64,000 bases of DNA. Origin: Longimicrobiales bacterium (lineage in GTDB: Bacteria; Gemmatimonadota; Gemmatimonadetes; Longimicrobiales; Gaopeijiaceae). The notes beneath the pieces were generated by a model. The model saw only the letters and a list, made by a program, of their open reading frames with translations. It made no database searches and was not told the DNA's origin. The stretch lies in assembly GCA_965248195.1 (NCBI GenBank), contig CBDFIQ010000001.1, positions 704,001-768,000 on the forward strand, in the 5' to 3' direction. Of the stretch, positions 1 through 64,000 are shown piece after piece. The position numbers and the translations under genes were made by a program. Position 1 is the first letter of the stretch, and every line of letters starts with the position of its first letter.

Positions 1-2
1 TG

Positions 3-308
3 CGTCAGATCATCATGATCACGGACGGAAAGCCGTCTGCGATCACCCTGCCCGACGGGCTGATCTACAAGAACTCCGGGGGCATGGACCAACACATCCT
101 GCAGCAGACGTTCCGAGAGGTGTCCGCCTGTAGGCGCACCGGTATCCTGATCAACACCTTCATGCTGGCGCAGGATCCGTATCTCGTGCAGTTCGTCCAG
201 AAAGTCTCGGAGATCGCGAGAGGCAAGGCCTACTTCACGTCGACCCAGACGCTCGGTCAGTACATCATGATGGACTTCATGCGGCGCAAGCGGCGGAAGA
301 TCGCCTAG
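3..308 (+). CDS. VWA domain-containing protein, C-terminal part (truncated by window edge)
   Basis: IMITDGKPS motif and INTFML...GKAYF typical of the C-terminal half of VWA domains; frame open to window start. Confidence 0.75.
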
Positions 309-325
309 CCCGTAGCCCGTAGCCC
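306..325. repeat. 7-bp tandem repeat (TAGCCCG x3) beginning at the stop codon
   Basis: tagcccg tagcccg tagccc read directly. Confidence 0.8.
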
Positions 326-360
326 AGGGTTGGGGGGCCGATGAACCGCAAATCCGCCGA

Positions 361-1743
361 ATGGGAGCGCACGATGGGATGGTGTGCAGGGTGACCCGCT
401 CGAGAGGAGATCTCTCGCGGAGGTCGTTCCTGGCGGGGCTCACGGGCACGGCAGCCTTGGGGCTCCCGCAATACGCACCCGGCGGCCAAGTCGTCCCGAC
501 CCTCTCGCTCCCCCCTTTCCTTGCCAGACCGACCACCGAGTCGATTCTGGTGAGCGTTCGCAACGGCTCAGTGGACGCCACGGCACAGCTCGAGATCAAG
601 GCGTCTCTCGGGCCAACGGTGTGGAGTTCGGCCGGAGCGGATCGAGAGGCTCTGGCCGGGGAGTTCGTCACCTGGGTCATCGGCGACTTGGCGGCCGGCA
701 CCGCTTATGAGTACCGGGTCCTCATGGCCGCGTTCGGAGAGGATCTCACATCGGTCGCCGCAGGCCGCTTCACCACCCAACGCGTGGGTGAGGTGGCGTT
801 CACGGCGGCTCTCACGGCGGATCCGCATACCGGATCCTTTCCCGACGGAAGCAGCCCGGTCAGAGTACTCGACGACGTCGTCCGTAATGTCCAGAGGGAC
901 GGGCCAGACTTCGTGATCGCCCTGGGAGACAACGTCGCGTGGGGTACTTCGCGGGACTATCCACAGTATGATGACTCTGGTGCGAGGTTGGCGTACACGA
1001 TGTACCGACGTCACATGGCCCCGCTCTCGGTTTCGTGCCCCCACTTCGGCCTGATCGGGAACTGGGAAGGTGAGTCCGGGAAAGTCCCCGCCGAGAACGC
1101 CGCGCTCGTAGCGAACGTCCGACGACGATTTGCACCCAACCCCGACCACCTCACCTACCAGCAGGGTGGGAGCCCCAATGAAGACTACTACGCGTTCGAC
1201 TGGGGTCCCGCGCTCTTCGTCGTCCTGAATGTCCAGTCGTACTCGGCGCCGTCGGGGCCGCGGTCATCGCCGATGGACGACGTCGCGCTCATGGGGGATT
1301 GGACGCTCGGCGCAACTCAGTTCTCGTGGCTCGAGGGCGTGCTGGCCGCCTCCGATCACCCATTCAAGTTCGTGTGCATCCATCACCCGGTCGGGGGCAA
1401 CGCGGCCACCCACTTCGAAACGCTGTACGGTCGAGGCGGGCCGAGGGCGGCCACGGTGGGTGAACAGCGCCTGGTGCATGAGATGATGCGCGAATTTGGG
1501 GTCCAGATCTTCTTCTACGGGCACGATCACGTCTTCCTGGACGAGGTCGTGGACGGCATCCATTACGCGCTCCCCGGCAGCTGTGGAGCTCCCTGGAAGT
1601 TCGGGCGCGAGATCACGGGGTATCGAAGGTACTGGCCGGATTCGGGACACGGCCGCCTCACCGTACGACCCGAGCAGGCGACGGTCCAGTTCGTGAATCA
1701 GGCGGGACAGGTGATCCACCAGTTCGCCGTCGAGCCCGTGTGA
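361..1743 (+). CDS. Tat-exported calcineurin-like metallophosphoesterase (purple acid phosphatase-like, FN3-like N-domain)
   Basis: SRRSFL twin-arginine signal; DPH, GD, GNWE, HH, GHDH metal motifs. Confidence 0.8.
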   Translation: MGAHDGMVCRVTRSRGDLSRRSFLAGLTGTAALGLPQYAPGGQVVPTLSLPPFLARPTTESILVSVRNGSVDATAQLEIKASLGPTVWSSAGADREALAGEFVTWVIGDLAAGTAYEYRVLMAAFGEDLTSVAAGRFTTQRVGEVAFTAALTADPHTGSFPDGSSPVRVLDDVVRNVQRDGPDFVIALGDNVAWGTSRDYPQYDDSGARLAYTMYRRHMAPLSVSCPHFGLIGNWEGESGKVPAENAALVANVRRRFAPNPDHLTYQQGGSPNEDYYAFDWGPALFVVLNVQSYSAPSGPRSSPMDDVALMGDWTLGATQFSWLEGVLAASDHPFKFVCIHHPVGGNAATHFETLYGRGGPRAATVGEQRLVHEMMREFGVQIFFYGHDHVFLDEVVDGIHYALPGSCGAPWKFGREITGYRRYWPDSGHGRLTVRPEQATVQFVNQAGQVIHQFAVEPV

Positions 1744-1764
1744 AGCCGACGGGGATACAGCGCC

Positions 1765-2602
1765 CTAGATCTTCACTCCCAGCGGCTTTGCCAGCGCGAA
1801 AGCAAAGACCATCGTCAGAATGAAGAACGCGATGATCCAGTGTGTGCGCCAGCCGAACATATTGATCTCGGCGTCCGTGTAGCCGACCCTGATCGCCTCG
1901 GCGTTCGACCCCCGCGGCAATGGGGCTTCCGCCGGGTAGATGAGCTGACCCAGCAGGCTGGACGGGCGGACCGGGGGAGCGGAGCACCGTGGTCCCTGAC
2001 ACCCGCACGGACTTGGTCAGGGTCTCCTCGCCGATGCGCACGACAAGCTCGTACTCACCCGGGCTCTCGGCGGCGATGCGCCAGCCGGCCTCCCTGAGGG
2101 AAGGGATCCACACGAGAGGGGTTTCGAGCCGCACGCCGTCCGGTACTTCAAGCGACACACCGGAAGCGTTGGTCTCTCCCATCTGGTCGGCAGCCTCCTC
2201 GCTCAGTTCCACCTTGACGAGCGCGGTCTGCCCCGGCTCGAGGCTCTCGTAGCCGTACTGGAACTGCAGTTGGCTGACGATGATCACGATCGGCACCATC
2301 ATCCAGAGCATGGGCACCATCGACAGGCGGAAGTACGTTATCGTCTCGCGGAGGATACCGAACTGCGCCGCGAAGATCGTGAGGAGGTCGTCCTTATATA
2401 GTCGAATCTCGTACACGCCGCCGTATATGCGGCGCTTGACCGCATCCAGGGCGTCCTGGTCCGAGACGGCCCGGAATCCGATCAGCATTCCGGCGCTGAC
2501 CAGCAGTGAGATCACGGTGAGACCGACGATCGGTGGCGTGCCCCGGAAGGGGGCCACGACGAGATCGAAGATCCAGCCCAAAGGGCGATTGACGAGCCAC
2601 AT
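1765..2602 (-). CDS. Membrane protein, DUF106/EMC3-TMCO1-like; apparent 1-nt frameshift at 1973-1977
   Basis: N-terminal TM, charged helix, VPMLWMMVP TM; removing one base from the 5-nt run restores ...RSPVRPSSLLGQLIYPAEAPLP...FGWRTHWIIAFFILTMVFAFALAKPLGVKI*. Confidence 0.6.
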
Positions 2603-2625
2603 CAGGAGGGGAGCCACATCAGGAG
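2594..2625. repeat. 15-bp direct repeat (GAGCCACATCAGGAG x2) duplicating a TGATG stop/start junction
   Basis: Copies at 2594-2608 and 2611-2625. Confidence 0.85.
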
Positions 2626-2810
2626 ATGTATCCGAGACCTTGTAGGCGTTTACGGATCTCTTCCTCCGAGTCCGCGTCCTCGAGCAAGAGCAGCTCCTTC
2701 TCGACCGCGTGCGTGATGAACTCCGCGGGTGACGAATAGCCGGCGATCCGCGAGTACTTCTCGATTCGCCTCAAGAGGTCCTTGTCCAGCTTCACCTTGG
2801 AACCGATCAC
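2619..2810 (-). CDS. 63-aa protein, ribbon-helix-helix-like, with C-terminal RLQGLGYIS tail
   Basis: GAGGAGGAG RBS; beta-strand-helix-helix pattern (KVKLD..LL..IE....GYSS..EFI..AV). Confidence 0.7.
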   Translation of the reverse strand: MIGSKVKLDKDLLRRIEKYSRIAGYSSPAEFITHAVEKELLLLEDADSEEEIRKRLQGLGYIS

Positions 2811-2843
2811 GTCTCCTCCTCGAGTTTGGTCAGTGAGCCCACA

Positions 2844-4849
2844 TCAGCGGTTGGCGCCCGGAGGGTCTTCCGGGTCGGGACCCGCGATCACCGGAAAGCC
2901 GTCGACGCCGAATTCCGCTAGGACGGCGGCCGCGAGTTGCTTCAGAGATCCGGCGGGCACCTTTAACGGCCGGCTCGACACGAGCACACCGGGCACCGTC
3001 TCGTGGTCCATGATATGGTCGCCGCTCCAAGCCCCGGTGTTGTCCGTGAGCACCTCGGCCGGGATCTCGCCCGCCGCTGACTCGCTGGAGCTCCTCACAT
3101 TCTTCGCGTACCCGATGACGAGATCCGGACCCATCTCTGAGTGACCTGAGTCCGTATACGTCTCGTCGCGAGCGTACACTCGAGTGATCGCCACTTCGTC
3201 CGTGGCCGGATCGATCTCTCTCAACAGCCCACGAGTGATCTCTCTCAACAGGACCCCCCGATCGGACGGCGGCACGATCCCGAAGGCCTCCCTGCCCTCC
3301 AGATTCACGTACAGCCCACTCAGACCCAACGCGTACGCCTGGGTACGGGGCCAGTCGACGTTCGTCAGGAACTCCAGATCCCTCCGGTTGCGATCCCGTA
3401 CGGTCAGGTATCCGTTCTGCTCCAGCCAGGTGTTGAGGCTGAAGGAGCGCCGCCAGGAGGTGAAGCCGTGGTCGGACATCACGATGAGCGTTCCGCCCCC
3501 CCCCCCCCCAACTCTTCGAGGCGGTCCAACGTCTGGCCCACGATCTCGTCCGCCTCCATATACAGATCTTCGATCACATCAGCGTACGGTCTGTCTCCAG
3601 CCTCGTCGTAGGCCGGGTGCTCGGGATCCGTCGCCCCCCACATGATGTGTGATACCTGATCCAGAAAACCGAAGTAGTTGAACAGGAACCCGTCCTCGAA
3701 CTCTTCGAGCAACGCGATGTACTGCCGCCGGATCTCCTCGGCGGCCAGCGCGGCCTGGGCCAGGAACTCGTCTTCGTCGAACACTCCGTCGGAGATGGCG
3801 TCCGTGTCTTCGGGGAAGCCCTGCGTGTAGAACCGCCCGCCCTCCGCCAGCTGGGTGGCAAAGTCGTCGGGCGTCGAGATCGGCATCGCCGGATCGAGCG
3901 GATCGAGGTTGACCGGCGTTGCGTAGAGCTGGAACTCCGGTCGGACCTGCTTGAGGTAGAATCGCGCCATCGCACGGAGCTTCTGGAACAGCGGGAGCGG
4001 GTACTCGACCGGAACCCAGTCGCTCCAGTCCCCCTGCTGGAGAATGATCTCCTCGTCACCGATCTCGATCTTCACCACGGGGCGGACCGGATCGAGGTAG
4101 ACCGTGAATTCGGAGCGGAGCTCCTCGAGCTCGACGAGCAGGGGGTTCGGAGGGCCTCTCAGGCTCCCGTTGAAGACGCCGCGGCGGATCTCGGCCCGTT
4201 GGACGTCGCCTCCTGGTGAACCGCCCAGTCGCTCGGGGGCGGTGGTGAACAGGCTGTACGTTCCGTTGCCGCCCAGGATGTCGGGCGTGCCCATCCCGCT
4301 GAGCTCACGGCCCGCCGTGCCCGAGGGCGGGAAGTTGGCCGGTATACGCACAATCGTGGTGGGCACACCCTGCTCCTCGAGCAACTCCCAGAAGGGCACG
4401 CCCTGGCGCAAGAGCACCACCTCGCCGCCACCCAGCGGGATCTCCCAGCGGCCCAGCGTCAAGGTACGCCCGGGTGGCTCGGTGAGCGTGGTCGAGAGGT
4501 AGGGCACCATGGTCTCGGGGTCCCGGTGCAGGAAGTCGAAGATCCCGTGCCCACCGGAATCGAGCCCGGTGATGAAGTCCGACCAGGCCACGGGGCTCTG
4601 CGGGGGGATCGCCGTCTCGAGCGGCGAAAAGGCTCCGCCCTCTGCCATCCGCTGGAGGTTGGGGAGCCGCCCTTCGGAGATCATGCGTCGGGTCAGCTCG
4701 TAGTCCATCCCGTCGAAGCCGAGGACGATCACCTGATGTCCTACCGGCTCGGACCCACCACACGCGCCCGTCAGGCTGGCGATGGCCACGGCGGCTACAG
4801 CCGTCCGCGCTATTCGTCCCAGTCGGGGCGCTTGAGCTCCCCGCCTCAT
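2844..4849 (-). CDS. Alkaline phosphatase superfamily (type I phosphodiesterase/NPP-like) lipoprotein, frameshifted at a G14 tract
   Basis: Lipobox LTGAC; GFDG, PPQSPVAWS, SDHGF, SGDH motifs split across ORFs 3479..5086 and 2844..3482; ATGA overlap with upstream paralog. Confidence 0.8.
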
Positions 4850-6989
4850 GCGATCGACTCTCGCTCGAAGAGCAACTTGCCGTCCATATGAGGGGGCGGC
4901 TCGACGCCGAAGAGCCAGCACGCGGTGGGCGCGATATCGATCAGAGCCGGATCGTCGCGATCGATGGCCTTGTTGCTGAAGAACACGCCCGGGACGATGC
5001 GAGGGTCGACACAATGATCGCCGCTCCAGGGTTTCACGTTGTCCTCGATTACGGCGCCCGCAACCACACCGGTCGCTCTGTCCCACGAGATCCGGTAACC
5101 CTCCGCGTACCCGATCAGCAGATCAGGCGCGTTCTGGAGGTACGGACCCCCGTAAAGCGCAGAGGGGTCGAACGCCTCTCGGATCGCCAACTCTCCTGTC
5201 TCGTCGTCCCGCATGCCGCTGAGACGATCTATGAGCTCGGCCTTGAGCACGGCGGCCTCCTCGCCCGGCGCGACCGATCCCTGTGCTTCGCGACCCTCGA
5301 TGTTGAGGTAGAGCCCCGTGAGGCCGAGCGCGTAGGCTTTGGTCTCTGCCCAGTCTACCTCGCGTAGCCACTCACCCTCCCCCTTGGCTCCCTCCTTCAG
5401 CTTCAGGTAGCCGTTCTCCTGCAGCCAGGCGTTCAGGTTGACCCCTCGGCGGAACGACGTGAAGCCGTGGTCCGACAGCACGACCAGCATGTCACCCTCC
5501 CGGAGCTGCTCGCGAATCCTGCCCACCATGGCGTCGTTGTGCAGGTAAAGATCCTCGATGGCGTCGGCGTGCTCGCCGCCCGGTCGCCCGTCACCGTTGG
5601 TTTGCGCGGCGCGTGCCGCGGGGTGTCCATCCTCCAGGTAGCGCCAAAACATGTGCTGGATCCGGTCGGTCGCGTCGAACACACAGACCACGGTCCCCTT
5701 GCGCACCCGCTCGAGCGCGGCGAAGAGCATATCCTCCCGCTCCTTGTCGATGTCGTACGTCTGCTGGAGAAACGCGCCGTCGTCGATCACCCCTTCGTTC
5801 AGAGCCCAGGTGTCCTCGGCGAGACCCAGCGTGGAGAACTTCCCGAGCTTCTTCGAGAGGTACGTCGCGTAGTAGGCGGGATGGGAGATCGGCATCGCCG
5901 GGCTGTCGGGATCGAGGTTGATCGGCGTGACATACAGCGAAACGTGCTCGGCCGTCTCCGTGAGCAGCAATCTGCAGATCCCGCGCACCTTGATGCCGGG
6001 TGCGGCCCGGAAGCCCAGATCCACCCAGTCGCTCAGCTCTCCCCGCCGCAGCTCGAGAGCCGTGCCGTCGACCTGGACCTGGGCGCTTTCGGCGTCTCCG
6101 TTCAGCGTGATCGTGACCGGCAGGGTCAACGGAGGCGCTCCCTCGACAAGCTCGTTGTTGGGCCCCTCGAGTTCGGCCTCCAAGCGATCCTCTACGCGTT
6201 TCAAGCGCACGCGTCGACCGCCCTCCTTGAAGCCCGCCTTCGATTCCCGGGTCGTGAGAAGCGTGAACGTGCCCTGCGTCCCGAGAAGGTCCGGGACGCA
6301 CATCGCGCTCAGCTGCGCCCCGTAGAAGCGCTCCGGCGGGAAGGTGATCGGCACTCGCAGAACCGTGCTCCAGATCTGGTGGTCACCCAGGATCGACCAG
6401 AAGGGTCTCGACTTCCTCAGAAGGCGAAGGTCGGGCTTCCCGATGGGAATGTGATAACGACCGATCTTGAGGATTCGGTCGGGAGGGCCGATCCGGGTGG
6501 ACGACAGCAGGGGCAGGTAGGTGCGGCGGTCCCGGTCGAGGAAGTCGTAGATGTTGTGCTTCGCGGGATGTGTGCCGGTGCTGAAGGAGGACCACGCCAC
6601 CGGAGAGACCGAGGGGAAGGTGGACTGAAGCGGATGGTAGCACCCTTCTGCTGCCAAGCGCTGGAAGTTCGGCAGCTTGCCGTCCGCCATGAAACGATCC
6701 GTCAGCTTCGGGTCCTGGCCGTCGAACCCGACGATGATGAGCCGTTTGACCTTCGGCTTCGGTAGGTGGGCACGGCGAAGAAAGCGCAACGCAGCCCTGA
6801 ACGGCCACAGCAGCAGAGAGAACAACGCAATCAGCCCGGTGACGAAGAAGACCAAGAAGGACGTGACGAACACGAACCCCGCGCCGGGTCCCACGTACGC
6901 GGCGAGCGGCGCCGGCGTGGCCGCGAGAAGGAGTCCGAGGATTCCAGTAACGAGCGCTGCGGAAAGGCGCGTGCTATTCTTCCGCCCAT
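4846..6989 (-). CDS. Alkaline phosphatase superfamily phosphodiesterase with N-terminal signal/TM (start uncertain)
   Basis: AYVGPGAGF plus TM; GFDG, PSVSPVAWS, DRIQH, SDHGF, SGDH; nearest ATG (6989) is out of frame, in-frame GTG at 7032. Confidence 0.8.
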
Positions 6990-7089
6990 GACACCTGCCC
7001 TCCCCACACCTGCCCTCCTCAGCCGAACGCACTGACCCATGACCCCTGCCCTCACCTGCCGGACCCACTGACCCAGGCACTGACCCATG
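6985..7089. repeat. Mosaic short repeats in divergent intergenic gap
   Basis: cccatgac(a/c)cctgccctc x2, cactgaccca x3, several cacctgcc. Confidence 0.7.
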
Positions 7090-7701
7090 CCGCTTGCCAC
7101 AGTCCGACGTGCTTTGCGCCTCGCTCGATACGGCCCCCCCATCGTGGTGGTCTCGGGACTTCCCAGGTCCGGCACGTCGATGATGATGCAGATGCTGGAG
7201 GCGGGCGGCGTGGAGCCCATGACCGACGGCGTCCGTACCGCGGATGAGAGCAACCCGAAAGGTTACTACGAGCTTGAAAGGGTCAAGGATCTTGAGGAGG
7301 GCGTCGATGAGCTTTGGCTGCGGGAGGCACGCGGGCGGGCGGTCAAGATCATCGCCTTCCTCATGCGACATCTTCCGGAGACCTTCAACTACAAGGTCAT
7401 CTTGATGCATCGCAGGCTGGACGAGGTTCTGGCCTCCCAGACCAAGATGCTCGCCAGCCTGGGTGAGACGACCGAAACCGAAGACCCGCGCATGAGGAAG
7501 CTCTTCGCGGATTCGCTCGCGCGCACGAAAAGCTTGCTCGCGTACAGACCTTGCTTCGAGGTGCATCACGTGAATTACCACGCCGTTATCGAGGATGGAC
7601 GAAAGCACGCCGATGAGCTGAATCGCTTCCTCGGCGGGCGGTTGGACAGGGAGGCCATGGCCGCCGTCGTGAACCCGGAGCTGTATCGCAACCGCGGCTG
7701 A
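7087..7701 (+). CDS. Sulfotransferase-family protein
   Basis: VVSGLPRSGTSMMM PAPS-binding loop; NPKGYYE. Confidence 0.8.
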   Translation: MPLATVRRALRLARYGPPIVVVSGLPRSGTSMMMQMLEAGGVEPMTDGVRTADESNPKGYYELERVKDLEEGVDELWLREARGRAVKIIAFLMRHLPETFNYKVILMHRRLDEVLASQTKMLASLGETTETEDPRMRKLFADSLARTKSLLAYRPCFEVHHVNYHAVIEDGRKHADELNRFLGGRLDREAMAAVVNPELYRNRG

Positions 7702-7713
7702 TCCTTGCCCACA

Positions 7714-10137
7714 CTAGTTGATGTAGCCGAGGCTCCGAAGCCGCGCGATCTCCTCGGGGCTCATGTCCTGGATCGCCTCCGTGTCGGGCGGTGGACGCAG
7801 CGACACGGCCCACTCCCGCCACGTCGACAGCTCGGTCGCCAGATTCGCCACGATGTCCGGGTGATCCCCAGCCACGTCGTCGAGATTGAGTGGATCCTTC
7901 ACGTGATCGTACAGCTCGAATTCGGGCCAATCCTCGGCCTGATTCTCGTTCTGGACCAGCTTCCACCCGTCCAGAACGATGGAGTACGAATCGTGCGGCT
8001 GTCCCAGGTCGTCGATGCCCGGAGCCGCGACTCGCTCGCTGAACGCGGCGCGTTGAATCGCGCCAAAGTCGGACACGCCATCAGGGTCGACGATCAACGG
8101 TAGCAGGCTCTGACCCTGCGCCTGCTCGGGAGGCGTGATGCCCGCCAACTCGAGCACCGTGGGCATCATGTCCACTGACTCCGTCGTCTGCTCGACGACT
8201 GTCCCACCGGGTAGTACGCCGGGCCAATGCATGATCAACGGCACGTTCATCATCTCGCCGTACGCGCTATTCCCGTGAAAATGATAGCCATGCTCCAGGA
8301 ACTCCTCACCGTGGTCGGAAATTAGAACGAAGAGCGTCTCGTCCGCGATTCCGAGTTGCTCCAACCCCTCCATCAGTCTGGCGATCTCGACGTCCATGGC
8401 GCGTATGGATCCATCGTACCAGTCGTTCTCGTGCTGAACGAACAACTCCTGATCGACATCGGTAGCGTCCATCTCCTCTTGAGTTGGGAGGCCGTCCGGG
8501 TTTGAATCTCCTTCCCAGAGATCCATGGCCCGCTCGTGTTCCGCGGTACCCTCGGTCGTGCCCCACAGGGCGCCGTACGGTGCGTACGGCTCGAACGGAC
8601 TGTGGGGGTCGAACACATGGATGAACGCGAAGAAAGGAACGTCGTGGTGGTCGCCCGCAAATTCGAGGAAGCGGTCGACATACGTGCGTGCGGTCTTGGC
8701 CCCGCTATGACCTAGCTCCCCGATCGACGCCCGCTCGTGCAGCACGTCGACACCCTGATGCAGATTGCTCAGCCTCCCGGAAAAAACGACCGAAGAAGTC
8801 TGCCACGTGGCGTAGCCGGCCTCACGGAACACCTCAGACATCGTGGTCACCGAAGACGGCAGACGGTCGGGTATGTCAATGATTCCGTGCGTGCTCGGAT
8901 ACAAGGACGTCAGGATCGACGGTACCGATACCTTCGTCCACGAAGCTTGCGAGATGTTATCGGCGAAGAGGACGCCCTCATTCGTCAGCGTGGGAGCCGT
9001 GCTTCGCTCGTATCCGTAGACCTCCAAGTGATCGCGACGCATCGTGTCGCTGATGAAGAGTACGACGGCTCGCGGACGCTCGCTTCCGCCGTCCAACAGA
9101 GCGGATCGGTCCTCCGTAACATCGTTGTTGTCCGGCATGGCTCCGCTGTTGCGAACGACCGGCGACCCCCAGTACCCGAGCATCCCAGGGTTGTCGGCAT
9201 CCAGCCCGAGCGACAGCGTCACGCTCTGGCCCGCGTATTCGGACAGCTCCAAGCGGGATGTGGACCACCGCTGCGGAGTCGTCACCGTGCGCTTCAGCAA
9301 TGACGTCTCGGTCCCGGCGGCCGTCACGGTCACCTCGAAGGTGATCGGACCGTCCTCGATCGTACCGTACGCCAGGTCGAGCCACGGCCGCGCCGGAAGA
9401 TCCAGGTCGACCACGATGCGCTCCGGCGCGCGACTGACAATCGTCTCGCGGTAGATCTCGGACAGCCCATGCCACCCCGGCCCCGAGGGAATCGCGGCCA
9501 GGTGCTCCTTGAGCGGAATGATGCGGACAGACTCGATCTCGAACTCGGCGCCCTCCGCGTCGCTCGGCTCGAGCAGAAGGTTCCTTACCGCGCTGATCCG
9601 GATCGTGGCGCCGACCTCCCGGAGGGTGTACGTGAGGAAGTCGTCTCCAGGAGTGAGCTCGGCTCTGAGCTGAGGCCGCGCCTGATCGGTGAGCTGCTCG
9701 AGCCTGCTCTCCACCCAGTCGTCGTCCCGCTCCTGGGCTCCGTTGAAGGTGACTCCCAACTCCGCTCCCTCCGAAACCCGCATTCGGACCTCGATGGCGT
9801 ACAGCAGATCGTCTTCGTCAAGCTCGTCGGGGCGAATCCCGAGTAGCACGGGAAGGGCCCCGGTGTTGCCTACGAGCATCCCGTCCCGAACGCTCAGGCC
9901 ACTGATGTCGTTGAACACGGTCCAGCCGAACGTGTCCCCTCCTTCCTCCGGCGCCGGGATTGTCCCCTCTCCGTCGAAGCGCCACTCCGTGCGCTCGGGC
10001 TCGGCAGCCGGGGGACTCCCTTGGACCATCGCGCTCTCGAAGTCGTCGATGAGCCGAATCCAGACCGTTTCCGGTTCACCTCCGCAGGCGGCAGCGAGGG
10101 GCGTGAGAGCGAGGAGGAGAAGCAGGATCTTGCGCAT
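7714..10137 (-). CDS. Sulfatase-like hydrolase/transferase lipoprotein
   Basis: Lipobox LAAAC; SDTMRRDH, SWTKVS, DPHSP, SDHGEEF; C-terminal RLRSLGYIN. Confidence 0.85.
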   Translation of the reverse strand: MRKILLLLLALTPLAAACGGEPETVWIRLIDDFESAMVQGSPPAAEPERTEWRFDGEGTIPAPEEGGDTFGWTVFNDISGLSVRDGMLVGNTGALPVLLGIRPDELDEDDLLYAIEVRMRVSEGAELGVTFNGAQERDDDWVESRLEQLTDQARPQLRAELTPGDDFLTYTLREVGATIRISAVRNLLLEPSDAEGAEFEIESVRIIPLKEHLAAIPSGPGWHGLSEIYRETIVSRAPERIVVDLDLPARPWLDLAYGTIEDGPITFEVTVTAAGTETSLLKRTVTTPQRWSTSRLELSEYAGQSVTLSLGLDADNPGMLGYWGSPVVRNSGAMPDNNDVTEDRSALLDGGSERPRAVVLFISDTMRRDHLEVYGYERSTAPTLTNEGVLFADNISQASWTKVSVPSILTSLYPSTHGIIDIPDRLPSSVTTMSEVFREAGYATWQTSSVVFSGRLSNLHQGVDVLHERASIGELGHSGAKTARTYVDRFLEFAGDHHDVPFFAFIHVFDPHSPFEPYAPYGALWGTTEGTAEHERAMDLWEGDSNPDGLPTQEEMDATDVDQELFVQHENDWYDGSIRAMDVEIARLMEGLEQLGIADETLFVLISDHGEEFLEHGYHFHGNSAYGEMMNVPLIMHWPGVLPGGTVVEQTTESVDMMPTVLELAGITPPEQAQGQSLLPLIVDPDGVSDFGAIQRAAFSERVAAPGIDDLGQPHDSYSIVLDGWKLVQNENQAEDWPEFELYDHVKDPLNLDDVAGDHPDIVANLATELSTWREWAVSLRPPPDTEAIQDMSPEEIARLRSLGYIN

Positions 10138-10501
10138 GGAGATCTCCGGTGTGCAACGCTTTGGGGAAGGATCAATTTTCCGGTTTGGTGCGGAGACCAA
10201 AGTAGATGCTCGGTGCTCCGGATGCGACAGCGATCCCGAGCGGATCAGTGTCATGAGCCTCATCGCGTTAATTCCACCGGGGTTGCCGGGCGCCCGTGTC
10301 CCCCTGCTGGGCGTCGTCGCCTTTGGCGTGATGGCGGACGCCTGCTATCTGCTGGGGCCTGCCGTCGAGATCGCTCTTGAGAAGCTTGCCCCCCCGATCA
10401 CTCTCGAACACGTTACGGTTCCCTCATCCCGCTTCTGCGGAGAGGGTGAACTACGTCCGCCACCGGCCGGAGACGGTCGCGAACGGTTTTTCCGACCTCA
10501 T

Positions 10502-10738
10502 ATGCCCGAAAGTATTATAGAGGGTCTCCGGATCCATATCGACCGCGACCTCTGTGTCAGCTTCGGGGACTGCATCGAAGCAGCTCCAGGCGTCTTCGAG
10601 TTCGACGACGAGGAAATCGCGGTCTTCGTGAGTGACGCGGGACCGATCAGTCGGGAAGGATTGATCGAGGCCTGCGCTTCTTGTCCCGTAGACGCACTGA
10701 CGGCATTCGACGAAGAGGGAGAGCCACTCGCTCCGTAG
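10502..10738 (+). CDS. Monocluster ferredoxin (probably 3Fe-4S)
   Basis: IDRDLCVSFGDC...AP.VF...ACASCPVDAL; second cluster Cys replaced by Phe. Confidence 0.85.
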   Translation: MPESIIEGLRIHIDRDLCVSFGDCIEAAPGVFEFDDEEIAVFVSDAGPISREGLIEACASCPVDALTAFDEEGEPLAP

Positions 10739-10784
10739 GAGCGTCGCCCGAGAGGGACCCGCTCCCGGGGCCCCTTGGAAAACC

Positions 10785-11720
10785 ATGAATCCCATGCGAA
10801 AGATTCGAACCTACCAGGACGTCACCCACGACACCGGCTCGGGCCTGCTCGAGCAGGTTGTGGACCAGCAACACCGCCTCGCCGACCGCCTCGCTCAGGT
10901 TCGGTCGGTCGTGGCCGTCGCCAGCGGTAAGGGGGGCGTAGGAAAGAGCGCCATCACGGCCAACCTGGCCGCTGCTCTCGCGGCCAGAGGGCTCGCCGTC
11001 GGCGCCGTCGACGCGGACCTCAATGGGCCGTCGCTAGCCCGCATGTTAGGCGTGTCCGGAGCCCGCTTGGCCGATCGGCCAAGCGGAGTGGAGCCGGCAC
11101 AAAGCCCGTCCGGCGTACGGGTCATGTCCATGGAGCTGCTCCAGCAGGAAGAGGATGCTCCCCTTCGCTGGAGAGAGCCCGAAATGGGAGGGTTCATCTG
11201 GCAAAGCACGCTCGAAACGGGGGTCCTCCGGGAGTTTCTGGGGGACGTCGAGTGGGGAGAACTGGACGTGCTCCTGGTCGACGTTCCGCCTGGGACGGAC
11301 AAGATTGGACGGCTCTTGGAGCTGGTCCCAGACGTCGATCAGATGCTCCTCGTAACCACCCCCTCCGAGACGTCTCGGTTCGTCGTTTCCAAGTCCGTTC
11401 GCATGGCTCGTGAGGCCGCGGTGGGGAAGGTCGCGCTGGTTGCGAACATGGCCGGCCATACTTGCCCGGAGTGCGGCCATGTGTCCGAACTCTTTACGGG
11501 TGACGGGGCCAACCGCCTCGAAGAGGAATCCGGCGTACCGCTTTGGGCGGAGATCCCCTTCGATCCACGGCTCGGTGCGGCCACGGACTCGGGCACCCCG
11601 CTCGTGATCACGGACCCCGATGCCCACTCGAGCAGGTCGATTCTGGCATTGGCCGACCGGGTCGAAGAGCATTTCGAGATCCGGGGTGACGGGGCGGTCG
11701 AGGTCGAGGAGGCGGGCTAA
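10785..11720 (+). CDS. Mrp/NBP35 (ApbC) Fe-S carrier ATPase
   Basis: SGKGGVGKS, DADLNGPS, DVPPGT, NM...CPEC. Confidence 0.9.
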   Translation: MNPMRKIRTYQDVTHDTGSGLLEQVVDQQHRLADRLAQVRSVVAVASGKGGVGKSAITANLAAALAARGLAVGAVDADLNGPSLARMLGVSGARLADRPSGVEPAQSPSGVRVMSMELLQQEEDAPLRWREPEMGGFIWQSTLETGVLREFLGDVEWGELDVLLVDVPPGTDKIGRLLELVPDVDQMLLVTTPSETSRFVVSKSVRMAREAAVGKVALVANMAGHTCPECGHVSELFTGDGANRLEEESGVPLWAEIPFDPRLGAATDSGTPLVITDPDAHSSRSILALADRVEEHFEIRGDGAVEVEEAG

Positions 11721-12220
11721 TGAAGTTTCTCTGTTTGGACTGCGACGACGTCATGGAGTTCGCCGAGCGGCAACTTCCTGGAGATGGAACGTTGGCCGCA
11801 GTATTTACATGCGGGTCGTGCGGACGGGAGATGGCGATGCTCACGAACCCGATGGAGACGCAGCTGGTCTCCAGCTTGGGCGTGAAGATCGGCGGACGAG
11901 AAGTCCCTACCCAGCCCATGGAACTGGCCCGGACGTCACTCGAGGGCGGCCGCGACGATGCGTTTGCCTTGTCCGAAGACATTCCCCTCGCTTCGGGCGA
12001 GGAGGCGACTCGAGGTGAGGGCGCGAGCGCCGGCGAGGCCACCGCGGCCCGCGTCGTGTGGACGTCCGAGGCCGCTGGCCGACTCGAGCGTGTGCCCAGC
12101 TTCGTCCGGGGCATGGTGAAGCGCATTTACACCGACTGGGCACGTGAGAAGGGCGTTTCGGAGATCACCCCCGACATCATGGACCGGGCTCGCACGGAGT
12201 TGGGCCTGGAAGGAATGTAG
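11720..12220 (+). CDS. Zn-ribbon (CxxC..CxxC) plus PCP_red-like domain protein
   Basis: CLDC/CGSC; WTSEAAGRLERVPSFVRGMVK...AREKG...IT..IMDRAR. Confidence 0.75.
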   Translation: MKFLCLDCDDVMEFAERQLPGDGTLAAVFTCGSCGREMAMLTNPMETQLVSSLGVKIGGREVPTQPMELARTSLEGGRDDAFALSEDIPLASGEEATRGEGASAGEATAARVVWTSEAAGRLERVPSFVRGMVKRIYTDWAREKGVSEITPDIMDRARTELGLEGM

Positions 12221-12222
12221 GC

Positions 12223-13230
12223 TTGTTCGGAGCCACAGAGCTTACCTTCACCTATCCCTCGGGCCGCCGGGGTCTAGGAAAGGTTTCTCTCGGAGGGGAC
12301 CCCGGCGACCGCGTGGTCGTGATGGGCCCAAATGGATCCGGCAAGAGCACCCTGCTTCGCCTCGTATCCACCGAGCTCCCTGCCCGCCCAGGATCGCTCA
12401 CCCTTTTCGGCCAAGCCTGCGACCCCCCTTCGAGAGCCCTCCGCAGAAGGATCGGCATCGTTCAGGATACTCCGGTCCACGCCGACGACCTCACGGGGAT
12501 GGAGAACGGCCTCCTGTTTGCCGAGCTCTACGGTTTGCTTAGGGCCGAGGCGGCGGGTGCCCTGGAGACCCTCTTCACCTCGCTCGGCCTGGACAGGGTG
12601 CTGGACGTCCCCACGAGGGAGTACTCGTACGGGATGAAGAAGAAGCTTCTCATCGCGGAGGCTTTGGTTCACGAACCCGAGATGCTCATCCTGGACGAGC
12701 CCGCGCTCGGCCTGGATCCACCTTCACGGGCAGCGCTCCATCGAATACTCGTGGAGCGCTCGGAGAAGGGTGTGTGCACGCTCGTCGCCACCAACGAACC
12801 CGCACTGGCCCAGGCACTGGCCACCACGGTGGTCCTTCTCCACGAAGGGGAGGTCGTGGCGCACGGCAGCCCCGCCGAGCTTCTGGCCAAGGTCGGCGGC
12901 GCCACGCGAATCGAAGTGCACGTCGCCGGTGCTCCGCTGGGGGTTCCCACGCCGGGCGACCCCACAGCCGCCAGCATGACGCCCGCCGACCTTACAACGA
13001 CCGCCCCTGCCTTTGCGGGGCTCCCAGCGGACATCGTGTCGATTCAACAACTGCCCGGGCGGATCATCGCCGAGAGCAGATCGGGCCCCGATGTCCTCCC
13101 GCAGCTGGTCGGCGCGGTCCTCGGCGCGGGGCTGAAGATCGAGCGGATCACACTACGTGAACCCGATCTCACGGACGTGTTTACACTTTTCACCGGCCAG
13201 GCCATGGGCCCGGAAAAGGAGAACGCGTGA
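12223..13230 (+). CDS. ABC transporter ATP-binding protein (ABC-2/exporter type)
   Basis: GPNGSGKST, YSYGMKKK signature, LILDEP. Confidence 0.9.
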   Translation: MFGATELTFTYPSGRRGLGKVSLGGDPGDRVVVMGPNGSGKSTLLRLVSTELPARPGSLTLFGQACDPPSRALRRRIGIVQDTPVHADDLTGMENGLLFAELYGLLRAEAAGALETLFTSLGLDRVLDVPTREYSYGMKKKLLIAEALVHEPEMLILDEPALGLDPPSRAALHRILVERSEKGVCTLVATNEPALAQALATTVVLLHEGEVVAHGSPAELLAKVGGATRIEVHVAGAPLGVPTPGDPTAASMTPADLTTTAPAFAGLPADIVSIQQLPGRIIAESRSGPDVLPQLVGAVLGAGLKIERITLREPDLTDVFTLFTGQAMGPEKENA

Positions 13231-13940
13231 CCGTCGCGGTGTTGAGGACGGAGTGGCTCACTGCCCTTCGGCGCCGGCGCCTCCTTCTGTTCAATATCCT
13301 GATTCCCCTCACGTTCGTGGCCACCATCGCGCTCAGCCCGGCGCCAGCCGTGCACGCCGCGGCCGTCTTCACCGTGCTCTTCGTGCTCTTCGGCACGTTC
13401 GGCTCGAGCATACCTCTGATCCGCGACGGTGAATCGGGGCTTCTCCGGCGTTACGTGCTGACGGGAGTCCACCCCGGTGGTCTCCTTCTTCAGCGCATAT
13501 TCGCCGCCGCCGCGCTCGACCTGGTCGAGCTGGCGCCGTCGGTGTTGGTGATCGTCACGGCGAGGGGGAGTTCGGCTTCTCAGTTTGCCATCGTCGTGCC
13601 GGCGATGATACTCGGGCTGCTCGCGGCGAACGCGCTCGGCGCGATCACCGCCGCCCTGGCCAAATCAGTCGCCGAAGGAGCTCTCTTCTCGGCCGTGTCC
13701 GCCCTTCTGCTCCTGCATTGGGCGGGGACGTTCCGTTCTCCCGTTCCTGAAACATGGCAAGCCACGGTGGAGGCGTGGAATCCCTTCCGCCCTCTCCATG
13801 AGAGTTTGCTCGCAGCCGCAGGCGCGGGCGGGCCCGACTTCGACCCGGCGCTGCTCACACCTCCCGTCGGAGCCACGCTCGTGGTGATGCTCCTGATTAC
13901 CGCCGCCGGCCGCTACGCCATAGGGCTCGGCGGCCGATGA
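13227..13940 (+). CDS. ABC-2 type permease
   Basis: About six hydrophobic segments; GTGA overlap with the ATPase gene. Confidence 0.75.
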   Translation: MTVAVLRTEWLTALRRRRLLLFNILIPLTFVATIALSPAPAVHAAAVFTVLFVLFGTFGSSIPLIRDGESGLLRRYVLTGVHPGGLLLQRIFAAAALDLVELAPSVLVIVTARGSSASQFAIVVPAMILGLLAANALGAITAALAKSVAEGALFSAVSALLLLHWAGTFRSPVPETWQATVEAWNPFRPLHESLLAAAGAGGPDFDPALLTPPVGATLVVMLLITAAGRYAIGLGGR

Positions 13941-13973
13941 GATCCGCCGGCCCGGCCGTTTCTCGCCCGTTTA

Positions 13974-14003
13974 TTGACAGCCCCGAGAAGGGTCGGGTAT
14001 ACT
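13974..14003 (+). promoter_or_regulatory. Sigma70-type promoter
   Basis: TTGACA-N18-TATACT upstream of the USP/respiratory operon. Confidence 0.7.
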
Positions 14004-14378
14004 CACTTCGCGCACCATGCACCATTTGGAACAAGCGCCATTTGATAGGGTGCCGAGGACCGTGCTTTCATTGATCCGAACGCTACGCCTGCGAGCTCGA
14101 AACTCGCCGTCGAGAGCCCTGGTTCAGAGGGGGTCGATCATAGAGATTAGCAGTCTGGTCGTGCTTTGTACGGCTCTCGTTCGCAGGGGGTGACCGGTAA
14201 CCCTTCTGCGCACTGAAATGATGTCAACCGCTGCACGCATCTAGACCGAACCAGATCGTACCCGGATGCCCTTCCGGTTTCGAAGTCGGAGCCCCGCCAC
14301 GCCCGGGGGGGCGGGGGGCGTTTGTGCGATCGGTACGCGAAGGGTGCCAGATAATCAGGGCCTAGGCCCGAGGTGCTT

Positions 14379-16529
14379 ATGTACCGTGAAGTTCTCGTAC
14401 CCGTCGATAACTCCGATAATTCACATTGGGCCGTCGACCGCGCCATCGAACTCTGTAGGCGCTCCGAGGGGCGAATCACCGGCAATCATGTGTACGCGGC
14501 GCGCCTCCACGATGTGCGGTTCCGCCAATTGGAGACAGGACTTCCCGCCCAGTTCCAGACCGCGAAAGAAATCAAGCGGCAGCGGAAGGTTCACGACAAG
14601 CTGATCGAAAAAGGCCTCCAGCTCATCTCGGATTCCTTTCTCGATCAGACCGCCATCAGTTGTGATGCGGCGGGCGTACCGCTGACCCGGCAGCTCCTCG
14701 AGGGCATCAACTATGAGGAGGTGTCTCGGGAGGCCAACCGAGGGGGCGGCCGCCTTCCCAGTTTGATCGGCTTCGATCCGAACATCGCGGACAAGTACGA
14801 CGGCGGTGACAAAGTCCGTAGCGACGTCATCGTGGACGAGGACGGGCGGATCATCGCAGAGGACGAGGAGCAGGATGAGAAGGTCGCGGGGTCGAGTGGT
14901 CGCGACTATGACCTCCTCGCCATCGGTGCTCATGGGATCGGCAAGCAACCCTACTCACAGTTGGGCGGGATGGTCTCGCGGGTCATCCGCCAGGTCGAAA
15001 AGGACACCCTGATCGTCAGGAACGATCGCGCACTGGAAGGCGGTGACTGGATTATCTGTGTCGACGGTTCCTCGTACTCGTACAAGGCCATGCGGCATGC
15101 ATTGGAGATGGCCAAGGAGTTCGGGGCGAAGCTTTATGTGTGCTCGGCCTTCGATGTGGAATACCACCACGCCGTGTTCGGGAATATCAAGGACATTCTC
15201 TCCGTGCAGGCCTCGAAGGTCTTCAAGTTCGAGGAGCAGGAAGAGCTCCATAACAACATCATCGACAAGGGTCTTCTGAAGCTCGCACAGGCCAATCTCA
15301 AGCGCGCCGAGGTGATGGCGCGGGAGTTCCCCGAGGTCCCCGTCGAGACGCAGATCCTCATCGGTAAACCCTTCCAGTGCATCCTTCAGTGGATCGAGGA
15401 GATCGATCCGAGCCTTGTGATCCTCGCACGCCACGGGGGGCACCGGATCGAGGGTACCGACATGGGATCTCAGGCGGACAACCTGTGCCGCCTCTCACCC
15501 ACGAACATCCTGCTCATCGGCACCACCGACGTTCGCCCGGACGACATCCCCTGGATCGAAGAGGACGGTGAGACCGGGCTCGAGTGGGCACCCGATGCCG
15601 AAGTCCGAATTCTTCGGGTCCCGCCGTTCGCGCTCGGGATCGCCCGCAAGGCCGTTGAAGAATACGTACTCGACAACTACGGCCCCGGAGCCAACGGCAC
15701 GTACCGGGAAGAGGCGATCGTGCGGGCGGCCTCGAACGGATCCTCGTCGAACGGACCGTCGGCCGACAGTGATGGGGCGACCCTCTCCGAAGCCGAGTCC
15801 GACACCAACGGAGTGGATACGGGCGCTTCGGTGCCCCCGCTCGGCGCGGGCGGCCTGCCGATGGTCACGGGCGAGCGCCTCGACGAAGCCATCACCAAGC
15901 TGCTTCCGACCCACATGCAGTTGATCATGGGGATCGGCACTGCCGAGGAGCTCGCCCTCGCCGAAGTGAAGGCAGATGAGGCCATGAAGCGGACGCTGGT
16001 CAGCGGCCTGGATGCCGACCCCCAGCCGGACGTACCCATGATTTCCGCCACCTGCCCCTACAGCGGCCATCCGCTCATGCGTGAACGGACCGCGGACGAC
16101 CCGGTCGAGTGGACCCAGGAGGCCTTCGAGCGACTCAAGCTGGTGCCGTTGATCGCGAGGCCACTTGCCCGCAACACGGTGGAGCGATTCGCCCGTGAGA
16201 ACGAATTCTTTAGAGTCACCACGCCTGTGATGGATGAGAACAAGCAGGCCATGATCGAGGCCGACGAGTTCGACATGGACACCATGTTGGTCATGTTCCG
16301 GGAACTCCAGACCAAGCAGATCAAAGCGACAGCCGAGGGCGTCGACGGTATGACTCCCGAGATGCGCAAGTTCATCGACGAGGCCAAGGCCAGCGGCGTG
16401 ACCCGCTGCCCGATTCGGGACGTGGCCGAGGCCGCCGACGACTGCCCGGTGGACTTCAAGACCGTCTCACCGGAGGACGCAAAGGCCGCGATCAAGCAAT
16501 TCATGGACAAGGAACCCAGCGAAGCGTGA
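14379..16529 (+). CDS. Tandem universal stress protein domains plus two PCP_red-like domains
   Basis: VLVPVDNS and ICVDGS USP starts, GAHG/ARHG; WAPDAEVRILRVPPF and WTQEAFERLKLVPLIAR; GAGGT RBS. Confidence 0.8.
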   Translation: MYREVLVPVDNSDNSHWAVDRAIELCRRSEGRITGNHVYAARLHDVRFRQLETGLPAQFQTAKEIKRQRKVHDKLIEKGLQLISDSFLDQTAISCDAAGVPLTRQLLEGINYEEVSREANRGGGRLPSLIGFDPNIADKYDGGDKVRSDVIVDEDGRIIAEDEEQDEKVAGSSGRDYDLLAIGAHGIGKQPYSQLGGMVSRVIRQVEKDTLIVRNDRALEGGDWIICVDGSSYSYKAMRHALEMAKEFGAKLYVCSAFDVEYHHAVFGNIKDILSVQASKVFKFEEQEELHNNIIDKGLLKLAQANLKRAEVMAREFPEVPVETQILIGKPFQCILQWIEEIDPSLVILARHGGHRIEGTDMGSQADNLCRLSPTNILLIGTTDVRPDDIPWIEEDGETGLEWAPDAEVRILRVPPFALGIARKAVEEYVLDNYGPGANGTYREEAIVRAASNGSSSNGPSADSDGATLSEAESDTNGVDTGASVPPLGAGGLPMVTGERLDEAITKLLPTHMQLIMGIGTAEELALAEVKADEAMKRTLVSGLDADPQPDVPMISATCPYSGHPLMRERTADDPVEWTQEAFERLKLVPLIARPLARNTVERFARENEFFRVTTPVMDENKQAMIEADEFDMDTMLVMFRELQTKQIKATAEGVDGMTPEMRKFIDEAKASGVTRCPIRDVAEAADDCPVDFKTVSPEDAKAAIKQFMDKEPSEA

Positions 16530-17959
16530 GCAGCACAACCGATCTCAGGTCCTCCTCCTCGGCAACTCTGGCGCCTCCCGCTCCGGGGCGGCTCGAGACG
16601 GTGTCGCCGAGCGGTAGGTGTGGTCCCTACACTCCGCATATCGTAGCGTGGAACCTCACGAAACGATGCAACCTGGCGTGCGCGCACTGTTATATCTCGG
16701 CGGGTTCCTGGCATGCGGCCGACGATGAGCTTTCAACGGACGAGTGCCTGCGCATCCTCGATGAGATTCTCGACGTGAATCCCCACCCCATGCTGATCCT
16801 CACGGGGGGGGAGCCCCTATTGCGGGACGACCTGGAAACCCTGGCGGAGCGAGCCTCGACGCGGGGCGCCACAGTCGTGGTCGGCACGAATGGGACGCGT
16901 CTGACCGACCAGCGCATCGGCTCTCTGTTGGAGGCCGGTGTCAAGGGTGTCGCCGTCAGCATCGACTCGCTCCGTCCCGAGTATCATGACCGCTTCCGGC
17001 ACGGTGGGGGTGCACTCACGGACACGATGGCGGCTGTCGAGCGCTGCTCCGCTCGTAGGCTCGATTTCGTTATTCAGACGACAGTCACGTCCGGCAATCG
17101 GCACGAGATCGCAGATTTGGCTCGCTGGTCGGCCGAAGCGGGAGCCGTTTCCTTCAACGTCTACTTCGTGGTCCCGACTGGGCGCGCAGAGCATATGCAG
17201 GGCATGAGTCCTGAGGAGAACGACGACGTTCTGCGTGAGCTCGTCGAGCTGGAGGGAACGTATCGCGGTCGCATGATGGTCCGCTCGAAGTGCCAACCCC
17301 AAATCATGCGGCACGTGGTCCAGGGCGATCCGGAGTCTCCCCTGCTGAACTACGAGACTCGCTGTCCATGTGGTGTCCACTACGTGCGCATCACGCCCGA
17401 GGGCAAGGTCACCCCGTGTCCTTACATGCCCGTGGTCGCGGGTGACCTGTTGACGCAGAGCTTTCAGGAGATCTGGGAGTCGTCGCCCGTCTTCACCCAG
17501 CTCAGGTCGGGGGAGCTCGGTGGGCGGTGCGGACTATGCGAATATCGGGAGGTGTGCGGAGGATGCCGCGCCCGCGCCTATGCCGACAGCGGCGACTTCA
17601 TGGGTCCGGATGACTCCTGCGCCTATGAGCCATCGGGAGAGACACCCCTCATTGTGTCTCGCCAATCAGTCTCCTACGGACGGTCAGGCCCGGGTGGGCC
17701 ATTGGTCGCCGACGGCGGCGCGGCCTCCACCGAGCAACCCGCATCGGTCGCACTGGAGTGGTCCCCGGAAGCCCTCGCCCGTATCGACGGCGTACCGAGC
17801 TTCGTTCGGGGGGTGGTCATGGCAAGGGTCGAGAAGTTCGCCCATGACCGAGGGTACGCATGTGTGGATGTGGAAGTCATGGAGGAGGTACGTCGAAACC
17901 TCCCTGTGGATTTCTCCAAGAAACTTCCGTTCTTCTTGGGAAGAGGGGGAACGGCATGA
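16526..17959 (+). CDS. Radical SAM/SPASM protein (AhbC/AhbD/NirJ-like) with C-terminal PCP_red-like domain
   Basis: WNLTKRCNLACAHC, TGGEPLLR, CPCG...PCPY...CGLC....VCGGCRARA. Confidence 0.85.
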   Translation: MSSTTDLRSSSSATLAPPAPGRLETVSPSGRCGPYTPHIVAWNLTKRCNLACAHCYISAGSWHAADDELSTDECLRILDEILDVNPHPMLILTGGEPLLRDDLETLAERASTRGATVVVGTNGTRLTDQRIGSLLEAGVKGVAVSIDSLRPEYHDRFRHGGGALTDTMAAVERCSARRLDFVIQTTVTSGNRHEIADLARWSAEAGAVSFNVYFVVPTGRAEHMQGMSPEENDDVLRELVELEGTYRGRMMVRSKCQPQIMRHVVQGDPESPLLNYETRCPCGVHYVRITPEGKVTPCPYMPVVAGDLLTQSFQEIWESSPVFTQLRSGELGGRCGLCEYREVCGGCRARAYADSGDFMGPDDSCAYEPSGETPLIVSRQSVSYGRSGPGGPLVADGGAASTEQPASVALEWSPEALARIDGVPSFVRGVVMARVEKFAHDRGYACVDVEVMEEVRRNLPVDFSKKLPFFLGRGGTA

Positions 17960-19737
17960 GCTTGAAGCTCCTGGGGGTGATGGGCCTCTCCGCGCTGGCC
18001 ATTCACCTGTTCCCCGAGGTGGCCTGGGCGCAGGATATCGCCGGCCGAAGCTACGGGGACTTCCCCTTGGTCGGGGGGCGTGTGGCGGTCTGGGTCGCGG
18101 CGCAGGTCCACCTTCTCTTCGCGGCGTTCGTGCTCGGCGTGCCCATGTTCGCTGTGGTTGCCGAGGCCATCGGAATGTTCGGGGGGGACTCGAAGTACGA
18201 TAAGCTTGCGAAGGAGTTCACCCGGCTGTTGCTCGTGGCATACTCCGCCACGGCGATCTGGGGAGCGATCCTCTCCTTCCTCCTCATCACGATCTTCCCG
18301 AACCTCTGGATCTACCTTGCGGAGATCTTCGAGGTCTCCATGTGGATCTACGTGGGACTCTTCTTCTTCGAGTCCTTCACGCTCTACCTGTATTACTACG
18401 GCTGGGATCGCTGGAATCAGGGTCGGGCCAAGCTGGGCCACTGGACGTTGGGCATCTTGTTGAACGTCTTTGGCACGGCGGTGATGCTCATTGCCAACTC
18501 GTGGCTCACCTACATGATGAGCCCGCCGGCGGACGTGGGTCCCGACACCGCACCTGGTATGGTCCGAGTGTGGAGCGCCTTCGTGAACGCGACCTGGATG
18601 CCCATCAACATCCACCGGTTAATCGCCAACGTCGTGTTCGGTGGAGCGATCGTGGGCGCGTATGCGGCCTACCGCTTCCTGCTGGCCAGGACCGATGAAG
18701 AGCGCGCCCACTACGACTGGATGGGATACGTGGGAAACCTGATCGCGATCGGCGCGCTCATTGTCCTGCCCTTCGCCGGCTACTACCTCGGCCGAGAGCT
18801 CTACGAGTACAGCCCGCAGATGGGCAACACCCTGATGGGTGGCTTCATGAGCTGGCTCTGGATCATCCAGGCCTTCCTTATCGGGGTGCTCTTCCTGGCG
18901 GGCAACTACTACTTGTGGGTGGGAATGGGGCGGATTCCGGGGGCCGAGCGCTTCACCCCCTACACCAAGTACATGTTGTTCGTGCTCGTGGTGGGCGTGA
19001 TCGTGTGGGCGACGCCGCACACGATGATCGCCAACCGGGAAGAGATCGCCGCCATGGGCGGAACGTACCACCCGCTCCTGGGTGTCCTTGGTGTCATGAG
19101 CGCCAAGAACACGGCTGTGAACATCATGATCTTGACCACGTTCCTCTCGTTCCTGCTCTACGGGCGCGCGAACAACAACCCGACGGTTCCGTGGGCCAGG
19201 ACTGGGACGATGGTGCAGGCGGCTCTGTTCGTGATCTCCGCGCTCATTGTCGTGTTCTACGGGGTGTACGGCTACTTCGTCAGCGCGATCGTTCGCATCG
19301 GTTTCTCGGTTTATCAGGTCGTGGCGGTGCTCGCGACCATCATCGGCGTGGGCGCAATTCATGTGTTCATGATGCGGGGCGCGGAGTCGCGTGGTGCGAT
19401 CCGGTGGGGTCAGATGCCCCCCCGTTCCCAGTACGCGCTGTTCATCCTAGCCGTCACGTTCACATGGCTGATGGGTCTCATGGGCTTCGCCCGGAGCGGC
19501 ATCCGCCAGCACTGGCATGTATGGGAAGTCGTGCGGGACACGAGTGAATGGGCAGAGACGCCGGCGCTCGGGTACGCGGCCGTCGTGATCTCCGCCTGTG
19601 TGCTGATCTTCTTCGTCCTCGTGGCGTTCATTTTCTGGCTCGGTGGCTTGGCCGAGAAACCGTTGGTATCGCAGGCGAGCACGGACACCTCTCCGTCACC
19701 GGGAGGGCCGGAGTTCGCTCCTGCCGCGGGCGACTGA
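17956..19737 (+). CDS. Cytochrome bd oxidase subunit I-like membrane protein (divergent)
   Basis: QVHLLFAAFVLG, FFFES, IANSWL, NIHRLIA, IRQHWHV; about 14 TM segments. Confidence 0.8.
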   Translation: MSLKLLGVMGLSALAIHLFPEVAWAQDIAGRSYGDFPLVGGRVAVWVAAQVHLLFAAFVLGVPMFAVVAEAIGMFGGDSKYDKLAKEFTRLLLVAYSATAIWGAILSFLLITIFPNLWIYLAEIFEVSMWIYVGLFFFESFTLYLYYYGWDRWNQGRAKLGHWTLGILLNVFGTAVMLIANSWLTYMMSPPADVGPDTAPGMVRVWSAFVNATWMPINIHRLIANVVFGGAIVGAYAAYRFLLARTDEERAHYDWMGYVGNLIAIGALIVLPFAGYYLGRELYEYSPQMGNTLMGGFMSWLWIIQAFLIGVLFLAGNYYLWVGMGRIPGAERFTPYTKYMLFVLVVGVIVWATPHTMIANREEIAAMGGTYHPLLGVLGVMSAKNTAVNIMILTTFLSFLLYGRANNNPTVPWARTGTMVQAALFVISALIVVFYGVYGYFVSAIVRIGFSVYQVVAVLATIIGVGAIHVFMMRGAESRGAIRWGQMPPRSQYALFILAVTFTWLMGLMGFARSGIRQHWHVWEVVRDTSEWAETPALGYAAVVISACVLIFFVLVAFIFWLGGLAEKPLVSQASTDTSPSPGGPEFAPAAGD

Positions 19738-21266
19738 TGCAGGATTCGACGGTGGGCATACTGGCGTCGTTCGAGTACGTAGACTCGGCCGTGAACGCCA
19801 TCGGTGAGTTACGGGCGGCCGGCCTCAAGAAGATCACCGCTTACATGCCGTATCCCGAGGCTCAAATCGAAGAGGCGCTCGGGTACGATCAGAGTCCCGT
19901 CAGGGTGTGGGCGTTGGCGGGTGGGCTCTGCGGCGCTGCCGGTGGGTTCGCTCTCACGTCCTTTACCTCGATGGATTGGCCGTTGGTCACGGGTGGCAAG
20001 CCGATCCTTTCGATTCCCGCGTACGTGATCATCTCGTTCGAGATGATGGTGTTGTTCGGTGTGTTGTCTACCGTGATTGGGCTCTTCATCAACAGTCGCC
20101 TTCCTTATGTCAAGCCGATGGTCGTCTACGATCCGGAATTCAGCGCGGGCAAGTTCGGGGTCTACGTGACCGTGGCGGCGGATGGCCTCGACCGAGCCAG
20201 GGGCATCCTGAAGGGTCAGGACCCCGCTGAAATCCGGGAAGATCCGGTGGGGGTAGCCCATGCGCCGCCAGGAATCGACTTAGGACCTGAAATTCAGGAA
20301 GAGCCGGTGGGGGTGGCGCCGCCAGGATTCGAATTAGGATCTGCAATTCCGGAAGATCTGGTGGAGGGGGCCCATACGCCGCCAGGATTCGAATTAGGAT
20401 CTGAAATTCGGGAAGATCCGGTGGGGGTGGCCCATGCGTTGTCAGGATCCGACTCAGGATACGAGTCTCGCTCGATGCTGTTGGAAAACCTGAAGATTTT
20501 CGCGGTCGTGATCGGAACGCTTGCCACCTTCACGCTCGTGGCCAATTCCATTCCGCAGGTACAGTCAGAGGTGCCCGTGGACCTCAGCTTCGGCGCCAAC
20601 GTTAGCGCCGATGAGCTGATGTCGTCCGGGGAGACCCTCTTCACCGGGGCCGGCGGCTGTCTAGCCTGTCACGGGTTGGGCACGAGGGCTCCGAACCTTC
20701 TCACCGACCACGCCGGCACGGGCACGATCGGCGTCCGGTGCACGAATCGCGTGCCCGGTGAGGACTGCAAGGCATACCTTTACAGCTCGATGGTGGACCC
20801 GGGCGCCTACCTCGTGGAGGACTTCGAACCGATCATGCCCGACATGCGTCGCTCTCTCTCGAACCAGCAGATCTGGGCGCTCGTGGCCTACTTGCAGTCC
20901 GTGGGGGGCGTGGTGACCGTAACGGGTGCAGACATCGGTGTTGGCGACGATGGCTCGAGCGTGGCAGGAGCCCCGACCGCAGGGGCGCCTGCGACCGCCT
21001 CTGCGGATCCCGTCGAGATCATGCGCGCCAACGCGTGCCTCGGTTGCCACGTCCTCGCCGGAGAGGGAACAGAGATGGGTCCCCCGTTCGACGGGATGGG
21101 CGCGCGCGTGGACGCCGACTATATACGAGAATCGATTCTGGAGCCGGCGGCCGGCGCATCAGAGGGCTTCGAGACATTCTTAGGCGCAATGCCTCCGATT
21201 TTCGGCAGCCAGCTCACTGGGAGTCAGTTGGAAGCCGTCGTGCAGTTCCTGGTAAGCCAACGCTAA
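19737..21266 (+). CDS. DUF3341 (ActD-like) fused to membrane-anchored diheme cytochrome c
   Basis: YMPYP, DWPLVTGGKP, FEMMVLF, FSAGKFG; CLACH and CLGCH with downstream MP ligands. Confidence 0.8.
   Translation: MQDSTVGILASFEYVDSAVNAIGELRAAGLKKITAYMPYPEAQIEEALGYDQSPVRVWALAGGLCGAAGGFALTSFTSMDWPLVTGGKPILSIPAYVIISFEMMVLFGVLSTVIGLFINSRLPYVKPMVVYDPEFSAGKFGVYVTVAADGLDRARGILKGQDPAEIREDPVGVAHAPPGIDLGPEIQEEPVGVAPPGFELGSAIPEDLVEGAHTPPGFELGSEIREDPVGVAHALSGSDSGYESRSMLLENLKIFAVVIGTLATFTLVANSIPQVQSEVPVDLSFGANVSADELMSSGETLFTGAGGCLACHGLGTRAPNLLTDHAGTGTIGVRCTNRVPGEDCKAYLYSSMVDPGAYLVEDFEPIMPDMRRSLSNQQIWALVAYLQSVGGVVTVTGADIGVGDDGSSVAGAPTAGAPATASADPVEIMRANACLGCHVLAGEGTEMGPPFDGMGARVDADYIRESILEPAAGASEGFETFLGAMPPIFGSQLTGSQLEAVVQFLVSQR
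20227..20460. repeat. Four imperfect 54-60 bp tandem repeats in the ActD-cytochrome c linker
   Basis: Unit ~ctgaaat(c/t)cgggaagatccggtgggggt(a/g)gcccatgcgccgccagga(a/t)tcga...; protein EIREDPVGVAHAPPG.DLG. Confidence 0.9.
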
Positions 21267-21285
21267 GGGGAGGCGAGAAACAGTG

Positions 21286-22092
21286 ATGGGCAAGCACTTG
21301 AAGCATCCCTTCGGCCAGGCGGTCCTGGTCCTCGTGGTTTCTTACCTCTTGTTGGATTACGGAATCGCGTACATCTCGCCTTTGATCGGAATCACGAGCG
21401 ATCCGGTCCCGATCCCGAATTCCGTGCTGCTTCAGTATCTCATCACCGTAGGCGTGGGGATCCTCCTCTGGGTCAGCGACAACGATGCCCGCTGGGCTGA
21501 GTTCAAGGCGCCGATGCATCGCGTGATGGTGGACCCGGACCGGAAGACGGCTCGGAATTCGCTCATGGTGCTGGTGCCGATCCTCGTGGCGTTCGCGACC
21601 TTCAATCAGGTGAAACCCTCCGTGGCAGCGCCTGTGACCCTGCGCTCGATTCACCCGTCAGCTCCGGGCCAGTTCGACTTCCAGGGGACGACCGTGGAGC
21701 TCGCCGGCCTGGAGAATCCCTTGCGCTCGCGGGGCTCCCTGGAGGAGCACTACGAAGAAGGGAAGCGCGTCTACTATGAGAACTGTCTGGGCTGTCATGG
21801 TGACGGCCTGAACGGCCAGGGGCATTACGCGCATGGATTCAACCCTGCCCCCTTGAGCTTCCAGGACGTCGGCACCATCGCGCAGCTCGTCGAAAGCTTC
21901 GTTTTCTGGCGGATCGCGAAGGGGGGTCCCGGGCTCCCCACGGAGGGGGCCCCGTGGAACTCGGCCATGCCGGCATGGGAGGACTTCCTCACCGAAGATG
22001 AGATCTGGTCCGTGATCATCTTCTTGTATGACCAGACCGGTCACGAGCCGCGCACGTTTGAAGAGGAAGCCGGGGAAGGGGAGGCGGAATGA
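21286..22092 (+). CDS. Membrane-bound monoheme cytochrome c
   Basis: Three N-terminal TMs, CLGCH, SAMPAW. Confidence 0.85.
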   Translation: MGKHLKHPFGQAVLVLVVSYLLLDYGIAYISPLIGITSDPVPIPNSVLLQYLITVGVGILLWVSDNDARWAEFKAPMHRVMVDPDRKTARNSLMVLVPILVAFATFNQVKPSVAAPVTLRSIHPSAPGQFDFQGTTVELAGLENPLRSRGSLEEHYEEGKRVYYENCLGCHGDGLNGQGHYAHGFNPAPLSFQDVGTIAQLVESFVFWRIAKGGPGLPTEGAPWNSAMPAWEDFLTEDEIWSVIIFLYDQTGHEPRTFEEEAGEGEAE

Positions 22093-23717
22093 GTTTTTCC
22101 GGTGTTCCCAAGTGGGCGCCCCTGGCCGTTTTGTTCGCTGCGGCGTCGGCATTGGCCGTGGGCGGCTGTGGAGATGGAGGAGGAGGAGGAGGCGTGGGCA
22201 ACCTGAGCGCGCAGGACGGCGACGATCTCGGCCAGGTCACCTATGACCGTTGGTGTGCGGGCTGCCACGGTGTGGACGGGACCGGCGACGGCCCCGGAGC
22301 CGGTTACATGCTTCCGCGGCCCCGGGATTTCACCCAGGCGCTGTATCAGATTCGTACGACGGCCAGCGGCGAGCTCCCGACGGATGAGGATATACTCGCC
22401 ATCATAGACCAGGGGATGCCGGGCACGACGATGCCTGGGTGGGAGGATCTTCTTTCGAACGACGAGAGAGACTCGCTGGTCCAGTATCTCAAGACGTTCT
22501 CTCGCTTCTTCTCTCCCGATGAGGTGCCGCAGCCGCTCGAGTTCGGTCGCGCCACCCGGTCGAATGCGGACGTGCTCGCTGAAGGTGAGCGGCTGTTCCG
22601 TGAAGTAGCAGATTGCGCGGCGTGTCACGGGGAAGGGGGCCGAGGCGACGGAGAGTCCTCGCCGACGCTGGCTGATGACGGGGACTTTCCCGTTCGCGCG
22701 GCTGATCTGACTGAAAACTGGCTGTTCAACGGCGGCGGAGACGCCGAGGACATCTACCGTCGACTGTTGACGGGTCTGGACGGCACACCCATGCCGAGCT
22801 TGGCCGACGTCATCACGGCGGGTGTCATCACCAGCGATCAGCTCTGGGCCATCGCGCACTACGTTCGCAGTCTTGCTCCGGAGGACCCGCCGGGAATCAC
22901 CGAGGTGGTCCGGGGCGTCCTCTTCGAGGACGTTCCGCTTCCCTCCTCGGTCGGCGACGAGGCGTGGGATGCCGTCGAGCGCGCGTACCTCCCGCTCGTT
23001 GGACAGATCATTGTGATGCCGCGCTGGTTCGACCCCCGGGTGGACGGCGTTTGGGTGCAGGCCGCGCATGACGGAGAAACGGTGGCCGTGCGCGTTACCT
23101 GGAGCGACCCCAACAACAGCCCCGATCCTCTGTGGGCGGACTGGAAGTCCTTGGTGACCTCGCTCATGCAGCCGAAAGAGGGCGACCCACCGGATGAAGG
23201 GCCGACGCCCGATCAACTCGTTGTCCAGTTCCCGATGCAGATGCCGGAAGGGATGGAGCTGCCTTTTTTCCTGGGCGGAGACAACCGCCGTCCGGTGTAT
23301 CTGTGGCAGTGGCGAAGTGACGGTGATGGCGCACTCGAAGGCGAGGCCCGCGGCATCGGGACCGAGGCCTTCCAATCGGAGGGGCTAGACCTTACCGTAG
23401 ACGCCTCACATGCCGACGGCCAATGGCGGGTCATGTTCACGAGGCCGCTCGTCACGGAGAACGAAGGCGACCTCGATTTCGTGATTGGTGAGGCCATTCC
23501 GATGGCCTTGTTCGCCTGGGATGGAGACAACGGGGAATCAGGCACCAGAGGTGCGGTCAGCTCCTGGTACTTCTTGTTCCTCGAGGACGCCACTCCAGCA
23601 ACTGTATTTGTAGCCCCCGCTTTGGCTATGATGTTGACGGCCGCGTTGGGGTTCTTGGTGGTAGGCCGCGCCCAGAAGAGGGAGAGGGAGGGCGGTGAAG
23701 TAGAAAGAGAGCGGTGA
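22089..23717 (+). CDS. Diheme cytochrome c lipoprotein with EB_dh-like (heme b DOMON) domain and C-terminal TM
   Basis: Lipobox VGGC; CAGCH, CAACH, PRPRDF, GTTMP/GTPMP; WSD, GQWRVMFTRPL, AWDG. Confidence 0.85.
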   Translation: MSFSGVPKWAPLAVLFAAASALAVGGCGDGGGGGGVGNLSAQDGDDLGQVTYDRWCAGCHGVDGTGDGPGAGYMLPRPRDFTQALYQIRTTASGELPTDEDILAIIDQGMPGTTMPGWEDLLSNDERDSLVQYLKTFSRFFSPDEVPQPLEFGRATRSNADVLAEGERLFREVADCAACHGEGGRGDGESSPTLADDGDFPVRAADLTENWLFNGGGDAEDIYRRLLTGLDGTPMPSLADVITAGVITSDQLWAIAHYVRSLAPEDPPGITEVVRGVLFEDVPLPSSVGDEAWDAVERAYLPLVGQIIVMPRWFDPRVDGVWVQAAHDGETVAVRVTWSDPNNSPDPLWADWKSLVTSLMQPKEGDPPDEGPTPDQLVVQFPMQMPEGMELPFFLGGDNRRPVYLWQWRSDGDGALEGEARGIGTEAFQSEGLDLTVDASHADGQWRVMFTRPLVTENEGDLDFVIGEAIPMALFAWDGDNGESGTRGAVSSWYFLFLEDATPATVFVAPALAMMLTAALGFLVVGRAQKREREGGEVERER

Positions 23718-23751
23718 ATTAGAAAGAGAGACGGTGAAGTAGAAAGAGAGA
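23693..23751. repeat. 19-20 bp tandem repeat x3 spanning the stop codon
   Basis: cggtgaa(g/t)tagaaagagag(a) x3. Confidence 0.85.
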
Positions 23752-23804
23752 CACCGAATTCGAGACAGCGAATAGGTGAACCATTTTATCATATTGGAGG
23801 CATA

Positions 23805-24650
23805 ATGTCGGATCGATTTGAATTGCGCGGGGTCGTCGCGCCCACACTCATGCTGCTGGTCATGGCCGGCTGCGGTGGCGGAGACGGAGGTGGCGCCTCC
23901 GGTGGCGCCGGAGGCGGTGCCGCCGTGGAAAACCCGGTGGATGCGGCCACGGCCGGCAACATCGCGGGCTCCATCGTCTTCGAGGGAGACGCGCCCAGCA
24001 TGGACGTCATCAACATGGGCAGCGAGTCCGTGTGTGCGGACAAGCACGCGTCGTCGCCGATGATCGAGGAGGTTGTCGTCAACAGCAACGGTACTCTTGC
24101 CAACGTGTTCGTCTACGTGAGGGAAGGGCTGGAGAGCCTCCAGTTCCCAACGCCCGCAGCGGTACTGCTCGACCAGAATGGATGCGTCTACATTCCGCAC
24201 GTTTTGGGCGTGATGGCGGGCCAAGACATTACGATCAGGAACAGCGACGGGCTCTTGCACAACATCAACGCAACACCCGCCGAACAGCGCGGATTCAACA
24301 CCAGTCAGCCGGTCGCCATGGAGACCACGCGAAGCTTCGGGACGGCCGAGGTCATGGTTCCGCTGCGCTGTGACGTTCATGGTTGGATGAACGCTTATGT
24401 TGGCGTCCTCGATCATCCGTACCACTCCGTCTCGAACGGCAGTGGCGCCTTCGACCTGTCGACGCTGCCTCCGGGCGAGTACGTGATCGAAGCGTGGCAT
24501 GAGCGCTACGGAACTCAGACCCAGAACGTGACGGTGACCACCGGTGAGACCGCCGAGGTCACGTTCACGTTCAGCCCATCTATGGCCCAGAACGCCGTGG
24601 TGCCTCTCGGTACTCCGATCGACTTTCACGCAATCGCGGAAGCATCCTAA
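23805..24650 (+). CDS. Lipoprotein with cupredoxin-like and carboxypeptidase-regulatory-like domains
   Basis: Lipobox MAGC; LDQNGC, LHNIN, CDVHGWM type-1-Cu-like motif, AWHE. Confidence 0.75.
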   Translation: MSDRFELRGVVAPTLMLLVMAGCGGGDGGGASGGAGGGAAVENPVDAATAGNIAGSIVFEGDAPSMDVINMGSESVCADKHASSPMIEEVVVNSNGTLANVFVYVREGLESLQFPTPAAVLLDQNGCVYIPHVLGVMAGQDITIRNSDGLLHNINATPAEQRGFNTSQPVAMETTRSFGTAEVMVPLRCDVHGWMNAYVGVLDHPYHSVSNGSGAFDLSTLPPGEYVIEAWHERYGTQTQNVTVTTGETAEVTFTFSPSMAQNAVVPLGTPIDFHAIAEAS

Positions 24651-24748
24651 GTGGCTACGGCGTCTGCCGGTCCACTCCCTGAACGGACCGGCAGGGGCCT
24701 CTCCACTACAACTGCTAGACTCACACTCCAGCTCGGGAGACGAGTGGG

Positions 24749-25435
24749 ATGAGGTATTTTTCCTGGGTGATGCCGGACAACGTCGTGTCGACGTTCGGGC
24801 CAGCTCTAGACAACCTGTGGCTCGTGATCCTTTGGATCACGGGTATCATCTTCTTCGCCACGGAGATCGTCTTGTTGGTCTTCATGGTGAAGTACCGCCA
24901 CAAGGAGGGACGTAAGGCGGAGTACATCCACGGCAGCAATAAGGCCGAGATTATCTGGACGACGATCCCCTTCGTCATCGTCATGGGTTTGGCCTTCTAC
25001 TCGAAGGGCATCTGGGACGAGATCCGCGATCAAAGCCGCATCCCGGCCGACGCATATGAGATCAACATGATAGCCAGTCAGTTCGAGTGGAACGCCACCT
25101 ATGCGGGGGCCGACGGAGAGTTCGACACGTCGGACGATTTCGTTTCCCTAAACGCACTGCACATTCCGGTCGCTCAACCCGTTGTAGTCCAGTTGATGGC
25201 CCAAGACGTGATCCACTCGTTCTTTCTACCCGAGTTCCGGGTCAAGCAGGATGCGGTGCCCGGCCACGTCACCCCGGTCTGGTTCGAGGCGACACGGACC
25301 GGTGAGTTTACCCTGGCCTGCGCGGAGCTCTGCGGGCTCGGGCACTATAGGATGGGGGGGACGGTCATCGTCCATTCACAGGCTGATTTCCAAGATTGGC
25401 TCGCGGAGCAGCAAGCCGAAGCGGAGGATGACTGA
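24749..25435 (+). CDS. coxB: Cytochrome c oxidase subunit II (no fused cytochrome c)
   Basis: DVIHSF, KQDAVPG, CAELCGLGHYRM CuA motif. Confidence 0.95.
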   Translation: MRYFSWVMPDNVVSTFGPALDNLWLVILWITGIIFFATEIVLLVFMVKYRHKEGRKAEYIHGSNKAEIIWTTIPFVIVMGLAFYSKGIWDEIRDQSRIPADAYEINMIASQFEWNATYAGADGEFDTSDDFVSLNALHIPVAQPVVVQLMAQDVIHSFFLPEFRVKQDAVPGHVTPVWFEATRTGEFTLACAELCGLGHYRMGGTVIVHSQADFQDWLAEQQAEAEDD

Positions 25436-27231
25436 TGAGCACGACCACTGCGACGGAAACGCACGCCGGACCCGCTGAGCACCACGAGCTCGGCTTCATC
25501 CGGACGTACATTTTCTCTACCGATCACAAGATGATCGCGAGACAGTTCCTGTTCAGCGCGCTGCTGTTCCTGCTGCTGGGAGGATTGCTCGCGGTCATGG
25601 TTCGCTGGCAGCTCGGTTTCCCGGGACGACCCCTGCCCTCTTTCATAAGGGGTATCTTTCCGGACACCATGGCACCGGGCGGCATCATCCTACCGGAGTT
25701 CTACAATTCCCTGGTCACGATGCACGCCACTTTCATGGTGTTCTTCGCGCTCATGCCGCTCATGGCGGGGGTCTTCGGCAATCTCCTGATCCCGCTCCAG
25801 ATCGGTGCGGAGGACATGGCGTTCCCCCGGATCAACATGGCGTCCTTCTGGATCATGCCTGTCGCGGGATTCATCATGCTGGCGAGCTTCTTCGTCGAGG
25901 GAGGCGCCGCTGGAGCCGGTTGGACCTCCTATGCGCCGCTCAGCAGCTCGGGCGAGTGGACGGGCGTCTACATGGGCCAGATCCTCTGGCTGGTCTCTCT
26001 GATCGTGCTGGGCTTCTCCTCGATCCTGGGCGCTTTGAACTACGTCTCGACCGTGATCAACATGCGGGCGCCGGGGATGACGTGGTTCCGGATCCCGCTG
26101 GGCACGTGGTCGCTGTTCATCACCGCGTGGCTGCTTCTGTTGGCGATCCCGATTCTCACGGGCGGCCTGATTCTGCTCCTCTTCGATCAGACGCTCGGAA
26201 CGGCCTTCTTCCGCCCCGAGGGCAGCGGCGAGCCTCTCCTCTGGCAACACATTTTCTGGTTCTTCGGCCACCCCGAAGTGTACATCCTGATCCTTCCCGC
26301 GATGGGCTTCGTCTCCGAAGTGATCGCATGCCGGTCCCGGAAGCCGATCTTCGGCTACCACTCCATGGTGATCGCCTTGGTGTCCATCGCGTTCTTGTCA
26401 TGGGTCGTCTGGGGTCACCACATGTTCCAGAGCGGCATGAACCCGCTCCTCGGCATGACCTTCGTGGTGACGACGGTAGTGATCGCGGTCCCCTCGGCAA
26501 TCAAGGTATTCAACTGGTTGGGAACACTCTGGCGTGGGGACATCCACTTCGACGCGCCGCTCCTGCACGCGGTCGCGTTCGTGTCGCTCTTCATCATCGG
26601 AGGGCTGTCGGGGATGTTCATGGCCGCGGCTCCCGTCGACATCTACATCCACGACACGTACTTCATCGTGGCGCACCTCCACTACGTTCTGGTGGGTGGG
26701 AGCCTCTTCGGAATTTTCGCCGGGATTATCTTCTGGTATCCGAAGATGTTCGGCCGGATGATGCACGAGGGATGGGGCAAGGTGCACTTCGGGCTCTCGT
26801 TCCTCTTCTACAACCTGGCGTTCTTCCCGATGCACAATCTGGGTATACAGGGGATGATGCGCCGGATCTACGATCCCAACCAGTACGAGTTCCTACAGGG
26901 GCTACAGCCTCTGAATACCTTCATCTCGATCAGCATATTCCTCTTCGCGGCCACGCAGGTCATCTTCGCGTTCAACTTCCTGTGGAGCCTGCGCTACGGT
27001 AAGGTAGCCGGCAACAACCCCTGGAGGTCCAGCACGCTCTTGTGGACCACTCCATCTCCCCCGCCCCACGGCAACTTCCCGGAGATGCCCATCGTGTACC
27101 GCGGCCCATACGAGTACAGCCATCCTGACCGAGAGGAGGACTTCTGGCCTCAGGACGAGCCGCCCGAGATGAGCGAAGCGGGCGGACAGACGGTCGCATC
27201 CCCGACCCCCGAACCCGTTCCTGGAGACTGA
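25435..27231 (+). CDS. ctaD: Cytochrome c oxidase subunit I, A1 type
   Basis: TDHK, WFFGHPEVY, WGHH, VAHLHYV. Confidence 0.97.
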   Translation: MSTTTATETHAGPAEHHELGFIRTYIFSTDHKMIARQFLFSALLFLLLGGLLAVMVRWQLGFPGRPLPSFIRGIFPDTMAPGGIILPEFYNSLVTMHATFMVFFALMPLMAGVFGNLLIPLQIGAEDMAFPRINMASFWIMPVAGFIMLASFFVEGGAAGAGWTSYAPLSSSGEWTGVYMGQILWLVSLIVLGFSSILGALNYVSTVINMRAPGMTWFRIPLGTWSLFITAWLLLLAIPILTGGLILLLFDQTLGTAFFRPEGSGEPLLWQHIFWFFGHPEVYILILPAMGFVSEVIACRSRKPIFGYHSMVIALVSIAFLSWVVWGHHMFQSGMNPLLGMTFVVTTVVIAVPSAIKVFNWLGTLWRGDIHFDAPLLHAVAFVSLFIIGGLSGMFMAAAPVDIYIHDTYFIVAHLHYVLVGGSLFGIFAGIIFWYPKMFGRMMHEGWGKVHFGLSFLFYNLAFFPMHNLGIQGMMRRIYDPNQYEFLQGLQPLNTFISISIFLFAATQVIFAFNFLWSLRYGKVAGNNPWRSSTLLWTTPSPPPHGNFPEMPIVYRGPYEYSHPDREEDFWPQDEPPEMSEAGGQTVASPTPEPVPGD

Positions 27232-27234
27232 GGC

Positions 27235-27891
27235 ATGAGTCACGGAGCAGTCGCGACCATGGACCGCAAGCCCATGCCCGGGATGATGGTCTACAACAAG
27301 AAACTGGGCATGTGGGTGTTCCTGCTCAGCGAGGTCATGTTCTTTACGTCGTTGATCGGCACCTACGTTATCCTGCGCTTCGCCCATCCGGACCATTGGA
27401 CCGACGTGGGCGTCGTTCTCAACGTTCAGTTGACCGCATTGAATACATTTTTCCTGATCTGTTCCTCAGTGACGATGGTCAAAGCGTTCGCGGCCATACA
27501 GGAAGGGGATCAAAAGGGCCTCCAGAGGTGGTTGCTCGCCACGATCTTGATCGGAGCGTCCTTCGTAGGCATCCAACTTGTCGAGTACACCGCACTGGCG
27601 GGTGAGGGCTTTGTTCCGATGCTCGACTCCTACCATGCCGTGGGGCGCGGCAATCCGCACGAGGGTCCTTCCCTAGGCGGCCCGCTCTACGGAGCCACCT
27701 TCTATGCTATGACCGGGTTTCACGGGGCCCACGTTACGATCGGGGTTCTATGCTTGATTTTCGTTTACATCAGGTCGCTCCAGGGCGCTTACACGGCACA
27801 AAGCCTTGAGGGCGTGGAGGTGATCGGCCTCTACTGGCACTTCGTCGATCTCGTTTGGATTCTCCTGTTTACTATCGTCTACCTAATCTGA
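27235..27891 (+). CDS. ctaE: Cytochrome c oxidase subunit III
   Basis: WVFLLSE, TGFHGAHV, YWHFVDLVW. Confidence 0.95.
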   Translation: MSHGAVATMDRKPMPGMMVYNKKLGMWVFLLSEVMFFTSLIGTYVILRFAHPDHWTDVGVVLNVQLTALNTFFLICSSVTMVKAFAAIQEGDQKGLQRWLLATILIGASFVGIQLVEYTALAGEGFVPMLDSYHAVGRGNPHEGPSLGGPLYGATFYAMTGFHGAHVTIGVLCLIFVYIRSLQGAYTAQSLEGVEVIGLYWHFVDLVWILLFTIVYLI

Positions 27892-27904
27892 AGGCGGGAG
27901 CAAC

Positions 27905-28174
27905 ATGGAAGAGCAAGAACACGCGCACCCGCGCTATATCCTGATTTGGGTCATACTTCTCGTGCTCACGCTGGGCGAGTTAGGATACGCCTTCCTGGAT
28001 CTACCGAAGGTCGTATTGGCGGTGGGACTGATCCTCATGGCGATTTGGAAGGCGCTCTTGGTGGCGATGTATTACATGCATCTTCGGTATGAGCCGGCCC
28101 GACTGTGGATTCTGGCGATCTCTCCGCTTCCGTTGGCGGTCATCCTCGTTTTGGCGGTCATCACCGAGTTCTAG
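27905..28174 (+). CDS. Cytochrome c oxidase subunit IV family
   Basis: KALLVAMYYMHLRYE; three TMs. Confidence 0.9.
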   Translation: MEEQEHAHPRYILIWVILLVLTLGELGYAFLDLPKVVLAVGLILMAIWKALLVAMYYMHLRYEPARLWILAISPLPLAVILVLAVITEF

Positions 28175-28196
28175 TCCCCACTAAAGGGTCGCGGAG

Positions 28197-28240
28197 GCCC
28201 GGACGGGAACCCATGGTTTCGGTCCGGGCTTCTGCTTGTT
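28197..28240 (+). terminator. Putative intrinsic terminator after the cox operon
   Basis: gcccggac...gtccgggc stem followed by ttctgcttgtt. Confidence 0.55.
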
Positions 28241-28308
28241 ACCGTAGCTAGTGCAGTCGAGGCGGCCGAGCGCCGCCATCCCGTCGATTTTCGTCTGAGA
28301 TCACAGCC

Positions 28309-28431
28309 GTGGATAATGAAGGTCTGAGGCTCGGAATGCTCCTTGGCGGCCTCGTCATGGCCGGCGTGCCCGTGATCGTGGGCATCGCGGGAATAATCTT
28401 CCTCTTCAAGAAGTATCGCGAGGAGCGCTAG
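28309..28431 (+). CDS. 40-aa single-pass membrane protein (not in ORF track)
   Basis: MDNEGLRLGMLLGGLVMAGVPVIVGIAGIIFLFKKYREER*; hydrophobic core and basic tail. Confidence 0.6.
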   Translation: MDNEGLRLGMLLGGLVMAGVPVIVGIAGIIFLFKKYREER

Positions 28432-28466
28432 CTAGCCGACCAGACGACCGAGCAAGGGGGTGCACC

Positions 28467-29429
28467 ATGAGCACGCGGTTTCGAGGCCTCGTTCCCCGCG
28501 GAGTAATCGCCGGAGTGATCGGCGCTACTGCGCTCGCTTTCTGGTTTTTGGTGATCGACGGCTCTCAGGGTGAGCCCTTCCGTACGCCGGGATTTCTGGG
28601 GGGTGCTCTCTTGGGCACCGACGCCCTCGAACCGCGCGCCGGTCCGGTCATTCTTTACACGCTCCTTCACTACGTCGCCTTCATCGGCGTCGGATTGGGC
28701 GTAGCGTGGTCCCTCTCCAAGATCCACACGACGCCGAACATTTTCCTGGGGCTGGTCCTCGGCTTCGGGCTCTACGATCTGGTCTTTTACACGGGCCTCA
28801 CGGTGACCGGGGTGGACGTCGTCGGCGAGTTCGGTTGGCCCCCCGTCCTGATGGGTAATCTGATCGCCGGTGTATCTCTCATGAGCTTTCTCCACTTCAC
28901 GGGTGCCAGGCCGCCCATATCGTGGTGGACAATCCTCGGCCAGAACAGGGTGTTCAAGGAGGGCCTGGTCGCGGGACTCGTCGGGGCGGGGACGATCGCG
29001 CTGTGGTTCTTCATCGTCGACATGGGACGAGGACAGCCCTTCTTCACACCGGGCGCGCTCGGCTCGGTGCTCTTTCTCGGCTCGACGGAGGCGACTGCCG
29101 TGAGCGTCTCGGTCGCAACCGTGGCCGGCTACAGCATCCTCCACATCGGCGCCTTCTTCGCCACAGGCTTCATCGCCGCCGCCATCGCCGGTTACGCTGA
29201 GGACACGCCTCCGCTCATCATCGGTGCGGTGATGCTCTTTGTGGCCTTCGAGGCCTTCTTCATGGCACTCATGGCCCTTTCGGCCGAGTTTCTACTCAGC
29301 GCCTTGGCTTGGTGGGCGATCGTGGTGGGTAACGTTCTAGCCACCTTGACCATGGGATCCTACCTCTGGGTCAAACACCCGAAACTACGGGAGGCGCTCG
29401 CGGCCAATCCGATGGACAAGACGGCCTGA
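28467..29429 (+). CDS. Polytopic membrane protein with internal duplication
   Basis: Two repeats of G..AG..GA...A.WF...D...G.PF.TPG.LG...Y..LH. Confidence 0.8.
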   Translation: MSTRFRGLVPRGVIAGVIGATALAFWFLVIDGSQGEPFRTPGFLGGALLGTDALEPRAGPVILYTLLHYVAFIGVGLGVAWSLSKIHTTPNIFLGLVLGFGLYDLVFYTGLTVTGVDVVGEFGWPPVLMGNLIAGVSLMSFLHFTGARPPISWWTILGQNRVFKEGLVAGLVGAGTIALWFFIVDMGRGQPFFTPGALGSVLFLGSTEATAVSVSVATVAGYSILHIGAFFATGFIAAAIAGYAEDTPPLIIGAVMLFVAFEAFFMALMALSAEFLLSALAWWAIVVGNVLATLTMGSYLWVKHPKLREALAANPMDKTA

Positions 29430-29471
29430 GGGCGAAGTCCGTCGATTTGGGGAGTTCTACCCCCGTGGAGC

Positions 29472-29672
29472 CTACTCCTCGACGCCGAGGAAGCGCTTGA
29501 GGTGCCAGAGGTAGTAGGCCAGACCGGCCGTGAAAACGAAGAAGACTCCCGAGATCACCAGGGACCCGCTTCCCCCGCCTCTGGTGAACGCCAAGAGTTC
29601 GTAGGCGCCATATCCCGCACAAAACAAGATGGCGGCGGCGATGAGGACCCGATGAAAGCTGATGAGGGACAA
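29472..29672 (-). CDS. Small two-TM membrane protein
   Basis: GGAG RBS, TTG start, MSLISFHRVLI plus two hydrophobic helices. Confidence 0.65.
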   Translation of the reverse strand: MSLISFHRVLIAAAILFCAGYGAYELLAFTRGGGSGSLVISGVFFVFTAGLAYYLWHLKRFLGVEE

Positions 29673-29792
29673 GCCGTGCGTCTCCGTTGGCGGATCGCCA
29701 GAAAGTGGCTACGTGCCTTCGAGTTCGATGCCCGTGATCGAGTCCGGACACCATAGGTTGCAGTCCGGACATCAAGATAGCGACGATCGCTC

Positions 29793-30770
29793 CTAGCCGG
29801 GGACCTCCTCGGAAAGAACGTGGCGAATCACTCTTCCGACGGCTTTTCTCTCCTTCAAGAACGCGTCATGCCCGAAGTTGGACGTGATACGAATCGTCCG
29901 TCCCGTGCCGGGTAACCGGCGCACCATTTCCGCGATCAGCCACGGAGGAACCAACGTATCCGAGTCGATGGATACGACGGTCGTCGGCACGTGAATAAGT
30001 GCCGGATCGACGTCGTGGAGGTCCAGCGACTGTGACAGAATCGCGAAGGCTCGTCCGTCGAAGTGCCGAATGAACATCTCTCCCTGAACCTTCAAGTACT
30101 TCTCCACAGCGAAGTGGGGGCTTCCCTCTTCCCAGATCGGGACCGATACGAACCGCTTCTCGAATTCCTCCGGAGTGCGGTAGGTGGTCATCGCGAGCTC
30201 ACGTGCGAGAGCCAGGCCCTCGGACTCCCGTCCCGCGTGGGCGGCCAACTCGACGATGCGGCGCTGGAGGGTCCGAAGGCCCGTGGCCATGGGATGAGAT
30301 CTGTGCGCCGCACAGAAAACCAGTAGGCGCGCCAAGCGGTCCGGATGGCGCGCCCCGAGAACAAGGCCCACCATTCCTCCGTAAGAGGCGCCCACGAATG
30401 CGTGTAGTTTTTCGATGCCGAGGTGATCGAGTACTACCTTCACCCCATCAGCCTGGTCCTCGGTGGTAACGACGGGGGTGCCCGGTCCGTTGGCCGGCAC
30501 CGACGACGCGCCCGACCCGCCGATATAATCGACGCCGATCACGCGATAGGACTCGGGGTCGAGATCAGCCCCGGGGCCGACCACACCGGGCCACCAACCA
30601 GGCGTGCCATCTTCATCACCACAAACGAAACGATGGGCAGAGATGCCGCCAAGGACCATCACAGCGGGTGCGTCCTCCGGGCCATACGAAGCGTAGGCCA
30701 CCCTCCCACCCTCATCCGACGAACCGGCCAACTCGACCGTCCCGAACCGGGCCCCCGTGACGGAGATCAT
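29793..30770 (-). CDS. metX: Homoserine O-acyltransferase (MetX family, probably succinyl type)
   Basis: GGISAH, GWW, GASYGG, GHDAFL; upstream SAM riboswitch; GGAGG RBS. Confidence 0.88.
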   Translation of the reverse strand: MISVTGARFGTVELAGSSDEGGRVAYASYGPEDAPAVMVLGGISAHRFVCGDEDGTPGWWPGVVGPGADLDPESYRVIGVDYIGGSGASSVPANGPGTPVVTTEDQADGVKVVLDHLGIEKLHAFVGASYGGMVGLVLGARHPDRLARLLVFCAAHRSHPMATGLRTLQRRIVELAAHAGRESEGLALARELAMTTYRTPEEFEKRFVSVPIWEEGSPHFAVEKYLKVQGEMFIRHFDGRAFAILSQSLDLHDVDPALIHVPTTVVSIDSDTLVPPWLIAEMVRRLPGTGRTIRITSNFGHDAFLKERKAVGRVIRHVLSEEVPG

Positions 30771-30894
30771 GACCGCCTCCGGAACTCCATGTTGTTCTCC
30801 CGTTCCTATATGCAGCGGAACCAAGAGCACTGCCGGATGAAGCGGACTTGACCCGTAGGCCTCGGCGAGGAGAAGCCGCGGCTCGGACGCGCGT

Positions 30895-31009
30895 TCATCT
30901 GTCGGTGAACCTTAGTTCCCGCAGGACTTGGCACCTTTTCGGGAGTTGCGTGATCCCCCCGTAGGTTGCCCCGGCGTCTCAGGGCCTGCCCCTCAGCCGG
31001 TCTTGATGA
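30895..31009 (-). ncRNA. SAM-I (S-box) riboswitch
   Basis: Minus strand tcATCAAGAccggctGAGGGgcaGGCCCtgagacgccggGGCAACC...aaGGTGCCAAgTCCtgc...AGATGA matches S-box consensus, upstream of metX. Confidence 0.92.
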
Positions 31010-31047
31010 TGCTTGGAGTGTACGAAGGGAGCCTCAGCGGGTCAACC

Positions 31048-31094
31048 GTGGGTTGCGGCCCGATGGTGGGTTGCGGCCCGATAGTGCGTTTCGG
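31048..31094. repeat. 18-bp tandem repeat (about 2.5 copies)
   Basis: gtgggttgcggcccgat x2 plus degenerate third copy. Confidence 0.75.
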
Positions 31095-31102
31095 CTGGAC
31101 AG

Positions 31103-31360
31103 TCAGGGCAGCTTGTCGAGCTCGATGGCCTCGTCGATCAACATGATCGGAATATCCTCCCGAACGGGATACAGGACCTTATCGTCCTCCCGGACAAGGC
31201 CCTCCTCCACCGGATCAGTCACCTCATCGCCGCCCCGATTGGTCACGTCTCCTGACCGGATCGCCTGATTCAGTCGGTCCAGAAGCTCGCCCCCGGCTGG
31301 GCGCACGGGTTGGTGGGTCTCAGGGCAGACTAGAATCTCGAGTAGCTCAGGATCGACCAT
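31103..31360 (-). CDS. Trm112-family protein
   Basis: LLEILVCPET...YPVREDIPIMLIDEA. Confidence 0.9.
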   Translation of the reverse strand: MVDPELLEILVCPETHQPVRPAGGELLDRLNQAIRSGDVTNRGGDEVTDPVEEGLVREDDKVLYPVREDIPIMLIDEAIELDKLP

Positions 31361-31470
31361 GGGAACGCCTTCGCCTCAATCCCGGTAAGGAAGATAGGTT
31401 CGCTTCACGATGCGGAGCCTGACGCGGGAATCTATCATCCCGGCCGGCCGGTGGGGAGTCGCAACGAACA

Positions 31471-31956
31471 ATGAAATCGCTCATCTTCCTGCTCGCCACA
31501 GCCGCGGCGCTTCCACACGTGAATCCGAACGCGGACCTCCGGCCGGACCTAGTCACAGCGGCCAACCCGGCGACCACGGCCAACATGCCCGACGCGGCCA
31601 CGGCACTGGTCGTCTTCGGTAGTGATACGGTCCGCGCCGAAGTAGCGAATACGGCGGAGACGCGATCGCGGGGCCTCATGTACAGAGACGAGGTCCCGGA
31701 CGGTACGGGCATGCTTTTCGTTTTCGACAGGGAGGCAGAGCGGTCGTTCTGGATGCAAAATACGTACGTTGCGCTCGACGTGGCCTTTATCGACGCCAGC
31801 TTCAGGATCGTCGATATCCAGCAGATGGAGCCCGAAACCACCGACATCCATGATGGCGCGAGCCCCGCGATGTTCGCCCTCGAGGTTCGTCAAGGGTGGT
31901 TCGCAGAAAGGGGCATCGCGGTCGGCGACCGCTGCGAGTTCATTTTTTCGCCGTAG
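31471..31956 (+). CDS. DUF192 domain protein
   Basis: RGLMYR, GMLFVF, FWMQNT, ALEV. Confidence 0.9.
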   Translation: MKSLIFLLATAAALPHVNPNADLRPDLVTAANPATTANMPDAATALVVFGSDTVRAEVANTAETRSRGLMYRDEVPDGTGMLFVFDREAERSFWMQNTYVALDVAFIDASFRIVDIQQMEPETTDIHDGASPAMFALEVRQGWFAERGIAVGDRCEFIFSP

Positions 31957-32028
31957 ACTGCAGAGGGCCCTGGCCGCACCGCGGGTCCCGGCCGCCGCCG
32001 ATCCAGCTCGAAAGCCGACCGCCTCCTG

Positions 32029-33228
32029 TTATGGTGGGCTGCGGCCTGCACTAGCCGCCGGAGCCGCGGCCCCCTGAAGCGCCTCGATCAAGGCGCCGAC
32101 ATCGCTCTCGTCGTTGTAAACGTGGGGCGACACGCGCAACGCACTTCCCCGCAGCGACACGAAGATTTGTCGCGCCTCCAACTCCGCTTTCAGCGCCTCC
32201 AACTCCAAGCCCTCCGGCATTCGCAGCCCGAACAGATGATCGGCCCGCCACTCGTCTTGCTCGACCGAAAAACCGAGCGAAACAGACGCGTCGATCAGTG
32301 GAGCCGCCAACCTCCGGCAATAGTCCTGCACGGCGCCCGGACTCCACTGGAGGATCAAATCCAGCGACGCTTGAAGCATAGGATGAAGAATGAAATTCGC
32401 GCGCTCTCCCATGTCGTACCGGATCGCGGCACCCGGCTGGTACTCGTTCTGGTAGTCAACCAAGCTCTTGAAGTGCTCGCTCCCCTTCCGCCCGAGCCAA
32501 GTCTCTTCCAGAGGAATACCACCATCGAACCGAGGTCCGAGGTATGCCACGGCGGTGGAGTACGGGCCGAGCAGCCACTTGTAGGCCGCGACGATCAAGG
32601 CGTCCGGCTGGATCTCGGAAACGTCGAACGGTAACGCACCGACCGACTGGGTTCCGTCGACCACCAGGGCCGCTCCCACCTCTCTCGCGCGCCGCCCGAT
32701 GGCCCCCAGATCGAAGACAGTCCCATCGGTCCAGTGGACTTGCGGTAGGGTAACGACGGCCGTGTTCTGGTCGATCGCCTCGAGAATGCGCTCGTTCCAG
32801 ACCGCACCACGAGTCGACTCATCGGGAGGAACCACCGTCTGGATCGCCGCCCCACAGTCCGCGGCTTTCCTACGCCATGCATAAACGTTCCCGGGAAACT
32901 GCTCGTGGAGAAGAACGATGTTGTGACCCTTCTCCACGCCCAGATTACGAGCGGCCACAGCCACACCGTACGAAGCGGAGGGAATGATCGCGATGCGGCT
33001 CGGATCGGCCGCGCCTACGAGACGCGCGAAACGCGAGCGGATCTCATCACACCCGGCGAAGAAGTCGGAGGCATGGATGCCCATGGGCATCCGTTTTCGG
33101 CGCATTCCCTGGATGCCAGCCTCTTCAGAGACCCTCGGCAGCGGACCCATGTATGCACAGTTCAGATACCGGACATCACCCGGAAGGCCGAACTCTTCCC
33201 GTTGGCACTGGAGCCGATCTATTTTCAT
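32029..33228 (-). CDS. Class V PLP-dependent aminotransferase/cysteine desulfurase-like enzyme
   Basis: YLNCAYMGP, VDGTQSVG, YKWLLGP, LRVSPHVYN. Confidence 0.9.
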   Translation of the reverse strand: MKIDRLQCQREEFGLPGDVRYLNCAYMGPLPRVSEEAGIQGMRRKRMPMGIHASDFFAGCDEIRSRFARLVGAADPSRIAIIPSASYGVAVAARNLGVEKGHNIVLLHEQFPGNVYAWRRKAADCGAAIQTVVPPDESTRGAVWNERILEAIDQNTAVVTLPQVHWTDGTVFDLGAIGRRAREVGAALVVDGTQSVGALPFDVSEIQPDALIVAAYKWLLGPYSTAVAYLGPRFDGGIPLEETWLGRKGSEHFKSLVDYQNEYQPGAAIRYDMGERANFILHPMLQASLDLILQWSPGAVQDYCRRLAAPLIDASVSLGFSVEQDEWRADHLFGLRMPEGLELEALKAELEARQIFVSLRGSALRVSPHVYNDESDVGALIEALQGAAAPAASAGRSPP

Positions 33229-33554
33229 CGCGTCGCTTCGGCGGCGGCGGTTTTTTTGGTGGCGAACCCCCTGGCGAGGATTCGCTCGGTCGTGATTCTC
33301 CTGCGGTGATTTTCTCCGCAGTACCCTCATAACCCGTAAAGATAGTGACAACTGCTGCCATGGTAAGCGGAATCAGCATAACGATTGACCGGCCCGCCGG
33401 CGCACGACGCCTTGCGGCCGATCCTGGTGGTGGCCCTCAAAGACCCACGAGCCAATCACCCCGGACCTAACTTGGCCGCGATAGACCGATCAGGTTATCG
33501 TTTGTGTCAGGCACGAACGAACGACTTGGTGTGGCCGCTTGAGGGAGAGAGGTG

Positions 33555-34142
33555 ATGGGGCTTAGGACGAACCCTGATCGAATTCTAGAGAACATCGATC
33601 GCCAAAGGATCCGGGACGAGGAGGCTCAGGCCGGCCAGGACCGCCAGGCTGTCGGTCGGGAGCTGGAGACGGAAATCCCCGAGGTAGATGCGACGACGCC
33701 TGAGCGGATGAAGCGCATATTCGCCATCGTGAGGCGCAGCTACACGAAAGCGGCGTCGAATGTGGAACTCGGCAAGTTGGCTTCGCACTTCCGCGCAGTG
33801 GGCGACATTCCTACGCACCATGCCCGAGGCGACGTATCGGTTTCCATCCAGTACATCGATTCCGCTAGGCTCGACGACATCGGAATGGCCCCGTTCGAGA
33901 TTCTGCCGGAACGCCTCGTAGAAGCGAAGAAGGAAACCAAAACGAGCCGCCCCGACGTCAATGCGCTCAAGGTGCTCCGTAGGGAGATCCGCGATGGGGT
34001 GATGGCCGCGTACAGGAAGGTCGAACCGAGAGTTCGGGACGCGCTCCGAGACCGTGCCGACATGGGCCATGTCGCGGTGCAGGTGACCATGGACGTTCGG
34101 CCCGTAGAGGTAAGGCTACCAGAGGACGAGTCGATCCTCTAG
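33555..34142 (+). CDS. Hypothetical soluble protein
   Basis: GGAGAGAGG RBS, long ORF with host-like codon use. Confidence 0.7.
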   Translation: MGLRTNPDRILENIDRQRIRDEEAQAGQDRQAVGRELETEIPEVDATTPERMKRIFAIVRRSYTKAASNVELGKLASHFRAVGDIPTHHARGDVSVSIQYIDSARLDDIGMAPFEILPERLVEAKKETKTSRPDVNALKVLRREIRDGVMAAYRKVEPRVRDALRDRADMGHVAVQVTMDVRPVEVRLPEDESIL

Positions 34143-34196
34143 AAGGCCTTCAACAGCCTTCCGGTCCCGTAGTCCGGATCCTGGGCCCGTGGGGTC

Positions 34197-35993
34197 ATGG
34201 CAACGCCCGTCGGGATACCCCAACGTGTCCCCATGCCCATACGACCTCTTCGGCTCGGCCAATCGCTGGTGCAGGCTGGACGGCTTGAAAAACGGCATCT
34301 GAGCGCAGCGCTGGACGAACAAAAAGGTTCTGGGCGGCGCCTCGGCGACATTCTCGTCCGAAGAGGGTACGTCGACGACAAGGCCGTTGCCCGCTCGTTA
34401 GCGGCTCAACTCAGGCTCCCCTTCGCCGAAGGACCTCTGATCTGCGAGCCCGAGGCCCAAGGGCTCGTAGACGCCGCGCTGGCCCGTGCTCGGGCCATTC
34501 TTCCGTTGTCGGCCACCGACCGCACCCTCCGGCTGGCCGTGTCCGACCCGCTGGACCAGGAGACGCTGCAGGAGGTTCGTTTCAGCACCCGACGCCACAT
34601 CGAGCCCGTCGTGGCCGCGCCGTCCACCATCGCTGAGGGCATCCGTACGGCATACGAAGGGGAGTTGGCCGAGTTGGTCGACAACCTTCCAGCGTGTGAC
34701 GCCGAATCAGAGGATGACCGGACGTTGAGAGCCGCTGCGGCCGCCGCGCCGGTCGTCCGGCTGGTGGATCACATCCTTCAACAGGCCGCAGCCTTGGGAG
34801 CCAGTGACATCCATCTCGAACCGTTCGCGGGTCGAGTGCGGATCCGGTACCGCATCGACGGTGTTCTGCGCCGCTCCCTTACTCTTCCAGGGAGTGGCCT
34901 CGCTTCCATCACATCACGCATCAAGGTGATGGCGGGAATGGATATCTCCGTCAAGAGACGGCCGCAGGATGGCGGTCTCAGTGTCGATCACGCGGGTGGA
35001 GCCCTCAGGATTCGGGTGTCGGCCTTGCCTGTGGCAGGGGGTGAAAAAGTCGTCCTGAGGCTTTTGGATCCGCTCCAGGTGCCTCGGAACCTCGACGCAC
35101 TCGGGCTCTCGGAGCGCGACGCCTCCCTTCTACGGCGACTCGGCCGGGCAGGGCAAGGCGTGATCCTCGCTGCCGGGCCGACCGGAAGTGGAAAGAGTAG
35201 CAGTCTCTTTGCAGCTCTTGCCGAGTTGAACCAGGAGGGGCTCAATGTGGTCACGCTCGAAGATCCCATGGAGTACCAGATCCCCGGGATCAATCAGGTC
35301 CAGGTGACCCCACTCACGGGTCTGACGTTTCCCGTGGGCCTCCGCGCCATCCTCCGGCAGGATCCAGACGTAGTAATGGTCGGTGAAATCCGGGATCGGG
35401 AGACCGCGGAGATCGCCATGGGTGCCGCCGTTACAGGCCATCTGGTGCTGTCCACGATTCATGCGAACGACGCCCCGGGGGCCATCACCAGGCTTCTCCA
35501 CATGGGGGTGCCGCCCCATTTGGTGGCAGGTGGTCTGAGTGGCGTTGTGGCTCAGCGGCTCGTGCGGACCTTCTGTCGGCTCTGCCGCGGCAGGGACTCC
35601 GAAGCCTGTACCCGGTGCTCAGATGGGTACTCGGGCCGGACCGGAGTCTTCCAACTGCTGGCGATGAACGACGCGATTCGCGACCAGATCATGCGTGGCG
35701 CTTCGACGTCCGATCTGGGGCGGCTCGCTTCCGAGAGCGGTATGGCGTCCCTCACGGAAGACGTGAGCCGGAAGGTGGCCGAAGGCCTCACTTCACCGCA
35801 CGAAGCGGCTCGGGTCATACAGAGCGACGTGGGATCCGCCGCACCGTGCCCGGACTGTGCCGGGGAGGTGCCGTGGGATGCCCTCGGCTGTCCACACTGT
35901 GGGCGCGTGACGCGGCGCCTTTGTACCTGTGGAGCCGTCGTGAGAAGGAGGTGGAGATTCTGCGCCGCCTGCCTGCGGCCCGCAGCCGCTTAG
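34197..35993 (+). CDS. GspE/PilB-family ATPase with N-terminal MshEN domain and C-terminal double zinc ribbon
   Basis: RLGQSL..G/RLGDIL..G; SDIHLEP, GPTGSGKS, LRQDPD, GHLVLSTIH; terminal Cys clusters. Confidence 0.9.
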   Translation: MATPVGIPQRVPMPIRPLRLGQSLVQAGRLEKRHLSAALDEQKGSGRRLGDILVRRGYVDDKAVARSLAAQLRLPFAEGPLICEPEAQGLVDAALARARAILPLSATDRTLRLAVSDPLDQETLQEVRFSTRRHIEPVVAAPSTIAEGIRTAYEGELAELVDNLPACDAESEDDRTLRAAAAAAPVVRLVDHILQQAAALGASDIHLEPFAGRVRIRYRIDGVLRRSLTLPGSGLASITSRIKVMAGMDISVKRRPQDGGLSVDHAGGALRIRVSALPVAGGEKVVLRLLDPLQVPRNLDALGLSERDASLLRRLGRAGQGVILAAGPTGSGKSSSLFAALAELNQEGLNVVTLEDPMEYQIPGINQVQVTPLTGLTFPVGLRAILRQDPDVVMVGEIRDRETAEIAMGAAVTGHLVLSTIHANDAPGAITRLLHMGVPPHLVAGGLSGVVAQRLVRTFCRLCRGRDSEACTRCSDGYSGRTGVFQLLAMNDAIRDQIMRGASTSDLGRLASESGMASLTEDVSRKVAEGLTSPHEAARVIQSDVGSAAPCPDCAGEVPWDALGCPHCGRVTRRLCTCGAVVRRRWRFCAACLRPAAA

Positions 35994-36023
35994 TGTCCTG
36001 GGTCGAATTTCGGACTCAGCCTT

Positions 36024-36734
36024 CTAGTACGGGGATATTTCTCTAAGAAGACGACCGACTGGATCGCCTGACGTCGGCCAAAAATGCCGATCGGAGATCC
36101 GATTCAGTGCGGTGCGGACGGCGCTGAACTGATCCGCCACATCCCGCAGGACGGTGTCCATCCCGAGCTCCCCGGCTTCGAGACTCTCCGATGCGCCACG
36201 GTAACCGGTCGCTCCCAGCTTCTCGAAGTAGGAGATCGGTGGCGCTCCTTTCCGGCGGGTCCGTGCTTCGAGATAGTCCGGAAACAGTCCCGACATCCAG
36301 AGCGCGAAGTCCCCCATGTGCACGCGCAGGAGAAAACGCTGCCGCCCACCGGCGCTTCAGAGCTCCGCGATGATATCGGTCAGGTAGTGGAATTCGCTGT
36401 CGTCTTCGTCAGAAATTCGATACGCACGCCGAGCTCGACCGAACGAAAACAGCATCGATGCGACGTAGTCGGAGGTGTTCTCATCGTCGATCCCTCCCTC
36501 CAGCAGAGCTTGCCGCACGAGTACGTAGAAGATGACTGGGGGAGGGATGGAGACGTCGGCGTCGGTGAGCAAAGCGTTTCGGATCCTCGGGTCGTCCAAT
36601 AGACTCCCAATCCCGCTTTCTTCGATACGGAGACGCGCGGCCTCACCCAACTCCGGGTCTTCTCGCCCCAGGAGGTGTACCAACTGCTGTGCGTCGCTTC
36701 GACTCAGGGAGGCGCGAATCGTGGGTAAAATCAT
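36024..36734 (-). pseudogene. Hypothetical protein interrupted by a single in-frame TGA at 36357-36359
   Basis: ORFs 36357..36734 and 36024..36323 are in the same frame: YLTDIIAEL*SAGGRQRFLLRVHMGDFALW. Confidence 0.7.
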
Positions 36735-36898
36735 GACTCGCTCCTTTTTTATGTTCGAGGTCTTTCATCGTGTCCCTTATCTAATCCTCGACACCTCCCA
36801 AAAAGATTCAACGATTTTTGTGGAGCACGTCCTGGCCCAGACGCGCGTAATACTGGGGATGCCTGCCTGGAAAGCCACGATCTCACTGCACGATCCCG

Positions 36899-37999
36899 TT
36901 AGAAATCGGCCTGTCGCACGGCCCAAGCGTCGAGAAGGTCCTCCCGAACGTTCACGCCAATACCGGGCCCGGACGGGACGGAAACCGTCCCTCCGTCGAG
37001 GACGAACTCCGGGGTCACGATGTCCTCGCTCCAATAACGTCGGCTCGCGGAAATGTCCCCCGGGAGTGTGAATCCGGGGAGGGTAGCCAAGGCGACGTTA
37101 TGGGCCCGTCCGACCCCCGACTCGAGCATCCCCCCACACCAGACAGGCATCTCGTGGTCGACGCACAGGTCGTGGATGGCCTTCGCGGAGGAGAGGCCGC
37201 CTACGCGACCCGGCTTGATGTTGATGATTCGGCACGCCCCGAGTTCGAGGGCAAGGGCAGCGTCTCGGACCGACCGTATGGATTCGTCGAGACAGATGGG
37301 AGTCTGCATTTCACCCTGGAGGCGTGCGTGGTCGAGGTAGTCGTCATGTGCGAGCGGTTGCTCGATCATCATGAGACCGAGTTCGTCCAACTCCCTCAGG
37401 TGGGGCAGATCCTCGAGCGAATACGCCGAATTGGCGTCCGCCATGAGTGGAACCTCCGGAAATCGGTCCCGTAGCCCCCGGAGCATTCTGACGTCCCGCC
37501 CCGGCTTGATCTTGACCTTGATGCGCGCATACCCCTCCTCGATGTAGTCGGCGACCTTCCGGTGCAACTCATCGTCGGTCCCTTGAAGGCCGACGCTGAC
37601 ACCCACGGGAACGGAGTCGCGCACGCCCCCAATCAGGGAGGCCAACGAGCCACCACACCCCTTCGCCTCCAAGTCCCATGCGGCCATCTCCACGGCTGCC
37701 TTCGCCATGCGATGGCCACGAATTCCCTCAAAAACAGGAAGCAGATCAGCGGACGATTCCATCACGGAGCCCGATACCCTCGGCAGGATCAGGCCCGTAA
37801 GAATCGACCAAGCCGTGTCGGTGGTCTCGTACGAATAAGCGGGCGTTTCGCCGGCCACACACTCTCCCCAGGCGACGATCCCCCCGGAATGCAGCGCCAC
37901 GAGGAGCACCCGCCTGTGGTGGGAGACGCCGCTCGAGATCTCGAATGGCTCGCGGAGCTGCATTCGGATTTCGCGTATTTCGACACGGTCGATCTTCAC
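36899..37999 (-). CDS. menC: o-succinylbenzoate synthase / N-succinylamino acid racemase (enolase superfamily)
   Basis: KVKIKPG, DANSAY, EQP, DES, NIKPGRVGG, CGGMLE, DISAS. Confidence 0.9.
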   Translation of the reverse strand: MKIDRVEIREIRMQLREPFEISSGVSHHRRVLLVALHSGGIVAWGECVAGETPAYSYETTDTAWSILTGLILPRVSGSVMESSADLLPVFEGIRGHRMAKAAVEMAAWDLEAKGCGGSLASLIGGVRDSVPVGVSVGLQGTDDELHRKVADYIEEGYARIKVKIKPGRDVRMLRGLRDRFPEVPLMADANSAYSLEDLPHLRELDELGLMMIEQPLAHDDYLDHARLQGEMQTPICLDESIRSVRDAALALELGACRIINIKPGRVGGLSSAKAIHDLCVDHEMPVWCGGMLESGVGRAHNVALATLPGFTLPGDISASRRYWSEDIVTPEFVLDGGTVSVPSGPGIGVNVREDLLDAWAVRQADF

Positions 38000-38051
38000 T
38001 TGAGTCTCTCTCGGAAGGCCGAGGCTGCGATTCTGCGGCTCCGGCCGCGAC

Positions 38052-38912
38052 TTAGAATCCTTCGGAAACCAGTAGGTACTCCCCGTACCCGTCCCGCTTG
38101 TAAATCTCGCGGGCTTCAAACCCTCGTTCCAGATACGTCGACAGGACCGAACGCGTGGCGGTTCGCCAGCGCAGGGCGGCCTCGAGGGAGGCGTCTCTGA
38201 CCGCCTGGATCGACTGCGGAATCGGGACCAATAGCCGGTCATCGTCGATGGCGAGATCCGGCTCCCCCGGGAGGTCCAGACCTCCCTCTCGCTGGACCGC
38301 GAACGTCCGCTGCGCCCCCCGGTCTGCACCCGGATCCGGGCCGGCCCGCCCCTCCACGAGCCGCTGGGTCACTCGGGGAGAGTCCATCGCCCAGGTCGCG
38401 ACGAATCGGTCGGTGCCGATCCCCCGATGGAGGGGAGAGTCCGTCTGGCCGTACATGTCCCGGACATACTCCCCTGCCACAGCCCCGAGCTTGTTGAGAT
38501 TGAGATGCGCGTTCTTGGCCTCGAGGGGATCGAACGTCCAGTGCATGCGTATGACCCCCCTGGAAATGAGCTCATCCCGCTGATAGGCCTTGAGGCGCGT
38601 GCCGAGCCCGGCGTCCTCTAACTCCGCGCGAACCGCAAGCATGTCAGACCAGTGGACGATCTGCCCCTCCTGTACCCCTGTCATACCGAAGACAAACCCT
38701 GCCAACTCACCCTCTGCATCGTAAGCGCCGGCCGCGATCCCCCCGAGGCGTTGGCTCACCTTGAGGATGGCTACCGCCACAAGATCGGAGAAGCCTTTCC
38801 CCCAAGTCTCCTCCTGAAAGCGGACGCACTCCTTGAACTCGTCGATGGAGGCAAAGGGGCGGATCGTGAAATGGGAACCCACGAGCGTACTCCTGGAATT
38901 CGAAGTCAGCAT
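38052..38912 (-). CDS. GNAT acyltransferase (NSAR-associated type)
   Basis: HWSDMLAV, GLGTRLK, WTFDPLEAKNAHLN, GTDRF. Confidence 0.85.
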   Translation of the reverse strand: MLTSNSRSTLVGSHFTIRPFASIDEFKECVRFQEETWGKGFSDLVAVAILKVSQRLGGIAAGAYDAEGELAGFVFGMTGVQEGQIVHWSDMLAVRAELEDAGLGTRLKAYQRDELISRGVIRMHWTFDPLEAKNAHLNLNKLGAVAGEYVRDMYGQTDSPLHRGIGTDRFVATWAMDSPRVTQRLVEGRAGPDPGADRGAQRTFAVQREGGLDLPGEPDLAIDDDRLLVPIPQSIQAVRDASLEAALRWRTATRSVLSTYLERGFEAREIYKRDGYGEYLLVSEGF

Positions 38913-38956
38913 CGAAACTTGCGGCAATCGATGGCTGCAGACCAGCTTGGCCTGGA

Positions 38957-39832
38957 ATGGCACTCACACCCCTTTCACCGACCAGGATGATCACAAGGCA
39001 TAACGTCGACGCTGATGGGCATCCCATCGCCGTTTGGGAGAAAAGCTCGTCGGAGGCGCGCGGGGCGATCGTCCTACTTCACGGACGCACCTGGAGTGCC
39101 CGTCCCAACTACGATCTACAGGTGCCAGGCGAGGACCTGTCGCTGATGGACGGGTTGGTCGAGGCGGGGTACTCGGCGTTCGCAATCGATTTCAGAGGCT
39201 ACGGCGAAACTCCCCGGGACGAGACCGGATGGCTGAGCCCGGATCGCGCCGCACGGGATCTCAAGGCCGTGCTGGAGCATGTGGGGCACCTCACTGAAGG
39301 TGGGCCGAGGCCTGCGCTTCTCGGTTGGTCACGCGGCTCTAAGGTGGCTCAACTCACTGTCCAACGCTGGCCGGATCTGGTTTCGTCCCTCGTGTTTTTC
39401 GGCTATTCCCCGACGTTTGCTGGAGCGCCACTGGCGGATGGCGAAGGGGACACACCGCCGGCTGCGGCCCCGAACAGTGCGGCCGCCGCTGCGAGCGATT
39501 TCATCACGCCCGGATCGATCAGCCAGGTTGCCATCGACGCGTATGTGCAGGCGGCAATGGACGCGGACCCGGTGCGCGTGGACTGGCGAGGGGCGCGCGA
39601 ATGGGATGAGCTCGATCCCAAGCAGGTGAGCGTACCCACACTCCTTCTTCATGCCGAGTTCGACCCCATCGCGACGCCTGAGCAACGTGCCTCGTTATTC
39701 GGCGCGTTGGGAGCGGCCGAACGCGAATCGCTCGAGGTGCCGGGTGGGGACCACATGGCCTTTCTCGAGTCTTGCCGCCCCCAGTTCTTGAAGGCCCTCG
39801 TGGGGTTCTTGGATCGGCACCCAGGCGGTTGA
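38957..39832 (+). CDS. Alpha/beta hydrolase
   Basis: LLHG, DFRGYG, GWSRG nucleophile, D and GDH. Confidence 0.85.
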   Translation: MALTPLSPTRMITRHNVDADGHPIAVWEKSSSEARGAIVLLHGRTWSARPNYDLQVPGEDLSLMDGLVEAGYSAFAIDFRGYGETPRDETGWLSPDRAARDLKAVLEHVGHLTEGGPRPALLGWSRGSKVAQLTVQRWPDLVSSLVFFGYSPTFAGAPLADGEGDTPPAAAPNSAAAAASDFITPGSISQVAIDAYVQAAMDADPVRVDWRGAREWDELDPKQVSVPTLLLHAEFDPIATPEQRASLFGALGAAERESLEVPGGDHMAFLESCRPQFLKALVGFLDRHPGG

Positions 39833-39842
39833 GGCGGCGCCC

Positions 39843-41033
39843 TCACCCTTCGAGCGGGGGCATCATGAGAATGAGGGCCAAAAGGGTCGTTCTCTCGAGA
39901 AGCTTGCTCACGCGGACATGCTCGTGGTTGGCGTGAGCACCGTCCCCCACGGCGCCCAATCCATCCACCGTCGCGGTAAAGAGACTCGTCGTGTTTCCGT
40001 CCGACGCACCGCCGGATTTGGCACCCTCGAGCTCGAGACCCAAGCGCCTCCCGCAACCCTGAACCGCCTCCCACAGAATCCGGTTTCGTGGAGTTGCCTC
40101 CATCGGATTGCGGTCGAGGACCAACTCCACCTCCAGCCGAGTACCTGGCGTGGTCGCCTCCAGACCCAGGATGACATCGTTGACCCATCGACCGTCGGCC
40201 AGCGTGGCTACTCTCACGTCCACTGTGGCGCGGCACTCTCCGGCAACGACGTTTACGCGCGTCCCGCCTGAAACGGTCCCAACGTTGACCGTTATGCCCC
40301 GCTCGGAATCGGTCAACGCATGAAGGGCCTGGATGACGAGGGCCATCTCCTGGATCGCACTCGCACCCTCCTCGGGTGCGAGACCCGAGTGCGAGGCGCG
40401 CCCGACGACCCGGATCTCGAAGCGCCCCACACCGCGACGCGTCGTTTTGATGAGCCCCTCGGGGCCGAGGGCCGGCTCCAGCACAAGGACCCGACTCGAC
40501 ACCTGGGCCAACCACTCGACGTGACCCTGTGATTCGGGGCTGCCGATTTCCTCGTCGGAGTTCAGGAAGATCGTAGGAGCGACGGTCGGCTCGAGCCCGA
40601 GCGCCGAAAGGGCCTCGAGAGCAAATACCATCTGGACAATCCCGGCCTTCATGTCGAAGACTCCCGGACCCCGAATGACGTCCTCCCCTTCGTTCCACTC
40701 CGTCGGCATGCCCTGCAGCGTACCGATCGGCCACACCGTGTCCGTGTGTCCCATCAGAAGCTGGACCGGTGTGCCCTCGTGGGCATGCCTCGCCTCCCCG
40801 GGCGCCTCGTCGCGCGACAGGTAGAGGTGGCCGCCCGTTTTTTCGCCGGGAAAGAGCCGGGCCCCGAAGCCAATCGCCCTGAGCCGCCGAGTCAAAAGCT
40901 CCTGAATGGCGTGCTGAGACTCGGGCACCAGGGAAGGGGACTCCAAATTGACCAATTCCATGAGCAGACTGACGATGTCGTCTCGCCGCTCAGCGAGGAA
41001 GTCCCCGACGCCCGTGACCTCAAGGTCCGGCAT
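39843..41033 (-). CDS. M20 metallopeptidase (carboxypeptidase G2-like)
   Basis: GHTDTVW, GPGVFDMKAG, SDEEIGS, GASDGN, GAH. Confidence 0.9.
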   Translation of the reverse strand: MPDLEVTGVGDFLAERRDDIVSLLMELVNLESPSLVPESQHAIQELLTRRLRAIGFGARLFPGEKTGGHLYLSRDEAPGEARHAHEGTPVQLLMGHTDTVWPIGTLQGMPTEWNEGEDVIRGPGVFDMKAGIVQMVFALEALSALGLEPTVAPTIFLNSDEEIGSPESQGHVEWLAQVSSRVLVLEPALGPEGLIKTTRRGVGRFEIRVVGRASHSGLAPEEGASAIQEMALVIQALHALTDSERGITVNVGTVSGGTRVNVVAGECRATVDVRVATLADGRWVNDVILGLEATTPGTRLEVELVLDRNPMEATPRNRILWEAVQGCGRRLGLELEGAKSGGASDGNTTSLFTATVDGLGAVGDGAHANHEHVRVSKLLERTTLLALILMMPPLEG

Positions 41034-42372
41034 AAAAGCCCGCCCGCCGATAGCTTTCGTCCAGCAACTCCACGGGGTGGCGCGCTACGATGTCCGATCC
41101 TTCCAGCAGAAGCCCGGCGCCGATCTGCATCATGCAACCTGGATTTCCCGTCGCCACAATCTCCGCCCCCGTGGCCAAAACTGCGGAAACCTTATCGGCG
41201 CCGATGTCCGCTCCCAGCTCAGCATGAGTTATTCCATAGATCCCGGCCCCACCACAGCACTCCTCTTCGTCCTGAAGCGGAAGGACGACGAGCTCCGGAA
41301 TTGCCTCGAGCAGAGCACGGGGCTCCTGCCTAAGCCCCTGTGCGTGGCATAAATGGCAGGCGGCATCGTACGTGACCCGCGCAGGCAGTGGTGCGCCCAC
41401 CCGCAAGTCGCCATCCGCTAGGAGCTCCGAGATGTCCCGGGTCGAAGCCGCTAGAGCCTCGGCGGTCTCCCGGTATTCCTCATCGGCCTCGAGAAGATGG
41501 CCGTACTCCTTCAGGGCGGCGCCACAGCCGGCCGCGTTCACCGCAACGAAATCGACCTCCGCCGATGCCAGAGCCTGAACGTTGGCCCGCGCCAGTTCGC
41601 GAGCCCCCACCGCATCCCCCGCGTGAGTGTGCAGTGCACCGCAACAGCCCTGTCCGCTCACCTCGACCACCTCGTAGCCGTTGGCCCAGAGGACCCTCTC
41701 GGTGGCGTCGTTCACCCTCGCGAACAGGCCCTCCTGCACACACCCGCGAAGGATGGCCACCCGTCCACGATCACCTGCCGCCCAACGTTGTACGCCGGCC
41801 GATGTCCCAGCTTCCGATGCACCCGGGGCACCTGAACCCGAGGACGCTCCTTCCCGGAACTGTCGCCCTCGGCTCGCCTCGAGCATCGCGAGCCCGAACC
41901 GTATCGGGTGGAAAAGACGGTTCCCCGGAATCCACCTCGCCGCCAGTCCAGCGAGGCCCAGGCCTCGAACGACCCTCGCCAAACGCATGCTCCAGGTCGT
42001 CCACACACGGCTCGAAAAGACAGCCAGAAGCGTCCCAACGACGGCAGGTCTCTTTCGGGCACGGAAAACAGTCTCCCGTGCGGCCTCGAGCAAGACGCCG
42101 TACGCCACGCTCGAGGGGCACACCGGCTCGCACGCACGGCATCCCAAGCAGCGGTCGATATGGGTCTGAAACGCGTCGGATTCAGGGCTCAGCCGGCCCT
42201 CGACCACCGCACGCATGAGGTGGAGCCGGCCGCGCGGCGAATCATTCTCATCGGCCAGGCGGACATAGGTGGGGCACGCCGGTAGGCAAAAGCCGCAGTG
42301 CACGCACGGCATGAGCCGGTCTTCCTGCGCCCAGAGCGCAGCGGCCAACGCAGTTTCGGGGCCCGGATTCAT
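41020..42372 (-). CDS. glcF: Glycolate oxidase iron-sulfur subunit
   Basis: CVHCGFCLPACP, CLGCRACEPVCP, two CCG domains. Confidence 0.9.
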   Translation of the reverse strand: MNPGPETALAAALWAQEDRLMPCVHCGFCLPACPTYVRLADENDSPRGRLHLMRAVVEGRLSPESDAFQTHIDRCLGCRACEPVCPSSVAYGVLLEAARETVFRARKRPAVVGTLLAVFSSRVWTTWSMRLARVVRGLGLAGLAARWIPGNRLFHPIRFGLAMLEASRGRQFREGASSGSGAPGASEAGTSAGVQRWAAGDRGRVAILRGCVQEGLFARVNDATERVLWANGYEVVEVSGQGCCGALHTHAGDAVGARELARANVQALASAEVDFVAVNAAGCGAALKEYGHLLEADEEYRETAEALAASTRDISELLADGDLRVGAPLPARVTYDAACHLCHAQGLRQEPRALLEAIPELVVLPLQDEEECCGGAGIYGITHAELGADIGADKVSAVLATGAEIVATGNPGCMMQIGAGLLLEGSDIVARHPVELLDESYRRAGFYAGP

Positions 42373-43682
42373 TGCGGAAAACGTCCCTGGGCGAGAATCG
42401 AGGCAGGATCGAACGCTGCCTGGATCCCCGTGGTGAACGGAGCGGTCGGACCGGATTCACCCCACGCTCCCATGGACTCCACAATTTCCGGCGGACCCTG
42501 GGAGACCACGAGGCTGCCACCCTCCGCCTCGAGGGACCGCCGAAGAACCCCCAGCACGACCGAGGCCTGTTTCAGCCCTTCGTCCGAACGAGTCATTTGC
42601 GCGATCATCACCCGGAGCACGCCCGTGTGTGCGTGGGCCGCCAGCCGCATCCCCCACCCCGCCGTCGGATCATATAGACCGCTCAGTCGAGAAGTCATCT
42701 CGACCAAATCCGGTAGGCGAGAGGGAAGAAGGCTCAGACGCAACACGAGCTCGGCCCCGTCCTCCATCGCCCTCACGTTTTCGAAAATCGCCGCCGACTC
42801 CTCGCCCTCCAGCCGCTGAACGGGCGGCACGCCCGCACGCTCGGACACGACACGCTCTGCCTCGTCCGCACCGTCGACCGACTCCAGGATTCGGACGGCA
42901 ACCAAGGGGCTCGACGCGCTGGTTCCCGACTCCCCATCTCCGGGCACCAGCAGCTCGACCGCCGCGAGCGAAAGCGGCACCTGGGCAAGGCGGCACGCCA
43001 GCGCCGCGCCCTCAAGAAGGTCGCGGCCCTTGAACAGAAGCGATCTATCACTTGCCGGAACGGGGTGGAGCCGCATGGTCACGCTCGTGATCACCCCCAA
43101 CGTGCCCCAACTGCCGGTGACCAGCTTGAGAAGATCGAAGCCCGCCACGTTCTTGACCACCCTACCGCCAAGGCCAAGCACTCGCCCGTCCCCGGTAACG
43201 AGCGTGGCCCCCAGCACCTGATCCCGGGGGGACCCGAAAGCTGCTTGCAGTGGCCCCGCAACCCCGACCGCCACCATGGCTCCGAGCGTACCCCGCCCTC
43301 CCCCTGGGGGATCGAGCGCGAGCCACTGCCGACACTCCACCGTACGACGCGCCAGCGCGTCCAGCTCGGCCCCCGCCTGGGCCTCAATGAACTGGTCGGC
43401 GGGCTCGTACGCCGTGACGTCATTCATCCTCTTGGTGCTCACCACTACGTCGACACCTTGAGGAGGCTGCCCACCGTGCAGCCAACCCCCTCGCCCCCCC
43501 GGTATACACCGCCAGCCCTCGTCGCTGGACAGCGAGAGGATCTCGGCAACCTGCTCTGTGCTCTCCGGAAAGACGACCGCTTGTGGAACCCGCCCACACA
43601 CCGCCCAGCGCTCGGCCTCGAAACCGTCGACTACCTGCGGCTCGGAAAGCCGGTCTGTCAACAGCCCCGCCAACGGATTCAC
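42369..43682 (-). CDS. glcE: Glycolate oxidase FAD-binding subunit
   Basis: GGRVVKNVAGFDL, GSWGTLG; position between glcD and glcF. Confidence 0.85.
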   Translation of the reverse strand: MNPLAGLLTDRLSEPQVVDGFEAERWAVCGRVPQAVVFPESTEQVAEILSLSSDEGWRCIPGGRGGWLHGGQPPQGVDVVVSTKRMNDVTAYEPADQFIEAQAGAELDALARRTVECRQWLALDPPGGGRGTLGAMVAVGVAGPLQAAFGSPRDQVLGATLVTGDGRVLGLGGRVVKNVAGFDLLKLVTGSWGTLGVITSVTMRLHPVPASDRSLLFKGRDLLEGAALACRLAQVPLSLAAVELLVPGDGESGTSASSPLVAVRILESVDGADEAERVVSERAGVPPVQRLEGEESAAIFENVRAMEDGAELVLRLSLLPSRLPDLVEMTSRLSGLYDPTAGWGMRLAAHAHTGVLRVMIAQMTRSDEGLKQASVVLGVLRRSLEAEGGSLVVSQGPPEIVESMGAWGESGPTAPFTTGIQAAFDPASILAQGRFPQ

Positions 43683-45130
43683 ACGCCCGCTCCCGCGGAG
43701 TCCGCCGGGTCGGGCAGCACCTTGCCGGGGTTCATGCGCCCGCGTGGGTCGAAGACGGCCTTGATACGCCGCATGGCTTCCAACTCGTCAGGACTATGCA
43801 CCAGGCTCATGTAGCGCCGCTTGTCCAAGCCCACGCCATGTTCTCCGGTAATCGTGCCTCCCGCCTCCACGCACACGGCCATGATCTCCGTCGACGCGCG
43901 GTCGACCCGGCTGAGCTCCTCCGGATCGCTCCGATCGAAGAGAAGGTTCGGATGGAGGTTGCCGTCCCCCGCGTGAAAGACGTTGGCGATCGTCAGATCG
44001 TGGCGCACTCCAATCTCAGAAATCCGCTCAAGCACGTCGGTAAGCTTGCTCCGCGGAACGGTTCCGTCCTGAACCATAAGATCGTGCGCGATCTGACCCA
44101 TGGCCCCGAACGCCTTCTTGCGGCCTCTCCAGAGCGCGAGCCTCTCCTCGTCGGAGTCTGCAATGCGGACCTCCCGGGCCCCGGCCGCCCGGCACTGGAC
44201 CACCGCCCGTTCGACATCGGACGCCAGGCCCGTTTCGATACCGTCGAATTCGATCACCAACGCGGCCTCCGAGTCTGTCGGGAACCCCGCCGCGAACACG
44301 CTCGCCTCGACCGCTCGGATCGTGGGTCCATCGATGATTTCCAGAGCCGCCGGCAGAAGCCCCTCGGCCATGATCTCCGTCACGGCAGTGCCGGCATCCC
44401 CCAATCGGTCGAAGATCGCAAGCAGCGTACGCACTCCCTCCGGCTTCGGGAGGAGCCGCACCTCGATCTCGGTAGCGATTCCGAAACACCCCTCGGAACC
44501 GACGAACAAACCCAGAAGATCGTATCCGCCGGATTCCCTGCCGAAGCCGCCGAGTTCTATGATCTTCCCCTCGTAGGTCACGACCGTGAGCCCCGTCACA
44601 TACCGCGACGTGACACCGTACTTGAGGCAATGGGGCCCGCCGGAATTCTCGGCTACGTTCCCTCCCAACGTACAAGCGCTCTGCGACGAGGGATCGGGCG
44701 CGTAGTAAAGCCCAAAGGGCTCCGCCGCTGTCGTGAGATCGGCGTTGATCATCCCCGGCTGAACCCGGGCAAGTCGATTGTCGGGATCGAGTTCGAGCAT
44801 GTCGGTCATTCGCGCCGTACCGACTATTACCGCGTCCCCATCCGCTAGCGCACCTCCGGACAGTCCAGTCCCGGCACCCCTCGGCACCACAGGTACGTCT
44901 TCCTGCGACAGGATGCCCATCACTCGGCTGATTTCGTCGGTGTCCCTGGGGAGCACGACCGCAAGAGGCGTCTTGCGGTAGGCCGTCAGCCCGTCGGATT
45001 CATACGCCAGAAGACGATCCGCGTCGGCGATGACCCAGGCGTCTCCCACAACGCCTCGCAGGCGATCACTCAGGTTCTTCGTCAGCAGCTCGGGCAATCT
45101 GTTCTCCATCCCCGGGGAGAGTGCCGTCAA
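43679..45130 (-). CDS. glcD: Glycolate oxidase subunit GlcD (FAD-linked)
   Basis: RGAGTGLSGG, PDPSSQ, HAGDGNLHP, GEHGVG. Confidence 0.92.
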   Translation of the reverse strand: MTALSPGMENRLPELLTKNLSDRLRGVVGDAWVIADADRLLAYESDGLTAYRKTPLAVVLPRDTDEISRVMGILSQEDVPVVPRGAGTGLSGGALADGDAVIVGTARMTDMLELDPDNRLARVQPGMINADLTTAAEPFGLYYAPDPSSQSACTLGGNVAENSGGPHCLKYGVTSRYVTGLTVVTYEGKIIELGGFGRESGGYDLLGLFVGSEGCFGIATEIEVRLLPKPEGVRTLLAIFDRLGDAGTAVTEIMAEGLLPAALEIIDGPTIRAVEASVFAAGFPTDSEAALVIEFDGIETGLASDVERAVVQCRAAGAREVRIADSDEERLALWRGRKKAFGAMGQIAHDLMVQDGTVPRSKLTDVLERISEIGVRHDLTIANVFHAGDGNLHPNLLFDRSDPEELSRVDRASTEIMAVCVEAGGTITGEHGVGLDKRRYMSLVHSPDELEAMRRIKAVFDPRGRMNPGKVLPDPADSAGAGV

Positions 45131-45164
45131 ACGGCCTGATCTCGTCGGTGAACCCGGTGGGCCC

Positions 45165-45716
45165 TCAGGTGCGCTCCTGGGCTAACTGCTCGGCGAGCCT
45201 GTCCGCTACCACTTGGACGGCTGCGCTGTCCTCGTCGGTGAACGCGTTTTCCGTCCTACTATCGATATCGATCAGCCCGAAGATGTCATCGCTGGCACGG
45301 ATCAGCACGACCATTTCGGACTTGACCCTCGGATCACAAACGATGTAGTGGTCCACCGCGCTCACGTCGGGTACATTCGTGTTCTCCCCCTCCGCCACAG
45401 CGGTGCCGCATACGCCCTCGCCGACCGGGATCTTGGAGTGTGGCGTGGGTTTTCCGACGTAATTGTGCAGCCAGACCACGTTCTCCTCGGAATTGACGAG
45501 GTAGATGCCTACCCAGTCGAATCGATCGTCGGCCGCCGCGATGTCCTTGACGGCCCGGCGCAAGAGGGCATCGGAGAGAAACCCATTATCCCTCAGATCC
45601 TGCAACTCATTCAAGACCTCGTTCGGTTCGAGCATCGGGTCCAATTCCGGTTCAGGAAAAGAGGGCAAGCCCTCAAAAAACTTATCGAGTTGGTCGAGTC
45701 GAGTTCGTCGAGCCAA
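45165..45716 (-). CDS. GAF-domain protein, free methionine-R-sulfoxide reductase-like
   Basis: WVGIY, GEGVCG, IVCD..KSE, DIDS. Confidence 0.8.
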   Translation of the reverse strand: MARRTRLDQLDKFFEGLPSFPEPELDPMLEPNEVLNELQDLRDNGFLSDALLRRAVKDIAAADDRFDWVGIYLVNSEENVVWLHNYVGKPTPHSKIPVGEGVCGTAVAEGENTNVPDVSAVDHYIVCDPRVKSEMVVLIRASDDIFGLIDIDSRTENAFTDEDSAAVQVVADRLAEQLAQERT

Positions 45717-45744
45717 GTTCGTCGAGCCAAGTTCGTCGAGCCAA
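45702..45744. repeat. 14-bp tandem repeat x3 over the GAF gene start
   Basis: agttcgtcgagcca x3. Confidence 0.9.
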
Positions 45745-45844
45745 TACGCTACATGAGACCGCGCCTACGATCAAGGTGGAGTCGCACGTTAGAAGCATCA
45801 TTCGCTGCGGTGCCAGGCCTATTCCGGTGTCCTGAGCCCCGGCG

Positions 45845-46912
45845 TCACCGCGGCGTAAAGTCTGTGTCTGCATCGAGACTCGACACGAAAGCAGCCAACA
45901 GACGAGCCGCGGATTCCAGATCGGAAAGGCTCACCATCTCGTTCGGAGAATGCATGTATCGATTCGGCACCGACACCAGCCCGGTGGGGACACCGGATCG
46001 GGTCAGGTAGATTGCGTCGGCATCCGTATTCGTAGACCGCGCCGCGGCCTGAATCGTATAGGCAATCCCCTCCGCCTCCGCCACCTGCACCAGACGCTCG
46101 AAAACAATCGGGTGGGCCGCCGACCCCCTGCTCAACACAGGGCCCCCTCCCAGCCGGTGCTCCCCCAACTCCTTCTTCTCAATATCGGGGACGTCGGTAC
46201 TGAAGGTGACGTCGACCACAAGGGCGGCGTCCGGCTGGAGTCCGAAGGCACTACTGCGCGCTCCCCCACCCCCACCACCGATCTCTTCTTGGACGGTTGC
46301 AACCGCGACGGCGGACGCCATCGGTGACGCGTCGGAGAGGAGCCGCAGAGCTTCGAGCACCACATACGCGCCGATACGATTATCGATGGCACGGCTCGCG
46401 ATTTGGTCGCCGGCCAAGCTCACCATCTCCGCGTCGATAACCATGGCGTCGCCGACCCTCAGGCCGAGTTCCGTCGCTTCCTCCCGAGATCGCACACCCA
46501 CGTCGACCCAAAGCTTACTGATCTCCGACGCCTTCTTGCGCTCGTCGGCCTTTTGGAGGTGGATGGCCTTCTTCCCCACGACCCCGCGGACGTCGCCCGG
46601 CGCGGCCAAGATTTTCACGCGTTGGCCTACGAGTACTTGGGGATCCCATCCTCCGATTCGATCGACGAAGAGGAAACCGTCCTCGTCGATGTGCGTGATC
46701 TGGAGGCCGATCTCATCGATGTGGCCCGCAAGCATGACGCGTGGCCGTCCATCGGGGTTGACGGTGGCGAGCGTGTTCCCGCTCACGTCCGTTTTAACAT
46801 AGTCCGCGAAGGTTTCCGCCTCCTCACGCCAAAGGCGGGCCGCCCCGACCTCGAATCCGGAGGGGCCGACAGCATCGAGGAGGCTTGCGAGGAAAGGGGG
46901 GGAGTCACTCAT
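45845..46912 (-). CDS. M42 family metallo-aminopeptidase
   Basis: GHIDEIG, DNRIG, QEEIG, RYMHSP. Confidence 0.92.
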   Translation of the reverse strand: MSDSPPFLASLLDAVGPSGFEVGAARLWREEAETFADYVKTDVSGNTLATVNPDGRPRVMLAGHIDEIGLQITHIDEDGFLFVDRIGGWDPQVLVGQRVKILAAPGDVRGVVGKKAIHLQKADERKKASEISKLWVDVGVRSREEATELGLRVGDAMVIDAEMVSLAGDQIASRAIDNRIGAYVVLEALRLLSDASPMASAVAVATVQEEIGGGGGGARSSAFGLQPDAALVVDVTFSTDVPDIEKKELGEHRLGGGPVLSRGSAAHPIVFERLVQVAEAEGIAYTIQAAARSTNTDADAIYLTRSGVPTGLVSVPNRYMHSPNEMVSLSDLESAARLLAAFVSSLDADTDFTPR

Positions 46913-47001
46913 GGTGGCGAAAAGTTATACGCTCAGGGACGGCGCTCAAAGGGCGCACCAAGGACGGCGCTCAAAAGAGCGCCCCATCGATCCCCTCCTG
47001 C

Positions 47002-47475
47002 TTACTCTCCTGCCGATCCAGACGGAGATATCGGATCAGAAGACATCGGATCAGAAGAGCGAGTCCATATTTCGCCCCCGGTCACCTTCACGTGGACCGC
47101 GCCTTCCTGGATGTGGCGTTCGAGTCGAGCCATGATGCGTTTTTGGATGGCGTGCCGCGTCCCTGGGAACAGCAAGCCGAACCCGATCAGGTCGGTGAGG
47201 ATCCCTGGCGTGAGAAGTAGCGCACCCCCCGCAAGCACCGCCATGCCATCCATGATGGCCTGCCCGGGTACACGTCCATTCGCGAGATCATGGCGCAGCC
47301 TCCACATGGTCCTGAGCCCCTGCATGCGCGCCAGCCACGCACCTGTGACGCCCGTGAAGACGACCAAGCCGATCGTGGGCCAAAAACCGACCCACTGGCC
47401 CATCTGAATCAGAAGCGCCAGTTCCAGGAGCGGAACGATGACAAAGAGGAGGGCGAGCCGCCCGAAAAGGTTCAT
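47002..47475 (-). CDS. fxsA: FxsA family membrane protein
   Basis: PLLEL, LLLTPGILTDLIG. Confidence 0.88.
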   Translation of the reverse strand: MNLFGRLALLFVIVPLLELALLIQMGQWVGFWPTIGLVVFTGVTGAWLARMQGLRTMWRLRHDLANGRVPGQAIMDGMAVLAGGALLLTPGILTDLIGFGLLFPGTRHAIQKRIMARLERHIQEGAVHVKVTGGEIWTRSSDPMSSDPISPSGSAGE

Positions 47476-47611
47476 AGCACAACAATACCCCGGCCTGCCG
47501 GAGATCGGTCCTGTTTTTTGCGGCACCTTCTTCGCGTGCTGGACGCCCACCGTTAGTTTGTGACGGGGCGGCACTCGCCGGAGCCACCCCACTGGAATCG
47601 CACAAACGCAC

Positions 47612-48832
47612 ATGGAAGAAACCTACTTTAGACGGGGATTCGGCCTGAGGTCTCAGGTTCAACCCCTGATCGATCTCGAGTACCACTCCGCCCTCGTCCA
47701 GGACATCCGTTCCGGGGGTCATCGGAGGGTTTTCGGTGATATCACGGTGCGCCTGGCACAGGAGTTCGGATTCTGCTACGGCGTGGATCGGGCCATCGAC
47801 TACGCCTACGAAACCCGCCACAAATTCCCGGAGAAGCGTATTCGCCTGGTTGGCGAAATCATCCACAACCCGCACGTCAATCAGCGCATCCGAGACATGG
47901 GGATGGACTTCATCCGGCCCGGCGCCGAGGGAGAATTCGACTTCTCGGAGTTGACCCAGGAGGATGTGGTGATCCTGCCCGCCTTCGGTATCACCGTCCA
48001 GGACCTGGCCACGCTGAGGGAAATCGGGTGCGTGCTGGTGGATACGACGTGCGGATCGGTTCTCCTGGTCTGGAAGCGCGTGGAGAGCTATGCCCGGGAC
48101 GGGTTCACCGCCCTCATTCACGGAAAGCACCATCACGAGGAATCGAGGGCGACGGCTTCCCAGGTCAGCAACCATGAAGGCGGTCGATACATCATCGTAC
48201 GGGACATGGAGGAGGCGGACCTCGTCTGTGACTACCTCGCCAACCGTAAAAATCGATTATCTCGTGATGCCTTCATCGAACATTTTGAGGCGAAGGCGAC
48301 CGAAGGTTTCGATCCCGACCTGGACCTCCGGATGATCGGTGTAGCGAATCAGACAACCATGTTGGCCAATGATTCGCTCGCCATCGGCGAAAGAATCCGG
48401 GAGGCCATGGTTGAGGGATCTGGAGAAGACTATACCGAGAGAAATTTCCGATCCTTCGGCACGATCTGCTCCGCCACCCAGGAGAGACAGGACGCCATCG
48501 AGGCCATGATGGAGGAGGGACCCCCTGAGGTCATGATCGTCATGGGCGGCTATAACTCATCGAATACCGATCACCTCGCCCATCTCTGCCGAGAGTTCAC
48601 GACCACGTACCACATCGAGGACGCGGCGTGTATCGACCTCGAGGACGGGACGATCAGGCACAAGCCGGATGTCGGCAGCGATACCCCCGAGGAGATGGTC
48701 AACGACTGGATCCCAGAAGGGCCGTTCGATCTGGGGATGACGGCCGGAGCATCGACGCCCAACAACAAGATCGGAGAGGCGCTGCTGCGGATCCTGGAGA
48801 TTCGAGGCGTGGAGCATCAGCTCACAGGGTGA
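47612..48832 (+). CDS. ispH: 4-hydroxy-3-methylbut-2-enyl diphosphate reductase
   Basis: FGFCYGV, IIHNP, DTTC, HEE, NQTT, TICSATQERQ, NSSN, TAGASTP. Confidence 0.96.
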   Translation: MEETYFRRGFGLRSQVQPLIDLEYHSALVQDIRSGGHRRVFGDITVRLAQEFGFCYGVDRAIDYAYETRHKFPEKRIRLVGEIIHNPHVNQRIRDMGMDFIRPGAEGEFDFSELTQEDVVILPAFGITVQDLATLREIGCVLVDTTCGSVLLVWKRVESYARDGFTALIHGKHHHEESRATASQVSNHEGGRYIIVRDMEEADLVCDYLANRKNRLSRDAFIEHFEAKATEGFDPDLDLRMIGVANQTTMLANDSLAIGERIREAMVEGSGEDYTERNFRSFGTICSATQERQDAIEAMMEEGPPEVMIVMGGYNSSNTDHLAHLCREFTTTYHIEDAACIDLEDGTIRHKPDVGSDTPEEMVNDWIPEGPFDLGMTAGASTPNNKIGEALLRILEIRGVEHQLTG

Positions 48833-48865
48833 CGACACCGCTCCGGAGTTCGAGCGCAGGGCCGA

Positions 48866-49855
48866 TCAGAAGCGGGTAATCACCAGGCGAAACCCGATGA
48901 AGGGCCGGCGCACTCCGGGGTCCGCACCGCCCCGAATCCCGGTCCGGATGTTCCTCTCTTCATCGCTGAACGAACCGCCACGCATCACCCAGAGAGCGTC
49001 CGCGTCGAGGCCCTCACGGTCGTTGGCCTCGTCGTAGGGATAGGCCTGGTACGGGCTCCGGGTCCACTCCCAAACGTTGCCACTCATATCGAGGAGGCCG
49101 AAGGGGCACTCCGGGCATTCGAAGCTGCCGACGGACGTCGTACCCTGCCCCCCGTAGTTGGCCCGGTCCCGTCTCGGCTCATTGCCCCACGGGTAGATCC
49201 TCCCGTCGGACCCACGCGCCGCCTTCTCCCATTCGGCTTCAGTCGGTAGGCTGATCCGCCATCCGTCGCGGAGCAGTCGGCTGAGCTCCGGAGGCGTCTC
49301 CGGCCACTGTGTGAGCGTCGTTTCGAGCCACCGGGCATATGCGAGTGCGTCCGTCCAGGAGACGTCGGCCACAGGATGGTCCGGAGGTCCCCTGAACGCC
49401 TCGTCACTGGCCCTGTATCCCGTGTCCTCGACGAACGCCCCAAACTGAGCCACCGTAACCTCGTACCTGCCGACGTAGAACGCGGGGAGATCCACGTTCG
49501 CCTGGGGACGCGCACCCGGCCACCACTCGTTGTCGAAGGCCAGCCGGTCGATCGCGGGGTTACTGCCCATCAAGAACGGGCCGGCCGGAACCTCTACGAA
49601 ACCGAGGAGCTCTTCATCGGGGAGAAACCATGCGTCCGAGCGGAATCCCGAGAGATCTCCGAGGCTGGCCGTAAGCCGGGAAGAGCGCTCCATGTCGCCC
49701 GCCGATTCGGGCTGCGGCCGCTGGAGCGACATCCATAAGGCGACGACCAAAACCAGAGCGACCAGGAATACTAATCCGCCGATCGACGGCGGCGGTCCAC
49801 CGATGGACGGTGACGGCCCGCCGGCACCCTGCCGGGGCTCCTCTCTTCCACTCAC
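48866..49855 (-). CDS. Membrane-anchored FGE-sulfatase (SUMF1/EgtB) domain protein
   Basis: F.MGS, EVT, LPTEAEWEKAARG, DMSGNVWEW, RGGSF, GFR. Confidence 0.88.
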   Translation of the reverse strand: MSGREEPRQGAGGPSPSIGGPPPSIGGLVFLVALVLVVALWMSLQRPQPESAGDMERSSRLTASLGDLSGFRSDAWFLPDEELLGFVEVPAGPFLMGSNPAIDRLAFDNEWWPGARPQANVDLPAFYVGRYEVTVAQFGAFVEDTGYRASDEAFRGPPDHPVADVSWTDALAYARWLETTLTQWPETPPELSRLLRDGWRISLPTEAEWEKAARGSDGRIYPWGNEPRRDRANYGGQGTTSVGSFECPECPFGLLDMSGNVWEWTRSPYQAYPYDEANDREGLDADALWVMRGGSFSDEERNIRTGIRGGADPGVRRPFIGFRLVITRF

Positions 49856-51486
49856 AGTGACCGCGTCCCCCCCTCGCAGGCGAAGGTCCAGCCGTGATCA
49901 CAGGCCCGGGCGTACAGGTCGGACTCCGGCATCTCCATCAGGTTCTGCCCCCCTTCGCGTAAGAGTAGTCGGAGGTCGATGATACGCGGGTCCGCCCGGC
50001 TAGGACTTCCCGGGTCCAGCACGTTGACGCATCCGGCCTGGAACCGGACTTCGCACGCCCTCGAGAAGTAGGCGTTCGCAAGCTCGGCGTCGGCCTCCAC
50101 GATCCGGCCCTCCATGTACTGTCCGCCTAGCTCATTACACGCCCATCCGGAGTTATCGCCGCAGTAGCTGGACTCCAGTTGGATCAGGCGATCGCACGCG
50201 TTTCGCCGCCCCTTATCACACGCCTGCTGCCAGAACGGCAGGCTGTCGCCGGGGTGCCGCCCATCGGTGCGCCCCATCGCCGTCATGGCGCCGAAAAAGA
50301 CCATCCACACGGCCATGTGGACCCAGTTGGCTCGCGCGGAAGCCCAGTCCGGTCGCCAACGACTCCACCGGGGACCCCGTTGAATGGCGCGTACCAAACC
50401 ATCGATCCTTTGCACGCTCAAATTCAGGAGCGGGACGCACAGAAGCTTGTCGTAGAAGGTCGGCACACCGAGGGCGCCGAGGAGTGCGTAGAGGCCAAAG
50501 ACACCCAAGCCGTACAACCCGCCGAAAATACTCTTACCGAGCGGAGTCCGCGGTGACGTCGACGGATCGGTCACGAGCAGGTGCAATCCGAGAAATACGG
50601 CCGAGGGGATCTCGGAGTCAACGAAGTAGGGGACGCCCGTGACCGCCCCATACAGAGCGCTCAGGCTGAACAGCATGATGGCTGCGGACCCGGCGACCAA
50701 CGTGATCGAAAAAAAGTACATCACGATCAGGCCGATCAAAAATAGAAACGAGTAGATATTGGGAGCGAGGGTCAACGTCGAGGCGATCTCCTGCCCCCAG
50801 GTCAGGTCGGTCGTGTTCGTGGCAATCAGTACCAGCGAGAACAGCCCCAAGGAGAAGGCGGAGGGGTTGAAGATGTGCACCCTTTTCCCGTCACGTTGCC
50901 ACCGCACGAACTCCTTGCCCATGAAACCGACCGCGAGCATGAGGAACTGCAGGTAGAACCAGTCGTCCCGGAACCAAAGGAACAAATTCGTGCTGAGGAT
51001 GATGGGAAACGGTCCGAAGCCGAGCACATAGCTGTCGCGCCGGGTCCAGGCCAGCAGCATGTCGAAGGCGTAGGCGAAGACCAACTGCGCCAGAAGGAGC
51101 CAGGCGAAGTCATACACGGGCCGCCAGAACCATCCCCAGTACGCGAACACCGCTACTTGAACGAGCGCCTGCAGGTAATGCTGCGGGCGCAGTACGGTGC
51201 TGAGCGACCGACCCTCGGACGCACCCTTCACCCGCAAAAAGAGGGCCACCTGCCATACGAGCAGCACCATGGCCGCACCCCAAAAAGAACGTGCGAGAAT
51301 CGGGTTGCCCGACACACGGGGAACGAACGAGAGCAGGGCGAGGCCCAGCGTCAGCGCCAACGGCACCCAGAACACTCGACGAGACGAAGACTCCGCGGTC
51401 GAGCCCTGCTGGATACCGTCGGTGCCTCGTTGCGTCCTCTGTGGTCGGCGCCCTTGATGAGCACGCCGTCGTCGTGCGGATGCCAT
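49852..51486 (-). CDS. RnfD/NqrB-like polytopic membrane protein with C-terminal Cys-rich Sel1-like repeats
   Basis: HIFNPSAF and TDPSTSP motifs; repeated AC......AC. Confidence 0.7.
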   Translation of the reverse strand: MASARRRRAHQGRRPQRTQRGTDGIQQGSTAESSSRRVFWVPLALTLGLALLSFVPRVSGNPILARSFWGAAMVLLVWQVALFLRVKGASEGRSLSTVLRPQHYLQALVQVAVFAYWGWFWRPVYDFAWLLLAQLVFAYAFDMLLAWTRRDSYVLGFGPFPIILSTNLFLWFRDDWFYLQFLMLAVGFMGKEFVRWQRDGKRVHIFNPSAFSLGLFSLVLIATNTTDLTWGQEIASTLTLAPNIYSFLFLIGLIVMYFFSITLVAGSAAIMLFSLSALYGAVTGVPYFVDSEIPSAVFLGLHLLVTDPSTSPRTPLGKSIFGGLYGLGVFGLYALLGALGVPTFYDKLLCVPLLNLSVQRIDGLVRAIQRGPRWSRWRPDWASARANWVHMAVWMVFFGAMTAMGRTDGRHPGDSLPFWQQACDKGRRNACDRLIQLESSYCGDNSGWACNELGGQYMEGRIVEADAELANAYFSRACEVRFQAGCVNVLDPGSPSRADPRIIDLRLLLREGGQNLMEMPESDLYARACDHGWTFACEGGTRSL

Positions 51487-51624
51487 CGGTTTTTGTCGGA
51501 ACCCTGGGTGCTCTAGGGCGGGGGATGCGTAATCGGGCGCTTCACAGTGAGCCTGCGCGGCTCGGGAGGCAAGACGGATGGAAGAGCCGGCTCGGACACC
51601 ACCGAGGACACGGTGAGGTCAGGA

Positions 51625-52098
51625 TCAGTTGTTCAGTGCCCCGTTATTGATCCAGTTCCGGACAATCGTGATATCGACGTTACGGAGCGGAGAGCCGATC
51701 GGCATCCTCGACCCTACGCTTTGACGACCTTCCAGCCTAATCACCAGGTAACTGTTCTCGGCGTCGCCGGGCTTGACGAGCAAGAATCCCGGCTCGGACT
51801 GTGCAGGCATGTTCACGAGATTCGTGTAGTTCGTACGAAAGTCGTTGTTCAGAAACAGACCGGCCTGTCCCGCATTAGCGGAGTGACAGCCCGAGTCGGC
51901 GCACGCCCTAGCTTCCAGGATGAACTGAATGTCCTGAGCAAACGACGGATTTGTCTCGGTCACCTCAACCATCGTATCACCAGTTCCGCTCGGAGCCGTG
52001 GGCTCCCCGCCACCGCACGACGTGAGAAAACTCCCCAAGAAAAGCACGACAAAGATTCGACCATGGGTCATTTGGTGCATAGCTCGGTATGTGACCAC
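51625..52098 (-). CDS. Lipoprotein with putative atypical c-type heme motif (CX4CH)
   Basis: Lipobox LTSC; IQFIL...CADSGCH...VKPGDAENSYL...RMP...WI..GA. Confidence 0.65.
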   Translation of the reverse strand: MVTYRAMHQMTHGRIFVVLFLGSFLTSCGGGEPTAPSGTGDTMVEVTETNPSFAQDIQFILEARACADSGCHSANAGQAGLFLNNDFRTNYTNLVNMPAQSEPGFLLVKPGDAENSYLVIRLEGRQSVGSRMPIGSPLRNVDITIVRNWINNGALNN

Positions 52099-52190
52099 AA
52101 CAACGATTCCGTATACAAGGTGGCCGATGAGGCTGTTCCCGGGGAACGCGACGGGGATGGGCGCGGACCGACGTGCCGGTCCCGGCCAGA

Positions 52191-52733
52191 TCAGTCGGGT
52201 GCGGAGTACTTGGCCACGAGCCTACGGACCGTCGTCATGTTACGCATGGTCGTTGGCGCACCTCCCGTCATTTTGGCCAGATCCATACCGAAGAGGGGTG
52301 ACTCGCTGAGCTTGACATCTATGAGCCAGTACGCTTCACGACCGGCAAATTCGAATTTGTCCGTATCGGTGCCGAGATCCTCGAGGCTCCGCCGTAACTC
52401 GGCGTCAGCCGCCTCCCGCATGAAGATCACGTACACGGACTGGTCGGTCGAGGTTGGCTCTCTCGGCTCGAAGGCGGCTATTGAGTCGAGCTCGGACTGG
52501 GACCGAATGAAGGTCGTGACCTCGTAGCCGAGGGCCGCGTGTAGATGATGGGCAATCTGCTCCTCCATGGCATCGACGTCGTGCGACGGCGAGGAAAAGA
52601 TCACGTTGCCACTGGCGATGAAGGTCTCGACCTGCGCGAACCCCAGCGCCTCGATGAGCTCCCGAAGCTGGTCCATCTTGATTCTATGGCCTCCGACGTT
52701 GATCCCGCGGAGGAGGGCGAAGTAGCGCGGCAT
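52191..52733 (-). CDS. DUF1697 protein
   Basis: ALLRGINVGG, TFIASGN, TMRN. Confidence 0.9.
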   Translation of the reverse strand: MPRYFALLRGINVGGHRIKMDQLRELIEALGFAQVETFIASGNVIFSSPSHDVDAMEEQIAHHLHAALGYEVTTFIRSQSELDSIAAFEPREPTSTDQSVYVIFMREAADAELRRSLEDLGTDTDKFEFAGREAYWLIDVKLSESPLFGMDLAKMTGGAPTTMRNMTTVRRLVAKYSAPD

Positions 52734-52922
52734 GGCAGTGGGCCTACGCCCGTCTTGAGTGACCCCTCTAACTCACGATTCTGGGACGCGAACACGTTGG
52801 TAAGCCCAATCGAACAGCGCAAGCGGAGTGGCTCGGAGTTTCGGAATCGTACCGGCACCCTACTTTCGGTCTACTCGATCGACCATTTCCAGACCGGCCG
52901 AACAGAAGGGCGGAGGAGCACG

Positions 52923-53576
52923 ATGACCACATCCTTGATCTCCGTGAACGTGGGCCTTCCAAAAACCGTCGAGTGGCGGGACCAACCTGTCACCACCGGC
53001 ATCTTCAAGAGTCCGGTGGACGGCCCCGTCGCTCTGCGCAAACACAATCTAGAAGGAGACCAGCAGGCCGACCTGACCGTCCACGGCGGACCCACCAAAG
53101 CGGTGTACGTCTACCCCACCCAACACTATGACTACTGGGGCAGGGAGTTGCCTGATGTGGAGTTCGGGTGGGGCCATTTCGGCGAAAATTTCAGCGTCGG
53201 CGGCATGGACGAGGAAACGATTTGCATCGGCGACGAGTTCAGCGTGGGCACGGCCCGGGTGGTGGTGACCGAGCCGCGCATGCCGTGCTTCAAGTTGAGC
53301 GTTCGCTTCGGCCGGGCCGATATGCCGAAACGGTTTCTCCAGAGTCGGCGGAGCGGCTTCTATTTTGGCGTGGTGGAGGAGGGACAGGTCCAGGCGGGCG
53401 ATGCCCTTGAGCTGCTCTTGAAGCATCCCGACGGGTTATCGGTCGCCGACGTCACGGGGTTGTACACTACCGAGAGGGGGAACGTAGCACTCTTGAAAAA
53501 GGCAATCGCGGTAACCGCGTTACCCGAGAGTTGGACCGGGTACTTCGAGCACCAACTTCAGAGGTTGGAATCGTAG
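52923..53576 (+). CDS. MOSC-domain protein (YiiM-like)
   Basis: TGIFK, GD.QAD...HGG..KA, FGEN, PRMPCFK; GGAGG RBS. Confidence 0.9.
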   Translation: MTTSLISVNVGLPKTVEWRDQPVTTGIFKSPVDGPVALRKHNLEGDQQADLTVHGGPTKAVYVYPTQHYDYWGRELPDVEFGWGHFGENFSVGGMDEETICIGDEFSVGTARVVVTEPRMPCFKLSVRFGRADMPKRFLQSRRSGFYFGVVEEGQVQAGDALELLLKHPDGLSVADVTGLYTTERGNVALLKKAIAVTALPESWTGYFEHQLQRLES

Positions 53577-53670
53577 CGACCCCCGAGGTCTCGCCGGCAC
53601 TTCAGCTGACTTAGAGCCGTCTTTTTCATCCCACCGCCCCCATGGATTTCTGGGTCGCGGACCCGCCCTC

Positions 53671-54000
53671 TCACCCACTAACTCGATCGGACGAGTCTCT
53701 CGCGTCGACCTCCCACTCCCCAATGGTGGTCGCGTCCCTCACTGAGGTCTCGAAGAGCCGCCCCCTGATCTCCCGATAGGTTTCATCGTCGAAGAATCGG
53801 TCCTGGGCCTGGCGATTCGGAAAGTAGATGATGAAGACGCGGTTGATTTCGTGCCCGGCTGAGTTGCTTAAGGTCTTGGCGATCGTGAAGTCATAACGAA
53901 ACCCACCGCCGATTCGCTCCAGCAACGGGGACATGGCGTCTCGGTAGGCTTGGTATCCATTATTGTCCGCAACGTCCAACCCCATCAGTCTCTCTATCAT
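53671..54000 (-). CDS. DUF1330-like protein
   Basis: Y..YR..M.P.L...GG.F pattern, INRVF. Confidence 0.7.
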   Translation of the reverse strand: MIERLMGLDVADNNGYQAYRDAMSPLLERIGGGFRYDFTIAKTLSNSAGHEINRVFIIYFPNRQAQDRFFDDETYREIRGRLFETSVRDATTIGEWEVDARDSSDRVSG

Positions 54001-54133
54001 GGACTCATCTCCAGGTTGTTCGAGTGGATGTCGCCGCCCCGTGTTGGGTGGCGGCTGCCGACTGCTCTGACAAGCAAAGTGACCCTTTCCAAGCGAGTCC
54101 CGCGAGGTGCACTGGCTGAAACGAGGACCGGTA

Positions 54134-55114
54134 ATGGAAATGATGCGCGCGTTCGTGATCGAAGAGCCCGGCGGCCCCGAAAAGCTCGAGCTTCGAGAAA
54201 TCCCCCGACCCCAGCCTCGCGACGGGTGGATCTTGATTCAAAACCGGGCGTTCGGGCTCAACCGATCAGAGTGGTTCACACGACGGGGGCAGTCGCCCAC
54301 AGTGCAGTTTCCCCGCGTGCTCGGCATCGAATGCGTCGGTGAGGTGGTTTCGGCGCCTGGCTCCGACCTGTCCCGTGGGATGCGAGTCGCGGCGATGATG
54401 GGTGGGATGGGGCGAGAGTTCGACGGCTCCTACGCCGAGTATGTCCTCGTTCCACGGCAGCACGTGTTCCCACTGGAAAAGAACCTGGATTGGAAGGTCC
54501 TGGGAGCGCTGCCCGAGATGCTGCAGACCGTCCATGGCTCTCTCCATATCGGCCTCGAGATCGAGCGCGCAGAAAACCTCCTCGTGCGAGGCGGGACTTC
54601 GTCCATCGGCTTTGCCACTATCGCTGTCGCGGCAGCGGCGGGTCTCGAGCTTACGGCGACGACCAGAAGTGCGACTAAGGCCGACGAGCTCGTAGCCGCA
54701 GGAGCTACTCACGTGCTAGTGGATGACGGATCCATAGTGGACAAAGCCCGGGCGATCTACCCAAATGGTTTCGACCGGGTCCTCGAATTGGTGGGGACCA
54801 CGACATTGCTGGATTCTCTGCAGGCCGTACGACGAGGCGGTATCGTGTGCATGACCGGTATTCTTGGCGGCGAGTGGATCCTACCGGAATTCAGCCCAAT
54901 GGCCGATGTGCCAACCGGCGTAAAGTTGACCTCATACGCCGGTGAGTCGTCCGATCTCACACCCGCGCAGCTTCAAGATTATGTCTCCCTCGTCGAGTCT
55001 GGTGAGCTCAAGCCCAAGCTCGGACCGAGCTTTCCTTTCGAGAAGCTCCGGGAAGCGCACACCATCATGGACAAGAACATGGCCAGTGGGAAGATCGTCA
55101 TGGAAATTGTCTGA
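54134..55114 (+). CDS. MDR-family NAD(P)H:quinone oxidoreductase / zinc-binding dehydrogenase-like
   Basis: FGLNRSE, LGIECVG, GSYAEY, RGGTSSIG, GKIV. Confidence 0.88.
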   Translation: MEMMRAFVIEEPGGPEKLELREIPRPQPRDGWILIQNRAFGLNRSEWFTRRGQSPTVQFPRVLGIECVGEVVSAPGSDLSRGMRVAAMMGGMGREFDGSYAEYVLVPRQHVFPLEKNLDWKVLGALPEMLQTVHGSLHIGLEIERAENLLVRGGTSSIGFATIAVAAAAGLELTATTRSATKADELVAAGATHVLVDDGSIVDKARAIYPNGFDRVLELVGTTTLLDSLQAVRRGGIVCMTGILGGEWILPEFSPMADVPTGVKLTSYAGESSDLTPAQLQDYVSLVESGELKPKLGPSFPFEKLREAHTIMDKNMASGKIVMEIV

Positions 55115-55165
55115 CCGACTTGCCTCCCTATGCGCAAAGGATAACGAAAACAAAACCACAGGTTC

Positions 55166-56752
55166 CTAGCGCAGGGCTTCCGTCGCTGACAGCAACTCCC
55201 TCGCCCGCACCGCCGGAACGCCCAGGTTCGATCCCCCGAACTCCGGGAGGATGGCCGAGTTGATCGCTACCACCTGGCCGTCCAGCGACAGCACCGGACC
55301 GCCACTTCCTCCACTGGTGGTTTCGGCATCGTAGACGACGTTCTGCGTCGTCACCTGCCCGACGATGCCCCTACTCGCCAGCGGCGTGACGTACCCGGCT
55401 CGCGACAGCCGCTCGGCGACCTCCCAGAAGTCCGTGACGCCGGCTTCGCCCAGGCCTTCCACGAACTCGGGGCTGGTGCGGGCCATGAGTGCCCTGATCC
55501 CAAGGGGGTAGCCGATGACAAGGACGGCCTCACCCGGCTCGGGCGGCCCCTCGGCCAGCGGTAGGTAGTCGGCTTCGCCACTGATTATGCAGCACAGCAG
55601 GGCCAGATCGGCCTCATCACTCGCCAGGACCAGCTCCAGATCGAAGCGCCCAGCCACCCCGGGGAGGTAGCCGACGAAGCGCGTCATCCTTCCGTCGAAG
55701 CCCTGGGCGAGCAGGGCCCCGGCGGTGGTGTTGAACTCCCAGGGGCTCGCGACGTGCCTGTTCGTGAGCACGAGTCCGTCCGGACTGACCACGAAGGCCG
55801 TGCCCGTGAGGAAGATCTCCAGGGGAGGTCCCTCGCCCTCCACGCTGATGGTCGGCTCGCCGGCTGCGTTCCTGATGGGCCGGCCACCCGGACCCAGGAC
55901 CAGACGCAGAGGACGGCTGCTCTCGAGCTGGACGAACCCATAGCTCCCCTGGACGAAGACCGTAGACCGGGAAGCCGTGCGGATCACCCGGGCCTCCGCT
56001 CCGCTCCGTTCCTCCAGTGCATCCAATCGATCCCGCGCCGTCGACACACTGGACTGGAGCTCGGCGAACAGGTCGCCGAGGTCTTCGGGCGTAAGGCCCT
56101 GCGTTCGAGCCCGCTCGAGCAGCTCGGCGAGTCCCTCCACCCGGGTCATCTCGTCGGCGAGCCGCTGCTCGAGTTGCGCGCTCCGGCGCGCCAGCAACAC
56201 CGTGCCGGATCCCAGCAGGATCAATACGGTCATCACGGCGAGGCGGAACCTACGAGTCGTCTGGGTCGCCAACTGCTTTGGGAGGTCGGTGAGGACCATG
56301 GCTGCCTTCCCCACGCGCCCCCGATCCGAGTTCCGAGCGCAGTCGAGGCAGTCGGAGAAGACCTGCGTCATCGTCTTGTAGGGTGCGACTCCGGCGTCGT
56401 ACACACGGTAGCGCAACACAGCGCCGTCCCGACCGAGCTCCAGGACGTCCCCCGAGGCCAGGGTGAACCGGCTCACCTGCTCGCCGTTGACCCAGACCTC
56501 GCTCCCGCCCTCCGCCACGACCTCGTGCGTGGCGCCCCGACAGCGCAGCGTCGCGTGGTGAGGCGCGGGAAGGGGCTCTGTATCGAGGGGCAGTCGCAGA
56601 TCCATCCCGGCCCCGGTGCCAATCTTGATCTCGTTCCCCGTAAGGGGGTGGGAGTGTCCCCGTCGGCTCCCCGAGAGATGGACGAGGACGGGCGTCGGCC
56701 GGGGCTCGCCCGGTTCGCTCTCCGTCGTCAGTCCTCGATGATCTATGTCCAC
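55166..56752 (-). CDS. FHA domain - TM - coiled coil - trypsin-like serine protease
   Basis: HHA...VWVNG...GDVLELG; TNRHV, DLALL, GGSGGP triad. Confidence 0.8.
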   Translation of the reverse strand: MDIDHRGLTTESEPGEPRPTPVLVHLSGSRRGHSHPLTGNEIKIGTGAGMDLRLPLDTEPLPAPHHATLRCRGATHEVVAEGGSEVWVNGEQVSRFTLASGDVLELGRDGAVLRYRVYDAGVAPYKTMTQVFSDCLDCARNSDRGRVGKAAMVLTDLPKQLATQTTRRFRLAVMTVLILLGSGTVLLARRSAQLEQRLADEMTRVEGLAELLERARTQGLTPEDLGDLFAELQSSVSTARDRLDALEERSGAEARVIRTASRSTVFVQGSYGFVQLESSRPLRLVLGPGGRPIRNAAGEPTISVEGEGPPLEIFLTGTAFVVSPDGLVLTNRHVASPWEFNTTAGALLAQGFDGRMTRFVGYLPGVAGRFDLELVLASDEADLALLCCIISGEADYLPLAEGPPEPGEAVLVIGYPLGIRALMARTSPEFVEGLGEAGVTDFWEVAERLSRAGYVTPLASRGIVGQVTTQNVVYDAETTSGGSGGPVLSLDGQVVAINSAILPEFGGSNLGVPAVRARELLSATEALR

Positions 56753-56774
56753 GGGGTCCACTCCTGGCGGGCGC

Positions 56775-57209
56775 TCACAGGGCTTCGAAGGCAACGGAAT
56801 CGACCATGTGGACCGCATTCGCATGCGTCTTATGAACAGGACAGCGCTCCGCCACCTGCGCCAACCGCTTGCGTTGGGGCTCATCGAACGTTCCACGAAG
56901 CGTCACGTGCGATTGGATGCGCTCGATCCAGCCATCGGCACGCTCGTCACAGCCCACGCAGTCGTCGGCGTGCACGCGGTCGTACTCGACCTCGACCCGA
57001 ACCTCCTCGAGCGGGATTCCCTTGTGGTCGGCATAGAGCCGCAACGTGATCGTGATGCAGGCCGCGAGGCCTCCGAGCAGGATCTCGTACGGTGTGGGAC
57101 CGGTATTCGTGCCGCCGGCGCCGGTCGGCTCGTCGCCGAGCCAGGTGAAGTCGCGGGCCCGTATGGCTACCTGAGTGCCTTCACCAAGTACACCGGTCAC
57201 AACCGCCAT
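56775..57209 (-). CDS. OsmC family protein
   Basis: DEP...GG..GPTP, LAAC, CPVH. Confidence 0.88.
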   Translation of the reverse strand: MAVVTGVLGEGTQVAIRARDFTWLGDEPTGAGGTNTGPTPYEILLGGLAACITITLRLYADHKGIPLEEVRVEVEYDRVHADDCVGCDERADGWIERIQSHVTLRGTFDEPQRKRLAQVAERCPVHKTHANAVHMVDSVAFEAL

Positions 57210-57243
57210 TACCCGTTCCTCCCTGTCATCGTGGGTTTCGGCG

Positions 57244-58503
57244 CTACACATCCCGCTCGAGGATCATCGCCGACGCCTGAGCGCCCGCCGCACAGATGCT
57301 CACGAGCCCGTACCTCACCTTACGACGCTTCAGCTCGTTAGCCAACGTCGTGACGATGCGGACACCCGTTGCGGCAAACGGATGGCCGACCGCAATGGAG
57401 CTTCCGAGCTGGTTCAGCTTGTTCCGATCGACTGCTCCGATCGCTGGCTCCTTCCACCCCTGCTCCCACGCTCGCAGGTTGCACGCGACCTGTCCGCCGA
57501 ACGCCTCGTGCATCTCGATCAGGTCCAGATCGGAAAGCGTGAGGCCGGTGCGCTTTAGGAGCCGCGGCACCGCGACGCCCGGACCCATGAGCAGGCCATC
57601 CTTCGGGTCGATCGCCACGTACTCGAAATCCTTCACGAACGCGAGAGGTTCATGGCCCTCGCGGCGGGCTCGATCCTCTGACATGAGCAACACCGCAGCC
57701 GCCCCATCCGTCAGCGGGCTCGAGTTCCCTGCGGTGAGCGTCCCGGTGGGACTGCGATCGAACACCGGCGGCAGCTTGGCCAGCTTTTCCATCGAGGTGT
57801 CGGCCCTGATGAACAGGTCGTGATCGAACCCATCGAGGGGGTGGATCTCGGCCTTCAGACGGCCGTCTTCCATCGCTCGGTGCGCGTTCATATGACTACG
57901 AAACGCGATCTCGTCCTGCTCCTCACGCGGAATCTTCCACTCCTTGACCATGAGTTCGGTGTGCTCGCCCATGGACAAGCCGGTGGACGGCTCCTGGACG
58001 CCCGGAGCGTGAGGCTTGAAGTCCCCGGGGCGCAGTCGTGCCAAGAGGCGGAGACGCTGCCCGAATGTCTTGGCCGCTGCGGCGTCGAGGAAGATGCGAC
58101 TCGCTCGTTTGCCGAACAGCAGCGCCGGGTTGGACATCGACTCTACCCCGCCCGCGATTCCGATCTCGGCGCGGCCGGCAACGATCGAGTCGGCGATCGC
58201 AGTAATTGCCGACGTGCCCGTGATGCAGTTGTTCGTGAGGGTGAGTGCCTGCACCCCGGCCGGTAGATCGCTGGAGAAGACAATGTCCTTCGCGAGGTGG
58301 GGGATCCGCGCGTCGACCACGGTGATCCCGAACGCCAGCTCCCCGACCGACTGCGGATCGAGGCTCTGCTTCGCCACCAAGCCGTCCACTGCGTGAACGC
58401 CCAGGTCGAGCGCCGAGTGCTTGCGGAACACGGTGCCCGCCCTGGCGAACGGCGTGCGTGCACCGCCCACCACCGCCACTCGAATCGATCTGTCGTGCGT
58501 CAT
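57244..58503 (-). CDS. fadI: Acetyl-CoA C-acyltransferase (FadI-type thiolase)
   Basis: NC, GGVESMS, LTDGA, HEAF, GHPFAATG, CAAG. Confidence 0.85.
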   Translation of the reverse strand: MTHDRSIRVAVVGGARTPFARAGTVFRKHSALDLGVHAVDGLVAKQSLDPQSVGELAFGITVVDARIPHLAKDIVFSSDLPAGVQALTLTNNCITGTSAITAIADSIVAGRAEIGIAGGVESMSNPALLFGKRASRIFLDAAAAKTFGQRLRLLARLRPGDFKPHAPGVQEPSTGLSMGEHTELMVKEWKIPREEQDEIAFRSHMNAHRAMEDGRLKAEIHPLDGFDHDLFIRADTSMEKLAKLPPVFDRSPTGTLTAGNSSPLTDGAAAVLLMSEDRARREGHEPLAFVKDFEYVAIDPKDGLLMGPGVAVPRLLKRTGLTLSDLDLIEMHEAFGGQVACNLRAWEQGWKEPAIGAVDRNKLNQLGSSIAVGHPFAATGVRIVTTLANELKRRKVRYGLVSICAAGAQASAMILERDV

Positions 58504-58524
58504 GAAGGATCGCTCCTCTCCGTC

Positions 58525-58771
58525 CTAGAGTGTTATGACCACAGGCGTCATCGGCTTGGAGCAACAGATCAAGACGGAGCCGTCATCGGGCAGGTCGAGG
58601 GGCTCGATGACGTACTCGACGTCACCCTCCTCGACCCTACCAATGCAGGTCTGACAAACCCCTGACCGGCAGCTGTAGTCGGGACTCAGGCCATTCGCCT
58701 CCGCCAGGTCCAGGATGCTCTCGAACGACGGGTTCCAGTTCGCACGAACCCCTGAGGTCGAGAACGTGACC
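58525..58771 (-). pseudogene. C-terminal 2Fe-2S domain of an oxidoreductase, 5' part lost at the IS junction
   Basis: SILDLAEANG..YSCRSGVCQTC...LICC; frame runs into the IS end. Confidence 0.75.
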
Positions 58772-60147
58772 GGTAGTGTCCCTAGATTTGTGTAAAAGCG
58801 GATAAGCTGGACAGGAGGGAAAGAAAAACGGAAGCTCCTCTGTTGTTGTTCACTGTCACATGAACCCGGGAGTCCGGGTCTGCAGAGCAGGCTCGGAACC
58901 GGAGAGGAGCTTCCGATGCAAGAGATTGTGGAGATCGGTCGGGCCACGCAAGACGAGCTACGCGATGATTTGCGCGAGCTGTTTCAAGGCGCGATCCGGC
59001 TGACGCTCGAGATGGTGCTGGAAGAGGAGCTGAAGGCCATGGTAGGTGCACGCCGCTTCGAGCGGGTGGGAAGCCGGAAGGACCATAGGAACGGCACATA
59101 CCTGAGGCGGCTGCTGACGAGCCTGGGGCAGATCGAGGTCGCCATGCCCCGGAGCCGGGACAACGGTTCGCCGGCCGACGTGATCGGCCGCTACCAGCGC
59201 AGGAGCCCCGAGCTCGACGAGATGATGGTCGAGGCGTATGTGAGCGGCGTGTCACAGCGCAAGATGGGCGACGTCACCGAGGCGCTGATGGGCGAGCGTG
59301 TTGGGCGCTCGACGGTGAGTCGTGTGGCAAAACGGCTCGACGAGGCCGTGGAAGGGCTGCGCCGTGCGCCGATCGAGGGGCCTCACCCCTATCTGTACCT
59401 GGACGCCACGTTCTTGGACGCCCGCTGGGCCCGCAAAGTCGAGAACGTGAGTGCGCTCGTGGCGTATGCAGTGGGCCCTGAGGGTCACCGACGGCTCCTG
59501 GCCGTCACGCTGGGCGCTGAGGAGTCGCAGCAGAGCTGGTCGGAGCTCCTCGAGCAACTCCAGGACCGCGGCCTCGGCGGTGTCGAGCTCGTGATCGCCG
59601 ATGAGCACGCAGGCCTGGCAGCTGCGGTCCGCCGCTTCCTGCCCGAGGCACGCCGTCAGAGGTGTACGGTCCATCTGCAGCGTAATGTGGGGGCGAGGGT
59701 CCCCCACCGCCTACGCAAGCGCGTGGCGCGTGAGGTCTCGGTGATCTTCCAGACATCCGGACTCGCCGAGGCGAAGAAGCTCCTGGGCGAGTTCGGCGCA
59801 CGCTGGAAGAAGGAGCTGCCCGAGGCCGTGGAGGTCCTGGAGCGGGGCTTCGGGGCAGCGACGCAGTTCTACGCGTTCCCCGAGGCGCACTGGCCCCGGC
59901 TGCGTACCACCAACAGCCTCGAGCGGCTGCACGGCGAGATCAAACGCAGGATCAAGGCCGCCGGCGCCTTCCCGGACCGGGCCAGCGCCCTCAGGCTCAT
60001 CACGGCCGTCGCACTCAGGACCACACACGTCTGGGGCGACCGGCGTTACCTCGACCTCTCACTCCTCCAGAAACAGGAGGTCGCCCAAGCAGCCTAGCCG
60101 AAGGCGAGGAGCTTCCTCCGCTTTTACACACAAATCGGGACTTGACC
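58772..60147 (+). mobile_element. IS256-family insertion sequence (1376 bp)
   Basis: Imperfect 31-bp terminal IRs ggtagtgtccctagatttgtgtaaaagcgga / ggtcaagtcccgatttgtgtgtaaaagcgga (24/31 match) flanking the transposase. Confidence 0.92.
58916..60097 (+). CDS. IS256 (Mutator-type) transposase
   Basis: RNG, YLDA, IADEH.GL, QRCTVH, TTNSLERL..EIKRR. Confidence 0.95.
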   Translation: MQEIVEIGRATQDELRDDLRELFQGAIRLTLEMVLEEELKAMVGARRFERVGSRKDHRNGTYLRRLLTSLGQIEVAMPRSRDNGSPADVIGRYQRRSPELDEMMVEAYVSGVSQRKMGDVTEALMGERVGRSTVSRVAKRLDEAVEGLRRAPIEGPHPYLYLDATFLDARWARKVENVSALVAYAVGPEGHRRLLAVTLGAEESQQSWSELLEQLQDRGLGGVELVIADEHAGLAAAVRRFLPEARRQRCTVHLQRNVGARVPHRLRKRVAREVSVIFQTSGLAEAKKLLGEFGARWKKELPEAVEVLERGFGAATQFYAFPEAHWPRLRTTNSLERLHGEIKRRIKAAGAFPDRASALRLITAVALRTTHVWGDRRYLDLSLLQKQEVAQAA

Positions 60148-60262
60148 GCCACGACGTTCCAGTCGGTTACTTGCCAGAGGGTGGGCGAAGAGGGCATTTC
60201 ATTCCACTGCCCCGCCGGAGTCATCGCTCGCACCCTAATGCAGCTCCACCGGAGATACGACA

Positions 60263-61702
60263 ATGCCTGAGCAGTTCCCAATCATGGTTCCCGGTGCCAC
60301 GCCGGACGGCGACCGCATGGACGTTCAAGCGCCCTACGATGGGAGCCTTATCGCGACCGTGGAGCGCGGAGGGGCGCAGGTCGTCGAGAAGGCGTTGGAC
60401 ACGGCCTACGAACTCTTCCGCGACAGGGATGCGTGGCTCACCCCGGCCCGCCGGATCGAGATCCTGAGGCGCGCCGCCGCTATCATGCAGGAGCGCCGAG
60501 ACGAGTTGGCGGTCGAAGCGGCCCGGGAGGGCGGAAAGCCACTCATCGACTCGCGTGTCGAGGTGGATCGCGCGGTCGACGGCGTACACGAGTGTGTAGA
60601 ATTCTTGCGCACTCAGCATGGTGACGAGGTCCCGATGGGACTCAACGCCGCCTCGGCCAACCGATTGGCGTTCACCCGCCACGAGCCCATTGGTGTCGTG
60701 GTCGCCTTCAGCGCATTCAACCACCCGCTGAACCTGATCGTCCACCAGGTCGGGCCAGCCGTGGCGACTGGGTGTCCGTGCATCGTCAAACCGGGGGAGG
60801 CCACGCCTCTGTCGGGGATGCGCTTCGTCGGAATTCTTCGCGAGGCCGGTCTCCCGGAGGAGTGGTGCCAGGGGCTCATGACCACCGATTTGGACGTAGC
60901 CGGATCACTGGCCACGGATCGAAGGGTCGGCTTCTTCAGCTTCATTGGCAGCGCTCGCGTAGGTTGGATGTTGCGCTCAAAGCTCGCTCCCGGCACCCGC
61001 TGCGCCTTGGAACATGGAGGTGCGGCACCCGTTCTTGTGGCCGAAGACGCCGACCTCGACCATGTGCTCCCACTGATCAGCAAGGGTGGGTTCTACCACG
61101 CCGGCCAGGTCTGCGTCTCGGTTCAGCGCGTCTTCGCCCACCGAAGCATCGCTCGCGATCTGGCTGAGCGTCTTGCCCAAGCGGCGACGGTTCTCAGCGT
61201 CGGCGATCCGACCTCGCCGGACACCGAAGTAGGGCCCCTCATCCGTCCAGCCGAAGTGGAGCGCATAGCCGAGTGGGTGAGGGAAGCGGTGGATGGCGGT
61301 GGCGAGTTGCTCGCCGGCGGCGAGGCCACCTCCGAGACCTGCTACGCGCCCACGGTACTGTACGAGCCGCCCGGCGACGTGCGAGTCTCGACATCCGAGA
61401 TTTTCGGCCCGGTCGTCTGTGTGTACCCGTACGACGATATCGATGACGCGATCGCTCGATCGAACTCGCTCCCCTACGCTTTCCAGGCGTCTGTGTTCAC
61501 GAACGATATCGACACGGCGCTACGGGCTTCGCGCCGGCTCGACGCCTCTGCAGTGATGGTCAACGATCACCCCGCCTTCCGCGTGGATTGGATGCCGTTC
61601 GCGGGCCTGAGGGAGTCGGGCATCGGCGTGGGGGGGATCCCCTATACGATGAAAGACATGCAGATCAAGAAGTTGGTGGTCGTTCGGTCAAAGGAGCTTT
61701 AA
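60263..61702 (+). CDS. Aldehyde dehydrogenase family protein
   Basis: FNHP, FIGS, LEHGG, GQVCVS, EIFGPV, PFAG. Confidence 0.92.
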   Translation: MPEQFPIMVPGATPDGDRMDVQAPYDGSLIATVERGGAQVVEKALDTAYELFRDRDAWLTPARRIEILRRAAAIMQERRDELAVEAAREGGKPLIDSRVEVDRAVDGVHECVEFLRTQHGDEVPMGLNAASANRLAFTRHEPIGVVVAFSAFNHPLNLIVHQVGPAVATGCPCIVKPGEATPLSGMRFVGILREAGLPEEWCQGLMTTDLDVAGSLATDRRVGFFSFIGSARVGWMLRSKLAPGTRCALEHGGAAPVLVAEDADLDHVLPLISKGGFYHAGQVCVSVQRVFAHRSIARDLAERLAQAATVLSVGDPTSPDTEVGPLIRPAEVERIAEWVREAVDGGGELLAGGEATSETCYAPTVLYEPPGDVRVSTSEIFGPVVCVYPYDDIDDAIARSNSLPYAFQASVFTNDIDTALRASRRLDASAVMVNDHPAFRVDWMPFAGLRESGIGVGGIPYTMKDMQIKKLVVVRSKEL

Positions 61703-63138
61703 TCCACCCTGCTCAGCTCCTCAATGCACTCCCGAATGTCGACGATACACTGTTCCATGCGGTCGCGGTGCGTCCGGAATGAGAGCACGCAGATCCGAAG
61801 GGCGTATCGGCCCCGAAGTGTCGTGCCCGTCATGTAGACGTTCTGCCGAGCGTTGACGCACGTGAGCAGCTCGCGGTTCAGGTCGTTCAGTCCGTCTTCG
61901 GAGTGGCCTGCGGGAGCCCAACGGAAGGCGGTGAGGGAGAGCTGGGGTTCGGCGAGGATCTCCATGTCCGGTATCTCTCTGAGCTGGTCCGTAGCCCACC
62001 GCGCGAGGTCGAGTTTTTCATCGAGGCTCGAGCGAAAAGCATCGATTCCGAAGAGCTTGATGGGAAGCCACGCTCTTAATCCCCTGAAGTCCCGGGACAG
62101 CTCGGGCGATATCTGACAGAAGTCGACCAAGTCGGCGTCCTGCTGCATCTCCGGCATGTAGTCGGCGAAGGTCGTATGCGCCCGCCGCAGGGCCTCGGGA
62201 TCACGCACAAGCAGCGATCCGTTGCCGTACGGGAGAAACAACCCTTTGTGCGGGTCGAGCGTGACCGAGTCCGCGCGCTCGATGCCTCGCATGGACTCCC
62301 GCCCTCGCTCCGTAAGCATGAAGAAGCCGCCGTACGCGGCATCGACATGCAGCCATAGTCCCTCGTCATCGGCCAGGTCGGCGGCGCCCCCCAGATCGTC
62401 GACGGCCCCCGTGTTCGTGGTGCCCGCGCTGGCCACGAGCATGAGGGGTCGCAGTCCGCCCTCCCGGTCTTCGGCGATGCGCCGCCGCAAGTCGTCGAGG
62501 CGTATCTCATAGTCCTCATTCGTGGCGATCTCACGAACGTTTTCCTCCGGAAAGCCCGCCAGGACCGCCGCTTTCCGAATGGAGTGATGGGTTTGGTCCG
62601 AGGTGTAGATCGTCCCTGCCAGGAAGTCATCGGGAAGGCGCTCCCTCCGCGCGGTGACCACCGCGGTGAAGTTCGCCAAGGACCCACCGCTGGTGAGGAT
62701 GCCACCCGAGCTGGGTGGATAGCCGATGATCTCGCAGAACCATCGAACGACGTTCAACTCGAGCTGCGCGAGTCCCGGTGCGGCAATCCACACCCCCACG
62801 TATCGATTCACGGCGTTCGCGATCAAGTCGGCGACCGCGGACGGGAAGACACCACCTCCGGGGATATACGCCAAATAACCCGGTGCAGCCGTATTGTACG
62901 AAAGCGGGACCGCTTCGCGGAAGAGGAGGTCCAAGAGACCATCGAGGTCTGTGCCTCGCTCCGGGAGGGACTCGGCGAGGGCGGCCGTCCTGGCGTGCGT
63001 ACCGGCCTCGTGTTCCGCGTAGGAGGCCGGCTGACGCGCTAACGAAGCGATGTGCTCGATCACCCGCTCCGCTGCCTTGTCGACCATCACCCGCATTTGG
63101 TCCGTCGAGGGCTCCAACGGATACCGGTGGCCTTCCAT
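61699..63138 (-). CDS. Group II PLP-dependent (aromatic amino acid-type) decarboxylase
   Basis: SGGS.AN, H.S..KA, GTTNTGAVD, HVDAAYGG, DPHK. Confidence 0.9.
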   Translation of the reverse strand: MEGHRYPLEPSTDQMRVMVDKAAERVIEHIASLARQPASYAEHEAGTHARTAALAESLPERGTDLDGLLDLLFREAVPLSYNTAAPGYLAYIPGGGVFPSAVADLIANAVNRYVGVWIAAPGLAQLELNVVRWFCEIIGYPPSSGGILTSGGSLANFTAVVTARRERLPDDFLAGTIYTSDQTHHSIRKAAVLAGFPEENVREIATNEDYEIRLDDLRRRIAEDREGGLRPLMLVASAGTTNTGAVDDLGGAADLADDEGLWLHVDAAYGGFFMLTERGRESMRGIERADSVTLDPHKGLFLPYGNGSLLVRDPEALRRAHTTFADYMPEMQQDADLVDFCQISPELSRDFRGLRAWLPIKLFGIDAFRSSLDEKLDLARWATDQLREIPDMEILAEPQLSLTAFRWAPAGHSEDGLNDLNRELLTCVNARQNVYMTGTTLRGRYALRICVLSFRTHRDRMEQCIVDIRECIEELSRVD

Positions 63139-63215
63139 TACAGGCTCGGGGCTTTTCTTGATTGCAGAGGGACGCGCGGCTCCAAGCCACGCGCCCCCCT
63201 GTCAATCAAACCCGA

Positions 63216-63998
63216 TCAGCAAGAAGGCGGCGGATTGGCACCGCGCTGATCGCACTCCTGGGTAGGCACCGGATACGCAGTCGGGATGGTAAAGTTCGGC
63301 CGGTCCAGGGGAATCTCTCCCAGCTTTCCATACCGCCGCATGTCGATCCAGCGGTGGCCACCTTCCCACAACAATGAGTAACGCTTGTTGTAGAGCAGCT
63401 CGTCCAGCCGCTGGGTCGCCGTCATCGCCGTCCATGCACCCGCGGTAATGGCGGGGAGTCTGCCCGCCGTCGTGCGAACGAGGTTGATGTCGGCCAGTGC
63501 CGCGGCCACACTACCAGCCCCTATGTTGGCCTCGGCTCGGAGCAAGATCAGCTCCTCGTTCCGAATGATCGGCAAGGAGGCCGTGGGGTTCGCGTAATGG
63601 GCAAACATGAGGTCGGACGAAATTCCCAGGCTGGCCTGATCCGGGATCGGATCGTCAAGAACCGTAGTCTTGTCCAAGGCCCTCTGGTCGAGCGCGCCGC
63701 CCGCCTGCAATTGGGCGTCTGTCCGGATGGACGGATGCGCCAAAAGGGCGCCCGACAAGTCGAAGAGAAGGTTCTGTGATTCACCCGAACCAATTCCGAA
63801 GTCGTAGGACACGCCCAGGCTGAACGGCGCGGCGTCGTCGAGGAACGACGCGGGAAGGTACGTCGTCAACGCTCCGGTGAAGTCGCCCAGGTATACGGCG
63901 ATTCGCGCCCGCAGCGCCCGGTTGAAGGCGAGGAAGCCGGCGGGGGTGTCGGCGGTCGCGTATCCCGGAGGGAGGCCCAGGTCTGACGCAAACGAGGC
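63216..63998 (-). CDS. RagB/SusD family nutrient-binding protein, C-terminal part (truncated by window edge)
   Basis: IRNEELILLRAEA, A...IN.VR, LLWEGGHRWIDMRR, P.P..E. Confidence 0.85.
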   Translation of the reverse strand, partial: ASFASDLGLPPGYATADTPAGFLAFNRALRARIAVYLGDFTGALTTYLPASFLDDAAPFSLGVSYDFGIGSGESQNLLFDLSGALLAHPSIRTDAQLQAGGALDQRALDKTTVLDDPIPDQASLGISSDLMFAHYANPTASLPIIRNEELILLRAEANIGAGSVAAALADINLVRTTAGRLPAITAGAWTAMTATQRLDELLYNKRYSLLWEGGHRWIDMRRYGKLGEIPLDRPNFTIPTAYPVPTQECDQRGANPPPSC

Positions 63999-64000
63999 GC

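Follow-up and report, generated by a model that had tools for sequence, protein, structure and literature searches.

A possible haem tailoring and delivery module, linked by PCP_red domains, encoded ahead of an OR-N type bd-like oxidase in Gemmatimonadota

Cytochrome bd-like complexes of the OR-N type are in print from Nitrospira, Nitrospinota and Candidatus Manganitrophus lineages (PMC10839748, 10.1101/2021.11.15.468770, PMC6606698), in which they are proposed oxygen reductases whose subunits and function are unconfirmed (PMC10839748); OR-N1 and OR-N2 are recognised by 14 transmembrane helices and an equivalent of His19 (10.1101/2021.01.16.426971). The Nitrospira bd-like_3 and Manganitrophus TO_1 modules comprise a 14-helix CydA-like subunit, two cytochrome c genes and then a cytochrome c/haem b (alt_NxrC-like) gene, and the parts of this literature consulted describe the membrane complex only, with no mention of a cytoplasmic module. 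The window analysed here, 64,000 nucleotides of DNA from a Longimicrobiales bacterium (Gemmatimonadota), carries a set of the same make-up which, unlike those modules, is joined to coxBAC (Table 1). Its operon has a single cydA-like gene, which fits the published text on N2; the encoded protein has the expected number of hydrophobic segments, H52 as the His19 equivalent (invariant in alignment A2), two conserved haem-ligand His columns and a Tyr at the Glu99 column. Ahead of it lies a module for which the literature searched yielded no published description.

Table 1. Features of the module and of the respiratory genes that follow it (window coordinates).
Feature	Coordinates	Strand	Basis
Single-cluster ferredoxin, 78 aa, C-x2-F-x2-C...CP	10502..10738	+	PF13370 42.7 bits
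Mrp/NUBPL-family P-loop ATPase, distinct subfamily (own N-terminal extension, ~10-aa insert)	10785..11720	+	PF10609 233.8 bits
ZnPCP: N-terminal CxxC-x22-CxxC ribbon, C-terminal PCP_red; overlaps Mrp stop codon	11720..12220	+	alignment, PF08369
PCP_red of ZnPCP	12059..12193	+	53.1 bits (per-domain, genome search)
ABC-2 (DrrA-like) ATPase, optional member	12223..13230	+	PF00005; 30/80 loci
ABC-2 membrane subunit, optional member	13227..13940	+	PF01061; 24/55 relatives' loci with room
Sigma70-like promoter candidate for USP-rSAM-OR-N-cox unit	13974..14003	+	11/12 matches; 0.2 sites expected in shuffles
Tandem USP: two homologous His-bearing helical inserts, two PCP_red, three Cys-Pro motifs; candidate haem chaperone	14373..16529	+	alignment, fold
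PCP_red copy 1 of USP, split by ~58-aa insertion	15588..15902	+	alignment, hhalign, AlphaFold
PCP_red copy 2 of USP	16110..16244	+	41.1 bits
Radical SAM/SPASM enzyme (rSAM), separate clade near AhbD/NirJ2, C-terminal PCP_red; overlaps USP and OR-N genes	16526..17959	+	tree, motif, HMMs
PCP_red of radical SAM enzyme, C-terminal	17759..17893	+	54.9 bits
Cytochrome bd-like (OR-N type) subunit, presumed client	17956..19737	+	PF01654 over N-terminal half; 14 hydrophobic segments
ActD-domain and dihaem cytochrome c fusion	19737..21266	+	PF11821, PF00034; two CxxCH
Membrane-anchored monohaem cytochrome c	21283..22092	+	domain and motif scan
Dihaem cytochrome c with EB_dh haem b domain (alt_NxrC-like)	22089..23717	+	domain and motif scan
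Periplasmic beta-sandwich protein, then coxB, coxA, coxC (aa3-type oxidase); linked neighbours	23805..27891	+	domain matches

PCP_red (PF08369) is known as the C-terminal domain of the DPOR subunit BchB/ChlB, and the domains found here are the same 45-residue helical domain (2KRU, 2L09, 2YNM, 2XDQ; E 1e-10 to 1e-7 with profile A4). Four segments in which the initial annotation had seen one shared motif are all present in the translated ORFs, and their assignment to PF08369 held: at a cut-off of 32.5 bits the Pfam model matches all three whole proteins (ZnPCP 50.6 bits, radical SAM enzyme 51.4, USP 52.9 over two stretches), and three of the domains pass individually, the first USP copy being recovered by profile alignment. 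Taken alone, that copy scores 22.3 bits over model positions 1–29, below the cut-off because of its insertion; aligned in full it is a complete three-helix PCP_red whose third helix follows the low-complexity insertion (hhalign probability 98.6, E 8.7e-16), with helices at residues 407–413, 418–436 and 500–510 of the AlphaFold model. A chance match was rejected on the strength of the three domains above cut-off and of PF08369 in 34/36 chosen distant USPs; a match of PCP_red to histone H4 (E 0.5–0.7) was not significant. Unlike its counterpart in BchB/ChlB, the domain occurs here in non-phototrophs, as a fusion partner of a Zn ribbon, a USP and a radical SAM enzyme, and in up to six copies per protein. 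These four are the only PF08369 matches in the source genome (91.8% complete), in which no DPOR was found: the nitrogenase/DPOR-type domain PF00148 gave 0 matches there (Synechococcus control positive), and a photosynthesis remnant was rejected on that ground. In 15 other genomes with PF08369 the matches reach 67–80 bits, and the proteins examined from two of these we take, from N-terminus and length, to be BchB-like.

Among known enzymes, those closest to the radical SAM enzyme are AhbD and NirJ2. AhbD carries the SPASM motif CX20-33CX17CX36-37CX2CX5CX2CX17-35C (PMC10452713), which is present in full in the window enzyme (C256–C365) and in 44/45 full-length distant orthologues, and absent from the PqqE, MftC, NirJ and TIGR04053 rows of the alignment made with the tree. 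Like AhbD and NirJ2, the enzyme combines CX3CX2C with this eight-cysteine motif and occupies a neighbouring place in the tree, and it has a C-[AQ]-P-[HQ] motif in common with AhbD. It differs from both in standing as a clade by itself within the AhbD/NirJ-type haem enzymes (support 97/98), in its C-terminal PCP_red, in its coupling to USP and OR-N, and in scores below cut-off, including for its top NCBIfam matches (NirJ2, TIGR04055, 288 vs 500; AhbD, TIGR04545, 276.1 vs 500; also TIGR04053, 259 vs 395). NirJ (TIGR04051) gave 169.8 bits against a cut-off of 515, and a scan of the neighbouring genes revealed none of the nir type. The fork joining this clade to the AhbD/TIGR04053, NirJ2 and NirJ rows (support 80/78) singles out no one haem enzyme as sister group, and peptide maturases form long branches outside the haem-enzyme group. 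The grouping with haem-acting radical SAM enzymes agrees with the earlier reading of these genes as a machine that builds or modifies a haem. Distant radical SAM matches also occur in 70 plasmid records, all at ≤37.5% identity.

The USP gene probably starts at the ATG at 14382, although residues are numbered here from 14373. Its product has the same tandem fold as Rv2623 and TTHA0350 (Z 28.4 to Rv2623, rmsd 2.7 Å over 255 aligned residues), but departs from these in its PCP_red repeats, its Cys-Pro tail and two His-bearing helical inserts that lie outside every best-matching PDB stretch. The inserts are predicted as ordered helices (pLDDT about 84–98), and H46, H74, H265 and H293 are invariant in 88/88 homologues. 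All three Cys-Pro motifs are kept in 119/120 close homologues, with 358/359 tail cysteines being Cys-Pro; the motifs are missing from many distant USPs. ATP-binding USPs carry the motif G-x2-G-x9-G-(S/T), which is found in domain 1 of 53/88 homologues, the window copy having Gly at the last position. To judge from sequence, the His residues and Cys-Pro motifs would be better candidates for haem binding than PCP_red.

The ferredoxin, whose gene is present in 52/55 relatives' loci with room, presumably holds a [3Fe-4S] cluster by motif rules, and probably supplies the radical SAM enzyme with electrons. The Mrp protein resembles Mrp/ApbC Fe-S carriers and the Thermococcus Mrp-type HypB in being a P-loop ATPase with a deviant Walker A motif, and T. 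kodakarensis HypB is matched in the PDB (3vx3/5aun, E 3e-23); it scores below cut-off for MrpORP (212.9 vs 450 bits) and ApbC (157.5 vs 348 bits), and differs from both kinds of protein in that its extension and insert form the predicted ZnPCP interface. The T. kodakarensis protein partners HypA, whereas the partner here is not detectably HypA: the N-terminal half of ZnPCP, in which all four ribbon cysteines are invariant (50/50), has no Pfam or PDB sequence match, HypA included. Pfam searches bear out the ferredoxin, Mrp-family ATPase and ABC-2 pair that had been named as neighbours, but the label 'Fe-S carrier' is not secure for Mrp, because the C-terminal CxxC that would bridge a cluster, present in the window protein and 30/37 aligned homologues, is missing in 7/37, unlike in Mrp/ApbC. 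ESM Atlas matches were all under 0.9.

A complex of Mrp with ZnPCP is predicted with a score of 0.69, against 0.00 for the best of three controls, and passes a mark reached by 116/157 solved and 2/215 mismatched pairs; the runs share at least 92% of contacts, and partner pLDDT is at least 76. Binding is predicted to depend on ZnPCP residues 66–86 and Mrp residues 143–154. The modelled interface consists mainly of ZnPCP residues 1–86, the zinc ribbon, and the only PCP residues that touch are 128, 131, 132 and 135, so that docking of PCP_red on Mrp, as BchB might dock on BchL, was rejected. The proposal that PCP_red serves as a shared docking tag is therefore weakly supported, and neither docking nor tetrapyrrole hand-off is established for the domain. 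In the literature searched, the C-terminal domain of BchB was given no role and its contacts were not described, so that the tetrapyrrole analogy is conjectural.

Co-occurrence, among the genes themselves and with the bd-like gene, is borne out, as the initial annotation required: of 301 Gemmatimonadota genomes, 86 have USP and 86 have OR-N, with both in 85 of the 87 that have either, and the two discordant genomes are both explained by contig breaks. Where loci have room, rSAM follows USP in 76/76 and OR-N comes after in 67/68. This co-occurrence within Gemmatimonadota largely represents one linked block inherited by kin, coxBAC included (coxB in 57/57 loci with room). A second OR-N gene is present in four module genomes; the two examined show no PCP genes near it, which fits a single kit for both OR-N copies. 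A divergent module lies on a 9.6-kb contig of a further genome (G048), in which no OR-N was found. Further afield, USP and rSAM are paired again in Nitrospira and in other distant lineages, where in most cases no OR-N lies within 10 kb, and rSAM is missing from 16/63 distant loci with room; Nitrospinota and Candidatus Manganitrophus are named as sources of USP-PCP proteins and Nitrospira of rSAM-PCP, all three being lineages with published OR-N. A bd-like gene lies within 10 kb in 3/80 distant metagenome loci (L165–L167, two possibly from the same organism), with USP at most three genes ahead of it. The idea that the module builds or modifies a haem for the downstream respiratory complex is partly supported, the link being with OR-N and not with the aa3 oxidase. 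Supply of haem a to the latter is unlikely, ctaA and ctaB being located elsewhere in the genome; another coxA, at 45–46% identity, is present in 5/5 module-less genomes tested.

We give about an even chance to the module being a kit that tailors and delivers haem specifically for OR-N oxidases, a reading that draws on the domains, gene overlaps, co-occurrence, enzyme clade, cysteine motif and invariant His as observed, and on the Mrp-ZnPCP complex as predicted. The AhbD-related enzyme, reduced by the ferredoxin, would act on coprohaem or a haem and tailor it; coprohaem from the ferrochelatase/ChdC route may be the substrate. The His-rich USP would then hold and carry the haem product, with two His-His helical hairpins as putative sites and the Cys-Pro motifs as possible transient ones. 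Mrp-ZnPCP might spend ATP either on loading the radical SAM enzyme's three Fe-S clusters or on powering transfer to the membrane subunit, and the PCP_red domains could be short interaction modules holding these proteins together. Should the kit reading hold, a product other than plain haem b is slightly favoured. It counts against this reading that canonical haem d is not known to need a dedicated enzyme. A fuller version is tentative and rather doubtful: that OR-N enzymes, which are presumed to act as terminal oxidases in nitrite- and manganese-oxidising bacteria, work with a novel kind of haem that this clade would produce from coprohaem and that the first haem-chaperone USP would deliver, its four invariant His forming two porphyrin sites, with PCP_red as a general assembly module shared with DPOR. 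A defined accessory kit would indicate which genes to co-express for active OR-N, and would make the cofactor directly testable. It would also show PF08369 at work beyond the making of chlorophyll, bring an additional chemistry to the radical SAM group of AhbD and NirJ, and show a USP as carrier of a ligand, with specific residues open to mutagenesis.

The enzyme could instead be a second, oxygen-independent haem b synthase equivalent to AhbD, a low-oxygen backup of peroxide-dependent ChdC for all respiratory cytochromes, with the other proteins as helpers. The shared cysteine and C-[AQ]-P-[HQ] motifs, the top NCBIfam matches and the reliance of most module genomes on the coprohaem route fit this, as does the final step of haem b synthesis being known via AhbD or ChdC (PMC7242693), yet we consider it unlikely. 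The clade stands apart from the AhbD rows; in locus L090 rSAM-PCP adjoins an AhbD match of 499.4 (cut-off 500), which makes the same job for both unlikely; no requirement of AhbD for a partner such as USP or ZnPCP appears in the literature searched; and a general backup need not co-vary with OR-N in 85/87 genomes. The setting also differs from that of AhbD, in that the source genome has 0 matches to AhbA/AhbB (PF17805) and possesses ferrochelatase and ChdC. A ChdC-family gene is found in 40/44 module genomes, and in 27/107 others (PF06778 also takes in chlorite dismutases, and the copy examined is that of the source genome), so plain haem b supply by the module looks redundant.

Modification of the OR-N protein itself, by cross-link or covalent haem, or insertion of a non-haem metal, with Mrp-ZnPCP akin to archaeal HypB-HypA and the USP His binding Cu or Fe, is distinctly improbable. 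It would suit the frequent modification of peptides by SPASM enzymes (NCBIfam matches), the HypB match, the dispensable CxxC of Mrp, the Tyr at the Glu99 column and a CopD/DUF4149-like membrane gene present in 48/80 distant loci, but peptide maturases fall outside the haem-enzyme group, ZnPCP shows no HypA match, and the CopD-like gene is absent from the window cluster. Very improbable is a role for USP-PCP as a haem- or redox-sensing regulator of the enzyme and operon rather than a carrier: among haem regulatory motifs the Cys-Pro type is the best known (PMC6356037), distant USPs contain rubredoxin-like inserts, and N. marina USPs are up under low oxygen (PMC8115632), but the four invariant His, placed in helical inserts predicted to be ordered, suit a stable site, USP has no DNA-binding domain, and the USP/rSAM gene overlap suggests stoichiometric production. 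Service to respiratory quinone synthesis (methyl-plastoquinone in Nitrospira) is hardly credible. USP does follow an mpqE-like gene in 33/80 distant loci (one scoring 402.9 against a cut-off of 335) and a B12 radical SAM gene in 40/80, but only Nitrospira-like loci show this linkage, the Gemmatimonadota loci being linked to OR-N instead, and mPQ genes are described in Nitrospirota only, with USP unmentioned (PMC11874023).

The genes form two units, not one, with a 433-bp gap and the strong sigma70-like promoter candidate of Table 1 ahead of USP. Within the first unit the 4-nt overlap of Mrp and ZnPCP is kept in 56/61 loci, and in the second the translated ORFs of USP and rSAM, and of rSAM and OR-N, overlap by 4 nt each. 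RNA families gave 0 matches in 10000–30000 of the window, and FNR and RpoN boxes were found in 0 of 75 upstream regions; a promoter-like pattern lies ≤450 nt from the USP start in 55/75 loci.

PCP_red domains (PF08369) occur in the window in exactly the three proteins in which the initial annotation had noticed their motif: all four segments are present, in the ORFs tabulated below, and each protein, namely ZnPCP (Zn-ribbon protein), USP (tandem universal stress-type protein) and rSAM (radical SAM/SPASM enzyme), scored above the Pfam cut-off of 32.5 bits. Three domains passed in the genome search (54.9, 53.1 and 41.1 bits), and USP copy 1 reached 22.3 bits with 29/45 positions covered; its third helix sits after a ~58-residue insertion, the copy being whole, if interrupted. 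No further PF08369 domain, and no PF00148 domain, was found in the window's own genome (G000; 4.86 Mb, 91.8% complete). Among 301 Gemmatimonadota genomes 103 have PF08369: 87 with USP and/or the cytochrome bd-like family OR-N, 15 high-scoring, and G048, discussed below. Both inspected genomes among the 15 have what we take to be a BchB-like look.

The genes form two units separated by 433 bp: ferredoxin, Mrp-family ATPase, ZnPCP and an ABC-2 pair; then USP, rSAM, the bd-like subunit, three cytochrome c genes, a periplasmic protein and coxBAC, with 4-nt overlaps at USP/rSAM and rSAM/bd-like gene. A sigma70-like site in the gap matches at 11/12 positions, and a comparable pattern occurs in 55/75 loci. 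The ~380 nt from this promoter-like site to the USP start are partly conserved among close relatives, are deleted in locus L006, and gave no Rfam match.

Coordinates of features in the window and in distant loci (L numbers)
Sequence	Positions	Feature
Window	2844-10263	Sulfatase, phosphodiesterase-family and sulfotransferase gene cluster upstream of the module
Window	11720-12220	ZnPCP ORF, one motif segment
Window	14003-14382	Promoter-like site to USP start
Window	14373-16529	USP ORF, two motif segments
Window	16526-17959	rSAM ORF, one motif segment
Window	19737-21266	ActD domain fused to dihaem cytochrome c
L134	7320-9841	slr0320-like B12 radical SAM gene (437.5 vs 775 bits) and mpqE, directly upstream of USP-rSAM; similar in other Nitrospira-like loci
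L097	1623-1910	Small coiled-coil and zinc-ribbon gene before USP
L154	9419-9691	Small coiled-coil and zinc-ribbon gene before USP
L141	7084-7407	Small coiled-coil and zinc-ribbon gene before USP

Relatives are Gemmatimonadota, the nearest among the matches listed being Longimicrobiales. In the best 80 of 505 genome loci, restricted for each gene to loci with room, rSAM was present in 76/76, coxB in 57/57, OR-N in 67/68, Mrp and ZnPCP in 54/55, ferredoxin in 52/55 and the ABC membrane gene in 24/55. The co-occurrence with the bd-like gene that had been anticipated is borne out: USP and OR-N were each found in 86/301 genomes, 85 of them in common, and the mismatches (G176 and G116) are contig breaks. 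Because the relatives are not independent samples and the genes lie in linkage, this shows block inheritance within the phylum, not function. G048 is a counter-example to the tie: its module is divergent and lies on a 9.6-kb contig that may be misbinned, and the only cyd-type gene found in the genome was a canonical CydA, with no OR-N.

Fourteen hydrophobic segments were counted in the bd-like protein; in alignment it keeps the canonical CydA columns His19, His186 and Glu107, has Tyr in the Glu99 column, and shows no Glu near the Glu445 column, where the alignment is loose (E. coli numbering). On these grounds its sequence fits the description of OR-N1/N2, as given in 10.1101/2021.01.16.426971. 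Nitrospira bd-like_3 and Manganitrophus TO_1 have the same cytochrome set as the window operon, according to PMC6606698, PMC3578206 and 10.1101/2021.11.15.468770. In the ActD fusion the two halves are joined through about three imperfect ~20-aa repeats, and in most relatives the cytochrome half stands alone (coverage about 0.52). Four module genomes have a second OR-N gene, without PCP genes within 14 kb in the two inspected. In the second OR-N operons L176 and L177 (G056, G123) the periplasmic beta-sandwich gene stands in front, and the bd-like subunit is longer, at about 660 aa.

We give about even chances to the module being a kit devoted to tailoring haem and delivering it to OR-N, and rank this reading ahead of the others. 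That rSAM is instead an AhbD-equivalent backup seems unlikely, though it is the strongest rival. Protein or metal maturation is doubtful, and regulation a little less probable again. The window enzyme falls below the AhbD, NirJ2, TIGR04053 and NirJ cut-offs; the full AhbD SPASM motif, as defined in PMC10452713, is present in it and in 44/45 full-length distant orthologues. In a 37-row tree all 13 PCP-type enzymes form a single clade (support 97/98) at a fork with the AhbD/TIGR04053, NirJ2 and NirJ rows, where branching order is not settled; PqqE, MftC and the Nif11 maturase lie on long branches outside the haem-enzyme rows. G000 carries ferrochelatase, ctaA and, on contig C2, a ChdC-family gene overlapping ctaB; AhbA/B were not found there. 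PF06778 occurs in 40/44 module genomes versus 27/107 others (one of the 27, G153, unpublished), and in L090 an AhbD, at 499.4 against a 500-bit cut-off, adjoins the PCP-type enzyme. From the ferrochelatase and ChdC-family genes, PF06778 and L090, coprohaem is likely available to module hosts and haem b likely produced without the module. A separate task for the PCP-type rSAM is thereby the favoured view, with service as a low-oxygen haem b backup less probable. In family f4 OR-N is followed, some 8-10 kb further downstream, by a ChdC-family gene (G058:C54, G069:C73, G042:C4, G097:C113, G050:C13, G030:C60). Family f10 (L188-L192) has AhbD-like genes of 438-457 bits, and neither module nor PF06778 was found in those genomes.

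The genes of the Mrp-ZnPCP pair overlap by 4 nt in 56/61 loci. The predicted complex of Mrp dimer, ATP and ZnPCP scored 0.69 versus 0.00 for the best of three controls, past a mark reached by 116/157 solved and 2/215 mismatched pairs, a calibration that applies only approximately to this pair. Contacts agreed between runs to at least 92%, with partner pLDDT at least 76, and the interface would set ZnPCP 1-86 against Mrp 5-28 and 92-154, PCP_red adding four residues. PCP_red may have the docking role proposed for it in the initial annotation. The pass may be owed to likeness to HypA-HypB structures, though ZnPCP had no HypA match by sequence; the Mrp CxxC is missing in 7/37 homologues. USP is modelled (mean pLDDT 81.1) as a tandem fold like that of Rv2623 (Z 28.4). 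The USP tail has three Cys-Pro motifs in 119/120 close homologues (358/359 tail cysteines), with similar lone motifs in some distant USPs and 4/50 ZnPCP linkers; among haem regulatory motifs, Cys-Pro is the one known best (PMC6356037). Each half also carries a homologous helical insert, covered by sequence in no solved USP, with two His spaced 28 residues apart (H46, H74, H265 and H293 in 88/88 sequences; at least 90% have R49 and R71). From these His and the Cys-Pro motifs we infer that USP may bind haem, as a candidate carrier. Quinone synthesis is the least credible reading, and very improbable; mpqE accompanies the module only in the Nitrospira-like loci described next. No title or abstract describing the module emerged from the literature searched on PCP_red/PF08369, PCP reductase family/Asr4154, and Nitrospira bd-like with radical SAM and universal stress, most subscription papers and bioRxiv supplements lying outside its reach; one paper covering both USPs and bd-like oxidases treats them separately.

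Beyond the phylum, 36 long sequences were picked among the 150 distant USP homologues listed, and 34 of them carry 1-6 PCP_red stretches, many with rubredoxin-like inserts as well; named hosts are Nitrospinota, Ca. Manganitrophus, SAR324, Mariprofundaceae and Acidobacteriota. In 80 distant metagenome loci (28-37% identity) rSAM was found in 52 (47/63 with room), Mrp in four and bd-like genes in three. Many are Nitrospira-like, running mpqE and a B12 radical SAM gene, the USP-rSAM pair, then a CopD/DUF4149-like membrane gene. Elsewhere Mrp-ZnPCP lies alongside a four-PCP protein (L142), the order is USP-Mrp-ZnPCP (L149, L155, L159), or USP stands upstream of bd-like/Rieske/cytochrome b/bd-like genes (L165-L167). 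These varied arrangements mark the gene set as an independent module that has been shuffled among loci. Outside Gemmatimonadota, the evidence linking it to OR-N consists of three loci together with the OR-N distribution published in PMC10839748. The small coiled-coil and zinc-ribbon gene tabulated above precedes USP in several distant loci. Two distant USP-PCP proteins, P0141 and P0147, have a long N-terminal extension, which in P0147 gives a weak match, 23.8 bits and under cut-off, to a PNPOx-like split barrel, a fold able to bind haem or FMN.

Follow-up and report, generated by a model that had tools for sequence, protein, structure and literature searches.

The window, a stretch of 64,000 nucleotides, carries on its + strand a tightly packed set of genes, the operon for the terminal steps of aerobic respiration in a Gemmatimonadota (Longimicrobiales-like) bacterium. 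The operon opens with a gene for a 718-aa protein with Usp and PCP_red domains (14373..16529; Pfam Usp 2.1e-28, PCP_red 3.7e-14), followed by a NirJ/AhbD-like radical SAM/SPASM protein that also has a PCP_red domain (16526..17959; Pfam Radical_SAM, SPASM and PCP_red) and by a 593-aa cytochrome bd-like subunit I homologue of the OR-N type (17956..19737; PF01654, 83 bits). The next gene encodes a fusion protein that consists of an ActD domain (19737..20252; PF11821, 5.9e-41), a linker with four copies of a 60-nt tandem repeat (20227..20460; Tandem Repeats Finder) and a membrane anchor with a dihaem cytochrome c, c2 (20442..21266; two CxxCH motifs, one predicted helix). It is followed by a membrane-bound monohaem cytochrome c with two helices (21283..22092; Pfam cytochrome c, one CxxCH), a protein with a lipobox-like N-terminus, a dihaem cytochrome c, an EB_dh/NxrC-like domain and a C-terminal anchor (22089..23717; Pfam), and a type-1 copper (cupredoxin) lipoprotein with a C-terminal CarboxypepD_reg-like domain (23805..24650; orthologue profile and Foldseek). 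The operon ends with the genes of an aa3 oxidase, encoding CoxB with a CuA site and without a fused cytochrome c (24749..25435; TIGR02866, 164 bits), CoxA (25435..27231; PF00115, 4.1e-146), CoxC (27235..27891; PF00510, 8.8e-27) and CoxIV, the prokaryotic subunit IV (COX4_pro; 27905..28174; PF03626, 1.1e-13).

Starts and stops overlap at 16526-16529 (Usp and radical SAM genes) and at 17956-17959, where the stop codon of the radical SAM gene overlaps the ATG of the bd-like gene. The ActD gene starts at 19737, with a one-base overlap with the bd-like stop codon. The three cytochrome c genes contribute five CxxCH motifs (2+1+2), as counted in the original prediction, and Pfam also confirmed the gene content that it had listed (CydA-like, ActD/dihaem c, monohaem c, dihaem c/EB_dh, cupredoxin lipoprotein and coxBAC-IV). 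The gene set had been thought to start at 17956; two additional 5' genes place its true start at 14373. Ahead of the first gene lies a promoter-like site on the same strand (13974..14003; TTGACA-18-TATACT, 11 of 12 matches), which is a match to the consensus and no proof of function.

Conservation of the operon

The operon keeps its gene set and gene order throughout the phylum. In all 20 fetched loci, representing 20 genomes of seven families, the genes for Usp, radical SAM, bd-like protein, c2, monohaem c, c2/EB_dh, cupredoxin and CoxBAC-IV were found in the same order. Among 72 surveyed Gemmatimonadota loci, each operon gene was present in 53 of 54 to 60 of 60 of the loci with enough flank; some genomes are common to both sets, and the loci are partly non-independent. 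All 56 Gemmatimonadota loci whose flank was long enough carry the Usp/PCP_red gene 5' of the bd-like gene, and the radical SAM gene was present in 68 of 69. Directly after the bd-like gene, c2 was found in 61 of 62 Gemmatimonadota loci and in all 27 from other phyla. The corresponding counts are 60/60 and 24/24 for the monohaem c, 55/55 and 22/22 for the c2/EB_dh gene, and 53/54 and 13/21 for the cupredoxin. A four-gene unit (bd-like, c2, monohaem c, c2/EB_dh) is conserved in at least four phyla. The gene order holds across the phylum, bar ActD, which followed the bd-like gene in one of the 62 other Gemmatimonadota loci with enough flank, in the same genus. The bd-like protein is accessory in the phylum, because 215 of the 301 genomes had no match.

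The bd-like protein

The bd-like protein matched Cyt_bd_oxida_I (PF01654) with 83.1 bits against a cut-off of 26.2, over profile positions 3-243 of 418 only. This score and the equivalents of His19 and Glu107 in the first four helices place it in the cytochrome bd superfamily (CydA-like). Alignment with the CydA proteins 5doq_A and 9r2g_A showed that the equivalents of His19, Glu107 and His186 are retained. H52 corresponds to His21 and E139 to Glu108 of 5doq_A, and they are present in 33 and 32 of 34 sequences, respectively. The Glu99 equivalent is lost, with Tyr132 at the position of Glu101 of 5doq_A, and no Met393 equivalent was identified in the protein. Nine residues (H52, E70, Y132, E139, H162, H220, H372, H519, H521) are conserved in 31-34 of the 34 sequences. 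The sequence has a signal-like N-terminus, 13 hydropathy peaks and no CxxCH motif, and the predicted model (pLDDT 74) shows 13 long helices and a further one at the N-terminus. The loops between the predicted helices are short, with no long periplasmic loop after helix 6, and the Q-loop is absent.

Neither CydB (PF02322) nor a second PF01654 gene was found in the 4.86 Mb genome (91.8% complete), confirming that the CydA-like gene has no CydB beside it. The protein therefore lacks three features of a quinol-oxidising CydAB (qOR): the Q-loop, the Glu99 equivalent and CydB. It is the most conserved protein in the operon, with 238 of 593 columns invariant over 21 orthologues versus 39 of 228 in CoxB, and a Nitrospira/Manganitrophaceae protein is 39% identical to it over the full length.

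With ~14 helices, no quinol site and no haem c motif, the bd-like protein fits the OR-N branch (NIDE0901-like, 14-helix, Q-loop-less) by the family criteria given in the Murali preprint (10.1101/2021.01.16.426971), and its placement extends to the OR-N1/OR-N2 level only. As in the OR-N1/OR-N2 type 'bd-like oxidase' described for Nitrospira, Nitrospina and Kuenenia (10.1101/2021.01.16.426971; PMC3578206), a CydA N-terminal core with His19 and His186 equivalents is combined with ~14 helices, without a Q-loop, CydB or second cydA-like gene, and is accompanied by genes for a monohaem cytochrome c, a dihaem cytochrome c, a cupredoxin and an NxrC/EB_dh-like protein. The protein described here differs in being encoded by Gemmatimonadota, with an aa3 oxidase and no NXR in its operon. 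A literature search joining 'Gemmatimonad' with 'bd-like' found no paper.

In Nitrospirales and Nitrospinota, OR-N is regarded as the probable terminal oxidase (PMC10839748, PMC12342949), itself a presumption; according to both sources, O2 reduction was never measured for any OR-N protein. The bd-like protein might instead reduce no O2 and oxidise no quinol, and act as a membrane haem hub or as an enzyme for another substrate that is co-expressed with aa3, for example in NO or peroxide detoxification or in reverse electron flow to quinone. Such a role would be in line with the four conserved His beyond the canonical ligands (H162, H372, H519, H521; 31-34 of 34 sequences), with the dedicated NirJ/AhbD-like radical SAM gene that is linked to the bd-like unit in several phyla, and with reports of homologues in NXR clusters, among them the cluster of the anaerobic Kuenenia (PMC3578206). 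However, the protein retains the two-haem core with its His19 and Glu107 equivalents, and the treatment of OR-N as a terminal oxidase also argues against this explanation, which we consider rather unlikely.

Accessory proteins and the aa3 oxidase

The radical SAM protein scored 288 bits with the NCBIfam model NirJ2 and 276 bits with AhbD, both below the cut-offs of 500. By these scores it is a relative of NirJ/AhbD and a member of neither equivalog, and it is predicted to be a tetrapyrrole-modifying enzyme. Pfam placed two cytochrome c domains in the fusion protein, whose CxxCH motifs are located at residues 308 and 434, and another two in the EB_dh protein. The EB_dh protein matched NCBIfam DMSO_red_II_gam (6e-25), EbdC (2ivf_C, E 2.5e-8) and NxrC of Kuenenia (7b04_C, E 3.4e-8). 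A haem b in its EB_dh domain is unconfirmed, because the EbdC ligand Lys201 aligns to Gly.

In the cupredoxin lipoprotein, Pfam detects the C-terminal CarboxypepD_reg domain only. Its earlier identification from the sequence was nevertheless upheld. At least 95% of 21 orthologues retain His152, Cys189, His192 and Met195 as well as the lipobox-like Cys23, and a profile of 26 orthologues matched the type-1 copper protein 5fc9_A (E 2.3e-4) and amicyanins (E 0.01-0.05). Foldseek matched the predicted model (pLDDT 84.6) to amicyanin, plastocyanin and pseudoazurin with probability 1.0 and TM ~0.7. Both the predicted fold and the ligands H152, C189, H192 and M195 are thus those of a type-1 copper cupredoxin.

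CoxB scored 164 bits with TIGR02866 (cut-off 147.7), and its putative CuA ligands H156, C191, E193, C195, H199 and M202 are conserved in the orthologue alignment. CoxA, the single match to the COX1 family in the genome, scored 487.7 bits with PF00115 and 625.5 with TIGR02891, the latter below the cut-off of 670.75. Together, CoxA, CoxC, CoxIV and a CoxB with these CuA ligands would form an A-type haem-copper oxidase (aa3). The aa3 oxidase needs an electron carrier, because its CuA-bearing CoxB lacks a fused cytochrome c.

Relocation and fusion of ActD

The original prediction noted that ActA/B/C/F, Rieske and cytochrome b genes are absent. This is true for the window but not for the genome. 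An ActA-B-C-E-F cluster of alternative complex III (ACIII), without ActD only, is located at C1:~665,400-672,400, ~50 kb upstream of the operon (its position is also given as 36-46 kb ahead of the window start). Furthermore, the genome has a lone cytochrome b gene at C1:1,175,836 and a small Rieske ORF at C1:951,715.

The ActD domain of the fusion is the single copy in the genome (PF11821, 140 bits versus a cut-off of 25.7) and matched the ActD chains 6lod_D, 8k9e_D, 6f0k_D and 6btm_D (E 2.5e-18 to 1.9e-9). It aligned from end to end with ActDs encoded in ACIII clusters, with identities of 64% (G061), 61%, 46% and 35% to four of them. ActD is located between ActC and ActE in four of four genomes of other genera, and the act cluster is without ActD in genomes G000 and G224. 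All features of the ACIII subunit ActD were found, except that the gene is located outside the act cluster in this lineage. Judged from these alignments, ActD here is a displaced ACIII subunit, orthologous to ActD in the ACIII clusters of sister genera. With this match and with ActA, B, C, E and F in the genome, the likeness is to ACIII (ActABCDEF; 6f0k, 6btm, 6lod, 8k9e). In contrast to known ACIII, ActD is encoded ~50 kb from the other act genes, in the bd-like/aa3 operon, and is fused to a dihaem cytochrome other than ActE. In L064, the nearest unfused relative (bd-like protein 86% identical), ActD is 45 kb off on the opposite strand.

In this lineage, ActD left the act cluster and was joined, via a repeat-built linker (period 60, 4.0 copies, 78% matches), to the N-terminal anchor of the dihaem c. 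The fusion is real and established, because database proteins carry both domains and contigs from three studies span the linker/anchor or the bd-like/ActD junction. Specifically, 74 of 112 database matches (68-100% identity) contained both ActD and cytochrome c domains, and these proteins range from 391 to 516 aa. The two fusion entries formed a clade (SH-aLRT 99) nested among unfused entries, in a quick tree only, and the linker is shorter in G224. Contigs from RNA libraries indicate presence only, not transcription.

In the R. marinus structure, ActD has its two termini on the cytoplasmic side (PMC5928083), which makes a C-terminal fusion to the N-in anchor of a periplasmic cytochrome coherent in topology, with a linker that would by inference be cytoplasmic. 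The ActD C-terminus is also fused to a c-type cytochrome in the ActD-ActE fusion IALB_1390 reported for Ignavibacterium album (PMC3362086). That fusion, however, remains in the act cluster and unites two ACIII subunits, whereas here ActE stays in the act cluster and ActD is joined to the first cytochrome of another module. The novel element is that ActD has been relocated and fused.

ActD could have been co-opted and have lost its role in ACIII, which would function without it in this lineage. The sole task left to ActD would then be that of an additional membrane or cytoplasmic anchor, or of an assembly domain, for the dihaem cytochrome in the bd-like unit. Its gene indeed lies inside the bd-like operon and overlaps the bd-like stop codon, and the composition of ACIII is flexible, as Nitrospirales variants without ActF and ActG are reported (PMC12342949). 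Yet the genome has no second ActD to serve ACIII, and ActD is present in 288 of the 301 genomes of the phylum. Moreover, the Glu of transmembrane helix 2, kept in six of six sequences and in the solved ActD chains, is retained, and so is the periplasmic loop that touches ActB in the R. marinus structure (PMC5928083). The dN/dS of ActD (0.16) equals that of ActC (0.16; ActB 0.13), for one genome pair only. Co-option therefore appears very unlikely.

ACIII genes beside the bd-like unit in other phyla

According to the original prediction, the bd-like protein occupies the ActC slot: together with ActD it would transfer electrons from quinol or another donor to cytochrome c and feed aa3, without reducing O2. 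A role like that of ACIII was also raised by Lucker et al. 2013 (PMC3578206). In line with such a replacement, the operon in 8 of 22-23 other-phylum loci is devoid of NrfD and has ActA and ActB directly on the 5' side of the bd-like gene, with a small cytochrome c also ahead of it. None of 22 other-phylum loci had an ActC match. Wherever the flank sufficed, Gemmatimonadota loci also have the bd-like unit and aa3 in one operon, as do 11 of 20 other-phylum loci, and the loss of the Glu99 equivalent points in the same direction. Against it, however, the genome carries its own ActA-B-C-E-F cluster, and ActD, an apparent orthologue of ACIII ActD, adjoins the bd-like gene in a single lineage (1 of 62 other loci). 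Carriers of the bd-like protein do not lack ACIII either, as the prediction would have it, since 84 of the 86 carriers among the 301 genomes have an ActD match. The Q-loop is absent as well, given the short loops and the restriction of the PF01654 match to positions 3-243. In five of five checked genomes with ActA/ActB-bd-like operons, moreover, NrfD genes were found 7-35 kb away. Replacement of ActC is thus improbable.

These split operons of Acidobacteriota resemble our locus in that parts of ACIII are encoded with a bd-like protein and its cytochromes, as is also described for TO_3/TO_4 of 'Ca. Manganitrophus noduliformans' (PMC9040806). They differ in that ActA and ActB accompany the bd-like unit, with NrfD subunits in a nearby operon, whereas here ActD alone has moved. 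The relocation and fusion of ActD, together with the split Acidobacteriota operons, point to an assembly of ACIII, the bd-like unit and aa3.

A proposed ACIII, bd-like and aa3 assembly

Flavobacterium johnsoniae reportedly has an ACIII-aa3 supercomplex. In many cases, ACIII genes cluster with those of cytochrome c oxidases and are coupled to them in function (PMC3362086). Our main explanation, to which we assign a probability of roughly 0.5, is that the operon encodes an OR-N bd-like protein, three cytochromes c, a cupredoxin and the only aa3 oxidase, and that this set would dock onto ACIII through the ActD fusion. The fusion likely ties a quinol-oxidising complex physically to the terminal segment. 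If ActD still assembles beside ActC in ACIII, the dihaem c would therefore be held at ACIII. Quinol electrons may then pass from ACIII via the tethered dihaem c to the other cytochromes and the cupredoxin, and further to CuA of aa3, with a side branch leading to the haems of the bd-like protein. The latter would be a putative cytochrome-c-fed oxygen reductase, with a haem possibly modified by the NirJ/AhbD-like radical SAM enzyme.

Some observations count against docking and O2 reduction. A Tyr apparently replaces the haem ligand equivalent to Glu99, a Met393 equivalent was not identified in the alignment, and two oxidases of differing kinds in one operon would be unusual. Moreover, because the linker is ~65 residues long, the tether constrains co-localisation but not a specific docking site. 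As the fusion is confined to one lineage, it also says little about the other 61 of 62 loci. Of the third type of electron-input module proposed originally, joint work with ACIII parts and aa3 is what we infer from the fusion, the gene order and the ActA/ActB operons, while the replacement of ActC is abandoned.

A more far-reaching version, which we regard as tentative and doubtful, is that the four-gene OR-N unit plugs into ACIII and, with aa3, forms a quinol-to-oxygen megacomplex with two different O2-reducing sites. The NxrC/EB_dh-like subunit would sit on the iron-sulfur protein ActB, like gamma on beta in type II DMSO reductases, and the dihaem c beside ActD and ActC. The ActD fusion and the Acidobacteriota ActA/ActB-bd-like operons might then be two independent genomic footprints of the assembly.

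Our results indicate that the genes for ACIII subunits can be spread over several operons, and scoring ACIII as incomplete from single clusters can therefore mislead metabolic reconstructions. OR-N bd-like proteins are presumed terminal oxidases of major nitrifiers, and none has been purified or assayed. The covalent link between ActD and the first cytochrome offers a natural handle on the binding partners of this unit and on its electron source.

Operon organisation

The region forms a single operon of co-oriented, closely spaced genes on the forward strand (14373–28174; Pfam and NCBIfam annotation), and at most junctions start and stop codons overlap or are separated by only a few bases. All genes listed in the original prediction were recovered, but the operon already starts at 14373 and hence is longer than reported. 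The first two genes encode a Usp + PCP_red protein (14373–16529) and a radical SAM/SPASM + PCP_red protein (16526–17959), both assigned by Pfam and NCBIfam. The best matches of the radical SAM protein, NirJ2 (288 bits) and AhbD (276 bits), fall short of the cut-off of 500 that applies to each. Pfam then identified a CydA-like protein, hereafter the bd-like protein (17956–19737), an ActD joined to a dihaem cytochrome c (19737–21266), a two-helix monohaem cytochrome c (21283–22092), and a dihaem cytochrome c with an EB_dh domain matching Kuenenia NxrC (22089–23717). The five CxxCH motifs of the operon agree with the earlier count.

A lipoprotein gene (23805–24650) and coxB, coxA, coxC and coxIV (24749–28174; Pfam and NCBIfam) complete the operon. 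Pfam missed the cupredoxin domain of the lipoprotein. Its earlier identification as a cupredoxin is borne out by conserved ligands (His152, Cys189, His192, Met195), by a profile of 26 orthologues that retrieves type-1 copper proteins, and by the fold of its AlphaFold model (pLDDT 84.6), which matches amicyanin, plastocyanin and pseudoazurin. The CuA site is conserved in CoxB, which has no fused cytochrome c.

Downstream of coxIV, a forward-strand gene (28467–29429) encodes a 320-aa membrane protein of roughly 8 helices, with no family match beyond a weak sub-threshold Pfam match; many Gemmatimonadota loci related to this one carry a counterpart (37–82% identity) close to their cox genes. Three reverse-strand genes at 41020–45130 (FAD_binding_4 + FAD-oxidase_C, FAD_binding_4, and Fer4 + CCG) look like an apparently ordinary glycolate/lactate oxidase set.

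Respiratory genes elsewhere in the genome

Family searches covered the whole assembly (4.86 Mb, 2 contigs, 91.8% complete). PF01654, COX1 and ActD were each represented by a single gene, the operon's own. The missing CydB was confirmed, as none was found anywhere in this 91.8% complete genome. The only NrfD gene was the ActC of an act cluster located 36–46 kb before the window, encoding a pentahaem ActA, a 1010-aa ActB, ActC, a lipoprotein monohaem ActE and ActF, with no gene between ActC and ActE. The organism therefore has alternative complex III (ACIII), and only ActD is missing from its own cluster. The reported absence of ActA, ActB, ActC and ActF thus holds for the window but not for the genome.

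A bc1 complex was considered as alternative quinol oxidase and dropped, because the sole cytochrome b (PF00033/PF13631; contig 1, 1175836–1176366; 7744–8805 in the fetched locus L006) has no adjoining Rieske gene. The only Rieske match in the genome was a 118-aa ORF at position 951715 of contig 1.

Identity of the bd-like protein

The bd-like protein can be aligned with two CydA chains, 5doq_A from Geobacillus and 9r2g_A from a menaquinol oxidase, and its model contains 13 long helices plus a signal-like N-terminal helix. Alignment and helix count together suggest a CydA-like protein. Equivalents of His19, Glu107 and His186 are retained, and a Tyr occupies the Glu99-type ligand position. It is the most conserved of the operon's proteins. 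H52, E70, Y132, E139, H162, H220, H372, H519 and H521 are retained in 31–34 of 34 sequences from at least four phyla. A scan found neither a CxxCH motif nor a long loop.

These features fit the 14-helix OR-N1/N2 type, within the NIDE0901-like branch (OR-N) of the cytochrome bd superfamily, defined by Murali et al. (bioRxiv 10.1101/2021.01.16.426971). Protein and neighbours also agree with what Lucker et al. (2013) called a "bd-like oxidase": a 14-helix protein with three helices where the Q-loop would be, its neighbours being cupredoxins, an alternative NxrC, and cytochromes with one or two haems (PMC3578206). Recent genome papers regard OR-N as a likely cytochrome-c-fed terminal oxidase for which experiments are said to be lacking (PMC12342949, PMC10839748). 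A role as neither oxidase nor quinol-reactive protein might be considered; next to the retained CydA-type residues we consider it unlikely.

Conservation of the module

Of 301 genomes sampled from the phylum, 86 (42 of 127 genera) had a match to the bd-like protein, at 70–88% identity. The proposed synteny survey found an identical order of twelve genes at all 20 loci, taken from 20 genomes. We also compared 72 Gemmatimonadota loci, combining fetched loci with a scan of named genomes (some genomes occur twice; denominators are loci with enough flank). The bd-like gene was accompanied by the dihaem c (61/62), monohaem c (60/60), dihaem c/EB_dh (55/55), cupredoxin (53/54), CoxB (54/54), radical SAM (68/69) and Usp (56/56) genes, and by ActD at this position in only 1/62. 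It is in its ActD-free form that the bd-like module is both common and well conserved.

A second bd-like paralogue, 50–54% identical and matched as two separate segments, is present in four genomes of the phylum (G060, contig 8, 63919–65769; G086, contig 93, 155–2119; G127, contig 1, 2114175–2115992; G290, contig 98, 8837–10732). It may represent a partner resembling OR-N1, or else a gene that is split or frameshifted. Some carriers have an additional, divergent coxBAC cluster (33–49% identity) directly next to the module operon, as in L045 (14206–18453) and in loci L080, L089 and L106.

In 28 loci from other phyla (Methylomirabilota/Rokubacteria, Acidobacteriota, a Rhodothermales MAG and others), the bd-like gene and its three cytochrome genes always form a unit (27/27, 24/24 and 22/22), while the cupredoxin (13/21) and aa3 (11/20) follow in about half. 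Radical SAM and PCP_red genes accompany the unit in several phyla. In two NC10/Methylomirabilales loci (L112, L115) and a Rhodothermales locus (L139), Usp/PCP_red and radical SAM genes stand beside the unit with no aa3 nearby; because the association persists there, these genes appear tied to the bd-like unit and not to the oxidase. A supposed fusion of the Acidobacteriota-type bd-like gene to cytochrome c was dropped, since locus L131 encodes the small cytochrome in a reading frame of its own.

The original prediction placed the bd-like protein in the ActC slot, as an electron-input module to cytochrome c and aa3 rather than an oxygen reductase. Such a replacement would suit 8 of 22–23 other-phylum loci, where the genes immediately preceding the unit encode ActA, ActB and a small cytochrome c and the operon has no NrfD gene. 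Full replacement of NrfD subunits in these genomes was nevertheless dropped, as NrfD lies 7–35 kb away in 5/5 examined. Carriers, checked for a lack of ACIII as proposed, turned out to encode ActD, and therefore ACIII, in 84 of 86 genomes. We thus consider replacement of ActC improbable.

Displacement and fusion of ActD

Judging from sequence, the operon's ActD is a displaced ACIII subunit. Four genomes from other genera and families (G061, G064, G039, G082) have the act order ActA-B-C-D-E-F, against ActA-B-C-E-F in the window's genome and its congener G224. The window's ActD domain is 64%, 61%, 46% and 35% identical to the ACIII ActDs of those four genomes, a fall paralleled by ActB and ActC. 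It can be aligned with them over its whole length, with the periplasmic loop and the one Glu in helix 2 preserved, and it also matches ActD in four experimentally solved structures of ACIII. Between the window's genome and G224, a single pair, dN/dS was 0.16 for ActD, 0.16 for ActC and 0.13 for ActB. From its place in the operon, ActD might have been co-opted; set beside this ActC-like constraint, we judge co-option very unlikely.

In the fusion, the natural C-terminus of ActD is connected with the dihaem cytochrome's own N-terminal anchor through a linker built from four 60-nt tandem repeats. Its topology is coherent, because both ActD termini are cytoplasmic in the R. marinus structure, where ActD packs on ActC helices 4 and 5 (PMC5928083). 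An assembly artefact was ruled out, since the ActD + cytochrome c architecture occurs in 74 of 112 database matches (68–100% identity, 391–516 aa) and the junctions are spanned by contigs from three studies. Metatranscriptome-library contigs, too, include relatives of the bd-like/ActD junction, indicating presence only, as DNA carry-over is possible. In several further contigs the match stops at the beginning of ActD (around 19750), and the sequence continues with a different but ActD-like N-terminal coding region; these contigs probably stem from more distant members of the fusion clade in other samples. The fusion is derived: in the nearest unfused relative, L064 (bd-like protein 86% identical), ActD lies 45 kb away on the opposite strand, and the two fusion rows are nested among unfused rows in a quick tree.

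The OR-N family with its cytochrome and cupredoxin neighbours is already in print, ActD–ActE fusions are known (PMC3362086), and the ActA/ActB context of bd-like genes may already be in the Murali preprint supplements. In the literature searched, we found no earlier account of an ActD that has left the act cluster and become fused to the first cytochrome of the module.

Proposed electron flow

Beyond the observed parts, their conservation and the displacement and fusion of ActD, we propose how the system may work. ActD would still be seated in ACIII, and the dihaem cytochrome would therefore be held at ACIII and take its electrons. The cytochromes and cupredoxin would pass electrons to CuA of aa3, whose CoxB without a cytochrome domain would be supplied by external carriers, and to the bd-like protein, taken as oxygen-reducing. 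A modified haem may come from the radical SAM and PCP_red proteins. We give this whole picture, in which ACIII with its tethered dihaem cytochrome would feed both aa3 and an oxygen-reducing bd-like protein, a probability of about 0.5.
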